A stretch of DNA of 64,000 nt from an uncultured Candidatus Rokubacteria bacterium. Lineage in GTDB: Bacteria; Methylomirabilota; Methylomirabilia; Rokubacteriales; CSP1-6. Within the stretch, counting starts at the first letter, position 1, and every line of letters starts with the position of its first letter. The DNA lies in contig CAVYTA010000006.1 of assembly GCA_963771355.1 (NCBI GenBank), positions 672,001 to 736,000 on the forward strand, in the 5' to 3' direction. The position numbers and the translations under genes are program-made. Below the pieces are notes generated by a model. The model saw only the letters and a list, made by a program, of their open reading frames with translations, did no database searches and was not told the DNA's origin. Of the stretch, positions 1 through 64,000 are shown piece by piece.

Positions 1-249
1 GCCGCCAAGGAAGCCGCGCTGAAGGCCCTGGGCACGGGTCTGCGCATGGGAGTGACCTGGCGAGAGCTCGAGGTACAGCGCGAGCGAGGACAGGCCCCGA
101 CCATGGTGCTGACGGGCCGCTCCGCCGCGATTGCGCGCGCCAAGGGCGCCTCCCGGATTCTCGTCTCGCTCACCCATGATGGCGATTACGCCTTCGCCCA
201 GGTCATGCTGGTCGGAGAGGCGCCCAACTGCCGCGGGGAGCGCGCCTAG
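1..249 (+). CDS. acpS: Holo-[acyl-carrier-protein] synthase, 5'-truncated by window edge
   Basis: Frame 1 reads AAKEAALKALGTG...W.ELEV...ILVSLTHDGDYAFAQV, matching the AcpS KEA and SLSH motifs; lies upstream of nnr as in many genomes. Confidence 0.93.
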   Translation, partial: AAKEAALKALGTGLRMGVTWRELEVQRERGQAPTMVLTGRSAAIARAKGASRILVSLTHDGDYAFAQVMLVGEAPNCRGERA

Positions 250-340
250 ACCATGGCTTCCCGTGAGCCCGGACCGGTCCCCGTCGCCCTCCGGCGCCTC
301 CGCGTCACCCGTCTCGTCGTGCCCGCCGGCCGCTGAGCCC

Positions 341-1909
341 GTGCTGCCTGTGTTCACCGCCGCCGAGATGCGCGCGCTCGATGCCCGCGCCATTGGGGAG
401 CTGGGCATCCCGGGCACGCAGCTCATGGAGGCGGCGGGCACCGGCGCCGCCCGGCTGATCGCACGGCGATTCGGCCCCCTGCGCGGGCGCCGGGTCGTCA
501 TCCTCTGCGGCAAGGGCAACAATGGCGGCGACGGCTTCGTGGTCGCGCGTCGGCTGCGAGCGGGAGGCGCGCGCGTGGAGGTGTTCCTGCTGGGCCAGCG
601 CCGGGACGTGCGGGGCGACGCGGCGGAGGCGCTGCGGCGTTATGCCGGGCGCGTGGGGGAGATCACCGCGGAGGCGGGGCTCGACGCCCTGGAGCGCGCA
701 GTGGGCGGCGCGCATGTGGTGGTGGACGCGCTGCTCGGGACCGGCGTGGACGGAACGGCGCGGGGACTCGGGGCCTCGGCCATCGAGCGGCTCAATCACG
801 TGACGGCGATGGGTGAAGATCGGCCGCCCCAGCCCCCGGTGGTCGCGCTGGATCTGCCCTCCGGCCTCTCCGCCGATCGCGGCGCTCCGACCGGACCGAC
901 CGTGCGGGCCACCCTGACCGCGACCTTCGGCGGTCACAAGCGCGCGCTGCTACTCGAGCCCGCCGCCGGCTGGGCAGGGCAGGTGGTGGTGATCCCCCTC
1001 GGTCTGCCCGACGGGGAGACCGAGCGAGATGTGACCACGTTTCTCCTGGAGGACGGAGATGCGCGCAGCGCGCTGACGCCGCGTCCCGCGGACGCCCACA
1101 AGGGCCAGTATGGGCACCTGCTCGTCGTCGCCGGCTCGCGCGGCAAGACCGGTGCGGCAGCGCTCGCGGCCCGCGCCGCCCTCCGGAGCGGTGCCGGACT
1201 GGTGACCGTGGCCACGCCCGCCTCCCAGCAGCCCATCATCGCCACGCTCGGCGTGGAGCACATGACCCACGCGCTTCCCGAGACCGCCGCGGGAGCGCTC
1301 GCGAAGGCGGCGCTCGGGCCCATCCGCGAGCTCACCGCCACCATGGACGCGGTCGCGCTGGGGCCGGGTCTCTCGCTCCTTCCCGAGGCACAGGCGCTGG
1401 CGCGTGCGCTCGTGGCCGATCTCCCGCGTCCCATGGTGGTGGACGCCGATGCCTTGAGCGCGCTCGCCGGGCACCTCGACATCCTGGCCGGCGCGCCGGG
1501 GCCGCGGGTGCTCACGCCGCATCCGGGGGAGATGGCGCGCATGCTGGGCGTGACCGTCGCCGAGATCCAGGCGGATCGGCTCGAAGCCACGAGGGCCTTC
1601 GCCGTCGAGCACCGGGTCTGGCTGGTGCTCAAGGGCGCGCGCAGCGTGGTGGCGGCACCGGACGGGCAGGTGTGGATCAATCCCACCGGCAATCCCGGCA
1701 TGGCCAAGGGCGGGTCGGGCGATGTCCTCACCGGGATGGCGGGGGCGTTCCTGGCGCGAGGGCTCACGCCGGCGGCGGCGCTGCAGGCGGCCGTCTACTT
1801 CCACGGCCTCGCGGGCGATCTCGGGCGGGCCGAGCGCGGGGAAGAGGGGCTGCTCGCGAGCGACATCGTGGAGGCCATCCCGCGCGCCCTGTCGCCGGCC
1901 TCGAGATGA
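341..1909 (+). CDS. nnr: Bifunctional NAD(P)H-hydrate epimerase/dehydratase (YjeF/Nnr)
   Basis: GKGNNGGDG, VVDALLGTG, DLPSG, HKGQYG, VVDADAL, LTPHPGEM and GGSGDVLTG motifs; GTG start at 341 inferred. Confidence 0.95.
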   Translation: MLPVFTAAEMRALDARAIGELGIPGTQLMEAAGTGAARLIARRFGPLRGRRVVILCGKGNNGGDGFVVARRLRAGGARVEVFLLGQRRDVRGDAAEALRRYAGRVGEITAEAGLDALERAVGGAHVVVDALLGTGVDGTARGLGASAIERLNHVTAMGEDRPPQPPVVALDLPSGLSADRGAPTGPTVRATLTATFGGHKRALLLEPAAGWAGQVVVIPLGLPDGETERDVTTFLLEDGDARSALTPRPADAHKGQYGHLLVVAGSRGKTGAAALAARAALRSGAGLVTVATPASQQPIIATLGVEHMTHALPETAAGALAKAALGPIRELTATMDAVALGPGLSLLPEAQALARALVADLPRPMVVDADALSALAGHLDILAGAPGPRVLTPHPGEMARMLGVTVAEIQADRLEATRAFAVEHRVWLVLKGARSVVAAPDGQVWINPTGNPGMAKGGSGDVLTGMAGAFLARGLTPAAALQAAVYFHGLAGDLGRAERGEEGLLASDIVEAIPRALSPASR

Positions 1910-2340
1910 GCCGTCGGGCATTCGTGACGCGAAGCCCGGAGGAGACGCGGGCGCTGGGGGAGCGGCTCGGGGCGGGCCTCGCGTCCGGGACGGTGGTGGC
2001 GTGTATCGGCGAGCTGGGCGCGGGGAAGACGTGCTTTCTCCAGGGCCTGGCGCGGGGACTCGGAGTGACCTCGGACGTTACCAGCCCCACCTTCGTGCTC
2101 GTGAACCACTACCGCGGGCGGCTGCCGGTGTTTCATCTCGATGCCTATCGGACCGAAGCCCTCACCGAGGTGCTGGAGCTCGGTCTCGAGGAGATGATGC
2201 ACGGCGACGGGGTCACGGTCATCGAGTGGGCGGACAAGATCCTCCCGCTCTTGCCCGCCGACGCCCTCATGGTCCGGATCCGAGGGCTGGGCGAGGAGCC
2301 CCGCCACATCGAGGTGGAGGAGCCCGGAGCCGAGGCGTGA
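1906..2340 (+). CDS. tsaE: tRNA threonylcarbamoyladenosine biosynthesis ATPase TsaE
   Basis: GELGAGKT, VTSPTFVLVNHY, FHLDAYR and VIEWAD motifs; ATGA overlap with nnr. Confidence 0.95.
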   Translation: MSRRAFVTRSPEETRALGERLGAGLASGTVVACIGELGAGKTCFLQGLARGLGVTSDVTSPTFVLVNHYRGRLPVFHLDAYRTEALTEVLELGLEEMMHGDGVTVIEWADKILPLLPADALMVRIRGLGEEPRHIEVEEPGAEA

Positions 2341-3662
2341 CCCCGGACGGTCCGTCGGGGGAGCCGGCGGGCGCCGTTGCCGGAGCGCGACGGGCCCGAC
2401 TCCTTCTGCTCGCGTTCGTCGCATTCGTCGTGTACGGGTCCTTCTTCCCGTTCTCCTTCCGGGTCGACGCGGCGGAGGTGCAGCGGGACCTGGCGCGATT
2501 CTGGGCGACCCTCGTGCTCTTCGACGGCCACGGTCGGCGCCTGTTCTCGACCATGGATCTGGTGAGCAATCTGTTGCTCGGCGTTCCGGTGGGCTATCTC
2601 CTTGTGCGTGGCCGGCTCATCGGCCAGCAGCTGGCCGTGCGACTCGGCGCCGTGCTGGCAATCGAGCTGGCCTTCGCCGGGGCAGTGGAGATCGGCCAGA
2701 TCCTGGCGCCGACGCGCACCGCCTCCGCCCTCGATGTCATCGCGCAAACGGCCGGCGCCCTCGCGGGCGCGCTGGCGGCGCATGGGCGAAGCGGAGGGGC
2801 CGCGCGTGAGCTCGAGAGCCGGGTCGCCATCCTCGCCATGGCGCGCCCCGCCCTCCTGGTGGTGGCGGGGCTCCTGGTCGTGCTCGCCGCCGACGCGCTC
2901 TATCCCTACGCGCTGACCCTGGACGTCTCGACGGCCTGGGGCAATCTCAAGCGCGGCCAGTGGGTCCCGCTGCAGAGCCTGGGGCACCGCTTCTGGGGAG
3001 ATCTGATCGTGGCCCGTGTGATCCCATATGCCGCGCTGGTGCTGGCTGGCGCGCTCGCCTTCCCGGGTGGGGCCGGCCGCGTCCTGGTCGCCGCGATGGC
3101 GTCGGCGGCGCTCCTGGAGGTGGGGAAGCTCTTCATCGTGGGCCGGGCGCCCCACGTGGACAATGTCATCCTGGCGGCGGTGGGCGCCCTGGTCGGGCTC
3201 GGCATCATGGGAGCCCTGGCGACCACACCGACCGCGCGTGCGCAGGCGCCGGCGCGGCTCGCCGCGCTCGCCGGCGCTCTGTTGGTCTATCGTCAGCTCA
3301 CGCCCTTCGACTTCGTGTTCTCGCTGGACCGCGCGATGGCCAAGGCCGCGCGCATCGAGTGGATCCCCCTGGCGTCCTACTTCTACGCGAACCCCCAGAG
3401 CGCACTCTTCGATCTCGGCACCAAGCTCGCGTGGAGCGCCGCCTTTGGCGCCGCCCTCTGGGCCGCGGGCTCCCGGGCCCCCGGGTGCTGGGGACTCGCC
3501 CTGGGGATCTCGCTCGAGGCACTCCAGCTGGTGCAGATTTCCCACGTGCCGGCGTTGACCGACGTGCTGGCCATCGGCGCGGGCGCGGCCCTGGGTGGCT
3601 GGGCGATCCGACGGTTCCGGGCCGCCCGGCGCGCCGCCCGCGTATCCATCGCGACACATTGA
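2337..3662 (+). CDS. Multi-pass membrane protein with VanZ-like domains
   Basis: YGSFFPFSF, DLVSNLLLGVPVG, VEIGQILAPTRTASALDV and LEALQL..HVPALTDV patterns; GTGA overlap with tsaE. Confidence 0.75.
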   Translation: MTPDGPSGEPAGAVAGARRARLLLLAFVAFVVYGSFFPFSFRVDAAEVQRDLARFWATLVLFDGHGRRLFSTMDLVSNLLLGVPVGYLLVRGRLIGQQLAVRLGAVLAIELAFAGAVEIGQILAPTRTASALDVIAQTAGALAGALAAHGRSGGAARELESRVAILAMARPALLVVAGLLVVLAADALYPYALTLDVSTAWGNLKRGQWVPLQSLGHRFWGDLIVARVIPYAALVLAGALAFPGGAGRVLVAAMASAALLEVGKLFIVGRAPHVDNVILAAVGALVGLGIMGALATTPTARAQAPARLAALAGALLVYRQLTPFDFVFSLDRAMAKAARIEWIPLASYFYANPQSALFDLGTKLAWSAAFGAALWAAGSRAPGCWGLALGISLEALQLVQISHVPALTDVLAIGAGAALGGWAIRRFRAARRAARVSIATH

Positions 3663-3693
3663 CGGCGCCGGCCGAGCCCCGCACAGTCCTCGC

Positions 3694-4380
3694 ATGGCCA
3701 TCGGATCACGCATCGAGGAGTGGCCGCTGGAAGAGCGGCCCCGCGAACGCCTTTACCACCAGGGCGCGGGCGCGCTCGCCGACGGCGAGCTGCTCGCCAT
3801 CCTGCTCGGGACGGGCATGCGTGGCCGCAACGCGGTGGAGCTCGCGCGGGATCTGCTGGTCTCCTTCGGCTCGCTGTCGGCGCTGGCCGGCCGGAGCGTC
3901 GCGGAGCTGGCCGGCCGGCGCGGGGTCGGCCGCGCGAAAGCGGTGCGCCTGGCCGCTGCCTTCGAGCTGAGCCGCCGCTTGCGCTCCCGGAACGGCCATC
4001 CGCGCACGGTGCTGTCGAGCCCGGCCGAGGTGTTCGGGCGCTACGGGCCGCTCATGGAGGATCTCGACAAGGAGGTGTTTCGCGTCGCCCTGCTGGATGC
4101 CCAGAACGGTCTCCTGCGGGACGTGACCGTGTCGGAGGGCACGCTGTCCGCCAGCCTGGTGCATCCGCGAGAGGTCTTCAAGCCGGCCATTCTCGAATCG
4201 GCCGCCTCCATCATCCTGCTGCACAATCACCCCAGCGGCGACCCCACGCCGAGCCGTGAGGACTTGCGCCTCACCCGGCAGCTGGTCGACTGCGCCAAGC
4301 TGCTCGAGCTGCACATCCACGACCACATCGTGATCGGGCGCGGGCGTTTCGTGAGCCTGGCCGAGCGGGGAGCCCTATGA
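3694..4380 (+). CDS. radC: RadC family JAB-domain protein
   Basis: ERPRERL...GAGAL.D.ELLAILLGTG, VHPREVFKPAI, HNHPSGDPTPSRED and DHIVIG motifs. Confidence 0.95.
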   Translation: MAIGSRIEEWPLEERPRERLYHQGAGALADGELLAILLGTGMRGRNAVELARDLLVSFGSLSALAGRSVAELAGRRGVGRAKAVRLAAAFELSRRLRSRNGHPRTVLSSPAEVFGRYGPLMEDLDKEVFRVALLDAQNGLLRDVTVSEGTLSASLVHPREVFKPAILESAASIILLHNHPSGDPTPSREDLRLTRQLVDCAKLLELHIHDHIVIGRGRFVSLAERGAL

Positions 4381-4398
4381 GGGCGGAATACCGAGACG

Positions 4399-4641
4399 CT
4401 AACCCTTGGCGAGCCGCTCCACTTCCTTCTTGCTCATGGCCTGGATGCGTGTGAGCAGGCCCTTCACCTTCCGCTCCGAAGCGTGGTCCGCGAGAATCAG
4501 CTTCTTGGACTTGGTGCCGTTCACGATGTAAGCGACCCAGTCGTCCAGGCTCGGGGTTCCGCGCCACGCGACGGTGAGCCCGTTGAGCCGCATGCGCTTC
4601 CTTCCTTCGACTTTCGCGAGTGGCTTCCGGCTCGCCTCCAT
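4399..4641 (-). CDS. Small basic hypothetical protein (80 aa)
   Basis: ATG preceded by purine-rich GGGGAAGAGAAGG; coherent ORF MEASRKPLAKVEGRKRMRLNGLTVAWRG...; converges on radC. Confidence 0.65.
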   Translation of the reverse strand: MEASRKPLAKVEGRKRMRLNGLTVAWRGTPSLDDWVAYIVNGTKSKKLILADHASERKVKGLLTRIQAMSKKEVERLAKG

Positions 4642-4908
4642 ACCTTCTCTTCCCCTCCCAACGAGTGCACCGCACGTGGGCCCGCGCGGCGACGGATTAT
4701 TCGCGCGCAGGGGGACAAGGTGAGGGATGCCTACGAGTCGTGTCAAGGCTTCGTTTCACCGCTCAGAATGCGCCTTCGTGCGATCCGGCTCCGTGGAACG
4801 TGCGTCGTTGTTGGCTCCGGTGACCGGCCTCGAAGCGGTGGACGGCCGGAGCGTCACATTCTCGGGTCGTGCCCGCCGAAGCGCATCAGAGCGTCCGATT
4901 TTCCCGCC

Positions 4909-4945
4909 TGTGGATGCTGGTGGATAAGTGGATAACCTGGGGACT
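4909..4945. promoter_or_regulatory. Cluster of DnaA-box-like 9-mers
   Basis: GGTGGATAA (4919-4927) and AGTGGATAA (4927-4935) are each one mismatch from TGTGGATAA; weaker TGTGGATGC at 4909. Confidence 0.4.
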
Positions 4946-5933
4946 ATTTGGCACGGGCGGCGAGGGCATCCAGGATGCGCCGGGTCAGGAGCGGGCCCTC
5001 GGTGATGAAGGCGCTGAAGTACGCGCAGGCGTTCGCGCCCGCCTCGAGGGCCCGGCGCGCGGATTCGGGGCTATGGATGCCGCCGGTGGCCACGATCTCG
5101 AGCGCTGAGCCGAAGCGGTTGCGCAGCGCGCGCACGTTCGCGAGCGTCGCGGCGAGGAGAGCGGGTCCGGAGAGCCCTCCCGCGCCCTGCGAGAGCCGCG
5201 GCTCCTCGATGCGGCGCGTATTGCCGTAGTTCACGATGCTGATCCCCGCCTCGAGCGCCGCGGGAACGATGGCGCGGAGATTCTCCTCGTGAAAGTCGGG
5301 CGAGATCTTCACGATGACGGGCTTCGCGGTGGCCGCCCGGACGGCGCCGAACAGTCGGCGCAGCTCGGAGGGTTTCTGGGACCACTCGTAGACCAGACGC
5401 GTGTTCGGGGAGGAGATGTTGATCTCCACCAGATCTCCGAAGGGCGCGAGGCCGCTCACCACCTCCACGTAGTCCTCGATGGATTCGCCCGCGGCCGCGA
5501 CGATGAGGGGCCGGCGGTGGGGCAGGGAGGCCAGCGCGCGGCGATACACGTCGAGCCCAGGATTGTGAAAGCCGTTGCAGTTGACGAAGCCCGGGCCTTC
5601 CGGCGTGGCGACGCGGACGAGATTCGGCTCGGGATGACCGGGCCGCGGCCGCACCGTGATGCTCTTGGTGGTCACCGCGCCGAAGCCGAGGCCCATGGCC
5701 CGCCGGAGAATGGTGGTGTCGTAGTACATCGAGGACAGGATGATGGGGTTGGGCAGCCGGACTCCGCCCAGCGTGGTGGCCAGGCGCGGATCGTCGTTCC
5801 GGAACACCGCCAGCGCGTCGATCGGCAGCGTGCGCAGCGCCCACTGACCCAGTGCGATCGCGGCCGGCTCCGAGAGCCGGGCGAGCACGCCGCGGTAAAG
5901 GGCCTGATAGAGGAGACCGGCCACGCGCACCAT
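4944..5933 (-). CDS. pyrD: Dihydroorotate dehydrogenase (class 2-like)
   Basis: KSITVRPRPGHPEPNLVR, VNCNGFHNPG, VEINISSPNT, KPVIVKISPD, GGLSGP and ATGGIHS motifs. Confidence 0.88.
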   Translation of the reverse strand: MVRVAGLLYQALYRGVLARLSEPAAIALGQWALRTLPIDALAVFRNDDPRLATTLGGVRLPNPIILSSMYYDTTILRRAMGLGFGAVTTKSITVRPRPGHPEPNLVRVATPEGPGFVNCNGFHNPGLDVYRRALASLPHRRPLIVAAAGESIEDYVEVVSGLAPFGDLVEINISSPNTRLVYEWSQKPSELRRLFGAVRAATAKPVIVKISPDFHEENLRAIVPAALEAGISIVNYGNTRRIEEPRLSQGAGGLSGPALLAATLANVRALRNRFGSALEIVATGGIHSPESARRALEAGANACAYFSAFITEGPLLTRRILDALAARAK

Positions 5934-5987
5934 GGTCGAAGTGTGTCGAGAATACCGGACCCCGTCGTGCCTCGCCGAGGTTTTGCC

Positions 5988-6083
5988 TGACAAGATTCTC
6001 AACGGCGCAAAACCAGCCGGACCTGCTCCTCTCGCAGCAGCCCACGAAGTTCGAGCTGGGCATCGGATCAGGTGATCGGGTGA
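5988..6083 (+). pseudogene. C-terminal remnant of ABC transporter substrate-binding protein
   Basis: Reads DKILNGAKPA.L..QQPTKFEL and DQVI-stop, like the longer remnant at 22213-22419. Confidence 0.6.
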
Positions 6084-6466
6084 TGGATCGACCTGCAGCG
6101 AGCCCGAACGGCGTACGTGCGTCTGCTGGGCCCCGTGCTAGCCTCCCGGCCGTGCCCGGTGTGCCTCAGGGCCTCGATCCCCGCCGGCCAGTTGGTCTAA
6201 GGTAGTTCTCCTCGGCGCCGCTCGTCGCCGAGGGACAGACCTTGGGCATCACCAAGGTCATGGTGAAGCCTGAGGGGAGGTGTTCGGCGCTTGAGTAATC
6301 TTTGCCTAACCGAGCTGCTCCCGAATAGCGTCCGCCTGATGCTGGCGGCCATCCTCGAGGAACAAGCGCGATGACAGGCGCCGCCAGGCGGGTATGGCTC
6401 TATTGGCTCACAAGGCGCCGCCAAAATCGATCTCGCGCGGCTGCTCGAGGGTCCGGGGGATGACGT

Positions 6467-6550
6467 TCATCCCTCGAGTAAGTAGGCGATGATCGCGATG
6501 GTGGCGACCACGAGCCAGCGGATGATGGTCAGTCCTACGTCTCGGAGCAT
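6467..6550 (-). CDS. 27-aa hydrophobic single-TM peptide (MLRDVGLTIIRWLVVATIAIIAYLLEG)
   Basis: Manual translation; AGGGGG RBS-like sequence upstream; below the ORF-track length cutoff. Confidence 0.35.
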   Translation of the reverse strand: MLRDVGLTIIRWLVVATIAIIAYLLEG

Positions 6551-6620
6551 GGTCAATCCCCCTACCGACCCTACGCGCGCTGCTCGCCGAACGCCAGAAC
6601 GATGTGGAAAGAGCCGGGGT

Positions 6621-6642
6621 TCTGCAAACACAGAATTGCGGA
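6621..6642. repeat. 22-bp palindrome TCTGCAA-N8-TTGCGGA, copy 1 of 3
   Basis: TCTGCAAACACAGAATTGCGGA; homologs at 7747 and 24732. Confidence 0.85.
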
Positions 6643-6702
6643 CTGTTCCGAAGCGAACACTTTATCGGAGTGAGCGTAAGCTGCCGTGCGGCAGCGAAGC
6701 GG

Positions 6703-6890
6703 CTACTTCTCGCGGCCGCGCTTCAGCGCGCGCTCGATGGCCGGCAGGGCCTCTGGGGCGTGGACGAGCGCGACCGCACGCAGGGCGAGGCCGTCTGTCA
6801 GAAAGCCGGTGAGACGTGATAGAGCTCCAGGCCCCGCTTGCCCTTGCGCTCGTGCTCGACGGCCGGCTCCATGGCCCCGGCGCTCACCTT
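6703..6890 (-). pseudogene. Diverged partial copy of conserved ~90-aa element protein
   Basis: Minus strand gives ...ERKGKRG...TGFLTDGLALRAVALVHAPEALPAIERALKRGREK-stop, homologous to 7789 and 24774 copies. Confidence 0.7.
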
Positions 6891-7329
6891 AGTTCCGCGG
6901 TGTCCCAGCCGTCGGTGTGCGGAAATGGCGAGGACCAGCATTCTGTGTGCACTCGCTGCTCGCCGACAAATGGGCTCGTGTCGGGATTCGAAATGCGGCG
7001 ATCACAGGCCGGGCAGATCGGCTTCTCCTGCGCGTCGAGTTTATTGGTCAACGCTGGCCTCCAAATCCGAAAAGTGTTCCAAAGTGAACACCTTGCGAGG
7101 TCGAAAGCAAGGGTGGATAGCGCCGGGACAAGGGGCGCAACAGAGAGAAGCCGCGATGATCGCGGCTACCAGTCCTAGGGGCCCGCTTGGGCGGGAGCAG
7201 TGGCGGGGATGGCAGTGGCCGTGACACCGCTACGTCTCCAGGTCGGTCGGTCAGCGGAGCGGGCAGGCGCAGCGGGCAGGCGCAGATGTCCGTCAGAAAG
7301 CCAGCGAAGACATGACAATGCTGCAAGCG

Positions 7330-7473
7330 TTACGCAGCGCGCACGATCCTGACGAACATCAGCAGCAGCGCGAGCACGAGCGCGACCGCCCATGCCTGCG
7401 TCCACCAGTTCGGCCCGCCCGCGACCAGGCTCGCGACGGTATTAAACGCAGCGACTCCCGCGACAATCGTCAT
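7330..7473 (-). CDS. 47-aa hydrophobic membrane peptide
   Basis: MTIVAGVAAFNTVASLVAGGPNWWTQAWAVALVLALLLMFVRIVRAA with GAAGGAGAG RBS. Confidence 0.5.
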   Translation of the reverse strand: MTIVAGVAAFNTVASLVAGGPNWWTQAWAVALVLALLLMFVRIVRAA

Positions 7474-7746
7474 GGGGTTGACTCTCCTTCGCGTCCGTCG
7501 CGACGCGCGTTCCTCTAGAAACATGGTGGTATGTGGTGATCGCGCTCTGTCGCATGTTCTCGGATGCGGCCAGGTCTTCAGGAGGCTCGACGCGCTACAT
7601 ATCGGGCAGGGATCCACGGCGCTGACTAACTCGCGGGCCCGCGAATGATGGTCAGTCCGAGGCGGATCCATCGTGCGTCCTCCGGATAACCATAATCGCG
7701 TGTCGTCGCGCCGAGCGCCAGAGTCCTTGAGGAAAATGTGCCAGCG

Positions 7747-7768
7747 TCTGCAAAAACAGAATTGCGGA
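7747..7768. repeat. 22-bp palindrome, copy 2 of 3
   Basis: TCTGCAAAAACAGAATTGCGGA. Confidence 0.85.
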
Positions 7769-7788
7769 GGGGATGCGACGTGACGCCG

Positions 7789-8030
7789 CTACTTTTCGCG
7801 GGCCCGCTTCAAGGCTTTCTCGATCGCGGGCACGGCGTCCGGCAGGTGGACGAGCGCGAGGGCCCGCAGGGCGAGGGCGTCCGTCACGAAGCCGGTGAAC
7901 GTGTAGGGCGTACCTTGCCCTTGCGTGCGCTCGTCTCGGGCTCGACGACCCTGAGCAGACGGGCCGCTACGCGCGAGGTGTTCCTTGCGTGTTTCAAGAG
8001 CACGAGGTATTGCGCCTCGCTCAGGTCGGC
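7789..8030 (-). CDS. Conserved ~90-aa element protein, copy 2 (frameshifted, 5' end uncertain)
   Basis: LSEAQYLVLLKHARNTSRVAARLLRVVEPETSARKGK / PYTFTGFVTDALALRALALVHLPDAVPAIEKALKRAREK; strong DNA similarity to 24774-25010. Confidence 0.7.
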
Positions 8031-8270
8031 CGTGGTCCTGCAAAAGCACGCGGAGCTGGTTCGGGACATGACCGCGGCCGCGCGCTAGTGCCCTCGTGCC
8101 CCGGCCGACCGCGCGGCAGGAGATCCGGGCCTGCATCGCGTGGGTGCGGCGATTCGGCGCGCCCGCGGTCATGGGCCTGAGCCCGGAAGCGTTTGAGGCG
8201 ATGGTGCCGCACATCCTGCGCGGGGCCGTGATGGAAGATCGTGAACGGGAGCGAAAACGAAGGGAGCGAA

Positions 8271-8887
8271 TGATGGCCCAGACGACGAGGACGACACCGA
8301 GCCTGATCGCGCAACTCTATGCCCGTGATGCCGCCCAGGCGGTCGACAACCGGCGGGCTGCGGGTGGCCGTGCCTACCTCGCGCCGCTGGATAACCATGC
8401 CCGCGCCCTCGGTTACCCGGGGGGCATTCTCGCGGCGATCGATGCCGAGGTTGCGGAGCTCGCGGGTTGTGATGACAAGGTCAGGGCCGCGAGCGAGGCG
8501 GCGCTCAAGCAGCATCCCGATCCACCACCGGGGGCGCGGCGCCGAGTTGCCGACGCCGAGCGCGCGCTCCGCAACACGGCCTTGGGCGCGTTGAATGTCC
8601 TCGACAGCAATCCCGCCCTGCTGGCCGACTGGCGGCAGCGCATCACCAGCCTCCCCGACGATGCGGGCCCGAACCACGCTGAGGCCCACTGGCTTTGCAT
8701 CTGGCCGCTGCTGGGTCGCGCGCGTGGGTTGTTCGCGGTTCCCGCGGCGCTCGATGCGCAAGCGCGGGCCCTCGGGGTCCTCGTCGAGGCCGAGCTGGCG
8801 CAGGGCCAGCCCGTCGAGGTGCCGCCGGGCCGCGGGTCGTTGCCTGAGACGGAGCGCCCAAGGCGCGAGGCTCCTAAAGGGCCGTGA
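8271..8887 (+). CDS. Hypothetical element protein (~200 aa), homolog of 19326-19989
   Basis: Shared LRNTALGALNVLDSNP / KTALGALNTLDTNP, PLLGRAR and G.PV.V..G.G.LP segments. Confidence 0.7.
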
Positions 8888-8940
8888 CGGTGACGCACCA
8901 TGATTAGGCCACACAACGCGCGCAGCCGGAGGACCATGTG

Positions 8941-9159
8941 ATGGCCGATGAGATGACGCCTGCAACGACGGACGCGGACACGCTGAAGGGACATTACCTC
9001 ACGGCGCTCCGCGGCGGAGCCAGCCTCGCCGAGCTCGAGCGGCGGGAGTTTGTGGCGACCATCGCCCAGGCGGGGGCGCCGATGCTGCGGCGCTCCTCGG
9101 CCGAGCGCAACAGCATCCGCCAGCGGATCGCGCGGCGGTTCTACACGAAGGGGGCCTAG
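8941..9159 (+). CDS. Small hypothetical protein (MADEMTP...)
   Basis: GGAGG RBS; upstream GCAGCCGGAGGA..GTGATGGCCGA context conserved with the ORF at 20026. Confidence 0.55.
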   Translation: MADEMTPATTDADTLKGHYLTALRGGASLAELERREFVATIAQAGAPMLRRSSAERNSIRQRIARRFYTKGA

Positions 9160-9314
9160 CCGTGATTGTGCCCGACGAGCTCGACCATCCCGCCGCTGGC
9201 CATTTCCTGCCCTCCCAGCCCGCCGAAGGCCAAGAGTAGGGGTCTTACCCTGTCTGCCGGGGAAACTCCGCCTGTAGCGCGCCCGGACGGCGTACGTGCG
9301 CCCGCTGAGGGGGC

Positions 9315-9503
9315 GTGCTAGCCTCCCGGCTATGCCCCGTCTGCAAGAAGGTGCCGATCCACGCCGGCCAGGAGGTGTGCTCCGGCCGGTGCCGGGCCGG
9401 TCGGAGCCGGCAGCGGCAGGCCGAGGCTCAGCGGGAGCGAGACGCGGAGATCCGGGCGCTGCTCGAGGCGGCACTGAAGAAGCTGCAGGAGGGCGTGCCA
9501 TGA
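9315..9503 (+). CDS. Small CxxC...CSxxC zinc-finger/coiled-coil protein
   Basis: CPVCKKVPI...VCSGRCRA...EIRALLEAALKKL; close homolog at 21249, truncated copy near 6135. Confidence 0.7.
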   Translation: MLASRLCPVCKKVPIHAGQEVCSGRCRAGRSRQRQAEAQRERDAEIRALLEAALKKLQEGVP

Positions 9504-9542
9504 ATCGGCGAGTGGCTCCTGTGGAAAGGTAAGGAGAACCCG

Positions 9543-11010
9543 ATGCGTCGGGGTGCAAAGCCTGCAAAAGCGAAAGGTGAAAGCAAGCGTCCGGTCGCCC
9601 GCAAGTCAGGGAAGGGGGAAGGCTCGAGGGTGGGCGACCTCCAGAAGCGCCTGGCGGAGGCGCTGAAGCGTGAGGCAGAGGCGCTAGAGCAGCAGACGGC
9701 GACGAGCGAGATTCTGCGCGTCATCTCGAGTTCGCCGACGGACGTCCAGCCCGTGTTCGAACGATTCTCGAGCGGCGGCCGCGCTCTGCGAAGCGCAGCC
9801 GAGGACGCCATCTCGGCTCTACGAGGGCAAAGAGCGTTTCGACTCGGCGCGGGTTATAGGTCCGCGACCGGACCAGCTGCAATGGCTCCAGCAAGGGCTG
9901 CCTCGGTTTGGAGGCCGTGTGCTTCCGCGAGGCGGGCCCCTGGCGGAGTTGGCCAGGTTCTGGACGTCCGGGACACCGAGAACTAATCGCCGAGGGGGAA
10001 CCCGTCTATCCGGACCGCGATCACGAAGGGATGCGGACGCTCTCGCGGTGCCGATGGTCCACGATGGGCGTCTCGTTGGCTCGATCGCAGTCTACCGCCG
10101 CGAGACCCAGCCGTTCACCGACCGCCAGACCGCGCTCTCCAGACCTTCGCCGACCAGGCGTTGATCGCCATCGAGAACGTGCGGCTGTTCAAGGAGCTCA
10201 AGGAGGAATCAGGCGCTCGACGAGGCCTTGCAGCGTCAGACCGCGACCGTCGAATCTTGCGTGTGATAAGCCAGGCGCAGACCGACGCTCAGCCGGTGTT
10301 CGAGACGATCGCGGAAAGCGCCATGCGGTGTTCGGGGCGTGGGGGGCGCGGACGGCGCGTCGGGGCTACGGTCTCGCCGGCGGGGGGCCCTCCCGGCCGC
10401 GGCAAGTCCATCTGGAGCGATGGCGGACGCCGTGTCGTCCAGATCCGGACAGCCTCTGGACGGAGCCGGCCATGCTCGGCGAGAGCAGACCAGCATGCGG
10501 AACGGATTCCAGCGGGGCAGCCACAATGGGCCGTGCGCGGTTGCTTGAGGATGGGAGCCATGCTGCGGCGCCTAGGCCTCGTCGGGTATCGGGTGTCGCG
10601 CGAGCCTGCAGTGACGCCCGCGAGGTAGAGCTCATCAAGACCTTCGCGGACCAGGCCGTGATCGCCATGGAGAACGTGCGGCTGTTCAAGGAGCTACAAG
10701 CAAGCAAGCGCGAACTCACCACGGCGCTGGACCATCAGACCGCCACCAGCGACATCCTGGGGGTCATCAGCCGCTCGCTGGCGGATGTGCAGCCCGTCTT
10801 CGAAGCAATCGCCGAGAACGCCGCACGGCTCGTGCAGGCGTGGTCGGTGACCGTGCTCCGCTGGGACGGAGAATTCATCCACCTCGCGGCCGAGCGGGGC
10901 GGCCCGCCAGGCTCGGGGCAACGTCTGCGCGACAAGTCGCCCTGGCTTCCGAACACGACGTCCGGCCCTGGACGGTGCATCGCGACCGGCACCGTCATTC
11001 ACGTGCCCGA
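9543..11010 (+). pseudogene. Multi-GAF sensor protein fragments (deleted/frameshifted, no kinase domain seen)
   Basis: EALEQQTATSEILRVISSSPTDVQPVF, TFADQAVIAMENVRLFKEL and QTATSDILGVISRS repeats typical of GAF sensor kinases. Confidence 0.8.
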
Positions 11011-11015
11011 AGGGG

Positions 11016-11882
11016 CGGCTCGCGCACCTCGACAGCGCCTTCCGAGGGCGACGGCTCGCGAGTCTCGGCCAAGCCGACGTGACCGCTTACGCGCTGCGCC
11101 GGCAAGGGCAGGGGGCCGCTAACGGGACGATCAATCGCGAGCTGGCCGTCTTGATTCGGATGTTGCGCCTCGCGTATGAATCCTCGAAGCTCCTCCGCCT
11201 GCCGACCATGCACAAGCTCAAGGAAGCCGGGCCGCGCCAAGGCTTCTTCGAGCGTGAGCAGTTCGAGGCGGTGCGTCGGCACCTGCGCCCGGATCTCCAG
11301 CTCGCCGCCACGATCTGCTACCAGCTCGGTTGGCGGGTCCGGTCGGAGGTGCTCGCGCTGGAGCGCCGACAGATCGACCTTGAGGCGGGGACGCTTCGGC
11401 TCGAGCCCGGCACCACCAAGAACGACGAGGGGCGCTTCTGCTACGTGACCCCGGAGCTCCGCGCGATGCTGGCCGCCCAGGTCGAGCGCGTGCGGGCGCT
11501 CGAGCGGAAGACCGGCCGTATCATCGCGGCACTCTTCCCGCACCTTCAGGGCGCGCGCGAGCGGAAGCCGGGGCACCGGGGGCGCGTGATCGGCGAGCCC
11601 ATGCGGAACTTCCGGAAGGCCTGGGCGACCGCCTGCAAGGCCGCCGGGGTCGCGGGGATGCTGCGGCACGACTTCCGGCGCACTGCGGTGCGGAACATGG
11701 TGAACGCCGGGGTCCCGGAGCGCGTGGCGATGAAGGTCACCGGGCACAAGACGCGGGCCGTGTTTGACCGCTACCACATCGTGAGCCCAGGGGACCTGCA
11801 GGACGTGGCGCGCCGGATGGCGGGCACAATTCCGGGCACAGTGACCCCCCTCGGGGTTGACGGCCGGTCGGTAAGTGTGTAG
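11016..11882 (+). pseudogene. Tyrosine integrase lacking its N-terminus
   Basis: GWR.RSEV, TTKND, HDFRRTAVRNM, TGHKT and FDRY catalytic motifs; homology to the 25114 integrase starts abruptly at RLAHLD (11016). Confidence 0.9.
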
Positions 11883-11885
11883 GTT
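11857..11885 (+). promoter_or_regulatory. Sigma70-like promoter in integrase 3' end, pointing at tRNA 5' fragment
   Basis: TTGACG-N17-TAGGTT ending 9 nt before the tRNA-like sequence at 11895. Confidence 0.55.
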
Positions 11886-11893
11886 TTCAGGCA

Positions 11894-11935
11894 CGGACGA
11901 TTAGCTCAGTTGGCAGAGCACCGGCCTCACATGCC
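11894..11935 (+). repeat. att site: 42-bp direct repeat covering the 5' half of tRNA-Val
   Basis: CGGACGATTAGCTCAGTTGGCAGAGCACCGGCCTCACATGCC is identical to 26225-26266. Confidence 0.95.
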
Positions 11936-11951
11936 CACCGGGCACACAACG

Positions 11952-11990
11952 CCCCTCGCGGAATCGCAAGGTTCCCGAGGGGTTTTCTCT
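11952..11990 (+). terminator. Intrinsic terminator after the tRNA 5' fragment
   Basis: CCCCTCGCGGAATC-GCAA-GGTTCCCGAGGGG hairpin followed by TTTTCTCT. Confidence 0.65.
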
Positions 11991-12179
11991 ATCGCCTCCG
12001 GTGCTCGGGGGGCGGTGGGAGGGCAGTTTCCGCCGACGATGGGGACAGCAGGGGACAGTGATTCGCGAATAGGATTACCCTCGCGGGCTAGCCGCCGCGT
12101 CATGAACGGCGGTGAACGGGCGGACCTCGCCGCCCTGCCCGCGATTCCACCTCGAGGCGCTCTATCGAGGGATGAGCAT

Positions 12180-12791
12180 ATGCCAGATTCCCGGCGCCTG
12201 CCGCGGCTGTCGGATCTCACTGCCTCCTCCGGGGATCTCATCGCGCAGCTCGAAATGGAGGCGGACCTCCCTGGCTCAACCTGGAAGCGCCTCTACCTCG
12301 TGGCGCTAAAGCGCATGGCGACCATGAAGGCATCGCGTCAGCTCGGCCATTTGTGTGCGGCAGAGACCTACAGCCTCGCGTTTCATCGGGGCGCCGAGCC
12401 CGAGCACCAGCGCTGGTGCAACGAGCGACTCACGGCTATTGAGGCGCGCACGATCCGCCCGCAGACGCTCAAGACCCAAACGGGAGTCGCGGACCCCGAG
12501 TATCTGTTCCTGTGTTTCCAGCACGTGAGAAACCTTCTCGAGCAGGGCGCCGACACACCGGCTCTTCAGCGCGCCTGGAAGCGCTGCGGTGGTGGAGGCA
12601 AGGTTCGGGACGGTTTCGTGGAGATCGTACGCCAGGAACAGCCGATTCCCGGGGCCCTCACGTTTATTGCCAAGGTGTTCGGCTATCGGGATGAGGAAAC
12701 CGTGAGTGTCATCCTTCGCCACGCAGGGTTCGCGCTCGACCAACACCATATGTCAATGGAATCCCCACCAAAATCTCCCGCAGAGTCGTAA
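12180..12791 (+). CDS. Hypothetical protein, first gene of element
   Basis: Uninterrupted ~200-aa ORF with lower-GC codon use; no family recognised. Confidence 0.55.
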   Translation: MPDSRRLPRLSDLTASSGDLIAQLEMEADLPGSTWKRLYLVALKRMATMKASRQLGHLCAAETYSLAFHRGAEPEHQRWCNERLTAIEARTIRPQTLKTQTGVADPEYLFLCFQHVRNLLEQGADTPALQRAWKRCGGGGKVRDGFVEIVRQEQPIPGALTFIAKVFGYRDEETVSVILRHAGFALDQHHMSMESPPKSPAES

Positions 12792-12910
12792 CCCCGCGAG
12801 TCCACACGCGAACCGCCAGAGTGCTGCGCGGCGCGCGTGATTCCTGACAGCGCTCCGACCGTAGTTCATTCTGGGAGCGCGATGAGACTCGAACCTCCAG
12901 CGGCCTCCGG

Positions 12911-13090
12911 TTGTTGACGTTTATCGACGTCGCCCGTGCTCTCGGCTGCCACCGGCGCACGGTCAAGCGCCTGGTTGAGGACGGACTACTCCCCGCGGTC
13001 CGCCTGCATCAGACCTTGCGTGTCGCGGAGCGTGACCTGATCGAGTTCCTTGACCGGCGTCAGAGACCGGCGCCAGAAGACGCAGCGTAG
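12911..13090 (+). CDS. Excisionase-like HTH (HTH_17/MerR-type) protein, absent from ORF track
   Basis: Manual translation LLTFIDVARALGCHRRTVKRLVEDGLLPAVRLHQTLRVAERDLIEFL fits the Xis-family pattern; true start may be ATG 12882 with a frameshift. Confidence 0.85.
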   Translation: MLTFIDVARALGCHRRTVKRLVEDGLLPAVRLHQTLRVAERDLIEFLDRRQRPAPEDAA

Positions 13091-13251
13091 TGACCTCTAC
13101 CGGCGGCGGTCGGGTCCGGGACACCGCGGACGGACGCCAAGCTATCGCGGAGCAGATCGCCCGCCTTCGAGAGTGGTGCCAGGAAACGGAGACGCCGTGG
13201 CGGCCGCCCACCTCCGAGCCGGAGCCGGCGCTCGAGGCCGATCGGGCGTGA
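13090..13251 (+). CDS. 53-aa hypothetical protein
   Basis: Translationally coupled on both sides (TAGTG and GTGA overlaps). Confidence 0.45.
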   Translation: MTSTGGGRVRDTADGRQAIAEQIARLREWCQETETPWRPPTSEPEPALEADRA

Positions 13252-15098
13252 GCGACTTCGATCCGCTCGCGGTCGGGGAAGCCGCCGGGCTGCTCGCGCG
13301 GCACGGCAGCGTCATCGAGGTGCGGCTCCTCAACACCGCGAAGGGCACTGTCAGCGGCTACTTCGGCGCCCTCGAGCCGCTGGTGGCCGCGCTCCAGCCC
13401 TGGGACGGCCAGGCGTCAGTCTACGTAGTGATGAACGAGCCCGACGGGCGGCTGCTGGCGCGGAGCCGGAATCGGCTGACCGTGCACGCCAAGGCCACCA
13501 CCACCGACGCCGACATCGTGCGGCGGGTGTGGTTCCTCGTGGACATCGACTCGGTGCGCCCGAAGGGCATCGCGGCGACCGACGAAGAGGTGGCGGCCGC
13601 GCTGGCATGCCGGGATGATGTCGTGGCGTGGCTCTGCGAGCAGGGGTGGCCCGATCCCGTCCTCGTGATGTCCGGCAACGGGGGCCACGCGCTCTACGCG
13701 ATTGACGAGCCCAACGACGAGGCCACGACCCGACTGCTCGAGCGGGGACTCAAGGCGTTGGCTGCGCGCTTCAGCAACCGCACGGTGACGGTGGATACCT
13801 CCGTCTTCAACGCCGCGCGCCTCGTGAAGTTGCCGGGGACGGTGGCCGTCAAGGGCGACGCGACGCCGGAGCGCCCCCACCGGCGGGCGCGATTGGAGAA
13901 GGTCCCGCATCCGTGTGGCGTGGTCACGCGCGAGCAGCTGACCAGGCTGGCGGCCCAGGCCCCGGCCGTGCTCGCGCCCTCGCCGGCCCTCGCCGCGGAC
14001 GAGCTGGACGTGGCCGAAGAGTTCAAGCGGCGCGGCTGGTACCGGAAGGCCCTGACCGGAGGCAAGCACGCGGTGACATGCCCGTGGGACTCCGACCACT
14101 CGGGCGCGTCAGGGCTGACGGAGGCCGTGCTCTTCGATCCCCGACCACCCAGCAGCGCGTGGGGCTTCAAGTGCCAGCACATGCACTGCGTCGGCCGGAC
14201 CATTCGGGACGTGTATGCGCTGCTGCGGGGCCAGACGCCCCGCGGAGCCGTCACGGTGGTGTCGCGCGCGCTCAAGGACATTCTCCACGAGGTGCGCGCT
14301 GACCTGAAGGCCGGGCCGAAGCACGTCGTCTCCACCCCGTTCGACGCGCTCAACTTCCTCCTGCACGGCGGCTTTCACCCCGGCGAACTGTGCATCCTCG
14401 GCGCGCGGCCCGGCCGGGGGAAAAGTGCCTTTGATCTCCTCTTCGCGGTGCATGCCGCCCAGGCCGGCCACCCGGTCACGGTGGTGTCGCGGGAGATGAG
14501 CGAGCGGGCGCTCGGTCGGCGCCTCTATGCGCAGCAGGGCGGGGTCCATGCCGGGAAGCTTCGCGCGGGCACCCTGGACCGCGCCGACTGGGCGCGCATC
14601 GACACGGCGCACGCCGTCCTGGACCCGCTGCCCATCCACATGACCGACCAGGCCCTCACCATCGAGCAGATCCAGAGTCTGGCGCGGCGGGACGCGACCG
14701 AGCACGGGCTCGGGGTGCTCTGCGTGGACTATCTCCAGCTCGTGGGGGCCGACCGACGGATGCCCGACAAGCGACTAGCCGTGGAGTACGTGAGCCAGTG
14801 CTTGAAAGGGCTGGCCGTCGATCTGAAGTGCGTGGTGCTCGCGCTGTCGAGCCTCAACCGCCCAATGAAGAGCACCAGCTCCCCGCGGCCAGGGCTGCAC
14901 GATCTCCGCGAGTCCGGCGCCCTCGAGCACGACGCCGATGTGGCCATGTTCCTCCACCGCGTGGCGTCCACTCCGCCCGACCCGGCCGCAGGGATCGAGA
15001 TGGAACTGCTCCTCGAGAAGGGGCGGGAGACGGCGACGGGGCTCGTGCCGCTGACCTTCTGGGGCTCGACCTTGACCTTCACCCCGCGGAGTCATTGA
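13248..15098 (+). CDS. Primase (AEP/RepB-like) - Zn-binding - DnaB-like SF4 helicase fusion
   Basis: N-terminal FLVDID, SGNGGH and ARLVKLPGT; CPW..H...CQHMHC; C-terminal GARPGRGKS, VDYLQL, LSSLNR and DLRESGALEHDAD. Confidence 0.9.
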   Translation: MSDFDPLAVGEAAGLLARHGSVIEVRLLNTAKGTVSGYFGALEPLVAALQPWDGQASVYVVMNEPDGRLLARSRNRLTVHAKATTTDADIVRRVWFLVDIDSVRPKGIAATDEEVAAALACRDDVVAWLCEQGWPDPVLVMSGNGGHALYAIDEPNDEATTRLLERGLKALAARFSNRTVTVDTSVFNAARLVKLPGTVAVKGDATPERPHRRARLEKVPHPCGVVTREQLTRLAAQAPAVLAPSPALAADELDVAEEFKRRGWYRKALTGGKHAVTCPWDSDHSGASGLTEAVLFDPRPPSSAWGFKCQHMHCVGRTIRDVYALLRGQTPRGAVTVVSRALKDILHEVRADLKAGPKHVVSTPFDALNFLLHGGFHPGELCILGARPGRGKSAFDLLFAVHAAQAGHPVTVVSREMSERALGRRLYAQQGGVHAGKLRAGTLDRADWARIDTAHAVLDPLPIHMTDQALTIEQIQSLARRDATEHGLGVLCVDYLQLVGADRRMPDKRLAVEYVSQCLKGLAVDLKCVVLALSSLNRPMKSTSSPRPGLHDLRESGALEHDADVAMFLHRVASTPPDPAAGIEMELLLEKGRETATGLVPLTFWGSTLTFTPRSH

Positions 15099-15673
15099 TG
15101 GGCTGGGCTCGCGTGGATGACGGCGCGTACACGCATCCGAAGTTCCTCGGGCTCGACCCCGCGGCGGTCGGGCTGTGGGCGCTGGCGTTGAGCTACTGCA
15201 ATCACCATCTGACCGACGGCTTCGTGCCGCGTACGCAGGTGCCCCGGCTCGTGGCCTGTCCCCCCACGCTGGCGTTCAAGCTCGCTCACGAGTTGCAGAA
15301 GCACGGGCTCTGGGAGGAGCGCGGCAAGGACGGCTTCCAAGTGCACGACTACCTCGACTGGAACCCCTCGGCCACCGAGATCCGGCGCGACCGCGCGCTG
15401 CACCGGGAACGCCAGGCCCGCTATCGCAGCCGGCAGACGGGACGCTTTGGTGACGCATCACGTAGCGCGTCAGCGGAAGCGTCAGGTGATCCGTCAGTGA
15501 CGGCAGCAGTGACGTCCACCCACGCCACGCCACTCCACTACCCCCCTATAGTCCCCCCTCCGTCAGGGGTAGCCACCCCACCCCACCGCGGCGACGACGA
15601 CTCCAGGGTTCCGGCGTGGCTGCCGCCGCCCGGGATCGATTTACCACGACGGCTGCCCCAAGCCCGGGTATGA
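15098..15673 (+). CDS. Phage replication-initiator-like protein
   Basis: WARVDDGAYTHPK...AVGLW...SYC....TDGFVP...GLWE...GFQVHDYLDWN pattern recalled from phage replication modules; TGATG overlap. Confidence 0.7.
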   Translation: MGWARVDDGAYTHPKFLGLDPAAVGLWALALSYCNHHLTDGFVPRTQVPRLVACPPTLAFKLAHELQKHGLWEERGKDGFQVHDYLDWNPSATEIRRDRALHRERQARYRSRQTGRFGDASRSASAEASGDPSVTAAVTSTHATPLHYPPIVPPPSGVATPPHRGDDDSRVPAWLPPPGIDLPRRLPQARV

Positions 15674-15736
15674 GCATCTCTTCCCCACAGATCGCCAAGC
15701 CCGGTGCCCGAAACATCGGATTGAGGGCTCTGAGTG

Positions 15737-16200
15737 ATGGGTGAATCCAGCGCGCCCCTTTCGCCGGTGCAGCCCTCGGTGCAGCACCGGCCAGCACCGT
15801 CCGGGTGCATCGTCGGCCAGGAGCGGGGTCAGCAGTGCTTTCCGGTCGTTCCGGGCTCGCCCTACTGCGACAACCACGACCCCGAGCGGCGCAGAGTCGC
15901 CGCCGGGAGATCACCCGGCTGGCCGCCCGAGCGAGCCACGCCCGCCGCAGAGACCCCGAGCTCGAGGCCTGGGCCAGCACCCTCGACTTCAGCAACGAGG
16001 AGAAGCGTCAGCAGGCGCTCCGTGAGACGGCCATGCACGTGGCGAAGGACAGGCTGACGCCCGCTAAGGGCCATGCCATCGCCGCCCTGGCTCGAGCGGC
16101 CACCAGCAAGCCGGCGAAGACCGCGCCAGCCCCGCGCCTGCTCCATGTCGTCACGGCGGCATCGAGCCCCCGGCCGCCTCGTGAGCGCCCCGCTCCCGCT
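15737..16200 (+). CDS. Hypothetical Cys/His-motif protein (frameshifted); possible small terminase by position
   Basis: C..GQERGQQC...SPYCDNHDP followed by a helical region in another frame. Confidence 0.4.
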
Positions 16201-16380
16201 GGCCGCTGCGCAGGCGCGACTCGGCAAGCCGGGCCGGCCCGCGCAGAAGCGCTCCCGACCGTTCGGGCTCAGACGGGGACAAACATGGGGCCAGTGCGCC
16301 CTGCGTCCGCGACCGAATCCCGCCGCCACGCGGACTTGCGGAGCGGCGAGCACTGGCTGTGACGCCGACGGCTGCGCCCG

Positions 16381-16631
16381 CCGCGGCTCCTCGATCCGGG
16401 CGCTGCCTCGGCCGCCTAGTCATGGGCCTGCTTCTCTCCGACCTGGACCGTGCGCGACCTGATCGCGGCCGGGACATTCCAGCGGGTGACGATGCCGGCG
16501 CCCGTGACGCGAAGCGCCGGGGCGGGGCGATCCGCAAGGTGCTGCTGGACCGCCTGCAGCTCGACGCCGCGGTGACCGCCTGGAAGGGCACCCGCGGACC
16601 GGCCAGGACAGAGAAGCAGGGGCCCCGATGA
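16381..16631 (+). CDS. Second excisionase-like HTH protein (frameshifted, start uncertain)
   Basis: Pieces PRLLDPGAAS / SPTWTVRDLIAAGTFQRVTMP / IRKVLLDRLQLDAAVTAWK. Confidence 0.55.
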
Positions 16632-18141
16632 CCACGACGGTAGAGCAGGTCCATCTCCCGCACGCCCTCCGCTTCTACGACCACCAGCGCGAGGCCATTC
16701 AGGCCTTCCACGAGGGCGCCCGGCGGGCGATCTGGCGGTGGCATCGGCAAGGCGGCAAGGGAGCCGGGCGCGCTCGGCTGGGTCGGCATGGCGGCCTTCG
16801 AGCGGCCGGGCACCTACCTGGTGGCGAGCCCGACGAAGGAGCTGTCCCGTGAGAACTACTGGGACGCCCGCGATCCCGACAGCGGGGAGTCCTATCGGGA
16901 TCTGGTGTTCCCGCGGGAGATCGTGCTCGACACGAACGAGAACGAGCTGAGCATGGAGATGCTCACCGCGAAGCGCGGGGCAGACCTCGCGCATCGTCTT
17001 CCGCAGCGCGGATGATCCCGACCGGCTCCGCGGCCCCGCCTATGCCGGCGTGGTGCTCGACGAGTTTGCGACGATGCCGGGCCGCGAGCCGCTGGACATC
17101 GTGCGCATCCCCCTCGAGCGCGCGGGCGGGTGGCTGCTCATCACGTCCACGCCGAAGGGCCTCAACCACTTCCACGAGGTGTGGAAGAACGCCGAGGGCG
17201 CAGGCGGCTGGTATCTCTCGACCAAGACCATCGAGGACACGCAGCGCCACGACGGCACGCCGATCATCCCGCTGGCCGCGGTGGAGCAGGAGCGCCGCGA
17301 AGGGCAGAGCGAGGAGTGGATCGCGCAGGAATACTACGTCGCCTTCACCGCGGCGCTCATCGGGGCGTACTTCGCCGACGTGCTGACGGCGGCCGAGCGC
17401 GAGGGGCGCATCACCGACCTGGCCCCGCGGCCGACGCTCAAGGTGTGGACCGGCTGGGACCTGGGCATCAGCGACCTGACGGTGGTGGTCTACCTGCAGC
17501 CCCGCCACGATCCAGGCGAGCGGGTGCACGTGATCGGCTGCGATGCCTGGGAAGGCGCGGCGCTGCCGGAGATCATCGCCGGGATGCAGGCGCACGGCTA
17601 CACCTTCGGCACGCACCTGGTGCCGCACGATGCGGCGAATCGGGAGAAGGGGAGCGGCAAGACCTACGTAGACGTGGCCCGCGAGCTCGGGGTGCGGCTC
17701 AAGGTGGTGCCGCGGGCGCCGAATCTGCTCGAGGGCATCGGCGCGGTGCGGGCGCTCTTCCCGCGGCTGGTGTTCGACCGGCGGCGGGCGGCGAAGCTGC
17801 TCGAGGCGCTGGGCGCGTACACGAAGACCTGGGACCCGCGGGGCAAGGTCTTCCGGCCGAGCCCGGCGCACACGTGGGCGTCTCACTATGCCGACGCGCT
17901 GCGCACGTTCGCGGTGGGGTATCGGGATCGGGACGAGTGGGCCGAACCGCGCCGGAGCTACCAAGCCAAGATGGCCGCATCCCCCCTGCACCAGATGACG
18001 CGCCCGGGCTCGTCGCGGCCGACGCGGCGGCGGCATCTCGACCCAGTGGAGGCCGACGAGTTCGAGGGAGGGACCAACATGGCGACGATTCCGAGCATCG
18101 ATGGCCGCGCAGCCGCTACGCAAGATGGGCGAGCGGCGTGA
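16628..18141 (+). CDS. Phage terminase large subunit (frameshifted)
   Basis: HQ...WHRQGGK Walker A, DDPDRLRG..YAGVVLDEFA Walker B, ITSTPKGLNHF, QEYY..F, WDLGISD nuclease and SHYADALR motifs. Confidence 0.9.
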
Positions 18142-18236
18142 GGAGACCCGTCGCCCGTCAAGGTGAGCGCGGAGGAGACGCCCCACGGGTCGTTGATCGG
18201 GATCGAGTGCGCACCGGAACCTAACGAGGAGACATC

Positions 18237-19230
18237 ATGCCCTACTTCAACGAACAAACCGGCGAGCCGACCGATGGGCCCGAATGGGACAGGCGTGACC
18301 GAGCCCGCCCCCTTCGACGGCGCACCGGAGCCGCCGGCGCAGACACAGCCCACGGATGCAGGGCCGACGATCACCAGCGACCGCATGATCAGGAGACGGT
18401 GGCGATCGCGTCGCTCACGCCGGAGGCGGCGCTGACCGAATACGACCGGATGACGGTCGCGTGGAGAAGAACCGCACTCGGCGACGACCGGACGCCGCGG
18501 AGCAGGCGTTCCTCGGCGACGCGACGCGCTATCATGCGCGGGAATGGGTTGCCGCTCGACGACAACCGCGTGCTCGGCGAGGTGTTTGCGGGCGGGCAGA
18601 TTGGGCCCCTCGATGCGGACGCGCTCGTTCAGCGCCGCGCCGCGGTGCCGGACGGCTATGCGTTTGACGAGGCGGCGACTGGTGATCGCGGCGACGGAGG
18701 CACGCACGATGGGCGCGCAGCCGTCCTCATCATGGAAATCACCGCCGCCCTGGCCGAGACCCTGGGAACAGGCCGAGCGGCGCGGCGGGGTGGGGTGGAG
18801 CGATGGGGAGGCGCGAGCGGAGCTGACGCGGCGGCATGGGCGCGACGGCATGGCCCGGCTCGTCGGCAATGCGCAGTACGCGTACCACGTGCTGTTAGAG
18901 AGCGAGCAGCCCCTCCTTGTGCAGCGCGTGCGGGGGGCTCGGGGAGGAATGGGGCGGGGATCCCGGCGTGATTACGCTCTTCGGCACCCTCATCTACGAC
19001 GCGCTGGGCGAGGGGCCGATCACGCCGGCGAAGGAGACAATCCTCCTCCGGCGCGGCGAGCGGCAGCCACGGCCGAGGACGCGGCGCAGGCGGCGGCCGC
19101 GAAACGCCAGCGGGAGGGAGACGGACCGAAGGCGACGAGGTCCCGCGCGGAGATGGTGACGACCACGGCGCAGGCGCATCAGCGGTGGCGGCGGAGGCGA
19201 GCCGTGAGCTCGGCGTCTTTATGACATCAC
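18237..19230 (+). CDS. Hypothetical protein, possibly capsid-scaffold-like (heavily frameshifted)
   Basis: GAGGAG RBS; Pro/acidic N-terminus, VPDGYAFD and EEWGGDPGVITLFG segments reminiscent of podovirus scaffolds. Confidence 0.3.
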
Positions 19231-19325
19231 CACCAACGAGAGGAGTAACGATCATAGCCGACGATCTGAGTGGCCTGAAGCAGATGGTGGACGGCCTGGT
19301 CCGAAACATGCCCGGGTGGAGCGTG

Positions 19326-19989
19326 ATGGCCACCACCAAGACGACGACCGCGGCAGCGAGCCTGAGCGCGCTAGAGAACGCGCTATGCCAGGCGGCCGAG
19401 CGCGAGCGCCAGAGCCCGTGCGGTCTATCTCGAGGTGCTGGACGCGCGCGTCGCCAGGGACTGCGGCGCTCACCGGCGCGGCCGGCATCCGCGCGGTGCT
19501 CGCGGGCGAGCGGCGCGGCATCGCGGACATCGAGGCGACGGTGCGGGCCGCGATCATGGCCGGTGCTCGAGCAAGTACCCGAAGCCGAAGGCGACGACGC
19601 CGCGGATCCATCGCCGCCGAGGTGGACGCGCTCCGGCAAGACGGCGCTGGGCGCACTCAACACGCTCGACACGAACCCCGCGCGCTGGACCAGCCTGGAT
19701 TCAGAAAATCACGAGCCTCGCCCGACGGCGCGGGCAGCACCGGTATCTGCGCCGAGGCGGCATTGGGCTACGCCCTCCGGCCGCTGCTTGGGCGGGGCGC
19801 GCGCGCTGGCCGCGGACCCCCAAGGCGTTGACCGAGCAGGCGCGCTTCATTGACGCCCTCGTGGCCGACGACGCGGCGCCGGGGCGGCCCGTGGCGGTGG
19901 CGCGGGGGAGCGGGCCGCTGCCCGCGGCGACGCTGGAGGCGACCCAAGGCGCGCGGCGCATACCGCGCCGAGACGACGGTGCGCCATGA
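19326..19989 (+). CDS. Hypothetical element protein, homolog of 8271-8887 (frameshifted)
   Basis: KTALGALNTLDTNP, WIQKITSL, RPLLGR and ALTEQARFIDALV segments align with the upstream copy. Confidence 0.65.
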
Positions 19990-20025
19990 GGACTAGGCAC
20001 ACGGCCCGCAGCCGGAGGAGCACGT

Positions 20026-20830
20026 GATGGCCGACGAATCCACGACCGAGGATCTCAAGGCGGAGTTTGACGCGGCCCGGCTCGCCGGGGACCACGCGCG
20101 GTTAGAGGCCATCGGCCCGCAGCTCTACCCCGAGCCCGCGGTCGTGGAACGCATCGCCCCCGGCTCCCCGCGACGCCGCCAGGCGTAGCGCAGGGCCCGC
20201 TGAGCAGCCCGCGCGCCGTGATTGCGGCGATCAATGCCGAGCTCGAAAGGGGCCAGGGCCACCAAACCGAGCAACGCCGCCAAGAATTGATCGCGAGCGC
20301 GACCAAGCGTACCGGGATGCCTTCGAAGAGAGCGAGCGGGCCGCCAGGCCGCGGCGCGCGCGGAGCCGGCCGCGCCGCCGTGACCCGGGTACGCGGTCGC
20401 CGGTGGCCCGCGCCGATGGAAGGCCACACGTGGAGTCCCGGACTCAACCCCATGGTGGCGCACCTGGTGGGTCGGGCCTCCACGTGGACACGCTCAAGCA
20501 CTTTGCCGGCGCGCGGGGCCCCGAGGATCCGCCCGACGACGTGCCCCGCGAGACGGTGGTCGCCGCGCGGTTCGCGATGGACGCGTATTTCCCTGACCGC
20601 GCCGAGCGGGAGCTGATGAACGACTGGCTGGACAAGACGGGCAACGCGAACAATCGGGCGCTCATCGAATGGGCCGCGGAGCTCGGGCGGCCGCTGCGCC
20701 AGGAGCTCGAGGCAGGCGCACGCGGATCGCTACCGGCCTCGGCACGACTCAACACGGGCTCGCCGCGAATACGCGGACACGGCGGCGGCCCTCGCTGCGC
20801 GCTATCAGCACATCTACGGAGGCGATTGAC
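20026..20830 (+). CDS. Hypothetical protein, possibly scaffold-like (frameshifted)
   Basis: GGAGGAG RBS, MADESTTEDL start; DWLDKTGNANNRALIEWAAELG segment; ends ARYQHIYGGD. Confidence 0.35.
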
Positions 20831-20832
20831 CC

Positions 20833-21120
20833 GTGCCCAGCCCCGCGGAGCAGCACCAAGCCGACGTCGAGCACGAGTGCCGCGATCCTCGAGGCGGCCG
20901 GCTGCGACGTGGTGCCGCTGCTCGGGCCCATCGCCCAGGCGTGGAACCTCCTCGGCATCGGCCCGCATGGGCTCCTGCTCGTGCACGTAGTCCGCGGGGC
21001 CTGGCCGGAGATGCTCGGGTTCAGAGCCTCGGCATCCCGCCGCGGTGGCCGGCCAGCACCGGCCGGCTCGATCCACCGATACATCGACGGGGCACCTGCC
21101 CGAGGTGCGCCTCTTGTGAA
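20833..21120 (+). CDS. Possible degenerate PD-(D/E)xK/resolvase-like small protein (frameshifted)
   Basis: EHEC.AILEAAGCDVV...NLLGIGPHGLLLVHV pattern; acidic catalytic residues not conserved. Confidence 0.25.
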
Positions 21121-21248
21121 GCGCCCGCCGGCCCGTTTGCTGCCCTCCCAGCCGTCCGAAGGCCCCAATAGGGGTTTCAACCATGACTTCGGAGGAAACT
21201 CGGCCCGTAGCGACCCCGGACGGCGTACGTGCGCCCGCTTGAGGGTAC

Positions 21249-21431
21249 GTGCTCCCCCGGCTATGCCCCGTGTGCCGGAAGGTGCCGATCCAGCCGGCCA
21301 GGAAGCGGGACTGCTCCGGCCGGTGTCGGGCCCTCAGCCGGCAGCGGAAGGCAGAGCCCGGCGGGATGAGAAGCGAAGAGATCCGGGCGCTGCTCGAGGC
21401 GGCACTCAAGAAGCTGAGGGAGGACGCCTGA
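21249..21431 (+). CDS. Small zinc-finger/coiled-coil protein, copy in main element
   Basis: CPVCRKVPI...CSGRCRA...EIRALLEAALKKL. Confidence 0.7.
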   Translation: MLPRLCPVCRKVPIQPARKRDCSGRCRALSRQRKAEPGGMRSEEIRALLEAALKKLREDA

Positions 21432-21522
21432 TGGGGCACGAACCTTCCTCGCGACGGTCTCAGCGGCGCCAGTTGCTCCCTGGCGCGGCTGGTTCGGGGT
21501 CATTGGCTGGAGGTGTTGAATT

Positions 21523-22200
21523 ATGAGCATCCTCGGGTGGCTCCTCACCATCCTTTTCGCGTTGTGCGCACTATTCATAATCGTAATGCCCTTCTGGGAA
21601 AGAAAGGGGAGGAAAGAGCAGCCCGAGAGGAGGAAAGAGCAGCCCGAGTCGCATTTGAAGAGGAGCGAAGAGCTCGGCGAATCGCGCTGGAAGAGAATCA
21701 AAGAGCATGGCAAGAAAACCAAAGAGCACGGCAAGTCTTACTCGGCGAATCGCTCACACGCCACCTAGCTACCCTGCGCGAAAGCATCGGCAGCTCATTC
21801 TTACGGACGATTACGGCTATAAACGCGATGCTGGATGGGGGACAAAGAGGTTGAGTACTTTTTGGGAATCGCAGCCAGGGAAGCCGACGTTGATAATCTC
21901 GATCTCATTGACCGCCTCTGTCGGGTAATGTTAAAGCGCCCTACGAACTGGCTGAGCGAAACGGAACTAGCGATTGAAGCCGACGCTGAAAAACGTCCAG
22001 TGGGAATGACCCTCAGATCTTCGTGAGGAGCATTGCGCGGATCTCTCTTCGCCCTCCGCGCAGGCTGGAGTGCTCGCCTCACTCAGGGCCTCGGGCGACC
22101 AAGGTGTCGATGTCATCGCCGAGAAAGGCGGCCACAAGGTCGCCCTTCAGTGCAAACAGTACAGTCAGCCGGTGGGCAACTACGCTGTTCAGGAAGCTTG
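21523..22200 (+). pseudogene. Membrane-anchored Mrr-like (type IV) restriction endonuclease, frameshifted and C-truncated
   Basis: N-terminal TM, coiled coil, DDYG segment, then ASGDQGVDVIAEKGGHKVALQCKQYSQPVGNYAVQE (D...QxK). Confidence 0.75.
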
Positions 22201-22212
22201 TCGATGCCGGAG

Positions 22213-22419
22213 CCTTATGTCCTATGGACCGAACCTTGCTGATTTTTTCGGCGCGCCGCGACGTACGTGGACAGGATTCTCAAGGGGGCCAAGCCCGGGG
22301 ACCTGCCCATCGAGCAGCCGACGACGTTCGAACTGGTGATCAACCTCAAGACCGCGAAGACCCTCGGCCTCACGATCCCGCCGTCGCTTCTACTACGGGC
22401 GGATCAGGTGATCGAGTGA
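22213..22419 (+). pseudogene. C-terminal fragment of ABC transporter substrate-binding protein
   Basis: LMSYGPNL...[55 protein letters not shown]. Confidence 0.85.
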
Positions 22420-22777
22420 CCGGGGAACATCCGGGCGCAGAGCGACGCGCTGACGACGCTCGACGGGCCGCGCTGATGTTCGCAGCGCTTGGCTTCGCCG
22501 CGCTCCCACGCATCCCTGCCGACATGGCGCCGTGTTTCGGGGACTCCACCGCTGGCTCGACGCCTGGCGGGGGATCGGCGACCTCGTGACGGGCATGAAC
22601 CGCCAAGCCTACGATTTGGAGCTGACCCAATACCCGGATGGCTGGCGGTGCACGTTCTTCGTGACCGGGCGGGAACACTCGCTCACGCCCATCACCGGCT
22701 CGGCCTGGGAGAAGACGCCGTGGCTCGCCGTCCAGCGGGCCGCCGCGCGGGCGCTCGCCGGAGGAGTAATGGCATGA
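22416..22777 (+). CDS. Small hypothetical protein (frameshifted)
   Basis: [43 protein letters not shown]...[16 protein letters not shown]; coupled to neighbours. Confidence 0.6.
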
Positions 22778-22971
22778 GGATCTTCGGCATGATCTTGGTC
22801 ACGGTGGGCGCGGCGATCATCGTCGTCTTCGGCGTGCTGACAGCGGGGACGCTGCCCGGCGTCGATCCGGTCAAGGAGTTCATTGTGGCGCTGGTGTTCG
22901 GCGGGCCCATCGCTGCCCTGGGGCTCATCCTCGTCGCGATCCGGAAGCCAGAGAAACGGGGGCCGAAGTAG
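22774..22971 (+). CDS. Two-TM small membrane protein
   Basis: [22 protein letters not shown]...FIVALVFGGPIAALGLILVAIRK; ATGA overlap. Confidence 0.6.
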   Translation: MRIFGMILVTVGAAIIVVFGVLTAGTLPGVDPVKEFIVALVFGGPIAALGLILVAIRKPEKRGPK

Positions 22972-23192
22972 ATGACACGCCGGCTGCTGGTGACGGTGAT
23001 GGTCGCGGCGGGCGGGCTCTCGGGCTGCTCAACGTCCAAGACGGCCGATACATCGACCCGAAGACGGGTCATCAATACGTCTGCTATCGCCAGTCCGCGT
23101 TCGGGGTGATCCCGTCCGTCGCGGCGGGCAACTCGTTTGCGGACTGCAAGACCTTGTTCGAGGGCCGCGGCTTTCTACGCCGCGATCCGTAG
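22972..23192 (+). CDS. Small lipoprotein (frameshifted)
   Basis: MTRRLLVTVMVAAGGLSGC lipobox; continues YIDPKTG..VC...FADCKTLFEGRGF in another frame. Confidence 0.45.
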
Positions 23193-23260
23193 GTGTGGCT
23201 CATCATCCTCTTCATCGTCGGGCCGGTCTAGTGGTTCTGGTCGGGGCCGCGGAAGTGATC

Positions 23261-23290
23261 TTGACAACGCTGCTAACCGGGAGTTAGCAT
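23261..23290 (+). promoter_or_regulatory. Sigma70 promoter with overlapping palindromic operator
   Basis: TTGACA-N18-TAGCAT containing TGCTAAC-CGGGA-GTTAGCA. Confidence 0.75.
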
Positions 23291-23313
23291 TGTCCCCGAA
23301 GAGGCTGGGACGC

Positions 23314-23493
23314 ATGTTGAAGACGCTACGGGAAGAGAAAGGCTTAAGTCAGCGTGAGCTCGCGGGCAGGGCGAAGGTCACTGGAGCCTACGTCGCCATG
23401 CTTGAGGCTCGCAAAAAGAAGAATCCCTCCCTCGCTGTCCTTCAGCGTCTCGCCAAGGCCCTCGGCGTGCCGGTGACGGAGCTGCTGGGATGA
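23314..23493 (+). CDS. XRE-family HTH transcriptional regulator
   Basis: LKTLREEKGLSQRELAGRAKVTGAYVAMLE..KKNPSLAVLQRLAKALGVPVTELL; alternative TTG start at 23290. Confidence 0.92.
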   Translation: MLKTLREEKGLSQRELAGRAKVTGAYVAMLEARKKKNPSLAVLQRLAKALGVPVTELLG

Positions 23494-23723
23494 ATCGCGC
23501 CATCTGTCTCAGCCTCGCCGCCCTTCTCACCACGAGCAGTGCGGCAGGTTGCGCCGTCGACGTCGCCGCGACCTGCAAGGCCTCCGGCGGCACGTACACG
23601 GAGGCGGGAACGTGCACGCAATATGGTCCGAGCCAGCAGGCGGCGAGGGATAGATGCTCAGCTAGCGGGGGCGTGTATTTCGTGGACAGCAACGCTTGCA
23701 TACTCGGCAGCGGGGGACCGTGA
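23490..23723 (+). CDS. Cys-rich small lipoprotein with duplicated C.ASGG.Y motif
   Basis: Signal peptide ending AAGC; CKASGGTY...C and CSASGGVY...C. Confidence 0.65.
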   Translation: MNRAICLSLAALLTTSSAAGCAVDVAATCKASGGTYTEAGTCTQYGPSQQAARDRCSASGGVYFVDSNACILGSGGP

Positions 23724-23826
23724 TGACCTTTGACGGAGCGACCTAAGACCAGAGCGCCCCCGGCCGCGTTGGCGCGCGACCGAGGGCTGGTAGCCGATCA
23801 ACCTCACCCTGGGAAGGAGAGCATCG

Positions 23827-24039
23827 ATGGCCACGGCTACGGTAGCACGCGCCCGCCGGAGATGGCAGGGTGACGTGATCCCCGACGCCCGCGAGCTTCA
23901 CCGCGTCATCACCGCCAGCGTGCGCGAGCTGCTGGAGACTGCCCGGCTCGAGGCGCAGGCCGGCCCGGTGGACGAGGACCAGATCGAGCGCCTCATCTTC
24001 CGCGCGCCGCGCCCATCGTCCAAGCGTCGCCGTCGTTGA
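23827..24039 (+). CDS. Small hypothetical protein
   Basis: GAAGGAG RBS, 70-aa ORF. Confidence 0.5.
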   Translation: MATATVARARRRWQGDVIPDARELHRVITASVRELLETARLEAQAGPVDEDQIERLIFRAPRPSSKRRRR

Positions 24040-24239
24040 CCGAGGCGCAGCGCGGCGAGCTGCTCCCGCATATCGTCCGCTTAATGTTGACGGCGTTCCT
24101 CGAGGCGCAAGCGCGATGACAACCGCCGCCGGCGGCGTCCCGACCACGCGCTACGTCGGTCGAAGAAGCCGCCACAAGCGCCGGGGCTGAACACCTCCCG
24201 ACGCTTGTGGATGTGAACGGACTCGAAGGGACGTCGCGA

Positions 24240-24534
24240 CTAGAGCGAGCCTCCTCCGCCACTCCCACCAACTCCCCCACCGCCCCCGCTACCGCCGCCG
24301 GACGTAGATGCCGCCGCCGGGCCCGCCAGACCCCGAGCCGCCCCCGCCGCCGGCTCCACCGCCTCCACTCCCGCTACCGCCGCCGGACCCAGAGCCGCCG
24401 CCGGCGCCCCCTCCTGCGCCACCGCTTCCGGACCCCGAGCCGCCGCCGCTTCCCGCTGCGTAACTTACGCCAACGGGCACGAGCACGAGAAGCGCGACTA
24501 CCAGCAGCACAAACAGCCGATAGACCACACGCAT
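24240..24534 (-). CDS. Secreted Gly/Ser-rich low-complexity peptide (one probable frameshift)
   Basis: Signal peptide MRVVYRLFVLLVVALLVLVPVGVSYA then about 70 residues of GGGS repeats. Confidence 0.6.
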
Positions 24535-24731
24535 GGGCAACTCCATTCCGCGGGGGATACCCCGCTGCTCAGTACACTCCGATTACTTTCAAGCAAGCTG
24601 AATGCCTGAACAGAAACGCCTGCGGTGGTGAGAGCTTTCGGAGTGGATGGAATCACCCTGGGCCGCCCTTGTCAAAACTCCCGACACCATATACATAGCC
24701 TGCCGAGGGGATACGAGAAGGATCGAGGCCG

Positions 24732-24753
24732 TCTGCAAATACAGCGTTGCAGA
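24732..24753. repeat. 22-bp palindrome, copy 3 of 3 (perfect arms)
   Basis: TCTGCAA-ATACAGCG-TTGCAGA. Confidence 0.88.
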
Positions 24754-24773
24754 AGGAAACGCGCGTGACGCCA

Positions 24774-25045
24774 CTACTTCTCGCGGGCTCGCTTCAACCC
24801 CCGCTCAATCGCGGGCAGGGCGTCCGGGGCATGGACGAGCGCGAGGGCGCGCAAGCCGAGGGCGTCTGTCACGAAGCCGGTGAAGAGATAGGGGCCCACC
24901 TTGCCTTTGCGTGCGCTCGTCTCGGGCTCGACGACCCGGAGCAGACGGGCCGCTACGCGCGAACTATCTTTGCGTGTTTCAAGAGCACGAGGTATTGCGC
25001 CTCGCTCAGCTCGATCTGGACGGGCAGGGTCTTGGCGGTCGCCAC
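24774..25045 (-). CDS. Conserved ~90-aa element protein divergent from integrase (one frameshift)
   Basis: VATAKTLPVQIELSEAQYLVLLKHA / DSSRVAARLLRVVEPETSARKGKVGPYLFTGFVTDALGLRALALVHAPDALPAIERGLKRAREK. Confidence 0.7.
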
Positions 25046-25113
25046 AGTGCCGCCGATGACACCACGCCGCTTTTGGTTCGTCAATATGATCCGACAACCG
25101 GGGAGGGGAACTA

Positions 25114-26235
25114 ATGGGACACCTTATCAGCGCGGGCCGGTGTGGTGGATTCAGTTTTATCAGGATGGGCAGCGGGTGCGGATGACCTCGGAGTCGCGGA
25201 CAAGGACGTGGCCAAGCGGCTGCTCAAGGAGCACGAGGCGCGCGTGACGCTCAAGGAGCCCGTCGTGCGTCCGCTCGGCCCGCGTCACCTATGACGAGCT
25301 GCGAACGGATCTCGTGGAGCACTACCAGGCGACCGGGGCCCGCGACCTCGAGGAGGCCGGCTGGCGGCTCGAGCACCTGGACCGGGCCTTCCGCGGGGCC
25401 CGCGCGAACCTCATCACCGCGGGCGGCGATCACCCGGTACATCGTCCAGCGCCAGGGCGAGCGGGCGGCCAACGGGACGGTTAACCGCGAGGTGGCGGTC
25501 CTGCTCCGGATGCTGCGCCTGGGCCTATGAGCGCGGCAAGGTGGCCCGCCTGCCCATCGTCCACAAGCTGAAGGAAGCGGCCCCGCGCGCCGGCTTCTTC
25601 GAGGCCGAGCATTCGCGGCGGTGCGGAAGCATCTGCCGGCCGACCTCCAGGTGGCCGTGACCGTCGCCTACACGTTCGGCTGGCGGATGCAGAGCGAAGT
25701 GCTGGCGCTCGAGACGCGGCAGCTCGACCTCGCGGCCGGGACCATCCGGCTCGACCCGGGCAGCACCAAGAACGACGAGGGGCGGGTGGTGTACCTCACG
25801 CCGGAGCTCACCGCGCTCCTGGCGGCCCATGTGGAGCGCGTGGTGGCCCTCGAGCCGAGACTTGGCGCAGGTGGTGCCGTGCCTCTTCCCGCACTTCGCC
25901 AAGCCGCACCGGGGGAGCGCAGCGCCAGGACTTCCGCAAGGCGTGGACGAGCGCGTGTAAGGCCGCCGGCTACACCGGGATGCTCCGGCATGACTTCCGG
26001 CGGACGGCGGTGCGGAACATGGTCAACCGGAGCATGCCGGAGCGCGGTGGCCATGAAGATCACCGGCCACAAGACGCGGGCCGTGTTCGACCGCTACCAC
26101 ATCGTGAGCCCGGCGGACCTGCGGGAGCGCGCGCCCGGAAGCTGGCCGGGCACGGTTTCAGCCACAATCGCGGCCACAGTGGGGCAGGTGACCCCCATCG
26201 CAAGTGAAGTGGAATTCGGTGCGGCGGACGATTAG
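25114..26235 (+). CDS. Tyrosine recombinase/integrase, full length but with several frameshifts (3' end uncertain)
   Basis: GGGAGGGG RBS; arm-binding-type N-terminus (QRGPVWWIQFYQDGQRVR); GWRMQSEV, STKNDEGR, HDFRRTAVRNM and TGHKTRAVFDRY. Confidence 0.9.
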
Positions 26236-26301
26236 CTCAGTTGGCAGAGCACCGGCCTCACATGCCGGGGGTCACTGGTTCAAGTCCAGTATCGTCCACC
26301 A
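26226..26301 (+). tRNA. tRNA-Val(CAC)
   Basis: 76 nt; acceptor stem GGACGAT/ATCGTCC, D arm TAGCTCAGTTGGCAGAGC, anticodon arm CCGGC-CTCACAT-GCCGG, GGTTCAAGTCC T arm, encoded CCA. Confidence 0.97.
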
Positions 26302-26305
26302 TTTC

Positions 26306-26340
26306 AAAACGCGGGGTTGCGAGACCCCGCGTTTTTATCT
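26306..26340 (+). terminator. Intrinsic terminator after tRNA-Val
   Basis: AAAACGCGGGGT-TGCGAG-ACCCCGCGTTTT followed by TATCTTTT. Confidence 0.85.
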
Positions 26341-26348
26341 TTTCGGCC

Positions 26349-26368
26349 CGGTGCCCAAATAGTGCCTA
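26349..26368 (+). repeat. 20-bp direct repeat CGGTGCCCAAATAGTGCCTA (integrase arm-site-like), copy 1
   Basis: Identical at 28556-28575. Confidence 0.88.
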
Positions 26369-26933
26369 ACGGGCCCCGCGCAAGGGGTGGTTCCGGTGGG
26401 ACTCCAGGCATTTCTGGACGACAGTTACCGGGCGCCGTTCGCCGTCTGTGCCGCGGTCGTCGTGAACGCCGCCCGGCAGGCCGAGGCCGAGGCGTGCGTT
26501 GTTGCTCATGCTCGGTAGGCTGGTGCGCGGTGCGTAACGCGGGCGGTGTCATCGGCGGCACGATAGCGAAGTCCGACGGGCTGCCCGTCGCTCAGTGTCT
26601 TCGTCCGGTGCTCGCCCTCGAAGGCGTATTGCTTTTCGACGAGCTCCTAGGGCAGGTTTCCCGCGATAGCGCACTGGGGTACAATCGCGCGACATATGGC
26701 CGGCGTGCGATCAGGTACAGGACGGACGAACGATCGAGGCGGCGGGCCTGACGGAGATCTAATCTTACTCGTGCCGATGGTCTCGGTCGGTGGAGTGACG
26801 GCGATCTTGACCGGGTTCTTGTCCCGGTCACTCCTGCAAGGCGTCGCGGGCGCGGGCCTGATCGTTCTCAGAGCACATCACGCTTCTCAGGGTCATCGCC
26901 GCCAGGCGTCTCCATGACACATCGGCTGCGCTG

Positions 26934-28166
26934 ATGGGCCACCCCGCGACACGATGGGGGTGGGCGTGTGTCGCAGCCGGACTCGTATTCCTCGCCCTCG
27001 CGGTGATTGTCCGGCTCGCGGGCGTGCTCACGGTGGAGCGGGAGATCTACGAGGCGGTCGTCGCCGCCATACCGAAGACGGATCTCTGGCTATGGATCAC
27101 GCGGCTCGGCAGTGAAACCATCCTGTTCCCGGCATCTGTCTTCCTGATCATCTTATTGCCTAGCCAATTTCTCCGTCACTGGTGGGTCTGGGTCGTGGTG
27201 ATGTTGGTCGCCTCAGGGCTCGAAGGCATCGGGAAGGAGGTCATCGGCCGCCCGCGGCCAGAGTCGCTTCGACCTGGTTTCCCTAGCGCGCATACATCCG
27301 CGGCAGCCGCCTTCTATCTCATGGCGGCCTACTTTATCGCGGGCGCGGTGCGCAGTCGGTGGGCCAAGCGGGCGCTCTACGGCGTCGCTGCGGTCTGCAT
27401 GGGGTTGGTGGCCCTCTCCCGCATGACGCTCCGAGCGCACTGGCCCCTGGACGTGGTTGGCGGCGCGGCGCTCGGCATCAGCGTCGTCGCCGCGGCGGTG
27501 TGGTGGCATGAACGACATCCCGACGCATGGAGGGTCCTCGGCTCAATGCCGTACGCGTGGCGCCACGTCATCTACCGTGCGCAGAACATAGGTCAGATGA
27601 TCCTGGTCGTGGTGGTTATCTTCCTGAGGCCCCCGCTCGCTGCCGAGGATTCGCTCTTGGACCTTGCGTTCGATGTGTTTGGCGGCGGCTCGATCGCCGC
27701 GGGGCTCCTCCTGCGCGTCTGGGTGGCAGGCCACGCCGACGAGCGGGCGACCTTCGGTCCAGGCTTGCCGATGCGCCTCGTGACGACCGGCCCCTATGCC
27801 TACATGCGACAGCCGTTGCCGCTCAGTGCCCTGCTGGTCAGCATCGGCGTCGTCGTCCTGGCCGAGAGCGGTCCCGGGCTGGTGCTGCTACCGGCCGCGC
27901 TCATCTTGATGTACCGGATCACGATCCCGCTCGAAGAAACCGACCTCGCAGACCGCTTCGGCCCAGCTTATCTTGCCTATTGCGCTCGGGTCCCTCGGTT
28001 CCCCCGGAGCCTCGCCCCTGTGGTCCTCGCAGCCAGCATGACGGTGGTGCGACCGCACCAGATGCGCTGGCGTTCGATTTGGCACGACTTGCCCACCCTC
28101 GCGACGACGTTGGCACTCACCGTGTTGGCCGAGACGCACGAGTTCTTACCACACCTGCTGCGGTAG
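26934..28166 (+). CDS. PAP2 phosphatase fused to PEMT/ICMT-like membrane methyltransferase
   Basis: K..IGRPRP, FPSAH, SR....HW.LDVVGG (PAP2); LVTTGPYAYMRQPL...EE..L..RFG..Y..Y...VPRF (PEMT/ICMT). Confidence 0.82.
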   Translation: MGHPATRWGWACVAAGLVFLALAVIVRLAGVLTVEREIYEAVVAAIPKTDLWLWITRLGSETILFPASVFLIILLPSQFLRHWWVWVVVMLVASGLEGIGKEVIGRPRPESLRPGFPSAHTSAAAAFYLMAAYFIAGAVRSRWAKRALYGVAAVCMGLVALSRMTLRAHWPLDVVGGAALGISVVAAAVWWHERHPDAWRVLGSMPYAWRHVIYRAQNIGQMILVVVVIFLRPPLAAEDSLLDLAFDVFGGGSIAAGLLLRVWVAGHADERATFGPGLPMRLVTTGPYAYMRQPLPLSALLVSIGVVVLAESGPGLVLLPAALILMYRITIPLEETDLADRFGPAYLAYCARVPRFPRSLAPVVLAASMTVVRPHQMRWRSIWHDLPTLATTLALTVLAETHEFLPHLLR

Positions 28167-28555
28167 TCGTGGCGGCGTTCTGCTCGTTCTCGTCGCAGCC
28201 TGGGATCTGCGGTCAGTTTGAGTGCTAGTCGATCGGGGAAGGAGGTCGCCGGACCCGGTGGCATGAGTTGCCGGATACATGCCGGATGCTCACTGCGCGG
28301 AGAGGCGTGTCAGGTCCCGCTCACTTTCACGCGGCCTTTCCCAAGGGCGTCCTGTCAGATCCTCGGCGACTATGAGCCCTTCTGCGTAAGCCAAACCTTC
28401 TGGATCGTCACGGGGCGTCGGCCCCGATTCGCTACACTCACGGCCAAGTAGATCTTCTCCTTGAAATAGCCGGGCGGCGGATTCTGGATGCGGTATCCGG
28501 AGCGGGCGCGGGTCGACTCGGAAGAAGATTCAGCGAGCTTCGCCGGTGGCGTGAG

Positions 28556-28575
28556 CGGTGCCCAAATAGTGCCTA
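28556..28575 (+). repeat. 20-bp direct repeat, copy 2
   Basis: Identical to 26349-26368; 47 bp before the 13-bp att copy. Confidence 0.88.
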
Positions 28576-28622
28576 TCCGCAGTGTCGCCCGGTGTCGCGG
28601 GCGGTCACTTGGCAACGCTCGG

Positions 28623-28635
28623 GTATCGTCCACCA
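28623..28635 (+). repeat. att site: 13-bp copy of the tRNA-Val 3' end
   Basis: GTATCGTCCACCA. Confidence 0.8.
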
Positions 28636-28686
28636 CGTCCAGCGCGCGGAGCAGGCCCGGCTCCGCGCGCTTCGTGGTGTCTGGGA

Positions 28687-29559
28687 TCAGCCCCGCGTCG
28701 CGGGCGGCGTATCCGGCGTGGGCCGCTCCTTGTGGAAGTAGCGCTTGGCCTGATCATAGCCGCACTGGAAGAGGTACTCCTTGTCCTCCCGGGAGATGCT
28801 CAGCTGCAGGGTGTGGACGCGGTCCGCCTGGATGAGGATGGTGTCCTGCCAGAGCGGGCCCGGCACGCGCTGATTCTCGAGGGCGGTCAGCATGGTATCG
28901 AGCAGGATCTTGGCGAAGTCCCACGGCCAGAGGACGCGCTTGTCGGGGATCTCCTTGGCCTTGCGGGACGACAGCCGCAGCATCATGGTCCGGCTCGCCC
29001 CCTCGGCGCCTGGAGACGCCTGCAGCATCTCGAGACCGGCCGGGATCCAGGGCATGAGCTGGCCGTCGGCGAGCAGGCGGCCCTCCGAGCGCAGCGGCCG
29101 CCACACCCACGGAATGGCCATGGAGCAGCGCACCGCGCGGCTCACCGCCAGGTCGGGCGTGTTGGCGCGGGAAAAGAACACCGGCCGATGGCCGATGAGA
29201 TCCACCGAGATGACGAACAGATCATGAGGGAGGTCGCGAAAGCGCGCGCCCTGTACCTGCTCGTCCACCCATTTCTCGAAAGCGTTGCCGGAATAGATCC
29301 CGCCCTCGAGAAGCAGGCCCCGCAGCGAGATGTCCTTGAAGGTGCCGAAGTCCGTCTCCAGCAGCTTGGCGTAGATGCGGTCCACCGGCCAACCCGCGGC
29401 GACGAGCGCGCCCACGATGCTGCCCGCGGAGGCCCCGGCCACCGCGCCGAAGGTCACCCCCATGTCGCGGAAGGCGCTCAGCGCCCCCACATAGGCGGAC
29501 AGCCGTACGCCACCTCCTCCCATGATGAGGTTGATCTTGGTACCGGTCTCCGAGGTCAT
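28687..29559 (-). CDS. Patatin-like phospholipase
   Basis: GGGGVR, GASAG nucleophile elbow, AVRCSMAIP and DGQ (DGG variant). Confidence 0.88.
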   Translation of the reverse strand: MTSETGTKINLIMGGGGVRLSAYVGALSAFRDMGVTFGAVAGASAGSIVGALVAAGWPVDRIYAKLLETDFGTFKDISLRGLLLEGGIYSGNAFEKWVDEQVQGARFRDLPHDLFVISVDLIGHRPVFFSRANTPDLAVSRAVRCSMAIPWVWRPLRSEGRLLADGQLMPWIPAGLEMLQASPGAEGASRTMMLRLSSRKAKEIPDKRVLWPWDFAKILLDTMLTALENQRVPGPLWQDTILIQADRVHTLQLSISREDKEYLFQCGYDQAKRYFHKERPTPDTPPATRG

Positions 29560-29714
29560 GATCTGGCCGAATGGGCCCGGGTACGTCGCCGGGGGCCCGG
29601 CCCGCAAATCATCTCTGGAACGGCGCCACGGCGCAACAATTGCGTGGTGGAGATGGCCGGCGCCCGCCGCCGCCGCCGCGCGGGAGAGTGACGACTCATG
29701 CTAGAGTTTTACTC

Positions 29715-32700
29715 GTGATCGGCCCCAGCCGCCCGCGCTTTCGTCTCCTCGTTCTGCTCGCCCTGGTAGCGGGCGTCGCTGCCTTCTCGGGCTGTACGCA
29801 GAGCCCCGAGGTGAAGAAGCAGAAGGCCGTCGCGCGCGCGGAGGCCTTCCTCAAGAGCGGCAAGGCGAACGAAGCGATCATCGAGCTGCGGAACGCGCTC
29901 CAGGTCGACAAGGACTATGTCCCCGCCCTTCACGCGCTGGGACGCGCCTACATGGCGAAGGCCTGGTACGGGGACGCCGTCCGCGAGCTGAGCCGGGCCC
30001 AGAAGGCAGCGCCGGACCAGCTCCCGATCGCGATCGACCTGGGACGGGCGTCCGTGGAGTCGGGGAACTTCCCGGAGGCGGACAAGCAGGCCGATTTCGT
30101 CCTCTCGCGCGAGCCCCAGAACGGAGCCGCGCTCCACATCCGCGCGGCGACTCGCCTCGGCCAGGGCAAGGTCGAGGAAGCGCTCGCGGTGCTGGACGGT
30201 ATCGCCAAGGCCGGAGGGAGCGTGCCGGGCGAGACCGCGCCCCTCCGCGCGCAGGCCCTGGAGCGGCTCGGCAAGCTGGTAGCGGCGGAAGAGGCCTACC
30301 GCGCCGCGGTGAAGGAGAATCCCAAGGACGTGAAGAGCCTGGTCGGTCTCGGCTCCTTCCATCTGCGCCGCGGCGAGTTCGCCGAGGCAGAGAAGATCTA
30401 CAACCAGGCCAAGACCACTCAGCCGAACAACAGCGACGTCCAGCTCGGGCTCGCCGCCTCCGCGGCGGGCCAGGGACAGCTGGCGGCGGCTATCAAGATC
30501 CTCGAGTCGATCGAGCCGCGCGCGCGCACGCCGCGCGTCGTCCTCGCGCTCGCCGGCTACTACCTGCGGGCGAACCAGCCCACAAACGCGAGCGCCTTGC
30601 TCGTGGCCATCGTCGAGCGCGCCCCCAACTACCGGCCGGCGCGGATGCTCCTCGGGCGCGCGTACTTGCTCGGCAACCGGCCCCAGCTCGCGGTGATACA
30701 GTTCGAGGAGCTGCGCAAGCAGATGCCCGGAGACGCCTCGGTGCAGTTCCACCTCGCCCAGGCGTACGCGCGGGTGGGTCGGGCCCGGGAGGCGCTGGCC
30801 CTCCTCGAGGCGGTGGCCAAGCCGCTCGACAAGACCCCTGTTTTCCACTTCGAGCGCAGCCGGGTGCTCCTCGCGGTGGGGCGTCCGGACGACGCGTACA
30901 AGGCAGCGAGCGCCGCGCAGGCCCTCGCGCCGCAGGCCGCCCAGGCCTATCTCCTCATGGGACAGATCCGGGCCCAGCAGGGCGACCGGAAGGCGGCCCA
31001 AGCACACTTCACGAAGGCGGCTGAGATGGACGCCAGCTACGCGCCCGCCCACGTGGCGCTGGGCCGGCTGCGTGCGATGCGACAACGACGTCGAGGGGGC
31101 CCTCCAGGAGTTCGACGAGGCGATCAAGGCCGATCCCAAGTCGGTGAGCGCGGCGGTCGTCAAGGTCGATACCCTGGTCCGCCAGAAGCGAACCGGGGAG
31201 GCGATCAAGTTCGCAGAGTCCATCGTGAAGGCCGAGCCGTCGAACATCGGGTTCCGATCTCTGCTCGCGTCGCTCTACGTTCGGGACCGGCAGTTCGAGA
31301 AAGCACGCGCGGCCTACCAGGAGGCGGCCAAGCTCGCGCCCAAGGCCGCCGGGCCGCAGCTCGGGCTGGCCCGCGTCGCGCTCGCCCAGCAGAAGGACGA
31401 GGAGGCGATCCGAAACCTCCAGGCGGTGGTGAAGGCGCAGCCCGACCATCCCGAGCGCGGTGCTCCTCCTCGCCGGCATCGCCGACCGCCTGGGCCGCTA
31501 CGATCTCGCGGCCTCGACGCTGGAAGGATCGCTCAAGGTGGCGCCCGGAGCAAACGTCCCTGGCGGCGCAGTCTCGCGGAGGTGTACGTCCGGGCCGGCC
31601 GCTTCGACGACGCCATCGCGCGGGCCACCCAGATCCTGGCCCAGAATCCCGAGATGCCGGGTGTCCTCCTCATTCGCGCGCAGGCGTACATGGCCAAGCG
31701 GGATGGGGAGTCCGCGATGAAGGACCTCGCCACGGTCGTCCGCCTCAACCCCAAGGAGCCCGCCGCCCATTACTTCCTCGCGCGCGGCTACGCCGTGCAG
31801 GGGCGCATTCCCGAGGCGCAGGCGGCCTATCGCGAAGCCCTCAAGCTGAACCCGAATCTGGGCGTGGCCAAGGAGGAGCTGGCCGCCCTGTCCGGCCAGA
31901 AGCCTGACCCGGCCGGGGCCCAGAAGCGCATCGCGGCGCTACGTGCCGCCGTCGAGAAAGACCCGAAGAGCGCCAATCTGCGCGAGGCGCTCGCGAACGC
32001 CCTCCTGGTGAATGGCGACGTTGCGGGAGCGGAGCCCCACTTCAAGGCCGTGCTCGAGTCAGCGCCGAATCACCTCGGGGCCAACCTCCAGATGGCCCGG
32101 ATCCGACTGCAACAGGGCAAGGCCGACGAGGCCGAGACGTATCTGCGCGGCGCCTTGCGGGGGAGCCCGGAAAGCCTCGAGGCCAATGTCTGGCTGGGCC
32201 GCCATCTGGTGAGTCGGGGGCGGCGCGAGGAGGGTCTTCGGCACCTCGAGACCGCACTGCGCGTGAACCCCAACCATGGCCGATCTGAAGCTCGAGGTGG
32301 GTAGCCTCTACGCGCAGAGTGGACGTCTCCCCGACGCGCAGCGGATGGCCGAGGAGCTCGAGAAGATGCTCCCGAAGAGCGCCGAGCCCCTGGTCCTCAA
32401 GGGGACGGTGTTGCTCGCGCGCCGGGAGTTCAAGCCGGCGGGGGACGCGTTCACGGCAGCGGTGGCCCGCCGGCCCGATCTCGTGAGCGCGCACCGGGGA
32501 CTGGCGCAGGCGCTGGAGGCGCAGGGACAGATGGATCGCGCCATCGAGTCGTATCGGAAGGTCCTGAGCCTGAACGGTAACGACGTCGTGGCCCTGAACA
32601 ACCTCGCCTGGGTCCTGCTCGAGACGAAGAACCGACCAGACGAGGCGCTCACGCTGGCCACCAAGGCGGAGCAGCTGGCGCCCGGCGCGGCCGAGGTGGC

Positions 32701-32941
32701 CGACACGCTCGGCTGGGTGCAGTTCCGAAAGGGCGCCTACAGCGAGGCGGAGAAGGCCCTGAGCCGGGCCGCCGAGCGCGCCCCCAAGAGCGCCCAGATC
32801 CAGTACCACCTCGGCATGACGTACGCCAAGCTGGGCAAGAAGAACGACGCTGTCTCCTCCCTCCGGCGGGCCGCGCAGCTCGATCCCAAGCTGGCTCAGG
32901 CCGAGAAGATCGCCGACGTGATCAAGGAGCTGGGCGGCTAG
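29715..32941 (+). CDS. Large TPR-repeat lipoprotein, PrsT-like (several frameshifts)
   Basis: AFSGC lipobox, EAIIELRNALQ, many TPRs, C-terminal ALNNLAW...VADTLGWV...IQYHLGM; PEP-CTERM context. Confidence 0.82.
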
Positions 32942-33032
32942 GGCTCCCGTTACAGGCATTCTTCCCCGTTATTTGTGTACTTTTCAGGGGTTTAGTATAC
33001 TGTCACCACCCTGACGAATCTCGGGGTGCCAG

Positions 33033-34159
33033 ATGGTCGACATCGCCCGCAAGAACCTCTTCCACGACCGCACACGGTTCGTTATTACCGTGATCGGGGT
33101 AACCTTCTCCGTGGTGCTGATCTTCTCCCAGTTCGGCATCTACCTGGGTTTCATGGAGAACGCCTCGATCATCATCGACAACACGCAGGCCGACATCTGG
33201 ATCACCTCGAAGAACTCCGCCAACTTCGACTTCCCCGTGCCCTTCAGCGAGCGCAAGCTCAACAAGGTGCGGCAGACCCCCGGGGTGGCCTGGGCCGACA
33301 ACCTCATGCTCGGCTGGGCCAACATGCGGCGAAAAGACGGGGGCCAGGAAAACATCGAGCTGGTCGGGTTCAACCCCGAGACGGGCGTGGGCGGCCCGTG
33401 GCGACTGCTCGCCGGCGATCTCCAGTCGGTGAAGGCCGGCAAGATCCATCATCGTGGACGAGTCGGCCTTCGCGAAGCTCGGGGTGCTCAAGATCGGCGA
33501 CTAACGTCGAGATCAACGAGCAGAGGGTGCGGGTGGTGGGCATCAGCCAGGGCGTGCGAGGGTTCACCACCGCCCCCTACATCTTCACGTCCTACCGCGC
33601 CGCCCAGGACCTCGACCCCTTCGCCGCGACGCGGACGGTGTTCATCGTGGTCGCGGGTCGCGCCCGGCTACGACGCCGCGCGAGGTGGCGGCGCGGCTGC
33701 GCGAGATCCGCGACGTGGACGTCTATACCCGCGACCAGTACTCGTGGAAGACGCGGCTGTACTGGACCTGGGAGACCGGCATCGGGGTCGGCTTCGGGCT
33801 CACCGTGCTCATGGCCATCATCGTGGGCGTGGTCATCGTGAGCCAGACCATCTACAGCGCCACCATCGAGCACCTGCGTGAGTTCGGGACGCTCAAGGCG
33901 ATCGGAGCCACCAACCGCGACGTCTACCTGATCATCCTCAAGCAGGCCCTCATCAACGCGCTCATCGGATACGGGATCGGTCTCGGCCTCACCCTGCTGG
34001 CGGTGCGCACCTCGGGCGCCACCGGGCTCGTCATGGTCATTCCCCCCGGGCTCATGGCTGGCGGTGTTCGTCCTCACGGTGGCGATGTGCGCCACCGCGT
34101 CGGTGGTGTCCGTCCGCAAGGCGCTCAGGGTGGACCCACTGGTGGTCTTCCGTTCGTGA
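33033..34159 (+). CDS. ABC exporter permease, FtsX/MacB/DevC-like (frameshifted)
   Basis: IARKNLFHDRTRFVITVIGVTFSVVLIFSQFG; IVSQTIYSATIEHLREFGTLKAIGA. Confidence 0.88.
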
Positions 34160-34832
34160 GCACCACCCTCGAGGCGGAGCACGTCACCAAGATCTACCAG
34201 GAGGGCGCGTTCGAGGTTCCCGCGGTGCAGGACGTGACGCTCACCGCGCGCGCCGGCGAGGTGGTCGCCATCCTCGGCCCCTCGGGCAGCGGCAAGACCA
34301 CGCTGCTGTCCATGCTGGGCTGCATGCTCCGCCCGACGTCGGGGACCATCACCATTCACGGCGAGACGCGTGTCCGACCTCGACGAGGGCCAGCTGCCCT
34401 GGGTGCGCCGGCGTTACGTGGGGTTCATCTTTCAGAGCTTCAATCTCTTCGCCGCGCTCTCCGCGGCGGAGAACGTCGAGGTGGTGCTCCAGCTCAAGGG
34501 TCTGGAGCGGAAGAGCCGGCGTGATGAGTCGCTCCGCGCTTCTCGATCTCGTGGGGCTCGGCCAGCGCGCCGACTTCCTGCCCCGTGACATGTCCGGCGG
34601 CGAGCGCCAGCGCGTCTCGATCGCGCGGGCGCTCGCCGGCGATCCGCCCCTCATCCTGGCGGACGAGCCCACCGCCAACCTGGACGCGAAGAACGGAGAA
34701 CAGGTGATGAAGCTGCTCCATGCCGTGACGCGCTCGGATGGCCGCACCGTGATCATCGTGACGCACGATCACCGGGTGATGCCCTACATCGACCGCAGCG
34801 TCCGCATCGAGGACGGGAAGCTGGTGGCCTGA
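34156..34832 (+). CDS. ABC exporter ATP-binding protein, DevA/LolD-like (frameshifted)
   Basis: GPSGSGKTT, GFIFQSFNL, MSGGERQRV, ILADEPTANLD and VTHD. Confidence 0.92.
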
Positions 34833-36151
34833 TGCGCATGCCCAAGCAGGTCATTCTCGTGCTGGTGCTGGTGATCGTGGCGCTGGGCGCCACCGCCTAC
34901 GGCTTCACCGGCTGGCGCCGGGGCCAGTCCGACAAGTCGGTGGCGGTCCGCGTGGGGAACATCCGGCAGACGGTGGCCGCCATCGGGCGGGTCGAGCCCT
35001 TCACCGAGGTGACCCTCGCCAACAAGATCCCGGGCCGGATCCGCGAGGTGCTCGTCAAGGAGGGGGACCAGGTCAAGCGCGGCCAGGTGGTGATCCGCTT
35101 CGACGACGCCGAGCCCGCGGCCGGCGTGCGGATGGCCCAGGCGCGCATCGACACCGCCCAGGCCGAGGTTCGGCGGGCCACCCGCGCGCTGGCCAGCGCC
35201 CGCGCCCGCTGGATGGAGGCGAAGAGCGGCCCGCGGCCGCAGGAGATCGCGAGGGCCCGCGCCGAGGTGGCGGAGGCGCAAGCAGAAGCAGCACTTCTCG
35301 GAAGTGGAGCGGAACCGCATGAAGCGGCTCCTGGACGGCGGTTATATCGCGCGCGCCCAGTACGACGCCGAGGAGACCAATGTCGAGGTCTGGCACGCCC
35401 GGGTCCGGGTGGCGGAGGAGGCGCTCAACCTTCTCCTCGCCGGGTCCAAGGCGGAGACGGTGGCGTCGGCGTGGGCGCAGGTCCAGGAGGTCGGAGGCCG
35501 AGCTGCGCCGCGCGGAGAGCCAGGTCCGGCAGGCGCAGGCCGAGCTGGGGGTGGCCCGCGCGGCGCTGGGGTCCACCGTCGTCGAGAGCACGCTGGATGG
35601 GAAGGTGACCCGCAAGCTCGTGGAGCCCGGCGAGGCGGTGGACATCAGCATGCCGCTCATGATCCTCGGCGACCTGCAGAAGATCATCGTCAAGGCGGAG
35701 GTGGACGAGACCGACGTGGGCAAGCTCGCCGCTGGGGCAGCGCGCCGAGGTCACGGCGGATGCCTATCCCGGGACGAGTCTTTCCGGGTCGCAGTCTACG
35801 AGATGGGGCAATCGGTCGGGAAGCGGAAGGTCGAAGCCCGGAGGATCCGGTCAAGATCCAGGACATGAAGGTGCTGGAGACCAAGATCGAGATCACGGAA
35901 GGCGGCGACGAGCTGAAGCTCGGGATGACGGTGGACGTGCGCATCCTGGTGGCTCACAGGGACAAGGTGCTGGTCATGCCCAAGCGGCTGGTGCCGCGCG
36001 GGCGCCCGGGAGGCCACCGTGCGCGTGTCGGGGCCGCAGGGCGAGCAGACGCGGCTCATCAAGCTCGCGGCGCGGGATGACGAGAACGTCGAGGTGCTCG
36101 AAGGGCTCGCGTGAAGGGGAGCGGATTGTCGTGACCACCAAGGGGAGGTGA
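34832..36151 (+). CDS. HlyD-family periplasmic adaptor / membrane fusion protein (frameshifted)
   Basis: N-terminal TM, GRIREVLVKEGDQVKRGQ lipoyl half, long coiled coil, KAEVDETDVGKL and LKLGMTVDVRI. Confidence 0.88.
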
Positions 36152-36221
36152 GGTGCAGCGAGCGAATCGAGCCTTGCCTACGCTGACGTCAGCCTTTCAA
36201 CATTCCGAAGGAGGAAAGAGG

Positions 36222-37016
36222 ATGATCCCCGGATCGGAGCGCCCTCTAGACTGCCCGCGTGAGCACTCTGCCGTCCCCATCGCCGGGGGGGCGGACCCGC
36301 CCGCCGAGCCGCAGGTCGTCCTGCCCAAGCGGTACTTCGATTTCAAGCGGCTGGAGCCCCGCAGCGGCCTCTGGGACTCGGTCCAGGCGCTGCGCTACGA
36401 CGTGTATTGCCTCGAGTGCAAGTACCTCGACCCCGCCAAGTATCCGAACGAGCGCGAGACCGACGAGTACGATCCCTACTCCGTGCACTTCGCGGCCACC
36501 AATGAGCGGGACGAGATGGTGGCGACACTCCGACTGGTGCGGGATTCGCCCCTGCGGTTTCCCCTGGAGCAGCATGCGGGCGCCTTGTCGCCGGCGTTCC
36601 GGGCGCTGCCCCGGGACAAGACGGCGGAGATCTCCCGCCTCATCCTGGCCCGGAGTTATCGGCGCCGGGCCAACGACGGCCTCTACGGTCAGGAGCTGGG
36701 CGACCCGGAAAAGGAAGCGCAGGCTCAGGCCGAGGCGACCTACCGACGCAGCCAGTACCCTCTGATCCTGTTCGGCCTGTTCAAGGAGATGTATCTCGAG
36801 AGCGTGAACATGGGATTCGAGTACTGGGTCGCCGCCATGGAGGCCGGGCTCCAGCGGATGCTCTCCAAGTTCGGGCTGGGGTTGGTGCAGGTCGGAGAGC
36901 CGATGAGCTACTACGGCGAGGTCATCCCGTACTATGCCAGCATCCGGCAACTCGAGCAGTTCTTGATGCAGAGCCGTCCGGACGTGTTCCAGTTCTTTGC
37001 CCCCGCTCAGAGCTGA
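36222..37016 (+). CDS. PEP-CTERM/exosortase-associated N-acyl amino acid synthase (GNAT/LuxI-like fold)
   Basis: LRYDVYCLEC, ETDEYD..SVH, TLRLV, FPLEQH, AEISRL..YRRR..DG and YYGEVIPY; AGGAGG RBS. Confidence 0.85.
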   Translation: MIPGSERPLDCPREHSAVPIAGGADPPAEPQVVLPKRYFDFKRLEPRSGLWDSVQALRYDVYCLECKYLDPAKYPNERETDEYDPYSVHFAATNERDEMVATLRLVRDSPLRFPLEQHAGALSPAFRALPRDKTAEISRLILARSYRRRANDGLYGQELGDPEKEAQAQAEATYRRSQYPLILFGLFKEMYLESVNMGFEYWVAAMEAGLQRMLSKFGLGLVQVGEPMSYYGEVIPYYASIRQLEQFLMQSRPDVFQFFAPAQS

Positions 37017-37037
37017 CCCCCGAGTGAACCTCCCCTC

Positions 37038-38459
37038 ATGAGCCTGTCCGAGACCCGGGAGATCCTCGACTTCCTCCGGTCCGCGGAGCCGGAGATGCTC
37101 GAGCAGATGGGCGAGGGGGCCGTGATCGCGGCGTTCCAGAGCGCCGCCGCCGAGGTGCCGGCCTACCGTGACCTCCTCGCGCGCCAGGGGATCGACCCGG
37201 CCGCGATCACCGACATCGAGACGTTCCGGGCGCGGGTGCCCCTCACCGACAAGGCCACGGTCTTCCGCGCGTATCCGCTCCACGAGCTCTTCCGGGGCGG
37301 GAGCCTGGACGAGATCAAGTCCTTCGTCCCGAGCTCGGGTCTGTCGGGCGCCTTCGCCTTCAGCGGCGATACCGCCGAGGGCTTCCGGCTCGCCGCCAAG
37401 GGCGCGGATCTGGCCCTCGAGTACACGCTGGGTATCTCCAAGCGCCGCGCGCTCCTGATCAATACCTATCCCATGGGGCTCCAGGTGCCCACGAGCATGG
37501 CGGTGGCCAATACCGGGGTCAATGCCGACGTGGCGATCGCCATGGTCCGGGCCTGCGCCCCGTACTTCGAGCAGATCGTCGTGGTCAGCCAGCCGCTGTT
37601 CGCCAAGAAGCTGCTCGAGGACGGCGCCGAGCAGGGCGTGGACTGGAAGGCGCATCGGACGACCCTGGTCGCGGGCGGCGAGGGGTTCGTGGAGAGCTGG
37701 CGCACCTATATCTCGGGGCTCCTCGGGATCGCCGATCCGGACAATCCGACGGAGACCTTCGTGGCGTCGAGCATGGGCGCGGGGGAGCTCGGGCTCAACC
37801 TCTTCCACGAGGTTCCCGAGACGATCCGGATCATTCGCCGCGCCTACCGGGATCGCGGCTTCCGCGCGGCGCTGCTCGGTGTCGACATCCCTTACACGCC
37901 CCACTTCTTCGTCTACTACCCCATGCGGAGCTTCGTCGAGGACATCTCGGTGGAGGGCTCGCCGGTCGGGGAGCTGGCGGTGTCCCTGGCCAGCGCCGAC
38001 CTCGCCATGCCCCAGTTCCGTTACCGGACCGGTGACCTCATCCGCATCGTGCCCTTCCGGCGGCTGGCCGAGGTTCTCGAGCGCCACGCGCCCGATCTGG
38101 CCCCTCCGGGCCTCCGCCTCCCCTGCGTGGCGGTGTTCGGGCGTCGGGGCGGGCTGGCTATCGGGGGCCAAACCGTGACCGCGGAACTGGCCAAGGAGGC
38201 GCTGTTCGCCGATCCGGAGCTTGCCCGGGCAACCACCGGCTTCTTTCGCCTGTCTCCCGGCCACGCCGGCAGCCTCAGCCTGGAGGTCCAGATCCGGGAG
38301 GGGCAGGCGGCGTCCGGAGAGCTCCGCGACCGGCTGGCGGCGATCCTTGGGGCCTATCTGCCGGGACTCGACTGCGCGGTCCGGCTCTACGCCTTCCAGG
38401 ACTTCCCCTATCCGACCACCTACGAACGAAAGCATGCCTACCTTGCATCGCACCCCTAG
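37038..38459 (+). CDS. Phenylacetate-CoA-ligase-like (PaaK family) adenylating enzyme
   Basis: VPAYR...VPLTDK, degenerate P-loop PSSGLSG, GGEGF, MGAGE and FRYRTGD. Confidence 0.75.
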   Translation: MSLSETREILDFLRSAEPEMLEQMGEGAVIAAFQSAAAEVPAYRDLLARQGIDPAAITDIETFRARVPLTDKATVFRAYPLHELFRGGSLDEIKSFVPSSGLSGAFAFSGDTAEGFRLAAKGADLALEYTLGISKRRALLINTYPMGLQVPTSMAVANTGVNADVAIAMVRACAPYFEQIVVVSQPLFAKKLLEDGAEQGVDWKAHRTTLVAGGEGFVESWRTYISGLLGIADPDNPTETFVASSMGAGELGLNLFHEVPETIRIIRRAYRDRGFRAALLGVDIPYTPHFFVYYPMRSFVEDISVEGSPVGELAVSLASADLAMPQFRYRTGDLIRIVPFRRLAEVLERHAPDLAPPGLRLPCVAVFGRRGGLAIGGQTVTAELAKEALFADPELARATTGFFRLSPGHAGSLSLEVQIREGQAASGELRDRLAAILGAYLPGLDCAVRLYAFQDFPYPTTYERKHAYLASHP

Positions 38460-38543
38460 ATGCTGTGTCGGAGTTCTTTTCAAGTCTGGGGGTGGGACGG
38501 GGTGGCCTATGTATATGTTGTTGAAATAACGGAGTAATATCTG

Positions 38544-38560
38544 TGGCACAGGGGATGCAA
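38544..38560 (+). promoter_or_regulatory. Sigma54 -24/-12 promoter for the CTERM gene
   Basis: TGGCACAGGGGATGCAA (GG-N10-GC), preceded by an AT-rich tract. Confidence 0.8.
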
Positions 38561-38627
38561 CAGGGTTGGTCAGCAAGCCGGAGTGTAAACTGGCGGCCAA
38601 CTCGGTCATAGAAAGAGGAGATCAGAT

Positions 38628-39630
38628 ATGAGAAGCAGGTTCCTGAAGGGTGCGCTGGCTGTCGTGGCGATTGTCGCCACGGCGGGCCTCTTCCCGGTTG
38701 CCGCCTCGGCCGCAACCTTCGATTACTCCCTCTCGGGCGGGTTCTTCTTCGATCCGGCCCTAGCGGAGAACACCCTGCCCAACCCCACGCAGGGCAATGG
38801 CACGCTGGGCGGCCTCGAGCTGTCGGGTCTGGTCACGAACCCCACCGGGCTTCCGGCTGGCTCGACGGCACCCGCGAACACCTACCGTGACATCGGCTGG
38901 GGTTGCGGCGCGGGCGGCACCAACTGCGCAGCGACGGGCACCAACGTCGTAGCGACGAGCCCGTTCGATGGCCCGAACGCTCCTGAGCGCAGCGCGCTTC
39001 GAGTCGACACGGTGAGAGGCGCCGGCGACCCGATTCAGCTCGCTACGCCGGCGCCGCTTCCGGCCACCTGGGACGGACCCCTGACTGGGGTTACGGCTGC
39101 CTTCGACCCGACGCCCACCAGCGGCGACATCACGTCGAACGGCAACTGGGTGTTCATTTCCAATATCTTCCACGACAACTCGGCGATCGACGACGACTCC
39201 ATCAACCTCGTCGAAGCGATCATCCGGACCAATCTGTTTATCTCGTCGGGCTTCAGCCAGCTTGACAGCGACGTGCAGATCGAATTCGACAGAGACGTTC
39301 AACGGGGGCGTCTGCCCCGGTCCGAATGTCGGCCCTGCCTTGCAACGACTGCTTCAGCTTCACGACCGATACGTTCGGCGAGGTGACGTTCGAGTCCGGC
39401 GGCATCACCTATCTCCTCCAGTTCGACCTCTTCACCAACGACCCGAACATCGTCATCATCGGTAACACGGTGTGGACGGGTGAGGGCGACATCAACGACC
39501 TCTGGGTCATCATGCGGCTCACCGAGATCGCCGGTCCCGCTGCCCGGGCAGCCTGCTCCTCCTCGGCGCCGGCTTCCTCGGCACCGCGGCGCTCGGAGTC
39601 GTGCGGCGTCGGCGGGCCATTCGGAAGTAA
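38628..39630 (+). CDS. Secreted PEP-CTERM-class protein with VPLPG sorting signal (THxN-like; frameshifted)
   Basis: Signal peptide; FHDN and ETFN...C..CND.F motifs; tail VPLPGSLLLLGAGFLGTAALGVVRRRRAIRK once indels are bridged; AGAGGAG RBS. Confidence 0.82.
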
Positions 39631-39654
39631 CGCCGAATCCGGTAGTGCTCTCCT

Positions 39655-39691
39655 GGGCGGGCGGCCTTCGGGCCGCCCGCCCTTCGCTTTT
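39655..39691 (+). terminator. Intrinsic terminator
   Basis: GGGCGGGCGGCC-TTCG-GGCCGCCCGCCC followed by TTCGCTTTT. Confidence 0.85.
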
Positions 39692-39836
39692 GCGGCACGC
39701 GCTCGGATTACCCGTCATTGCGGTTGGTCGAGTCGTGACGGTGCCTTATGATGGAACTATGAGCTCCTCGCTTTCGCGCTTCACTCCTCGGGTACGCAGG
39801 CTTCCGCTCATTCGAGAACCTGGTTAGAGGAGCGTC

Positions 39837-41804
39837 ATGTCTTCGCTCGATGCGCTTGCTCACCGAGTCAGCCGGGCGATCCATCGGCTGGATCCCTCCT
39901 TCCCGGTGATGACGGAATGGCCCAGCGTCGGCAGCGTCTGGCGGCGCGGGCGGGCGCGCTGGCTTCAGCCGATCTACGAGCGTGCCTATCTGTGGCGAGC
40001 GATACAGCGTCGTGGGCGGCTCCACGGGGTGACGTTCATCGGCGTGACCGGGAGCTCCGCGAAGACGACGACCAAGGAGCTGATCGCGGCCGTGCTCTCG
40101 ACGCGCCTGAAGGGCCAGCGGACCGGCGGGACGCTGAATACCACTCACGTGGTGGCGCGCACGGTTCGGCGAGTGGCTCCGGGCACCGAGTTCTGTGTGG
40201 TGGAGGTCGGGATGGGCCTCACCGGGCCGGGCACCCTCGATGCGACCCTGGCCGTGCTACAGCCGCGGATCGGGCTGGTCACCAATATCGGCACCGACCA
40301 TGCGAGCGCATTCACCTCGATCGAGGCGCTGGCGGCCGAAAAGGCGAAGATGATCGCCTGCCTTCCCCCGGACGGGATCGCGGTCTTGAATGCCGACGAT
40401 CCGCGAGTGCTGGCGATGCGGTCGCGGTTCGGCGGGCGGGTCATCACCTACGGCCGTGGCACCGATGCCGAGGTCCGCGCCGAGGACGTGAGCGGCGATT
40501 GGCCGGACCGGCTGGCGTTCACCTTGGTGCATGGCGGGCAGTCGTTCCGCGTGGGAACGCTCTTTGCCGGGCGGCACTGGGTGTACAGCGCCCTGGCCGC
40601 GGCCGCCGTCGGGGTGGCCATGGGGATTCCGCTGGAAGTCGCCGCCCGCGCGCTGGGTCAGGTAGCGCCCGCGCGCGGCCGGATGAGCGTCGAGAGGCAC
40701 CCTGACGGGGTGGACTTCGTTCGCGACGACTGGAAGGCGTCGGCCACCACCATGGCGGTACCTCTCGAGTTCATGAAGCACGCCCGGGCGACGCGGAAAG
40801 TGATCGTCCTCGGCTCGATCTCCGACCTTCCCGGCAACGATCGCCACTACGTGGCGGCGGTACGGCAAGCGGCCGAGGTGGCGGATATCGTGTGCTGTGT
40901 GGGGCCGACCGCCTTCAAGGCCCTGCGAGCGAAGGCGGGGCCCGACGATGAGCGGATCCGCGCGTTCAGCAGCTCGAAGGCGGTCTCCGACCACCTGCGG
41001 CTCATCCTGCGCCCGGGCGACCTGGTCCTGCTGAAGGGCTCGAATTCCGTGGATCACCTGGCCCGGATCGCCCTCGCTCGAGTGGGCACGGTGGCATGCT
41101 GGCAGGAAGGCTGCCGGAAACTCACACAATGCGATGCGTGCGAGCTGTTACAGGTCCCGTCTTCTCCCCAGCAAGTCGCCGCCGGTCCTCAGACGCCGTC
41201 GGACGAGACGGAGTCCGTGCCGTCCGGGGAGTCGCGGGGCGAGCCGGCGGGGCAGATCCTCGTCGGTCTTGGCAATCCCGCCGCTCGATATCGCCATACC
41301 CCCCACAATGTGGGGCACGCGGTGGTGGAGCATCTGGCCGAGAGCCTGGGCGCGGAATGGACCCGGGAGGCCGAGGCGGAGGTCGCACGGGCGGAGTGGA
41401 AGGGCGAGCCGATCTGTCTCGTGAAGCCCGCCGCCTGGATGAACGAGACCGGGCCCGCGCTATCTGCGCTGGCTCGGCGCCTGGGCGTGGGACCCGAGCA
41501 ATGTATTCTCGTCTACGACGACCTTGACCTGCCGCTGGGCAGCGTGCGGATGCGGATGCGGGGCAGCGACGGCGGGCACCGGGGCGTCCGCTCCGTGCTG
41601 GAGACATTCCAGACGGACCAGTTCCGGCGAGTCAAGGTTGGCGTCAAGCGCGCCGGCCCACCCCTATCCGGGATGTCGGAGGTCCTGACGCCCTTCACGG
41701 GGGACGAGGCGGCGGCGATGGCGCGGGTCTACCCGGAGGCCGTGGCCAAGCTGGCCGAGCTCCTGAGGACCGCGTCCCCGGCAAGTCGTGTGGCCTCGCA
41801 ATGA
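39837..41804 (+). CDS. MurF-like Mur ligase fused to a peptidyl-tRNA hydrolase-like domain
   Basis: GVTGSSAKTTTKE, VVEVG, VTNIGTDH, LNADDP, GRM and LLKGS; linker CWQEGC....CDAC; then VGLGNP..RY..TPHNVG, KP..WMNETG, VYDDLDLPLG and GSDGGHRG. Confidence 0.88.
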   Translation: MSSLDALAHRVSRAIHRLDPSFPVMTEWPSVGSVWRRGRARWLQPIYERAYLWRAIQRRGRLHGVTFIGVTGSSAKTTTKELIAAVLSTRLKGQRTGGTLNTTHVVARTVRRVAPGTEFCVVEVGMGLTGPGTLDATLAVLQPRIGLVTNIGTDHASAFTSIEALAAEKAKMIACLPPDGIAVLNADDPRVLAMRSRFGGRVITYGRGTDAEVRAEDVSGDWPDRLAFTLVHGGQSFRVGTLFAGRHWVYSALAAAAVGVAMGIPLEVAARALGQVAPARGRMSVERHPDGVDFVRDDWKASATTMAVPLEFMKHARATRKVIVLGSISDLPGNDRHYVAAVRQAAEVADIVCCVGPTAFKALRAKAGPDDERIRAFSSSKAVSDHLRLILRPGDLVLLKGSNSVDHLARIALARVGTVACWQEGCRKLTQCDACELLQVPSSPQQVAAGPQTPSDETESVPSGESRGEPAGQILVGLGNPAARYRHTPHNVGHAVVEHLAESLGAEWTREAEAEVARAEWKGEPICLVKPAAWMNETGPALSALARRLGVGPEQCILVYDDLDLPLGSVRMRMRGSDGGHRGVRSVLETFQTDQFRRVKVGVKRAGPPLSGMSEVLTPFTGDEAAAMARVYPEAVAKLAELLRTASPASRVASQ

Positions 41805-43042
41805 AATCCCTCGGTCCGGTCGGGGCCGCCGTATTCTGGCTGACGATGCTCACGGCCGTCGGACAAGCGCAGGGTCCCGAGCGGCGCGAGATCGGTCCGG
41901 ACGCTGATCTCTGCGCCGAGATCAACTCCCTCCCGCCCGGCGGAGAGCTACTCCTCCACGGCGGCGAGTACCGGGGGCCCTGCACGGTCTATCAAGGAGG
42001 ACTCCCGGGGAACCCGTCGGTGATCCGGGCCAAGTCGCCCGAGGCGCGTCCCCGGATCCTGTACGCGGATCGGACGTCCAATGTCTTCACCCTGCGCGCC
42101 GACCACCTCACCTTCCGGGACCTCGACCTGGGCCCCACCCAGCGGAACGTCGATGGCTTTCGCCTCCACTCCCGCGCCGGCATCACCATCGAGGGCTGCC
42201 GGTTCGAGGGACTCCGCGGGATCGCGGTGGCGGCCACGCACGTGTCCCTGCGAGGCCTCACCGTGCGCGGAAACAGGATCGAGGGCTCCGAGGCCACCGG
42301 CATGTACTTCGGTTGCCACGAGGGACATAGCTGCGAGGTCACCGATCTGGTGGTCGAGGGCAATCATATCCAGGGCGTGCGGGCGCCCGATCGCGAGATC
42401 GGGTACGGGGTGCAGGTCAAGCTCAACTCGGTCGGCATGATCCGCAACAACGTGATCGTGGACACCAAGGGGCCCGGCATCATGGTCTACGGCTCCCGGA
42501 TGCCGGACCGCATCTCGGTGGTGGAGCGCAATGTGGTGATGGGCTCGCTCCGCTCCTCCGGTATCGTGGTCGGCGGCGGCCCGGTGATCGTTCGCAACAA
42601 CGTGGTGATCGGCAATCACGAGGCGGGCATCGGGCTCGAGGACTACGGGCGGCGCGGGCTGCTGCGCGGGGTCATCGTCGTCCACAACACGGCCTACGGC
42701 AATCCGGGGGGCGGCATCGCCGTGCCCGACCACGGGTTGCGGGAGGCGGTGGTCGTCAACAATGCCGCCCACGCCCCCGTGGGGGCCGAGCCCCTCCCGT
42801 TACCGAGCGGAACGGTACGGGCGGCGGGCAATGTCAACTGTGCGATGACGCTCTGCTTCGAGAATCCGCAGGGTTACGACTTCTCGCCGGCTCCCGGTAG
42901 CCCGCTGCCGCATGGGGGGATCGCCGCGGTCGAGGCGTGGATGCCCACGGTGGACCTGTTCGGCGCGCCGCGGCGGGGTGTCCCTACCGCCGGCGCCATC
43001 GAGGGCCCCAACGGCCCCCTCCCGCTTCCGATACGGCCGTAG
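41801..43042 (+). CDS. Secreted right-handed parallel beta-helix (pectin-lyase fold) protein
   Basis: Signal peptide, PGGELLLHGGEY, repeated V..N.I / GI.V units and YDFSPAPGSP...AGAIE C-terminus. Confidence 0.8.
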   Translation: MKSLGPVGAAVFWLTMLTAVGQAQGPERREIGPDADLCAEINSLPPGGELLLHGGEYRGPCTVYQGGLPGNPSVIRAKSPEARPRILYADRTSNVFTLRADHLTFRDLDLGPTQRNVDGFRLHSRAGITIEGCRFEGLRGIAVAATHVSLRGLTVRGNRIEGSEATGMYFGCHEGHSCEVTDLVVEGNHIQGVRAPDREIGYGVQVKLNSVGMIRNNVIVDTKGPGIMVYGSRMPDRISVVERNVVMGSLRSSGIVVGGGPVIVRNNVVIGNHEAGIGLEDYGRRGLLRGVIVVHNTAYGNPGGGIAVPDHGLREAVVVNNAAHAPVGAEPLPLPSGTVRAAGNVNCAMTLCFENPQGYDFSPAPGSPLPHGGIAAVEAWMPTVDLFGAPRRGVPTAGAIEGPNGPLPLPIRP

Positions 43043-43068
43043 CAGGCCCGTGGGCGGGGCGGCACGCC

Positions 43069-44433
<1,365 letters not shown>

Positions 44434-44459
44434 GAGTCCGCTCCTGTGCGGGACATGCC

Positions 44460-45113
44460 CTAATGCGGGAGGCGCCGCGAGAGCTCGGGCAGGAACGCCT
44501 CGAGGAACTCGGCCTGTTGGGCGATCACCTGCGCTGGGCTCCCGTCCGGCGGCACTGGCGCGGCGACGCGGACCAAGGCGCCGTCGGCTCGGCGGTGCAC
44601 GATGCGGTTCCAAATGAGTCGCGCGCGGTAGAGATGGTCACTGCCGATTGTACCGCCGGGAAGCTGGTACCAGTACAGGATCACGACCCGCTGGTCTCCG
44701 CGCCGGACCAGCACGAGGTTCGCGGCGAGGGCGGAGGTGCCCGTCCGGGGTATGGACACCGTCTCCGAGCTCAGGTCGGTCCAGCCCCGGCGCGGATAGA
44801 CGAGATCGCCGGTCGCGGGTCGGCGGGTGTCGGTCTGGTTCGGGTAGTACCCGACGGCGACCCAGCTGGTCCGCGTGCCATCGGTGTATCCCCGGCCCAG
44901 GCTGTCCGCCGCCCGGGGATCGCGGGGCAAGATCTCGTCCGGGGGCGGCGCCGCCGGCCGCCATTCCGCCAGCACGCTGGGAATGGAGTCCAGGGGCAGC
45001 GGCAGGGGCATGTCCTGGGCGGCGCGGGGCAAGGCCAGGGCCGCGCCGGTGAGGACGAAGAGCGCCACCGTGACCAGGACGAAGCGCCCCTGGCGCGTCA
45101 CGAGCGCCACCAT
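44460..45113 (-). CDS. epsI: EpsI-family exosortase-associated protein
   Basis: LDSIP..LAEW, VGYY..Q, ILYWYQ and R.DGALVRV motifs; follows the exosortase. Confidence 0.85.
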   Translation of the reverse strand: MVALVTRQGRFVLVTVALFVLTGAALALPRAAQDMPLPLPLDSIPSVLAEWRPAAPPPDEILPRDPRAADSLGRGYTDGTRTSWVAVGYYPNQTDTRRPATGDLVYPRRGWTDLSSETVSIPRTGTSALAANLVLVRRGDQRVVILYWYQLPGGTIGSDHLYRARLIWNRIVHRRADGALVRVAAPVPPDGSPAQVIAQQAEFLEAFLPELSRRLPH

Positions 45114-45991
45114 GCCGCCACCCGCCCCAGGATGGCGTCGAGCCCCAGCAGCAGGAGGAAGGTGAACATGAAGTTCACCGTCCCGTTGAACATGTGATAG
45201 CTCGTCTGCAGCGTCCAGGGCCCCACGTAGTACGCCAGCCAGGCCACGCTGGTGATCCGGATGATGTTGGCGACGATCGCCAGCGGCAGGGTCGCCAGGA
45301 CGAGGGCGATCTGGACCGGACGCGGCCGCCGGGTCACGAAGGAGTAGGCCACGCCCAGGGACAGGAGCGCCGCGATGGCCGGGATACTGCTGCAGGCATC
45401 CGCGACCTCGAGGGTGACATTCGGCAAGTGCAGCATGACCCCGTCGTGGTAGATGGGGACGCCGAGATGGCTCAACACCCAGGCCGAGACGTCCGCGTCG
45501 AGGAGGCGCGACCGGTAGGTGATCTGCTTCAGCGTGCCCCACGGGAGCGGAACCATCAGGGCCAGGTACGCGATGGCCACCCAGACCTGGGCCAGCACCT
45601 GCCACCCCGACAGGAAGAGGGTCAAGCCGAGCAGGATCACGGGCAGGGCCATGCGGGCCAGGAAGGACTCGTCGCCGAGCACGCCCACCACCAGCGCCGC
45701 CAGCCCCGGCAGGAGGGCGGCGAGCCCCCAGGCGGAGGGCTCGATGGGAGCCGCGCGAAGCTGATCCCGACGCGACCACACCAGGTACGCGGCGATGAAG
45801 GGAATGGCGAAGCCGTGGGAGAGGTTGGGGAACTCGGCCCACTCATGGACCAGGCCGGGCACGAGCGGGGCATAGAGCGCCAGCGCCCCCGCCGCCAGGG
45901 CGAGGAGAGGGATCCAGCGCCGGACGCCTCCGCCGGGCGCCGTCCCGATGTCGGCCACCGCGAGCTCGGGCACCTTCACCCCGATGCTCAT
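45098..45991 (-). CDS. Exosortase (EpsH/XrtA family)
   Basis: SHGFAIP; catalytic Cys (VADACSS), Arg (ANIIRI) and His (YHMFNG); multi-TM. Confidence 0.92.
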   Translation of the reverse strand: MSIGVKVPELAVADIGTAPGGGVRRWIPLLALAAGALALYAPLVPGLVHEWAEFPNLSHGFAIPFIAAYLVWSRRDQLRAAPIEPSAWGLAALLPGLAALVVGVLGDESFLARMALPVILLGLTLFLSGWQVLAQVWVAIAYLALMVPLPWGTLKQITYRSRLLDADVSAWVLSHLGVPIYHDGVMLHLPNVTLEVADACSSIPAIAALLSLGVAYSFVTRRPRPVQIALVLATLPLAIVANIIRITSVAWLAYYVGPWTLQTSYHMFNGTVNFMFTFLLLLGLDAILGRVAAWWRS

Positions 45992-46007
45992 CGCTCGGCT
46001 CCGGCGG

Positions 46008-48128
46008 TCATTGCGCGGGTCCCTCGCGCCGGCGTGACTCCAGGGGCAGCCGGACCGCGATGCTGGTGCCACGTCCCACCGTGCTGCTCACGTCGATCCG
46101 TCCTCCATGCCCTTCTACGATACCCTTGGCATGATAGAGTCCGATGCCCCACCCGCCCCGCTTGGTCGAGCGGAAGGGCACGAAGAGGCCGCGCTTGATG
46201 AACTCCGGCGGCATGCCGCTGCCGGTGTCGGTCACCGTGAATACCGCCCAGCCGTCCGCTTCGTGGGTGCGGACGGTGACGGTGCCCTCGCCCTTCACGG
46301 CCTCCACCGCGTTGGTCACGAGATTCTGCAGCACCTTGAGCAGGGCATCCGGATCCCCGGGCACCGGGGCGAGGGGCGCGAACTCCTTGACGAGATGGAT
46401 GCGACCGCCGCCCCCCACCGGACGCGTCGCCTCGAGGGCGAGGGCGGCCAGGTCCACCGGCTGGAGACGGAGCTCGGTCGCCTCCGGGGCCGCCGAGAGC
46501 CGCGCGAGGAGGCTCTGCATCCGCTCCACCGTCCGGGACAGCGTACGGAGGGCGTCGCGCTGGAACTCCGGGTTCTCGAAGTGCTCGAGCGCGTTCGCGC
46601 TCAGCAGCGACAGCGCGGAGATGGAGTTCTTGAGGTCGTGGATCACGAACGACGTGAGGCGGTGGAACGCCTCGAACTCGCGCGCCTGGGCCAAGCGCTC
46701 CGAGAGCTGCGCGGTTACCACGGCGCCGGCCGCCTGCTCCGCCACCGTCGAGAAGAACTCCAGGTCCTCGGCTCGGTAGGGCGTGCCGGTCCGCTCCGGC
46801 CCGATCAGCATCACCCCGCTCACGGTGTCACGCCAGCGAAGGGCCACCGCGGCGGACTCCTCGAAGAACTGCGTGGCCAGGCTGAGGCCCTCGTACTCCG
46901 TTTGGAGGAGACCGCGGTCCTGCACCACCACCGGATCCGCGCGGGTCTCCAGGCGGCGGACCAGCGGGTCATCCGCCGCGAGCTGGGCGGGGGCCCGGTC
47001 CGCCTCCACCGCGCCGGCCAGATGGAAGCGCCCGTCGTGCTCGTCGCGGAGGTAGAGGACAGCCCGGGCAGCGCCGGCGGCCTCGGTGACCGCGCCCAGG
47101 ACGGCGCGGGCGAGATCCCCCTCGGAGAGGAGCGAGGCGAGGCGCCGCGTGAAGTTGGTCCACTGCTCCCGGTAGTCGTACTTGCTCCGGTAGAAATGGA
47201 AGGCGATGAAGCGCTTGAGGCGCCAGCGCACGTTTTCCGAGAGGAGCACCGAGGCGAGTCCGATGGCGGACACGAAGACCACCAGCGAGCTCCAGAAAAG
47301 CTCCTCGGGGATGCCGACATAGCTGAGGATCCAGCCCAGCGCCCCCACCACGAAGAGATAGGCGCCCAGCACGCCGACCACCACGGAGCGATACACGACC
47401 CGGCGCGACACCGTGAGGTCGGCGAGGAGGAGGCGCTCGCGAAGCAGCGAGGCCGCCATCACCAGGTTCGCGACGGAGACGGCGGCGGCGATGATGGTCA
47501 GGAAGACCGCCAGCACCACGTGGAAGAGCAGGATCTGGCTGAGCAGGAAGAAGCGCATCAGAAAGGTGGCGCCCAGCCCCAGCACGAGGTACTTGATCCG
47601 CCACCGGGTCTCGGTGGTCGAGGTCCGGAGACAAGCCTCCAGGCCGCCGAGCATGATCACGGTGGCGACGATCTGGACCGTCACGCTCCAGAGGGCCACC
47701 CGGTCGAGCCCGGCGGCGAAGAACGGTCCCGGTACGTCGGCGATCTGGAAGGCGGGCAGCGTCGCCACCGCAGTCGCCGCGCCCAGGAGCGCGACAGTGC
47801 CGGCGGCCACGACGAGACGCAGCGGCCGCGGCCAGGGGCGGCCGGCGGGCGCGCAGAGGCTGGCCACGAAGTAGCCCCACGGCACCAAGGTGAGGACGGA
47901 GACCGCGCTCCACGCCCGGAGCCAGAGCAACCGGTCCTCGGGGGACGAGGTGGCGGAGACCAGCACATAGGCGGCGCCGTTCTCCACCGCGAGGGCGAGC
48001 ATGCCCGCCGCGAAGATCCAGTGCGCGCCCGAGGATCGCCGGGGCCGGATCGCCAGGCCGCCGAGCAGCAGGCTGCTCAGCGCGGCGAAGGCGAAGATCA
48101 CGGTCCGGTAGGACATCACGAACTCCAT
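46008..48128 (-). CDS. prsK: PEP-CTERM system histidine kinase PrsK
   Basis: Multi-TM N-terminus, RWRIKY, HFYRSKYDYREQW..FT, REFEAFHRLTSFVIHDLKN and GWGIGLY. Confidence 0.93.
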   Translation of the reverse strand: MEFVMSYRTVIFAFAALSSLLLGGLAIRPRRSSGAHWIFAAGMLALAVENGAAYVLVSATSSPEDRLLWLRAWSAVSVLTLVPWGYFVASLCAPAGRPWPRPLRLVVAAGTVALLGAATAVATLPAFQIADVPGPFFAAGLDRVALWSVTVQIVATVIMLGGLEACLRTSTTETRWRIKYLVLGLGATFLMRFFLLSQILLFHVVLAVFLTIIAAAVSVANLVMAASLLRERLLLADLTVSRRVVYRSVVVGVLGAYLFVVGALGWILSYVGIPEELFWSSLVVFVSAIGLASVLLSENVRWRLKRFIAFHFYRSKYDYREQWTNFTRRLASLLSEGDLARAVLGAVTEAAGAARAVLYLRDEHDGRFHLAGAVEADRAPAQLAADDPLVRRLETRADPVVVQDRGLLQTEYEGLSLATQFFEESAAVALRWRDTVSGVMLIGPERTGTPYRAEDLEFFSTVAEQAAGAVVTAQLSERLAQAREFEAFHRLTSFVIHDLKNSISALSLLSANALEHFENPEFQRDALRTLSRTVERMQSLLARLSAAPEATELRLQPVDLAALALEATRPVGGGGRIHLVKEFAPLAPVPGDPDALLKVLQNLVTNAVEAVKGEGTVTVRTHEADGWAVFTVTDTGSGMPPEFIKRGLFVPFRSTKRGGWGIGLYHAKGIVEGHGGRIDVSSTVGRGTSIAVRLPLESRRREGPAQ

Positions 48129-48129
48129 C

Positions 48130-49494
48130 TCACGACGCCCCCAGCAGCTCGCCGAGGCGCTCGTCCGCCACGTGCGAGATCACATAGCGATGCTTGCCGG
48201 AAGCCGTGCTGAGGTCGTCCGCGACCTCCACCTCGACCGTGGCCGCCCCCTCGAAGAGCGCGGTCACCTGGGTGACGATGCGCTCGCGGAGCGCGGCGGA
48301 CAGGTCGCCGTCGGCAACGACTCGGACCAGCACCCGGTCCAGCTTTTCCTGGACGACCTGGAAGCTCTGCAGCCCCGGGAGCTCGCGTAGCACGTAGATG
48401 ACGGCCAGGGCGTGCATGACCTTCCCGGACGGCGTCACCAGGAAATCCGTGCGGCGGCCTTCGACGCGGGCCAGGCGTGGCAGCCCGCGTCCACAGCGGC
48501 ATGTCCCGGGCTCCAGCGCCCCGATGTCCCCGCTCCGGTAGCGGATGATCGGCATGGCGTGGGAGTCGAGATTGGTGAGGAGGAGCTCGCCGCTGCCCTC
48601 GGCCGCGCCCGCGGTGGGCAATACCTCCACCAGCATGCCCTCGGCCGCGATGTGCAGGCCGTGGTCGGGGCATTCGTTGGCGACCAGCCCCCCGTCACGG
48701 CATCCGTACTCGGTGGACGCCGGGCAGCCGAAGGCGCGCTCGATCGCCGTCCGCTGGAAGTCGAACAGGGGCTCGGCGGTGGTGAACACCGCGAGGGGAG
48801 CGTGGGCGGCGGGCAATCCTCCGGTCCGTGAGAGGTACCCGGCGAGAAGGGCGAGCGCGCTCGCGTACCCGTAGAGCTTTCGCGGGCGGACCCGGCGGAT
48901 CACCGCCGCGTAACGCGCCAGCGCCGCCTCGCCGAGGTCGAAGGCGGAGAGAAGCTGGGAGTTCAGCAGCCAGTCGCGGGCCGCCCGGGTCCGATCCTGC
49001 CGCCCGAGCTCGATGGGCGAACCCCAGAGGACGATCTCGTGCATGCCCATTTCGGCGCCGAACCAGCGATGCGCTCGGAGCCGCGTGGCGTCGGTGAAGG
49101 CTGCCCGCTCCCGGTCCACCAGCACGGTGACCGGCTGTCCCGTCGAGCCGCCGGTGCTCAGCCGCTGGACGCCGCGGAGCCGGCGGCGCGGCTGGAGATC
49201 GTCGAACCGCGTCCGGAGGATGTCCTTGGTCAGCGGTGGGATCCGGGCGAAGTCCGCCGGCGAGGTAATGCGGGCGGGCGAGAGCCCGTGGGAGTCAAGA
49301 AGCTCCCGGTAGTACGGCACCTCAGCATAGGCAAAGTCGAGGTGTCGCTTGACTCGCTCGAACTGGAGTGCCTGGAGCGCCTCCGGCGTCAGCCACTGGC
49401 TGCGCTCGAGCTCGGCGAGCCGCCGGTAGGTGGGCTTCCCCTTCGCCCACTCGTGCAGCGGGAAGACCACGCGGTTGACGAGCACAGGGAACAT
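48130..49494 (-). CDS. CapK/phenylacetate-CoA ligase family protein
   Basis: VPYYR, IPPLTKD, STGGSTGQP, EYGCRD, MPIIRYRSGD, CRCGRGLP and VEGRRTD. Confidence 0.88.
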   Translation of the reverse strand: MFPVLVNRVVFPLHEWAKGKPTYRRLAELERSQWLTPEALQALQFERVKRHLDFAYAEVPYYRELLDSHGLSPARITSPADFARIPPLTKDILRTRFDDLQPRRRLRGVQRLSTGGSTGQPVTVLVDRERAAFTDATRLRAHRWFGAEMGMHEIVLWGSPIELGRQDRTRAARDWLLNSQLLSAFDLGEAALARYAAVIRRVRPRKLYGYASALALLAGYLSRTGGLPAAHAPLAVFTTAEPLFDFQRTAIERAFGCPASTEYGCRDGGLVANECPDHGLHIAAEGMLVEVLPTAGAAEGSGELLLTNLDSHAMPIIRYRSGDIGALEPGTCRCGRGLPRLARVEGRRTDFLVTPSGKVMHALAVIYVLRELPGLQSFQVVQEKLDRVLVRVVADGDLSAALRERIVTQVTALFEGAATVEVEVADDLSTASGKHRYVISHVADERLGELLGAS

Positions 49495-50732
49495 CAGCAG
49501 GGCCGCTCCGGCTCGCGGGTCAGCCCGGCCAGGGGGAGGCCCGCCGTCCCGCCCGGGCCCGTCATGGCGCGCAGCTCCTCCAGCACCGCCGTCACCGCCA
49601 AATCCCAGGAATGCGCGCGCGCGTGCGCCACGAGGGCCCTGCGATCCCAGTCGCGCTGGAGCGCTTCCCGCAATGCGGAGCCGAGCGCCGCGTCATCGTT
49701 CGCGGGCACCAGGGTGCCGAGGCCCGGATGGGTGACGATCTCGGAATTGCCGCCCACGCGCGTGCTGACGACCGGCACGCCGCAGGCCAGCGACTCGAGC
49801 AGCACGTTGGCCCAGCCCTCGGAGCGTGTCGCGAGGCAGAACACGTTCGCGGCGGCGAGCCAGAGCGGGATCTCCCCGTGCGGGCGCTCCCCCGCGAGCA
49901 GGACGCGCCCCTCGAGGCCCGCCCGCGCGATCTCCCGCTCGATGAGGGGGCGGGAGCTGTCGCTCGGACGGTCGACGCCCACGACGACGTAGAGAAGGTC
50001 GGGATGACGCCGGACGAGCTCAGGCAGCGCCGCCACCACCCGGTGATGGCCCTTGCCCTCGTTGAGCCCCCCCACGGAAAGCACGATGGTGCGGTCCACG
50101 GGAAGACCGACCGCGCGGCGGGCGGCCTCGCGGTCACGCGGATGGAACCGCTCCACGTCTACCCCGTTCGGGACCACGCGGATGCGTTCGGCCGGCACGC
50201 CGAGGCTCACCGCCACGTCACGCAGCGACCGACTCACCGCCAGTACGCGCGCGGCGCGGGTGAGGGCATAGCGGATCTGAGGACGATGCAGCGGGTAGTT
50301 CACCAGCCGGACGATGCTGCCGCGCAGGGTGATCATCACGGGCAACCCGAGCGCACGCCCGAGCAGGATACCGGCCATCCCGTCGGGATAGGCGAAGTGG
50401 GCGTCGATGGCGTCGAAGGGAAACTCGCGCCGGAGCCGGCGAAGATACGGGAGCAGCGAGACCGCGTAGGTGGCGCCGTCGAGCCACTTGTGGTAGCGGG
50501 GCACGCAGAAGAAGGGCGGATGGTGGACCTCGAGCCCGTCCTGCCATTCGACGCGCGGGATCCCGACCCAGCGGTCCCCGCGGATGCGGCCATTGAACGG
50601 GAACCACGGGATAGGCGCGACCACGCGGACCTCGGCTTGCCGGGCCACCCGGCTCATTCGCTCGCGGATGAACACGCCGAGGGTCGGCTGCTTGGGGTTC
50701 GGAAAGGTGGAGCTCAGGACCAGGACGCGCAT
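49494..50732 (-). CDS. Glycosyltransferase family 4 (TuaC-like)
   Basis: FPNP.QP..GVFI.ER, IDAHFAYPDG, VPNGVD and EGWANVLLESLACG. Confidence 0.9.
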   Translation of the reverse strand: MRVLVLSSTFPNPKQPTLGVFIRERMSRVARQAEVRVVAPIPWFPFNGRIRGDRWVGIPRVEWQDGLEVHHPPFFCVPRYHKWLDGATYAVSLLPYLRRLRREFPFDAIDAHFAYPDGMAGILLGRALGLPVMITLRGSIVRLVNYPLHRPQIRYALTRAARVLAVSRSLRDVAVSLGVPAERIRVVPNGVDVERFHPRDREAARRAVGLPVDRTIVLSVGGLNEGKGHHRVVAALPELVRRHPDLLYVVVGVDRPSDSSRPLIEREIARAGLEGRVLLAGERPHGEIPLWLAAANVFCLATRSEGWANVLLESLACGVPVVSTRVGGNSEIVTHPGLGTLVPANDDAALGSALREALQRDWDRRALVAHARAHSWDLAVTAVLEELRAMTGPGGTAGLPLAGLTREPERPC

Positions 50733-50734
50733 GC

Positions 50735-51919
50735 TCAGCCCCGGATCCCGTAGAGCGGGAGGTAGCGGCCGACCACCTGCTTCCAACCCCGCTCCGCGAT
50801 CACGAATCGGCGCGCTTCCAGACTAAGGCGCGCCCGCGTGACGGGATCGGCGCCGAGCCGGGCGGCGCCTGCCACCAGCGATTCGCGTGAGTCCGCGGGA
50901 AAGAGCAGCCCGGTGACGTCGTGTTGGATGAGCTCGGCCTGACCGCCGACATCGCTCGCGAGGACGGGACACCCCATGGCCATGGCCTCGAGCGGCTTGA
51001 GCGGCGTGACGAGATCGGTGAGCCGCATCCGGCGCCGGGGACAGACGAAGATGTCGATGAGGGAGTAGTAGTCCTTGACCTCGGAGTAGGGCACCCGGCC
51101 CGCAAAGACCACCGCGTCACCCGTGGCCGCGGCGAGGGCCCGGAGCTCCGCGTCTTCCTCACCGCCACCGACCAGCAGCACCCGAGCTCCGGGCAACCGC
51201 TGGCGCAGGGCGGGCACGGCTTCCACGAGGAGGCGAAGACCCTCGTAGTGATAGAACGACCCGATGAAGCCCAGCACGGGCGCACCGTTGAGACCGAGCT
51301 TCCGTGCCAGCGCCTCGTTGCGCGGCACCGGGGTGAACTCGGCCGCGTCCACGCCGTTGGGAACGACCGTGATCCGCTCGGGAGGCACGCCCCGGCGGAC
51401 GATCTCGTCGCGCATGGCGTCCGCGATCACGACGACCCGGTCGGCGTGCCGGAACAGCCAGGTCTCGATCCTGCGGCTCAAGCGGTATCGAAAGGACCCT
51501 TCGCGCGTGGTGCCATGGTCGACCGCCGCGTCCTCCCAGAACGCGCGGGCCTCGTAGACGACGGGCAGCCCCAGGCGGCGTCCGGCCCACAGCGCGGGAA
51601 GCCCGTTGAGCAGGGGAGAATGGGCGTGGAGCACTTGGGCGCCTTCGGCCCGCGCCACCTCCCGGATCCGGCGCACCAGCGCCGCCATCAAGCTCAGCTC
51701 GCGAAGGTAGGGGACATTCGCCCCCCGGCCCGGCCGGGTCCGGTAGTGTGCGATCCCCTCGAGCATCTCCCGCTCGGGCCCCGGCACGGGATGCTTGGGC
51801 GAGGTGACCACGACGGGGTGCAGTCCCGCCTCGCGCTGGAAGACGAGGATGTTCCGGCTGCGCGTGCTGTAACCGCTCATCGCCGGAAGAGAATGGTCGA
51901 GCACGTGCAGCACGATCAT
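50735..51919 (-). CDS. Exosortase-system-associated GT4 glycosyltransferase
   Basis: LHVLDHSLP..SGY..RS, HAHSP.LN, YEARAFWEDAAVDHG and LTDLVTPLKPLEAMA. Confidence 0.9.
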   Translation of the reverse strand: MIVLHVLDHSLPAMSGYSTRSRNILVFQREAGLHPVVVTSPKHPVPGPEREMLEGIAHYRTRPGRGANVPYLRELSLMAALVRRIREVARAEGAQVLHAHSPLLNGLPALWAGRRLGLPVVYEARAFWEDAAVDHGTTREGSFRYRLSRRIETWLFRHADRVVVIADAMRDEIVRRGVPPERITVVPNGVDAAEFTPVPRNEALARKLGLNGAPVLGFIGSFYHYEGLRLLVEAVPALRQRLPGARVLLVGGGEEDAELRALAAATGDAVVFAGRVPYSEVKDYYSLIDIFVCPRRRMRLTDLVTPLKPLEAMAMGCPVLASDVGGQAELIQHDVTGLLFPADSRESLVAGAARLGADPVTRARLSLEARRFVIAERGWKQVVGRYLPLYGIRG

Positions 51920-52248
51920 AGCGTTGTCACACTCCGTGACGGGCCGGCCGCGCGCAGCACGGGCCGAGCGGTGAGCAGATGGGCAAACGCGGTCAGATGG
52001 GCGAGCTCGCCAGCGCTTCGCTCACGCCCGTGCTCGATGTCCTCCAGCTTAGATTGTAAGTGATCGGCGGCGGCCAGACCAACCTTCGCGAGGACCCCTC
52101 CTGGGGGAACGAGGAAGGCGACGCTCACCCCCGGATCGTCGACGAAGTGATGGATGCCGTCGGCGGCCGAAGCGCCGAGATGATGGACGATCGTGTCCCG
52201 CGTGAGGTGGCGGGCGGCGCTTCCGAGGGCTGCGACGAGGCCGTGCAT
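51916..52248 (-). CDS. 110-aa internally deleted paralog of the upstream AsnB-like gene
   Basis: N-terminus MHGLVAALGSAARHLTRDT and C-terminus LQSKLEDIEHGRERSAGELAHL match both ends of 52252-54120. Confidence 0.65.
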   Translation of the reverse strand: MHGLVAALGSAARHLTRDTIVHHLGASAADGIHHFVDDPGVSVAFLVPPGGVLAKVGLAAADHLQSKLEDIEHGRERSAGELAHLTAFAHLLTARPVLRAAGPSRSVTTL

Positions 52249-52251
52249 GAG

Positions 52252-54120
52252 TCAGCGCGCCATGGTCCGCGTCTCGAGCAGGGGGGCGAGACCGGCCAGG
52301 TGCACGAGCTCGCCCACCCCGCGCGCACGGCCCTGCGCGACGTCGTCCATCCTCGATTGGAGTGGCTCGCGCTCCGCAAAGCCAAGCGCGCCGAGGAGCT
52401 CGACCGCCCGCGCACGCAGCGCCGCGCTCCCTCGGAGCCACTCGTCCCATTCGTCGAAGTCCGCGGTGGGGCCCGCGAGGACGGGCGCCATGAAGGGGAG
52501 GGAGAGACCCCGCTTCCGGAGCCGCGGCGCCCAGTGATGCAGCAAGGCCGGGCGCTTCAGCGGCAGCAGGGAGGCCGCATAAGGAAGCGCGGCGAACTCC
52601 GGGTAGCGGCGGCGGAGGAGCCGGATCTGGAGCTTGCGAAAGGCCGTCTCGGCCGGCCGCAGGCGGTACAGCGCTTCGAGCAGGGGCCAGTCGGCGATCA
52701 ACGGGAGATCCACCCGAAGGAAGCGTCGGCAGGCGACGGCCTGCTGGGCGATGTAGTTCCAGTTCCGGTTGGCCACCCGGAACTCCCGGAGCAGCACCGA
52801 CACCGATTCGTGCCAGGGCGCGAGCCGTCGGATCTCGCTCCAGACGTCCTGGCGGATATCGTCCTTTGCCGCCGCCAGGCGGGCCGCCACCGACGGGGCG
52901 AGGTGGCGCATCGCCCACTCGTCGGCGGCCGGGTCGAACACCTCGGTCCACATCGCCTCCACGAGCGCGTCCAGGCCGACCCGGGCGACCGAGTGATCCA
53001 CGAAGAGATCGAGCTTCTCGGCATATCGGGCCCGCCGCGAGAACATTGCCTGGAACTTGTAGTAGCTCCCGCCGAAGTATGTATCGCCGAGACAGCCGTC
53101 GAGGACCGCGTCGAAGCCGTCCTCGCTGACCCGCCGCGCGGCCAGGTAACGGTTCGGAAACACCGGGACGCCGCCCCAGCGCGCCGCGTCTTCCACGCTC
53201 TCCGCCACCGCGTCCCCCGAGAGCGGAACGTGAGTGAACGTGGCGCCGCGCGCGGTGGCGATGGCGCGGGCGACCGCGACATCCGGGAACCGCTCGGGTC
53301 CATAGCTGTAGCAGTGGAGCGGTACGTCACCGGGCCACGCGGCGAGGATCAAACGAGAGTCCATCCCGCCGCTGAGAAAGTGCGCGGTGCGCCCGCCCAC
53401 GCAGGCCAGGCGGCGGCAGGCGGCCTCGAGACGATCGCCCAGGTCGTCCAGATCGGCGGGACCCGGCGCGGGCGTGATGACGGTGGGATCGAGACGGGTG
53501 ACGCGGGTCTCCAGGCGTCCCGCGCGCGCGTCCCAGCGCAGGACCGACGCGCCGCGGAGCCGGCGGGCGCCCGCCACGACGTAGCGATCGCCGACGGTGT
53601 AGCCGGTGTAGAGAATCTCCGCGCAGGCCGTCCAGTCCGGCGCGGGGGCGGAGGGGCGGCCGAGGCCCAGCAGCCCGGGAATGGTGGTGACCACCCCCCC
53701 GTCCGGCCCCGGCAGATAGTAGAGCGGGATGGAGCCGAGGCGATCGTTGGCGACGACGAGCTCGCCCCGCGCCACGTCGAGGACCGCCAGGTTGAAGCTG
53801 CCGGCGATGACCGCGCTCAGCGCCGCGTCCAGGCCCTGCTGGGCGATGAGGTGAAGGAGCCGCTCCGGATGGCCCGCCGCCGGCGCCCGATCATCCAGCA
53901 GCAGGTAGCCTCCCACCGCGAGCCCGCGGGTCCCCCCCGGTCCCCACAGCACGGCCGGCGCCGCGCCCGGTATGGGCGGCGTGAGGACGGCGACGCGCAT
54001 GGCATCGTCACCCGCGAGCAGATGCACCTGGTCCGCGGCCAGCCCATCGAGCGACGCGACGAGCGTTTCTCGCGTCAGATCGCGCGCGGCGCGGCCGAAA
54101 GCGGCGATGAGCCCGTGCAT
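52252..54120 (-). CDS. Asparagine-synthetase-related amidotransferase lacking the N-terminal Cys
   Basis: GSFNLA, NDRLGSIPLYY, LSGGMDSR, SYG....DV..A and LDGCLGD. Confidence 0.82.
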   Translation of the reverse strand: MHGLIAAFGRAARDLTRETLVASLDGLAADQVHLLAGDDAMRVAVLTPPIPGAAPAVLWGPGGTRGLAVGGYLLLDDRAPAAGHPERLLHLIAQQGLDAALSAVIAGSFNLAVLDVARGELVVANDRLGSIPLYYLPGPDGGVVTTIPGLLGLGRPSAPAPDWTACAEILYTGYTVGDRYVVAGARRLRGASVLRWDARAGRLETRVTRLDPTVITPAPGPADLDDLGDRLEAACRRLACVGGRTAHFLSGGMDSRLILAAWPGDVPLHCYSYGPERFPDVAVARAIATARGATFTHVPLSGDAVAESVEDAARWGGVPVFPNRYLAARRVSEDGFDAVLDGCLGDTYFGGSYYKFQAMFSRRARYAEKLDLFVDHSVARVGLDALVEAMWTEVFDPAADEWAMRHLAPSVAARLAAAKDDIRQDVWSEIRRLAPWHESVSVLLREFRVANRNWNYIAQQAVACRRFLRVDLPLIADWPLLEALYRLRPAETAFRKLQIRLLRRRYPEFAALPYAASLLPLKRPALLHHWAPRLRKRGLSLPFMAPVLAGPTADFDEWDEWLRGSAALRARAVELLGALGFAEREPLQSRMDDVAQGRARGVGELVHLAGLAPLLETRTMAR

Positions 54121-54125
54121 GGCGG

Positions 54126-54878
54126 TCAGCGGCTCCCGCCGGACGCGCGGCGGCGGGCGGCGAAGAGGAATCCGTGCGCGGCCAGCCCGGCCAGCCAGGG
54201 ATGGCGGTCGAAGGCCGCTCCGCCGCGGTCGCCTCCGAGCAGCCGGTCGAGGGCCGGCATGCCTCGCGGAGGCAAGTAGATGCCGTCGCGCTCCAAGAGG
54301 TCCAGGCCGTGACGGTCGAGCCACCCGGCGACCTCGGCGGGATTCCAGGCCAGCACGCGCGGCGGAAGCCGCCGCATCGTCTCGGCGAGCTTCCGGCCTC
54401 TCGCGATGAGGGCACCCCGGTTCAGGGCCTCGATTACCAGCGCCCCGCCCGGTCGCAGCACGCGTGCGATCTCGTCGAGCACCCGCTCGGGCTCGACGAG
54501 CGCCTGAAGCACGCCGATGGAGACGACAAGATCGAAGGTCCCGTTGCGAAAGGGCAGGCCGTACGCCTCACCGGCCAGATAGCCGCCCTTGGGTCCCGGG
54601 TCGGCGGCGCGGGCCCGCTCCAGGCTCGGCACGGAATAGTCCAGCCCCACTGTTCGGTGGCCGAGGCCCGCCAGGAGGCGAACATAGGTCCCGCCGCCGC
54701 AGCCGAGGTCCAGCGCCCGCGGGCTCGCGGGTAGCCCGAGGGTGGACAGGATGCGGCTGAAGACGGCAACGCGGCGGCGGAGGCCGAGCTGAGACCAGCC
54801 GGAAATGGCCGCCTCGTCCGTATGGGTACGCGCGAAGCGCTCGAACCGTGCGCGCCACTCGGCCTCGAACCGGCTCAT
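54126..54878 (-). CDS. Class I SAM-dependent methyltransferase
   Basis: ALDLGCGGG, GLDYS, LPF..GTFDLV and RVLRPGG. Confidence 0.9.
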   Translation of the reverse strand: MSRFEAEWRARFERFARTHTDEAAISGWSQLGLRRRVAVFSRILSTLGLPASPRALDLGCGGGTYVRLLAGLGHRTVGLDYSVPSLERARAADPGPKGGYLAGEAYGLPFRNGTFDLVVSIGVLQALVEPERVLDEIARVLRPGGALVIEALNRGALIARGRKLAETMRRLPPRVLAWNPAEVAGWLDRHGLDLLERDGIYLPPRGMPALDRLLGGDRGGAAFDRHPWLAGLAAHGFLFAARRRASGGSR

Positions 54879-56791
54879 GGCGCGAGGGCACCCTCGGCCG
54901 CCGGCGGGTCCACGAAGGTGCGGTGCCAGAGCTCGAGCACCATGAGGGCCCAGAGCTGGGAGGACCGGTCGCGAAGGCCGCCCTGGTGGTCCTCCCACAT
55001 CCCGCGCACGCGCTCCGGCCGGACATAGCCGCGCTCGGCCGCGCGACGGGAGAGGAGCAGCTCATGCGCCATGTCCCGCAGCTCGCCTCGCAGCCACGCT
55101 GCCTGCGGGATCTCGAAGCCCTGCTTCCGGCGATGGACCGTGGCCGCGGGCACGCGGCCCTCGAGATGCCGCTTGAGGAGGTACTTGGAGGTGCGGCCGT
55201 GGTACTTGAGGTCCGGCGGGATCGTCGCCGCAAACTCGATCACGTGATGGTCGAGCAGAGGGGCGCGCACCTCGAGGCTCGAGGCCATGCTCATCCGATC
55301 GACCTTGACGAGGATGTCGTTCGCCAGCCAGGTCTTGAGATCCACATAGAGAAGCTGGGTCAGGGGATCGAGATGCGCCACCCGGTCGAAGTGCCGGCGG
55401 AAGCCCTCGAACGAGTCGTGGCCGCCCAGGCTGCGGCACAGCTCCGGCGTGAGCAGCGCCGCCTTCTCGTCGGAGCGGAAGCGCGACAGGTCGGAGAAGT
55501 ACGCGCGCTCGAAGGTGGTGCCCAGGTTCTGCAGGAGATACCGGGCCCGGAGCGGGCGGGGTAGCCAGTCCGCCTTGGGATAGTGCGCGCCGATGGGGCC
55601 CAGGACGCCGGCGCGCACCCAGTCGGGCAGCCAGCGGCGCAGGCGCGCTTCCCAGCGGTTCATCCCGTAGCGGCGCTGATATCCCGCGAAGACCTCGTCG
55701 CCGCCGTCGCCGGACAGCGCCACCGTCACCCGCTCGCGTGCCGCCTTGGAGACGTAGTAGGTGGGCAGCGCGGAGGCATCCGCGAAGGGCTCGTCGAGGT
55801 GCCATACCAGCTTCGGCAGCACGTCGGCAGCCTGCGGGCGCACCATGAGCTCGTGATGATCGCTGCCCACCGCGCGAGCCACCGCGCGCGCGTGATGGGC
55901 CTCGCTGAATTCCCGCTCCTCGAAGGCGACGCTGGTGGTGAGCACCGGGCGGTCGGACAGCCGGGACATCGCCTCGACCACCGCGCTGGAGTCCACGCCC
56001 CCGCTGAGAAAGGCACCCAGCGGCACGTCGCTGATCAGGCGGCCTCGCACCGCCTCGGTGAAGACTTCGTCGAAACGGGCCAGCGCCTCCGCTTCGCCGC
56101 AGGGGCGGGCCGGCTCGTGCGGCACATCCCAGTACTCGGTGACCCGCACACCCCGCCGGTCCCAGACGAGATAGTGGGCGGGGAGGAGCTGCGCGATGCC
56201 CTGGAAGATCGAGCGCGGTGCCGCCACCGAGCCAAACGAGAAATAGTCGTCGAGGGCTTCCAGGTCCACCACCCGCTTGAGCGCGGGGTCCTGGAGCAGG
56301 GCCTTGAGCTCGGACGCGAAGCGGATACCCTCGGCGTCGGCCGCGTAGTACAGCGGCTTCTTGCCCACGCGGTCGCGCGCGAGCACCAGTCGATGGGCAC
56401 TCGCGTCCCAGAGGGCGAAGGCGAACATGCCCCGCAGGCGTGCCACGCAGTCCAGGCCCCACTCCTCGTAGGCATGGACGATGGCCTCGGTATCGGAGCG
56501 CGTCTCGAATCGGTGGCCGTGGGCCTCCAGCTCGGCGCGGAGAGCCTGGAAGTTGTAGATCTCGCCGTTGAGGATCACGGCCTTCGAGCGGTCCTCGTTG
56601 AAGATCGGTTGATCGCCTCCAACGACATCGATGATGCTCAGCCGGCGGTGGCCGAGACCCACCCCGCGCGCTACGTGGAGGCCTCCCGCGTCGGGGCCGC
56701 GATGCCGCATGACGTCGGTCATGCGCCCGAGCAGCGTCCGGTCCACCGGCTGCGCGGGGTCGGCGTAGGCGAGACCAGCGATGCCGCACAT
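54875..56791 (-). CDS. asnB: Asparagine synthase (glutamine-hydrolysing)-like EPS amidotransferase
   Basis: MCGIAG, HRGPD, HRRLSIID, NGEIYN, LSGGVDSS, SGDGGDE and KVDRMSM. Confidence 0.92.
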   Translation of the reverse strand: MCGIAGLAYADPAQPVDRTLLGRMTDVMRHRGPDAGGLHVARGVGLGHRRLSIIDVVGGDQPIFNEDRSKAVILNGEIYNFQALRAELEAHGHRFETRSDTEAIVHAYEEWGLDCVARLRGMFAFALWDASAHRLVLARDRVGKKPLYYAADAEGIRFASELKALLQDPALKRVVDLEALDDYFSFGSVAAPRSIFQGIAQLLPAHYLVWDRRGVRVTEYWDVPHEPARPCGEAEALARFDEVFTEAVRGRLISDVPLGAFLSGGVDSSAVVEAMSRLSDRPVLTTSVAFEEREFSEAHHARAVARAVGSDHHELMVRPQAADVLPKLVWHLDEPFADASALPTYYVSKAARERVTVALSGDGGDEVFAGYQRRYGMNRWEARLRRWLPDWVRAGVLGPIGAHYPKADWLPRPLRARYLLQNLGTTFERAYFSDLSRFRSDEKAALLTPELCRSLGGHDSFEGFRRHFDRVAHLDPLTQLLYVDLKTWLANDILVKVDRMSMASSLEVRAPLLDHHVIEFAATIPPDLKYHGRTSKYLLKRHLEGRVPAATVHRRKQGFEIPQAAWLRGELRDMAHELLLSRRAAERGYVRPERVRGMWEDHQGGLRDRSSQLWALMVLELWHRTFVDPPAAEGALAP

Positions 56792-56803
56792 GGTGCCCTC
56801 TCC

Positions 56804-59800
56804 TCAGCGAGCCTGCGCCGCGGGGACGTCCCGCCGCGCGACCTCGGTGGCCAGCCTGGCGCGAGGCGGAGGCGCCGCGCTGGGCGTATCGCCGGCGAGC
56901 CGGTAGAGCCAGATGGTGGTGGGGCCGCCGCAGGAGACCCCCGAGACCCCGCAGTAGATGTTCTTGACCTCCACGTAGAGGAAGGCATTGTGGCGCGGCT
57001 CGTAGACGAAGGAATGGCGCGCGCGCCCGGGGATGCTCGGGCGGACGTCGGCGGGCGGGAGCTGTTCCCAGACGTCGCCGTCGGGATCCCAGGTCCAGGT
57101 ATGCGCCGGCCGCGCCGGCCGTTCGCCGGTGGCCTCGCGGGGGGAGGAGAGGAAGACGAGACGGTTGTTCCGCGAATCGTAATCCCAGTTCGCCCCCGCG
57201 GTGGGAATGCTCCCCGCGGGGGCGGCGGGATCGTCCGTCTTGCCGAAGGAGGCGATCTCCTTCCAGTCGCTCGTGTCGAGGTTCAGCCGCCAGAGCTTGG
57301 GACCGCCCCCGCCCGGCACCACCGGGGAGAGCAGCACGATGGCCTCGCGCCGCCGCGGTACCGCGGCGGTGGAGACGTACTTGGTGGCGAACGTGTATCC
57401 GTCCACGCTGGGGAATGCCGCCGCGTAGCTCCAGCGATCGGTCTTCAGGTCGAAGTGGTAGACGCCTCGGCGGGCATTGTTCTCGGTGTTGCTGGCGATG
57501 GCCACCATCCGCTCGTGGGCGGGATCGTAGACCATCGAGCCCGTACTGCCCCAGGTGGGTCCGGTATCGCGGTCCCGCCGGACCAGCAGCTTCCACTCGC
57601 TCCGGGCGACGTCGAAGGCCCACGTGCCCTCCCCCCCATGAAGATGAACCGCTTGCGAGGAGGGTCATACGTGGTGTTCTGGTAGGTGTGATGAACCCAC
57701 GGCCGCCCCTGCGGGCTCACTCCCCGGGTGGCGACGCCGCCGCCGCGAACCTGGCGGTGGGTGGGAGTGCCGGGCTCGGGGCACTCGGGGGCATAGGGAA
57801 TGGTCCATCGGTTGCCCTCGAACGAATACACGTCCACGTCATTGCCCGGATGCCCCGCGTGACCCCCACCGAACGACAGGACTATTCCCTCCCCGACCGC
57901 GAGACCGGAGAAGCTCCGAAAGATCGGGTTGCCGTCCGTGATGGTACGGCCACAGTCCGAGCTCTCCTTCTGATTCGAGAGCACGGACTGATACACCGTG
58001 CGCGGCGGTGACGTGAGCTGGCGCCACTGATTGCTCCCCAGGCCGCGCAGGTGCGCCGGCTCGGCAGGCGCTCCCTGGGCGATCACGCGAAGCGGAGGCC
58101 GTCCTTCCTCGAACGCGACCGGGATGACGGCGGTCGGGGTGGGGCGGGGCCCGGCGGGAGTCCGGAGCGCCGCGGGCTTGTCGAGCGGCGGCAGGGTCAC
58201 GCGCGCGGCGTCCCAGAAGAGCAGGTGGACGAACTGCAGCTCGCCGTTCATGCGGAAGAAGACCGGGTGGTTACCGCAGCAGTTGAAGTGCGCGTTGGCG
58301 AAGTGACCGACCACGCCGTCGCCGGCGGCCCGGAAGTTCGCCGGCTTTCGGTACTGGGCCTTGCTCCCGCGGTCCCAGAAGTAGCGGGCGCGGTTGAGGA
58401 AGGCCGGGTCGCCGGTGAGCCGGTAGCCGCGCACGAGCGTGTCCACCCAGGCGAAGGTGTGGTAGGGATTCATGACCGGCTCGACGTCGTCGCTTCCAGT
58501 CCTGGTACTGGATGGAGCCCGGCTGCGGCAGATCGAGCGACAGCGACTTGGCCGACTGTTGCCATTTCGGATGCAGCGCGTGGTCGCGCACGAACTCCGA
58601 CATGCGGATGAGACGCCGCTTCACCTCGGGGTTGCCGATACGCTCGTCGTAGCGGGCGAAGGCGGTGTGCAGCTCGCCGTTGTGGTGTGGGCTCACGTAC
58701 CAGCCGCCGGCCTGGCGCGGATAGGCGTAAGTGCCCCACTTCTCCTGCCAGTAGCTGGTGGCCAGCATCATCTCCATGATGTGGTCCGCCAGCTTCTTCC
58801 AGCGCGGGTCGTCGGTGGCGTCGTAGAGACGTACCGCGAAATGCAGGTTGCGCGCCACCGCGCGGGTCCCGTAAAGGGGGTGATACTCCTTCCGCCACAT
58901 CCAGAGCTGCTCGACGTTTTCCCCGAGGTCGATGGCGGCCTCCAGGGCGTCGAGGTCCCCGGTCAGGTCGTAGTAATCGAGGAGACCCCAGCCCCAGAGG
59001 TGATCCCCCGCCCACGTGTGGGTGTCGGTCTTGCCGTCGGCCGCCTCTTTCAGATAGGCGCGGTCGTAGGGCGTGAGGTCGATGGGGGCGTCCGGCCGGG
59101 CCACCGGCGGGCGCTCGCCATTGCCGTCCCAAGCATAGGTGAAGCCGTCGGTGCGGAAGACCATCTCCCACTTGTAGTAGTTGGCCCAGCCACGCGCGCG
59201 GTCGAGGAAGCCGCGAATCCCCGAGCGCAGGTACATGATCGCGTTCGACCACAGGTCGTCGGCCTCGGAGTCATGGTGGATGGACACGCGGGTCATGTTG
59301 ACCGCGTAGTCGGGCTGATGCGGGTAGTTGGGCTCCTGCTTGGCGCTCCACTTCCAGCCCAGGCGGCGGTAGGTCTCCCGCTCGTCCTCGAGGGACCCGA
59401 AGTGGCGCGTGCTCAGCTCCCCGTGCTGCGCATACCAGGCGGACTCGGCGACGGCGAAGAGCGGGCTCTGGGGCGCGCGGCTCTCCTTGGCAGGGTCGTA
59501 GAGCAGGGTGGCGCTGTAGTGGGTGAGGTCGGGAAGGACGTAGCCGCCGTTCTCCGCCACGCTCACGGCCTGCTTCTTCTTGCGGTCGCGCATGCCCGCC
59601 TGCTGCTCGGGGATGAGCTCGAAGGTCACCCCGGCGCCTCCCGCCACACTGACCGAGCCCAGGTACTGTGCCTGCGCCCGGGTCTCCCCGGTGCCGAGCA
59701 CCACCGTGGCCGAGGTGAGCTTGAGGTGGCGCCGCTCGGCCTGGAGGGAATTGCGGAGGATGTGCTCGACGCGCACGTACTTCTTGTTCGCGTAGAACGT

Positions 59801-60301
59801 GTATCGGGTGCTGAATCCGAAGCTCTTGACCTCTCCATAGTGCCCGTCCACCCGGAGTACCGCGCGCAGCGGCCCCCGATACTCCCAGGTCTCCTTGTCG
59901 GGCACGCCCTCGATCGGCGCGGCGGAGCCGGCCAGCGTCACGAACCGCTTGGTGGCAGGCGCGGTGGGCGCCAGCGGGGGCAGCGAGACCTGGGGCTCCT
60001 GCTCCTTGAGCGTGAGGGTCTTCGTTTGACCCGAGCCCACATCCACCTGGAAGTCGAGGAGGATCCAGGGAACACGGCCGCGAAGCGGCGTGACCTGCAG
60101 GGGAATCTCCTTGTTGCCGTCGAAGAGCGCCCAGCGCGTGCTGGTCGTGCCGGCGGGCAGGGGGACGCCGCTGGTCACCGGCTCGGCGGTGCGGCCGGTA
60201 CCCGCCGGCTCCTGGACGGACATGGGTATGCTGATGGCGGCCGCGGCCGGAGACGACAGGAGGCCGCCGAGGGCCAAGGCCAGGAACGCGCGAATCAGCA
60301 T
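56804..60301 (-). CDS. Large secreted protein: PcRGLX/YetA-like lyase-type region plus C-terminal beta-propeller (two frameshifts)
   Basis: Signal peptide, EPVTSGVPLP, GPLRA, HLWGWGLLDYY.LTGD and YRLTGDP..L..A; then FGGGH.G.PGNDV and YDP/W repeats across three ORFs. Confidence 0.6.
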
Positions 60302-61416
60302 CGGCGCGGCCTCCCGGCCGCCGCCTCGACGTAGAGCCGACGATAGCCCTCGACCATCCGGTCGAGCCCGAACACCTCGACCGCCCGCTGGCGGCCCGCC
60401 TTGCCGTGCAGGGCCCGCAGGTGAGGGTCGCCGACATACGCGGCGAGGGCATGCGCCAGCGCGGCCGAGTCGCCCACCGGGACGAGGCTGCCGGTCACCG
60501 CCTCCTCCACCAGCTCGCCATTACCGCCGACGCGGGTCGCGACGACGGGCAGCCCACTGGCCATCGCCTCGAGAATGGTGTTCGAGATGCCCTCGTTGAG
60601 CGAGGGCAGGGTGAACACGTCGAGCCCCCGCAGGAGCAGCGCCACGTCGCCGCGCCGGCCCGCGAAGTGCACCCGACCCGCCAGATCGGGCCGGGCCGCA
60701 CGCTCCCGCAGGTGATTCGCCGAGGGCCCGTCGCCGATGAGCACCAGCGCGAGGTCACGCGGGCCGCCCTCGAGCCGGGCGAACGCCTCGAGGAGCGTCC
60801 CCTGATCCTTCACGGGATTCAACCGGCCCACGGTTCCGATCACGACGCGGTCGTCCGGGATGCCGAGCATCTTGCGGGCCTCGCTCCGGGATGAGTCCGC
60901 GAACCGCCCCGCGTCCACGCCGTTGACGATGGTCACGATCTTGGCGGGAGGGATCCCCACCGTCGTCGTGAGCCAGCGCTCCAGGTCCCGCGAGACCGTG
61001 GTGAACCGCCACACCAGCGGCGAGAAGAGACGGCGGAGGCGATTGCGGCGCCGGCTGGTCCCGCGCGGGTCACTGGCCTCCCAGCCGTGCTCGCCGTGGA
61101 TCAGCACCGGCACCCGGGCCAGCCGGGCCGCCGGCACGGCGTCGAGGGCACCCCAGTTCCGGGAATGCACGATGTCGGGCCGCAGGCGTCGCAGCACGCG
61201 AGTGAGCCGGACGGTGGCGCCGAGATCGAGTCCCGGCCGCTTGCCCAGAGGGTGAACGTCCACCGCGCCCCCGAGCCGGTCGGCCAGGACGCCGCGAGTC
61301 GTCATGGAGACGATGGTGTGACGGAACTCGCCGCCCAGCGCGTTGATGAGGTTGACCACGCCGTTCTCGGTCCCGCCGACCCCGAGGGAGTGGAGGACAT
61401 GGACGATGTGGATCAC
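60295..61416 (-). CDS. GT4 sugar transferase, PEP-CTERM/EpsH-associated type
   Basis: GGTENGVVNLIN, PDIVHSRN, IHGEHG, VGRLNPVKDQ and EGISNTILEAMASGLPV. Confidence 0.9.
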   Translation of the reverse strand: MIHIVHVLHSLGVGGTENGVVNLINALGGEFRHTIVSMTTRGVLADRLGGAVDVHPLGKRPGLDLGATVRLTRVLRRLRPDIVHSRNWGALDAVPAARLARVPVLIHGEHGWEASDPRGTSRRRNRLRRLFSPLVWRFTTVSRDLERWLTTTVGIPPAKIVTIVNGVDAGRFADSSRSEARKMLGIPDDRVVIGTVGRLNPVKDQGTLLEAFARLEGGPRDLALVLIGDGPSANHLRERAARPDLAGRVHFAGRRGDVALLLRGLDVFTLPSLNEGISNTILEAMASGLPVVATRVGGNGELVEEAVTGSLVPVGDSAALAHALAAYVGDPHLRALHGKAGRQRAVEVFGLDRMVEGYRRLYVEAAAGRPRRC

Positions 61417-61423
61417 GAGCGCC

Positions 61424-63295
61424 TCACCGGTCGAGCCACACGCGCGCCCACTCCTCCAGGCAGAGCACCGCCCAGAGCAGGGTGGCCCGGTCCCGATGGC
61501 CGGACCGGTGCTCCTCGAGCAGGCGGGCCACCGCGTCCGTGTCGAGCAGACCCCGCCGCCGCGTGCGGCTGTCGAGCAGCACCTCGCGCGCGTGATCTCC
61601 CAGCTCGGCGCGGAACCATCGGGCAAGCGGAACGCCAAAGCCCATCTTCGGCCGATGGAGCACGTCGTGCGGCAGCGCGTCGGCCATCGCGTGCTTGAAG
61701 ATGGCCTTGCCGCCCGCATCCGAGAGCTTGAGCGCGGTCGGCATGGTGGCCACGTACTCCATCAGCACGTGGTCCAGCAGCGGCACCCGGGCCTCGAGGG
61801 AGACGAGCATGCTGGTGCGATCCACCTTGGTGAGGATGTCCTCCGGCAGATAGGTCTCGATGTCGATACGCTGCATGGCGGCGACGTAGTCGTGGGCCGC
61901 GGCGGCGCCGGCATGGGCTCGGAAGCGGTCGGGGCCGAGCCCCGGCATCACCGAATCCCGTACGTCGGCCCCGAGCAGGCCGCGCAAGGCGCCGATGCGG
62001 CCCCCCGTCATGATCTGGTAGTAGCGGTCCACGGGATCGGCGCCGAGGAGGGCGAGGTAACCCTGGCCCCGCGCGCCGGAGGGGAGCAGCCGCCCGCCGA
62101 GGGCCAGGAACGGCCGCACCAGGCGCCCGGGCCCGCGGTCCAACCCGCGGTGCAGCGCCAGGGCCCGCGCATAACGCGTATAGCCCGCGAAGTTCTCATC
62201 GCCTCCGTCGCCCGACAGCCCCACCGTCACGTGCTCCCGGGTGATCTTGGACACGTAGTAGGTCGGCAGGGCGGAGGAGTCCGCGAAGGGCTCGTCGAAC
62301 TGCCAGGCCAGCCGCGGAAGCGCCTCCAGCGCATCCGGTTTCACCACGAACTCGTAGTGGTCGGTGTGATAGCGCTGCGCCACCTGTCGCGCGTAGCCGA
62401 CCTCGTCGAAGGCCTCGTCCTCGAAGCCGATGGAGAAGGTGCGCACCGGGCCCTGGGCGGCCCGGGCCATGAGGGCGACCACGCTGCCGGAGTCCACGCC
62501 GCCGCTGAGGAAGGCGCCGATGGGCACGTCACTCACCAGATGGCTCTGCACGGCGTCCGCGAGCTGGGCGCGGAGACCTTCGATCCACTCCGCCTCGCCG
62601 CGGCCGGCTTCCGGGCGGAACTCGAGCTGCCAGTACCGTCGAATCACGGGCTCGCCGCCGTCCGCGTCGAGGAGGAGATACGAGGCGGGGGGGAGCTTGC
62701 GAATGCCCCGGAAAATCGTCTTCGGGCTCGGGATGTAGAGGAAGGTCAAATAGTCGCGCAGGGCCTCGGAGTCCAGCTCGCGGGCGAGATCGGGGTCCTG
62801 GAGCAGAGCCTTCAGCTCGGAGGCGAAGAGCAGGCGCCGGCCATTCCAGGCGTAGACCAGCGGCTTGATGCCCGCCCGGTCCCGCGCGAGGAAGAGACGC
62901 CGGCGGCGCGCGTCCCAGAGCGCGAAGGCGAACATGCCCCGCAAGTGGCCGACGCAGTCGGGACCGAAGGCCTCGTACGCCTTGATGATCACCTCGGTGT
63001 CCGAGGCGGTGCGAAACCGGTAGCCCCGGGACTCGAGCTCACGGCGGAGCTCACGGTAGTTGTAGATCTCCCCGTTGAACGTGATCCACACGCTCGCATC
63101 GTCGTTGGACATGGGCTGCTCGCCGGTAGCGAGGTCGATGATGGAGAGCCGCCGATGCCCGAGGCCGACGCGGCCGTCCTCGTGATGCCCATCTCCGTCC
63201 GGTCCGCGGTGGGCAAGGATCCCGGTCATGGCTCGGAGCAGCCGCGAGTCGGCGAGACGTCCGGGCTCGGCGAGCATTCCCGCGATGCCACACAT
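61424..63295 (-). CDS. asnB: Second asparagine synthase-like amidotransferase
   Basis: MCGIAG, HRGPDG, FNGEIYN, LSGGVDS, DEPFADSS and KVDRTSM. Confidence 0.92.
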   Translation of the reverse strand: MCGIAGMLAEPGRLADSRLLRAMTGILAHRGPDGDGHHEDGRVGLGHRRLSIIDLATGEQPMSNDDASVWITFNGEIYNYRELRRELESRGYRFRTASDTEVIIKAYEAFGPDCVGHLRGMFAFALWDARRRRLFLARDRAGIKPLVYAWNGRRLLFASELKALLQDPDLARELDSEALRDYLTFLYIPSPKTIFRGIRKLPPASYLLLDADGGEPVIRRYWQLEFRPEAGRGEAEWIEGLRAQLADAVQSHLVSDVPIGAFLSGGVDSGSVVALMARAAQGPVRTFSIGFEDEAFDEVGYARQVAQRYHTDHYEFVVKPDALEALPRLAWQFDEPFADSSALPTYYVSKITREHVTVGLSGDGGDENFAGYTRYARALALHRGLDRGPGRLVRPFLALGGRLLPSGARGQGYLALLGADPVDRYYQIMTGGRIGALRGLLGADVRDSVMPGLGPDRFRAHAGAAAAHDYVAAMQRIDIETYLPEDILTKVDRTSMLVSLEARVPLLDHVLMEYVATMPTALKLSDAGGKAIFKHAMADALPHDVLHRPKMGFGVPLARWFRAELGDHAREVLLDSRTRRRGLLDTDAVARLLEEHRSGHRDRATLLWAVLCLEEWARVWLDR

Positions 63296-63296
63296 G

Positions 63297-64000
63297 TCAG
63301 GCTCCTCTCGCCGTCGGCGTGAGCGCCGCGGAGACGGTGCGCGACCCCGCAGGGGGTGGCGGCGTGGATCGGTGGAAGGCCTGGCCCAGCAGGTGAAGGC
63401 CGGCGCGAAGCGCGGGCACCGGATCGGCCAGCGTCCACCAGGCGAACGACCGCGCGCGCGACAGCGAGCGGAGCCAGTGCCAGAGCCCGGCTCGGCCGGC
63501 GCGCCGGGTCCGGAGGAACCAGCCGAGGTCCTCCTTGACGCTCACCCAGTGTACCCCGTCGCGCTGGCCTGCGGGCGGAGGCGGATCGATGCCGAGCAGA
63601 TCGAGGTAGGCCAGGTGCGCCAGATTGACGCCGGCGTCGGCAAAGAGGCCGTTGTACCAGGGCAGACGCGGGTTCAGCTCGATGAAGTAATATCGCCCAT
63701 TCTTCGCCTGATACTTGAACTCGAGGGACGCCAGCCCCCGGTATCCCAGGGCGGCGAGCAGCCGGTGGCTCGGCGCCACGATGGCGGGATTCGCCTCGGT
63801 GCGGCCGAGGCTGGTAATGCCGAAGCCGGGCGGGTACTGATGGATCTTCCGGACGCAGGCAAAGTCGCGGACGTCGCCGTCCGTCCGGACCAGGGTGGTG
63901 AACTGGAAGATCGCATCGTCGGGCCCCTCGACGATCTCTTGCCAGATGCTCGCCCCGAGAAGGCCGGGATGCCGGGCGTACAGCGCCAGCAGCGCCTCCG
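63297..64000 (-). CDS. ATP-grasp carboxylate-amine ligase (D-aspartate-ligase-like), 5'-truncated by window edge
   Basis: QEIVEGPDD, RKIHQYPPGFG, GYRGLASLEFK..YYFIELNPR and AGVNL..LAY.D. Confidence 0.82.
   Translation of the reverse strand, partial: EALLALYARHPGLLGASIWQEIVEGPDDAIFQFTTLVRTDGDVRDFACVRKIHQYPPGFGITSLGRTEANPAIVAPSHRLLAALGYRGLASLEFKYQAKNGRYYFIELNPRLPWYNGLFADAGVNLAHLAYLDLLGIDPPPPAGQRDGVHWVSVKEDLGWFLRTRRAGRAGLWHWLRSLSRARSFAWWTLADPVPALRAGLHLLGQAFHRSTPPPPAGSRTVSAALTPTARGA

Follow-up and report, generated by a model that had tools for sequence, protein, structure and literature searches.

The window (the whole stretch of DNA analysed, 64,000 nucleotides) carries at a tRNA-Val(CAC) gene an integrated island that encodes a large terminase (TerL) and a relative of the gene preceding the capsid gene in certain podophages, and in which sequence profiles recognised no portal, capsid or tail gene. 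On balance we consider it probable that the island is a PICI-like satellite that would remodel podophage procapsids through its scaffold-like protein and fill them with its own motor. Judging from gene content, BPP-1/HTVC010P-like short-tailed phages are its most likely helpers.

Two exact direct copies of a 42-bp sequence (11894-11935 and 26225-26266) bound a unit of 14,331 bp, measured from att to att. The repeat comprises the base preceding tRNA-Val(CAC) and nucleotides 1-41 of the tRNA (26226-26301); the longest exact repeat in codon-shuffled windows (n = 20) was 16-19 nt. The 42-bp att repeats described in an earlier note on this DNA were thus borne out, and PHROG/Pfam profile matches likewise supported its integrase, primase-DnaB fusion, replication initiator and TerL. 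The first of its two Xis-like HTH proteins was recovered (12848-13090; HTH_17/phrog_66), but the second (16359-16631) had no library match and resembled a small HTH ORF of one sister island (E = 0.003) and nothing else. The features are listed below.

6088..11882, +: remnants of related islands that earlier occupied this site (DNA blocks 68-86% identical)
11894..11935, +: attL, a 42-bp copy of the 5' half of tRNA-Val(CAC) (exact repeat, shuffle control)
12102..12791, +: 229-aa ORF at the left end (coding signal)
12848..13090, +: Xis/AlpA-like HTH_17 protein (PF12728, E = 1.1e-11; phrog_66, E = 9.6e-9)
13248..15098, +: primase-DnaB-type helicase fusion, 616 aa, 0 breaks (profiles)
15098..15673, +: replication-initiator-like ORF (phrog_2447, E = 2.9e-37)
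15738..16270, +: ORF F, frameshifted, with a Cys/His motif (phmmer E = 0.04-0.05; hhalign 4.9%)
16359..16631, +: weakly supported second Xis-like protein, small (two frames align to a sister ORF by tblastn, E = 0.003)
16628..18141, +: large terminase; two +1 shifts, both within the first third of the gene (457 aa aligned to intact P0001 at 88%)
18237..19224, +: ORF A, about 330 aa, 8-9 breaks (homology search returned itself only)
19254..19989, +: ORF B, about 245 aa, broken, helical (intact paralogue at 8270-8887, 50% identical over 169 aa)
20027..20829, +: ORF C, relative of the podophage pre-capsid gene (phrog_3742/phrog_458), broken (homologue P0076, HMM, hhalign)
20833..21120, +: ORF D, about 95 aa (also present in a remnant of contig C5)
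21243..21431, +: Zn-ribbon small ORF, common to sister islands and genome remnants
21520..23190, +: variable cargo, with membrane/lipoprotein-like ORFs, an Mrr_cat fragment and an ABC_sub_bind tail (Pfam)
23110..23493, +: XRE/HTH_3 regulator, common to the sisters (PF01381, E = 1e-14)
25115..26200, +: tyrosine integrase with 9 frameshifts and 0 in-frame stops (phrog_1, PF00589)
26225..26301, +: attR (26225-26266) and the rebuilt tRNA-Val(CAC) (repeat and tRNA detection)

The primase part of the fusion matched phrog_2478 (E = 1.7e-7) and the helicase part DnaB_C (E = 5e-56). The left-end ORF (12102-12791), for which PHROG, Pfam and NCBIfam searches gave no match, occupies the position held by a regulator in sister islands. 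ORF D, without a match in PHROG, has what we take to be a resolvase-like look, and GC content is low in the cargo region at 21-22 kb. The Cys/His motif of ORF F weakly resembles a DUF5763 ORF preceding TerL in sister G116, and its position makes ORF F a candidate small terminase; the profile libraries did not match it, and a small terminase was found nowhere in the island. The integrase matched the intact one of sister G115 at 59% over 328 aa.

Genes to the right of 15.7 kb are mostly frameshifted, with 8 breaks in ORF A, 6 in ORF B, 3 in ORF C and 8 in the integrase, against 0-2 in four host genes. All breaks in TerL, ORF B, ORF C and the integrase were shifts of 1-2 bp, none a stop codon, and they are probably consensus errors of long-read sequencing. 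Real decay could produce the same excess over the host genes.

None of the 75 ORF frames of the unit had a portal, capsid or tail match in PHROG or Pfam, and X-read-through ORFs did not match local profiles of podophage portals and capsids. A TerL without these genes, as the earlier note proposed, therefore held in sequence-profile tests, with ORF A unplaced. The cf-PICI set (portal, major capsid protein, head-tail adaptor and connector) had no profile match and there is no room for it in the unit, and no helper-type portal or capsid was found in the island's own genome. Two other identities were rejected: a P4-like satellite (the psu-delta-sid operon, Ash and alpha had no PHROG/Pfam match among the 75 frames) and a BPP-1/HTVC010P-like prophage (the phrog_332 portal and the capsid after TerL are absent, and the unit measures 14.3 kb versus 35-42 kb). 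Relative to the PICI model of SatelliteFinder, integrase and primase-replicase are present and tail, holin, portal and head-tail genes absent (ORF A unplaced). For the model's regulator, read with Pfam and PHROG in place of its own profiles, HTH_17/phrog_66 and HTH_3 were present and MerR fell below the cut-off; for its capsid-morphogenesis protein no PICI capsid profile in Pfam/PHROG matched, ORF C being an analogue at best. The large terminase that serves as a cf-PICI criterion is present in the island.

Conceivably ORF A or another broken ORF is a diverged capsid or portal and the island builds its own heads like a cf-PICI, given that ORF A has capsid length, directly follows TerL, has too many breaks for folding and gave no homologue. 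We regard this as very improbable: hhalign gave ORF A at most 0.6% against podophage capsid and portal (scaffold 3.2%; shuffles at most 0.4), and no ORF in the unit is of portal size. Moreover, at two metagenomic loci (L023/L024) whose TerL is 57-59% identical, TerL is followed by a scaffold-like gene of 186 aa and an ORF of 218 aa, and the intact G113 island has no unassigned ORF above 224 aa. A second scaffold motif, read by eye in ORF A, was not confirmed by read-through profile comparison.

While the capsid-less TerL unit of the earlier note stood, its gene reading had overlooked the podophage-type scaffold-like gene at 20027-20829 (ORF C), which by its relatives points to a helper class. 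The intact ORF C homologue P0076 (83% to the window frame) matched a profile built from 35 proteins related to that of the G113 island (E = 1.2e-8) and, by hhalign, a combined profile (95.9%), and the ORF C read-through reached 88% (shuffles at most 0.9). All 31 relatives scanned matched phrog_3742, and the same profile matched, with E values of 1e-20 to 1e-39, the gene between portal and capsid in phage loci, a family that BPP-1/HTVC010P-like podophages of 35-42 kb encode at this place. Named phages annotate this pre-capsid gene as capsid assembly protein or putative protease; its position and annotation suggest that phrog_3742/458 is likely the scaffold. The link from ORF C to phages passes through the sister-island proteins, and a phage-only scaffold profile missed both the window ORF C and P0076. 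Island proteins carried an extra N-terminal copy of the C-terminal hairpin motif in 5 of 13 cases and unplaced relatives in 15 of 26, against 0 of 11 for phage proteins. The motif profile did not detect the window's own ORF C or P0076.

The P0076 model was all-alpha (pLDDT 80.5) with generic hairpins as its best match (Z 7.2); BFVD and PDB gave nothing at E 0.001, the ESM Atlas no usable match, and the scaffold profile nothing among PDB sequences. Complex prediction for the first 50 residues of the G113 scaffold with a helper-type capsid protein scored 0.16 (mark 0.32). The ORF B paralogue was also predicted to be all-alpha, in a low-confidence model (pLDDT 54.5) for which the fold search found no match and the ESM Atlas no usable one.

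The window TerL matched phrog_2 (E = 1.8e-24) and Terminase_6N and has ATPase and nuclease motifs; P0001, an intact metagenomic protein, is 88% identical to it once two 1-bp shifts are allowed. The catalytic motifs are kept across the 30 near-full-length clade TerLs at 43-81% identity, ATPase and nuclease motifs alike, with a Walker A that is mostly GKG where the norm is GKT/S. A metagenome scan found at least five loci with clade-like TerLs (L023-L026 and L029). A TerL tree, which the earlier note had called for, gave a 17-row clade (SH-aLRT 100) sister to the island TerLs of G006/G048 (94), both within a group (97) that includes six podophages with a portal, of which one comes from the same class; the window TerL thus nests among BPP-1/HTVC010P-like podophages. 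The G116 TerL is BcepC6B-like. A single origin of the island TerLs was rejected (p-AU 0.0014, for a test group chosen after inspection of a first tree), leaving at least three lineages. Whereas cf-PICI TerLs are lambda-like, that of the island belongs to the T4/BPP-1-like type. Such genes do also decay, as broken pieces of TerL close to tRNAs in G119 and G114 and truncated copies in L025/L026 indicate.

The earlier note had also proposed a search of related genomes for units of 12-16 kb. Five att-bounded tRNA sisters, all with tRNA-end repeats, measured 12,797, 12,892, 12,995, 13,882 and 14,053 bp, and neither portal nor capsid was found in any of them. TerL without portal or capsid recurred in G113 (12.8 kb), G116 (12.9 kb) and G006 (14.1 kb), in three TerL lineages. 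The sizes are less uniform than they appear because G115 includes two insertions with a transposase-like look and G006 lacks primase and scaffold matches. G076 and G115, like several partial islands, have the scaffold gene and no TerL match. More of the sisters, then, have the scaffold-like gene than have TerL, which therefore does not define the group and is a repeatedly captured extra. Since the G116 TerL escaped PHROG, Pfam, NCBIfam and hhalign and was found by tblastn to phages alone, an absent TerL elsewhere means only that none was found. Dropped from the comparison were the primase neighbours in G048-C3, G143, G121, G105, G113-C336, G084 and G188, which belong to other element types, and, from the size list, a 24-bp repeat in G207 that does not correspond to a tRNA end and has host genes between its copies.

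These relatives in other genomes support the TerL argument. The earlier note had taken the gene order of sister remnants upstream of the island to favour a real family, but for TerL that support fails: the remnants (6088-11882) contain the ORF B paralogue, the start of ORF C, a Zn ribbon and the 3' part of an integrase, and no TerL, primase or further att copy was found in them. Many right-arm remnants also lie near other tRNAs of the same genome.

It is unlikely, in our judgement, that the islands arose by decay or deletion from podophage prophages, keeping their ends and scattered head genes, and have no parasitic cycle. Such an origin would accommodate the frameshifts of the window copy, the right-arm remnants and the TerL fragments described above, the retention of TerS and TerL without primase in G006/G048, and the differing subsets of head genes among sisters, of which G076 and G107 carry internal-virion genes. 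Neither the TerL clade nor the island scaffold group had a member among the viral contigs searched, which yielded one full phage instead. However, one gene order (Xis, primase, TerS-like ORF, Xis, TerL, helical ORF/scaffold, Zn ribbon, HTH, integrase) is common to the intact att-bounded sisters, and none of them showed the portal and capsid that in phages sit between TerL and scaffold. The conserved catalytic motifs of the 30 TerLs and a scaffold rearranged relative to 11 of 11 phage copies also argue against decay. No full prophage parent turned up, the best TerL of a named phage being at 36% and the best viral-contig segment at 42% among full-length-type matches.

The scaffold profile occurred in 13 of 251 genomes of the phylum (including G030, which carries no other claim) and the phrog_332 portal in 2 of 251, neither among the 13; none of 11 fetched scaffold loci matched the local portal/capsid profiles. 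The sisters' positional helical ORFs could not be joined into one family. A small gene of a 41.66-kb podophage contig is 56-67% identical to the G116 island and 35% to G113.

A real scaffold-type satellite might instead use TerL as an accessory that interferes with helper packaging or cuts island concatemers, leaving the filling of heads to the helper motor. The islands with scaffold and without TerL match (G076, G115 and several partial ones), the GKG Walker A, and the need of known PICIs for TerS alone, as stated in PMC10085698 (section 17), would suit this proposal. It remains improbable to us, a little more so than decay, given the ATPase and nuclease motifs conserved in 30 sequences and the capture of full-length TerL from at least three lineages, each time from helper-type phages and beside a TerS-like ORF.

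In the satellite cycle that we favour, helper infection would trigger excision and replication of the island. Much as CpmB/Rcm act in SaPIs, ORF C would vie with the helper's own scaffold for capsid protein, and the resulting small heads would have room for about one third of a 41-kb genome. The island TerL, perhaps with ORF F as small subunit, would dock on the helper portal, and the helper would supply portal, shell, tail and lysis. The 13-14-kb sister islands probably spread likewise, by hijacking podophage heads.

Among described systems, PICIs/SaPIs with CpmB or Rcm, as presented in the excerpts of PMC10085698 and PMC12409344, share with the island an integrase, HTH regulator, primase-replicase and scaffold-related helical protein, the lack of portal and tail, and a size of about 10-15 kb. 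By the same excerpts, the island differs in carrying a large terminase (small terminase not found), a podophage-derived scaffold relative, with an extra copy of its terminal motif in several sisters, and an integrase placed at the far end and co-oriented with the remaining genes. With cf-PICIs (PMC10085698, in part) it shares its own TerL, integrase, regulator, primase and satellite size, but no portal, major capsid, protease, head-tail adaptor or connector was detected. EcCIMP1, with helper Kapi1, is also an integrated satellite with integrase, AlpA-type regulator and primase; its DNA-transfer-like genes recall the internal-virion genes of G076 and G107, and, within the consulted portion of PMC11773190, it has no identifiable capsid-morphogenesis and terminase genes. 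The pSSVx/SRCE satellites (bioRxiv 2025.02.15.638363, partial text) retain an incomplete virion module with an ATPase and/or capsid gene of viral origin, yet are plasmid-derived and archaeal, have non-tailed helpers and carry an AAA+ ATPase, not a terminase. BPP-1/BcepC6B/HTVC010P-like podophages (for example MW202742, 41.2 kb) are seen as the source of TerL and the pre-capsid gene, and in the sisters also of small head-region and internal-virion genes; the island has no portal, capsid, adaptor, nozzle or tail and about one third of their size. Searches of open-access main texts found no description of such islands.

The new satellite class bringing its own motor that the earlier note had suggested stands in so far as the TerL island without portal or capsid recurs, and not in so far as TerL was to define it. 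We would give about even chances to an undescribed class of podophage satellites with a re-engineered scaffold (the phage N-terminal domain swapped for extra copies of the terminal hairpin) and TerL captured at least three times. Its TerL-bearing members would take over empty procapsids and load them by means of their own motor, a strategy intermediate between that of PICIs, with TerS only, and that of cf-PICIs, with a whole head. According to the part of PMC10085698 consulted, TerL is one mark separating cf-PICIs from PICIs, so that an island with TerL and scaffold and no portal or capsid is covered by neither model and would be classed as a defective prophage. These islands, if active, would represent a third way of stealing heads and would point to a podophage group among the most abundant as the source of helpers. 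They would also offer natural variants for the role of the mis-annotated 'protease' gene of these phages in head assembly, and for how a terminase recognises a foreign portal.

The island at tRNA-Val(CAC) is a real feature, bounded by an exact 42-bp repeat (11894-11935 and 26225-26266) that comprises 1 base preceding the tRNA and tRNA bases 1-41 (tRNA 26226-26301) and has no copies in the whole genome beyond these two. The island measures 14,331 bp, and the longest exact repeat in 20 codon-shuffled windows was 16-19 nt, bearing out the att-bounded unit of about 14.4 kb proposed in the earlier note. Integration used the tRNA 5′ half, in contrast to the tRNA 3′ ends used by most sister islands, and the tRNA was rebuilt directly behind the island integrase, so its upstream region is now island-derived. 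Profile searches of 75 ORF frames matched an HTH_17 Xis, the phrog_2447 replication initiator, the large terminase (TerL), an HTH_3 regulator, and a tyrosine integrase, and supported a 616-aa primase-DnaB fusion; these include every core gene previously claimed, except that the second of two Xis-like HTHs is weak. The claimed lack of portal, capsid, and tail genes agrees with the absence of matches to such profiles in the 75 frames. Local capsid and portal profiles from related phages, aligned by hhalign with X-read-through ORFs F, A, B, C, and D, scored ≤0.6%, making a capsid hidden in ORF A, whose homologue search returned only itself, highly improbable. By position only, ORF F is a small-terminase candidate; low-confidence helices were predicted for the ORF B paralogue.

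The TerL search returned 75 homologues, the best 38 (46-92% identity) on contigs of ≤19.7 kb, which is weak evidence, contigs of this kind being short in any case. Thirty near-full-length homologues retain the Walker B, coupling, and nuclease motifs, and Walker A, which usually ends in GKT/S, is mostly GKG in the TerL clade (window 16628-18141 and the 30-sequence alignment). We regard a TerL serving as accessory or decoy as distinctly unlikely. The phylogeny called for earlier, a 49-row tree with SH-aLRT (a wider FastTree tree was also made), placed the window TerL in a 17-row clade (100) sister to the island TerLs of genomes G006 and G048 (94); the enclosing group (97) includes six portal-bearing podophages, one from the same class. 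Single origin of the island TerLs was rejected (p-AU 0.0014, for a group named after seeing the first tree), and the G116 TerL is of a third, BcepC6B-like type. The closest named phages by TerL (34-36% identity) are 41-kb podophages in which TerL is followed by small ORFs, then portal, 'putative protease', and major capsid. The G006 and G048 tRNA islands pair TerL with a DUF5681-like TerS (L014:17072-18891, L016:17902-19701), and neither had primase or scaffold matches.

Position, annotation, and shape suggest that ORF C, whose intact homologue is P0076, is a scaffold. A profile built from 35 relatives of the corresponding G113 protein retrieved the phage gene that lies between portal and capsid (E 1e-20 to 1e-39), P0076 (E 1.2e-8), and the window ORF C frame (E 0.003). 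In hhalign, P0076 scored 95.9% against a combined profile and the ORF C read-through 88%, with ≤0.9% in 20 shuffles. phrog_3742 was matched by 31 of 31 relatives scanned and phrog_458 by many; in phage records the gene is annotated as a capsid assembly protein or a putative protease. The predicted P0076 structure is all-helical with one hairpin at either end, and fold searches with it gave no match. A phage-only profile matches neither ORF C nor P0076, so the sister proteins provide the link to the phage gene. All 11 phage proteins examined have a single copy of their C-terminal motif, whereas 5 of 13 island proteins and 15 of 26 unplaced relatives have it at the N-terminus as well. Positions 1-65 of the profile had no match in any island-type protein.

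The scaffold profile occurred in 13 of 251 phylum genomes (including G030) and portal in 2, none shared; portal and capsid profiles matched nothing in 11 scaffold stretches fetched from 10 genomes. By its features, the host of the window island would belong to Rokubacteriales/Methylomirabilota.

Sister islands, att-bounded at a tRNA end
G113: 12,797 bp, intact
G116: 12,892 bp, DUF5763 ORF, BcepC6B-like TerL, scaffold
G076: 12,995 bp, scaffold, internal-virion gene; TerL not found
G115: 13,882 bp (including transposase-like inserts), scaffold; TerL not found
G006: 14,053 bp, 45-bp repeat, TerS, TerL; primase and scaffold not found

G113 reads Xis, primase, TerS-like, Xis, TerL, 203-aa ORF, scaffold, followed by small head-region genes, Zn ribbon, HTH, and two integrases; G107 is similar, with two internal-virion genes and one end off the contig. 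On contigs L023 and L024, a window-clade TerL precedes a scaffold-like ORF, not portal. The scaffold profile also found a 41.66-kb podophage contig, L262 (region 4017-19353), whose small ORF at 13199-13462 is shared with the G116 island at 56-67% and with the G113 island at 35%; this likeness makes the phage a candidate helper type for the G116 and G113 islands only. Three islands carry, immediately upstream of scaffold, a helical-looking 340-415-aa ORF (L250:2278-3399, L256:5586-6605, L259:10026-11273) without profile-library match. In G121 (L222:845-8950), a primase relative adjoins an HTH and 439-aa and 960-aa ORFs that look like terminase and tape measure, presumably another small element type. 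A 40-kb phage-like contig (L228-L229, G188), binned with a same-family genome, has a weak phrog_332 portal match and a distant primase.

The family has an untidy side: a number of the scaffold loci are incomplete or in decay, decaying TerL pieces lie near tRNAs in G119 and G114, and right-arm remnants (HTH_3, Zn ribbon, small conserved ORFs, integrase pieces) are numerous in the island's own genome, mostly next to tRNA genes and at contig ends.

Right-arm remnants, own genome
C5: 997-1008 kb
C6: 1-17 and 975-990 kb
C4: 27 kb
C7: 405-410, 687-718, and 778-780 kb
C8: 1-2.7 kb

None holds primase, TerL, or scaffold. Such decay favours reading the islands as decayed prophages, which we consider unlikely; no parent prophage, which by the earlier note would have refuted its reading, was found among the viral contigs or named genomes searched, and the rest of the own genome has neither a second TerL nor a portal or capsid of these types. 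At about 6.1-11.9 kb, upstream of the island, a remnant has further copies of ORF B, the ORF C start, Zn ribbon, and 3′ integrase at 68-86%. Neither TerL nor primase was found in it, so the conserved gene order that the earlier note read there does not bear on TerL; 9543-11010 is presumably broken cargo resembling a GAF-repeat sensor.

The window TerL has two +1 shifts and shares 88% identity with intact P0001 across 457 aa, and alignment revealed 7 frameshifts in ORF C (against P0076), 9 in the integrase (against an intact sister), and 6 in ORF B (against its paralogue), with no stop codons in any of the four. A codon model gave 8 breaks in A, 6 in B, 3 in C, 8 in the integrase, and 0 in the primase, and 0-2 across four host genes. 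Because shifts of both signs occur without nonsense changes, consensus errors appear to fit better than neutral decay.

As the earlier note held, the island is neither a cf-PICI nor P4-like, failing membership of both in the defining passages of PMC10085698. It is not classed as a PICI because TerL is extra and TerS and the capsid marker had no firm match. EcCIMP1, as presented in passages of PMC11773190, lacks terminase and morphogenesis genes, whereas the window island carries TerL; archaeal pSSVx/SRCE, as described in bioRxiv 2025.02.15.638363, retain an ATPase or capsid gene. We found no capsid-less satellite with TerL and scaffold described in the open-access main texts searched.

Gene comparisons establish the island's parts and their ancestry. 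The mechanism they suggest, which we think fairly probable, would resemble that of SaPI-type PICIs. A BPP-1/HTVC010P-like helper podophage would trigger excision and replication. Heads would be small, since islands of 12.8-14.3 kb amount to 0.31-0.35 of a 41-kb genome, close to the size ratio of SaPI to helper. The island scaffold would compete with that of the helper, on the model described for CpmB and Rcm in passages of PMC12409344, and the island TerL, acting on the helper's portal, would fill the heads.
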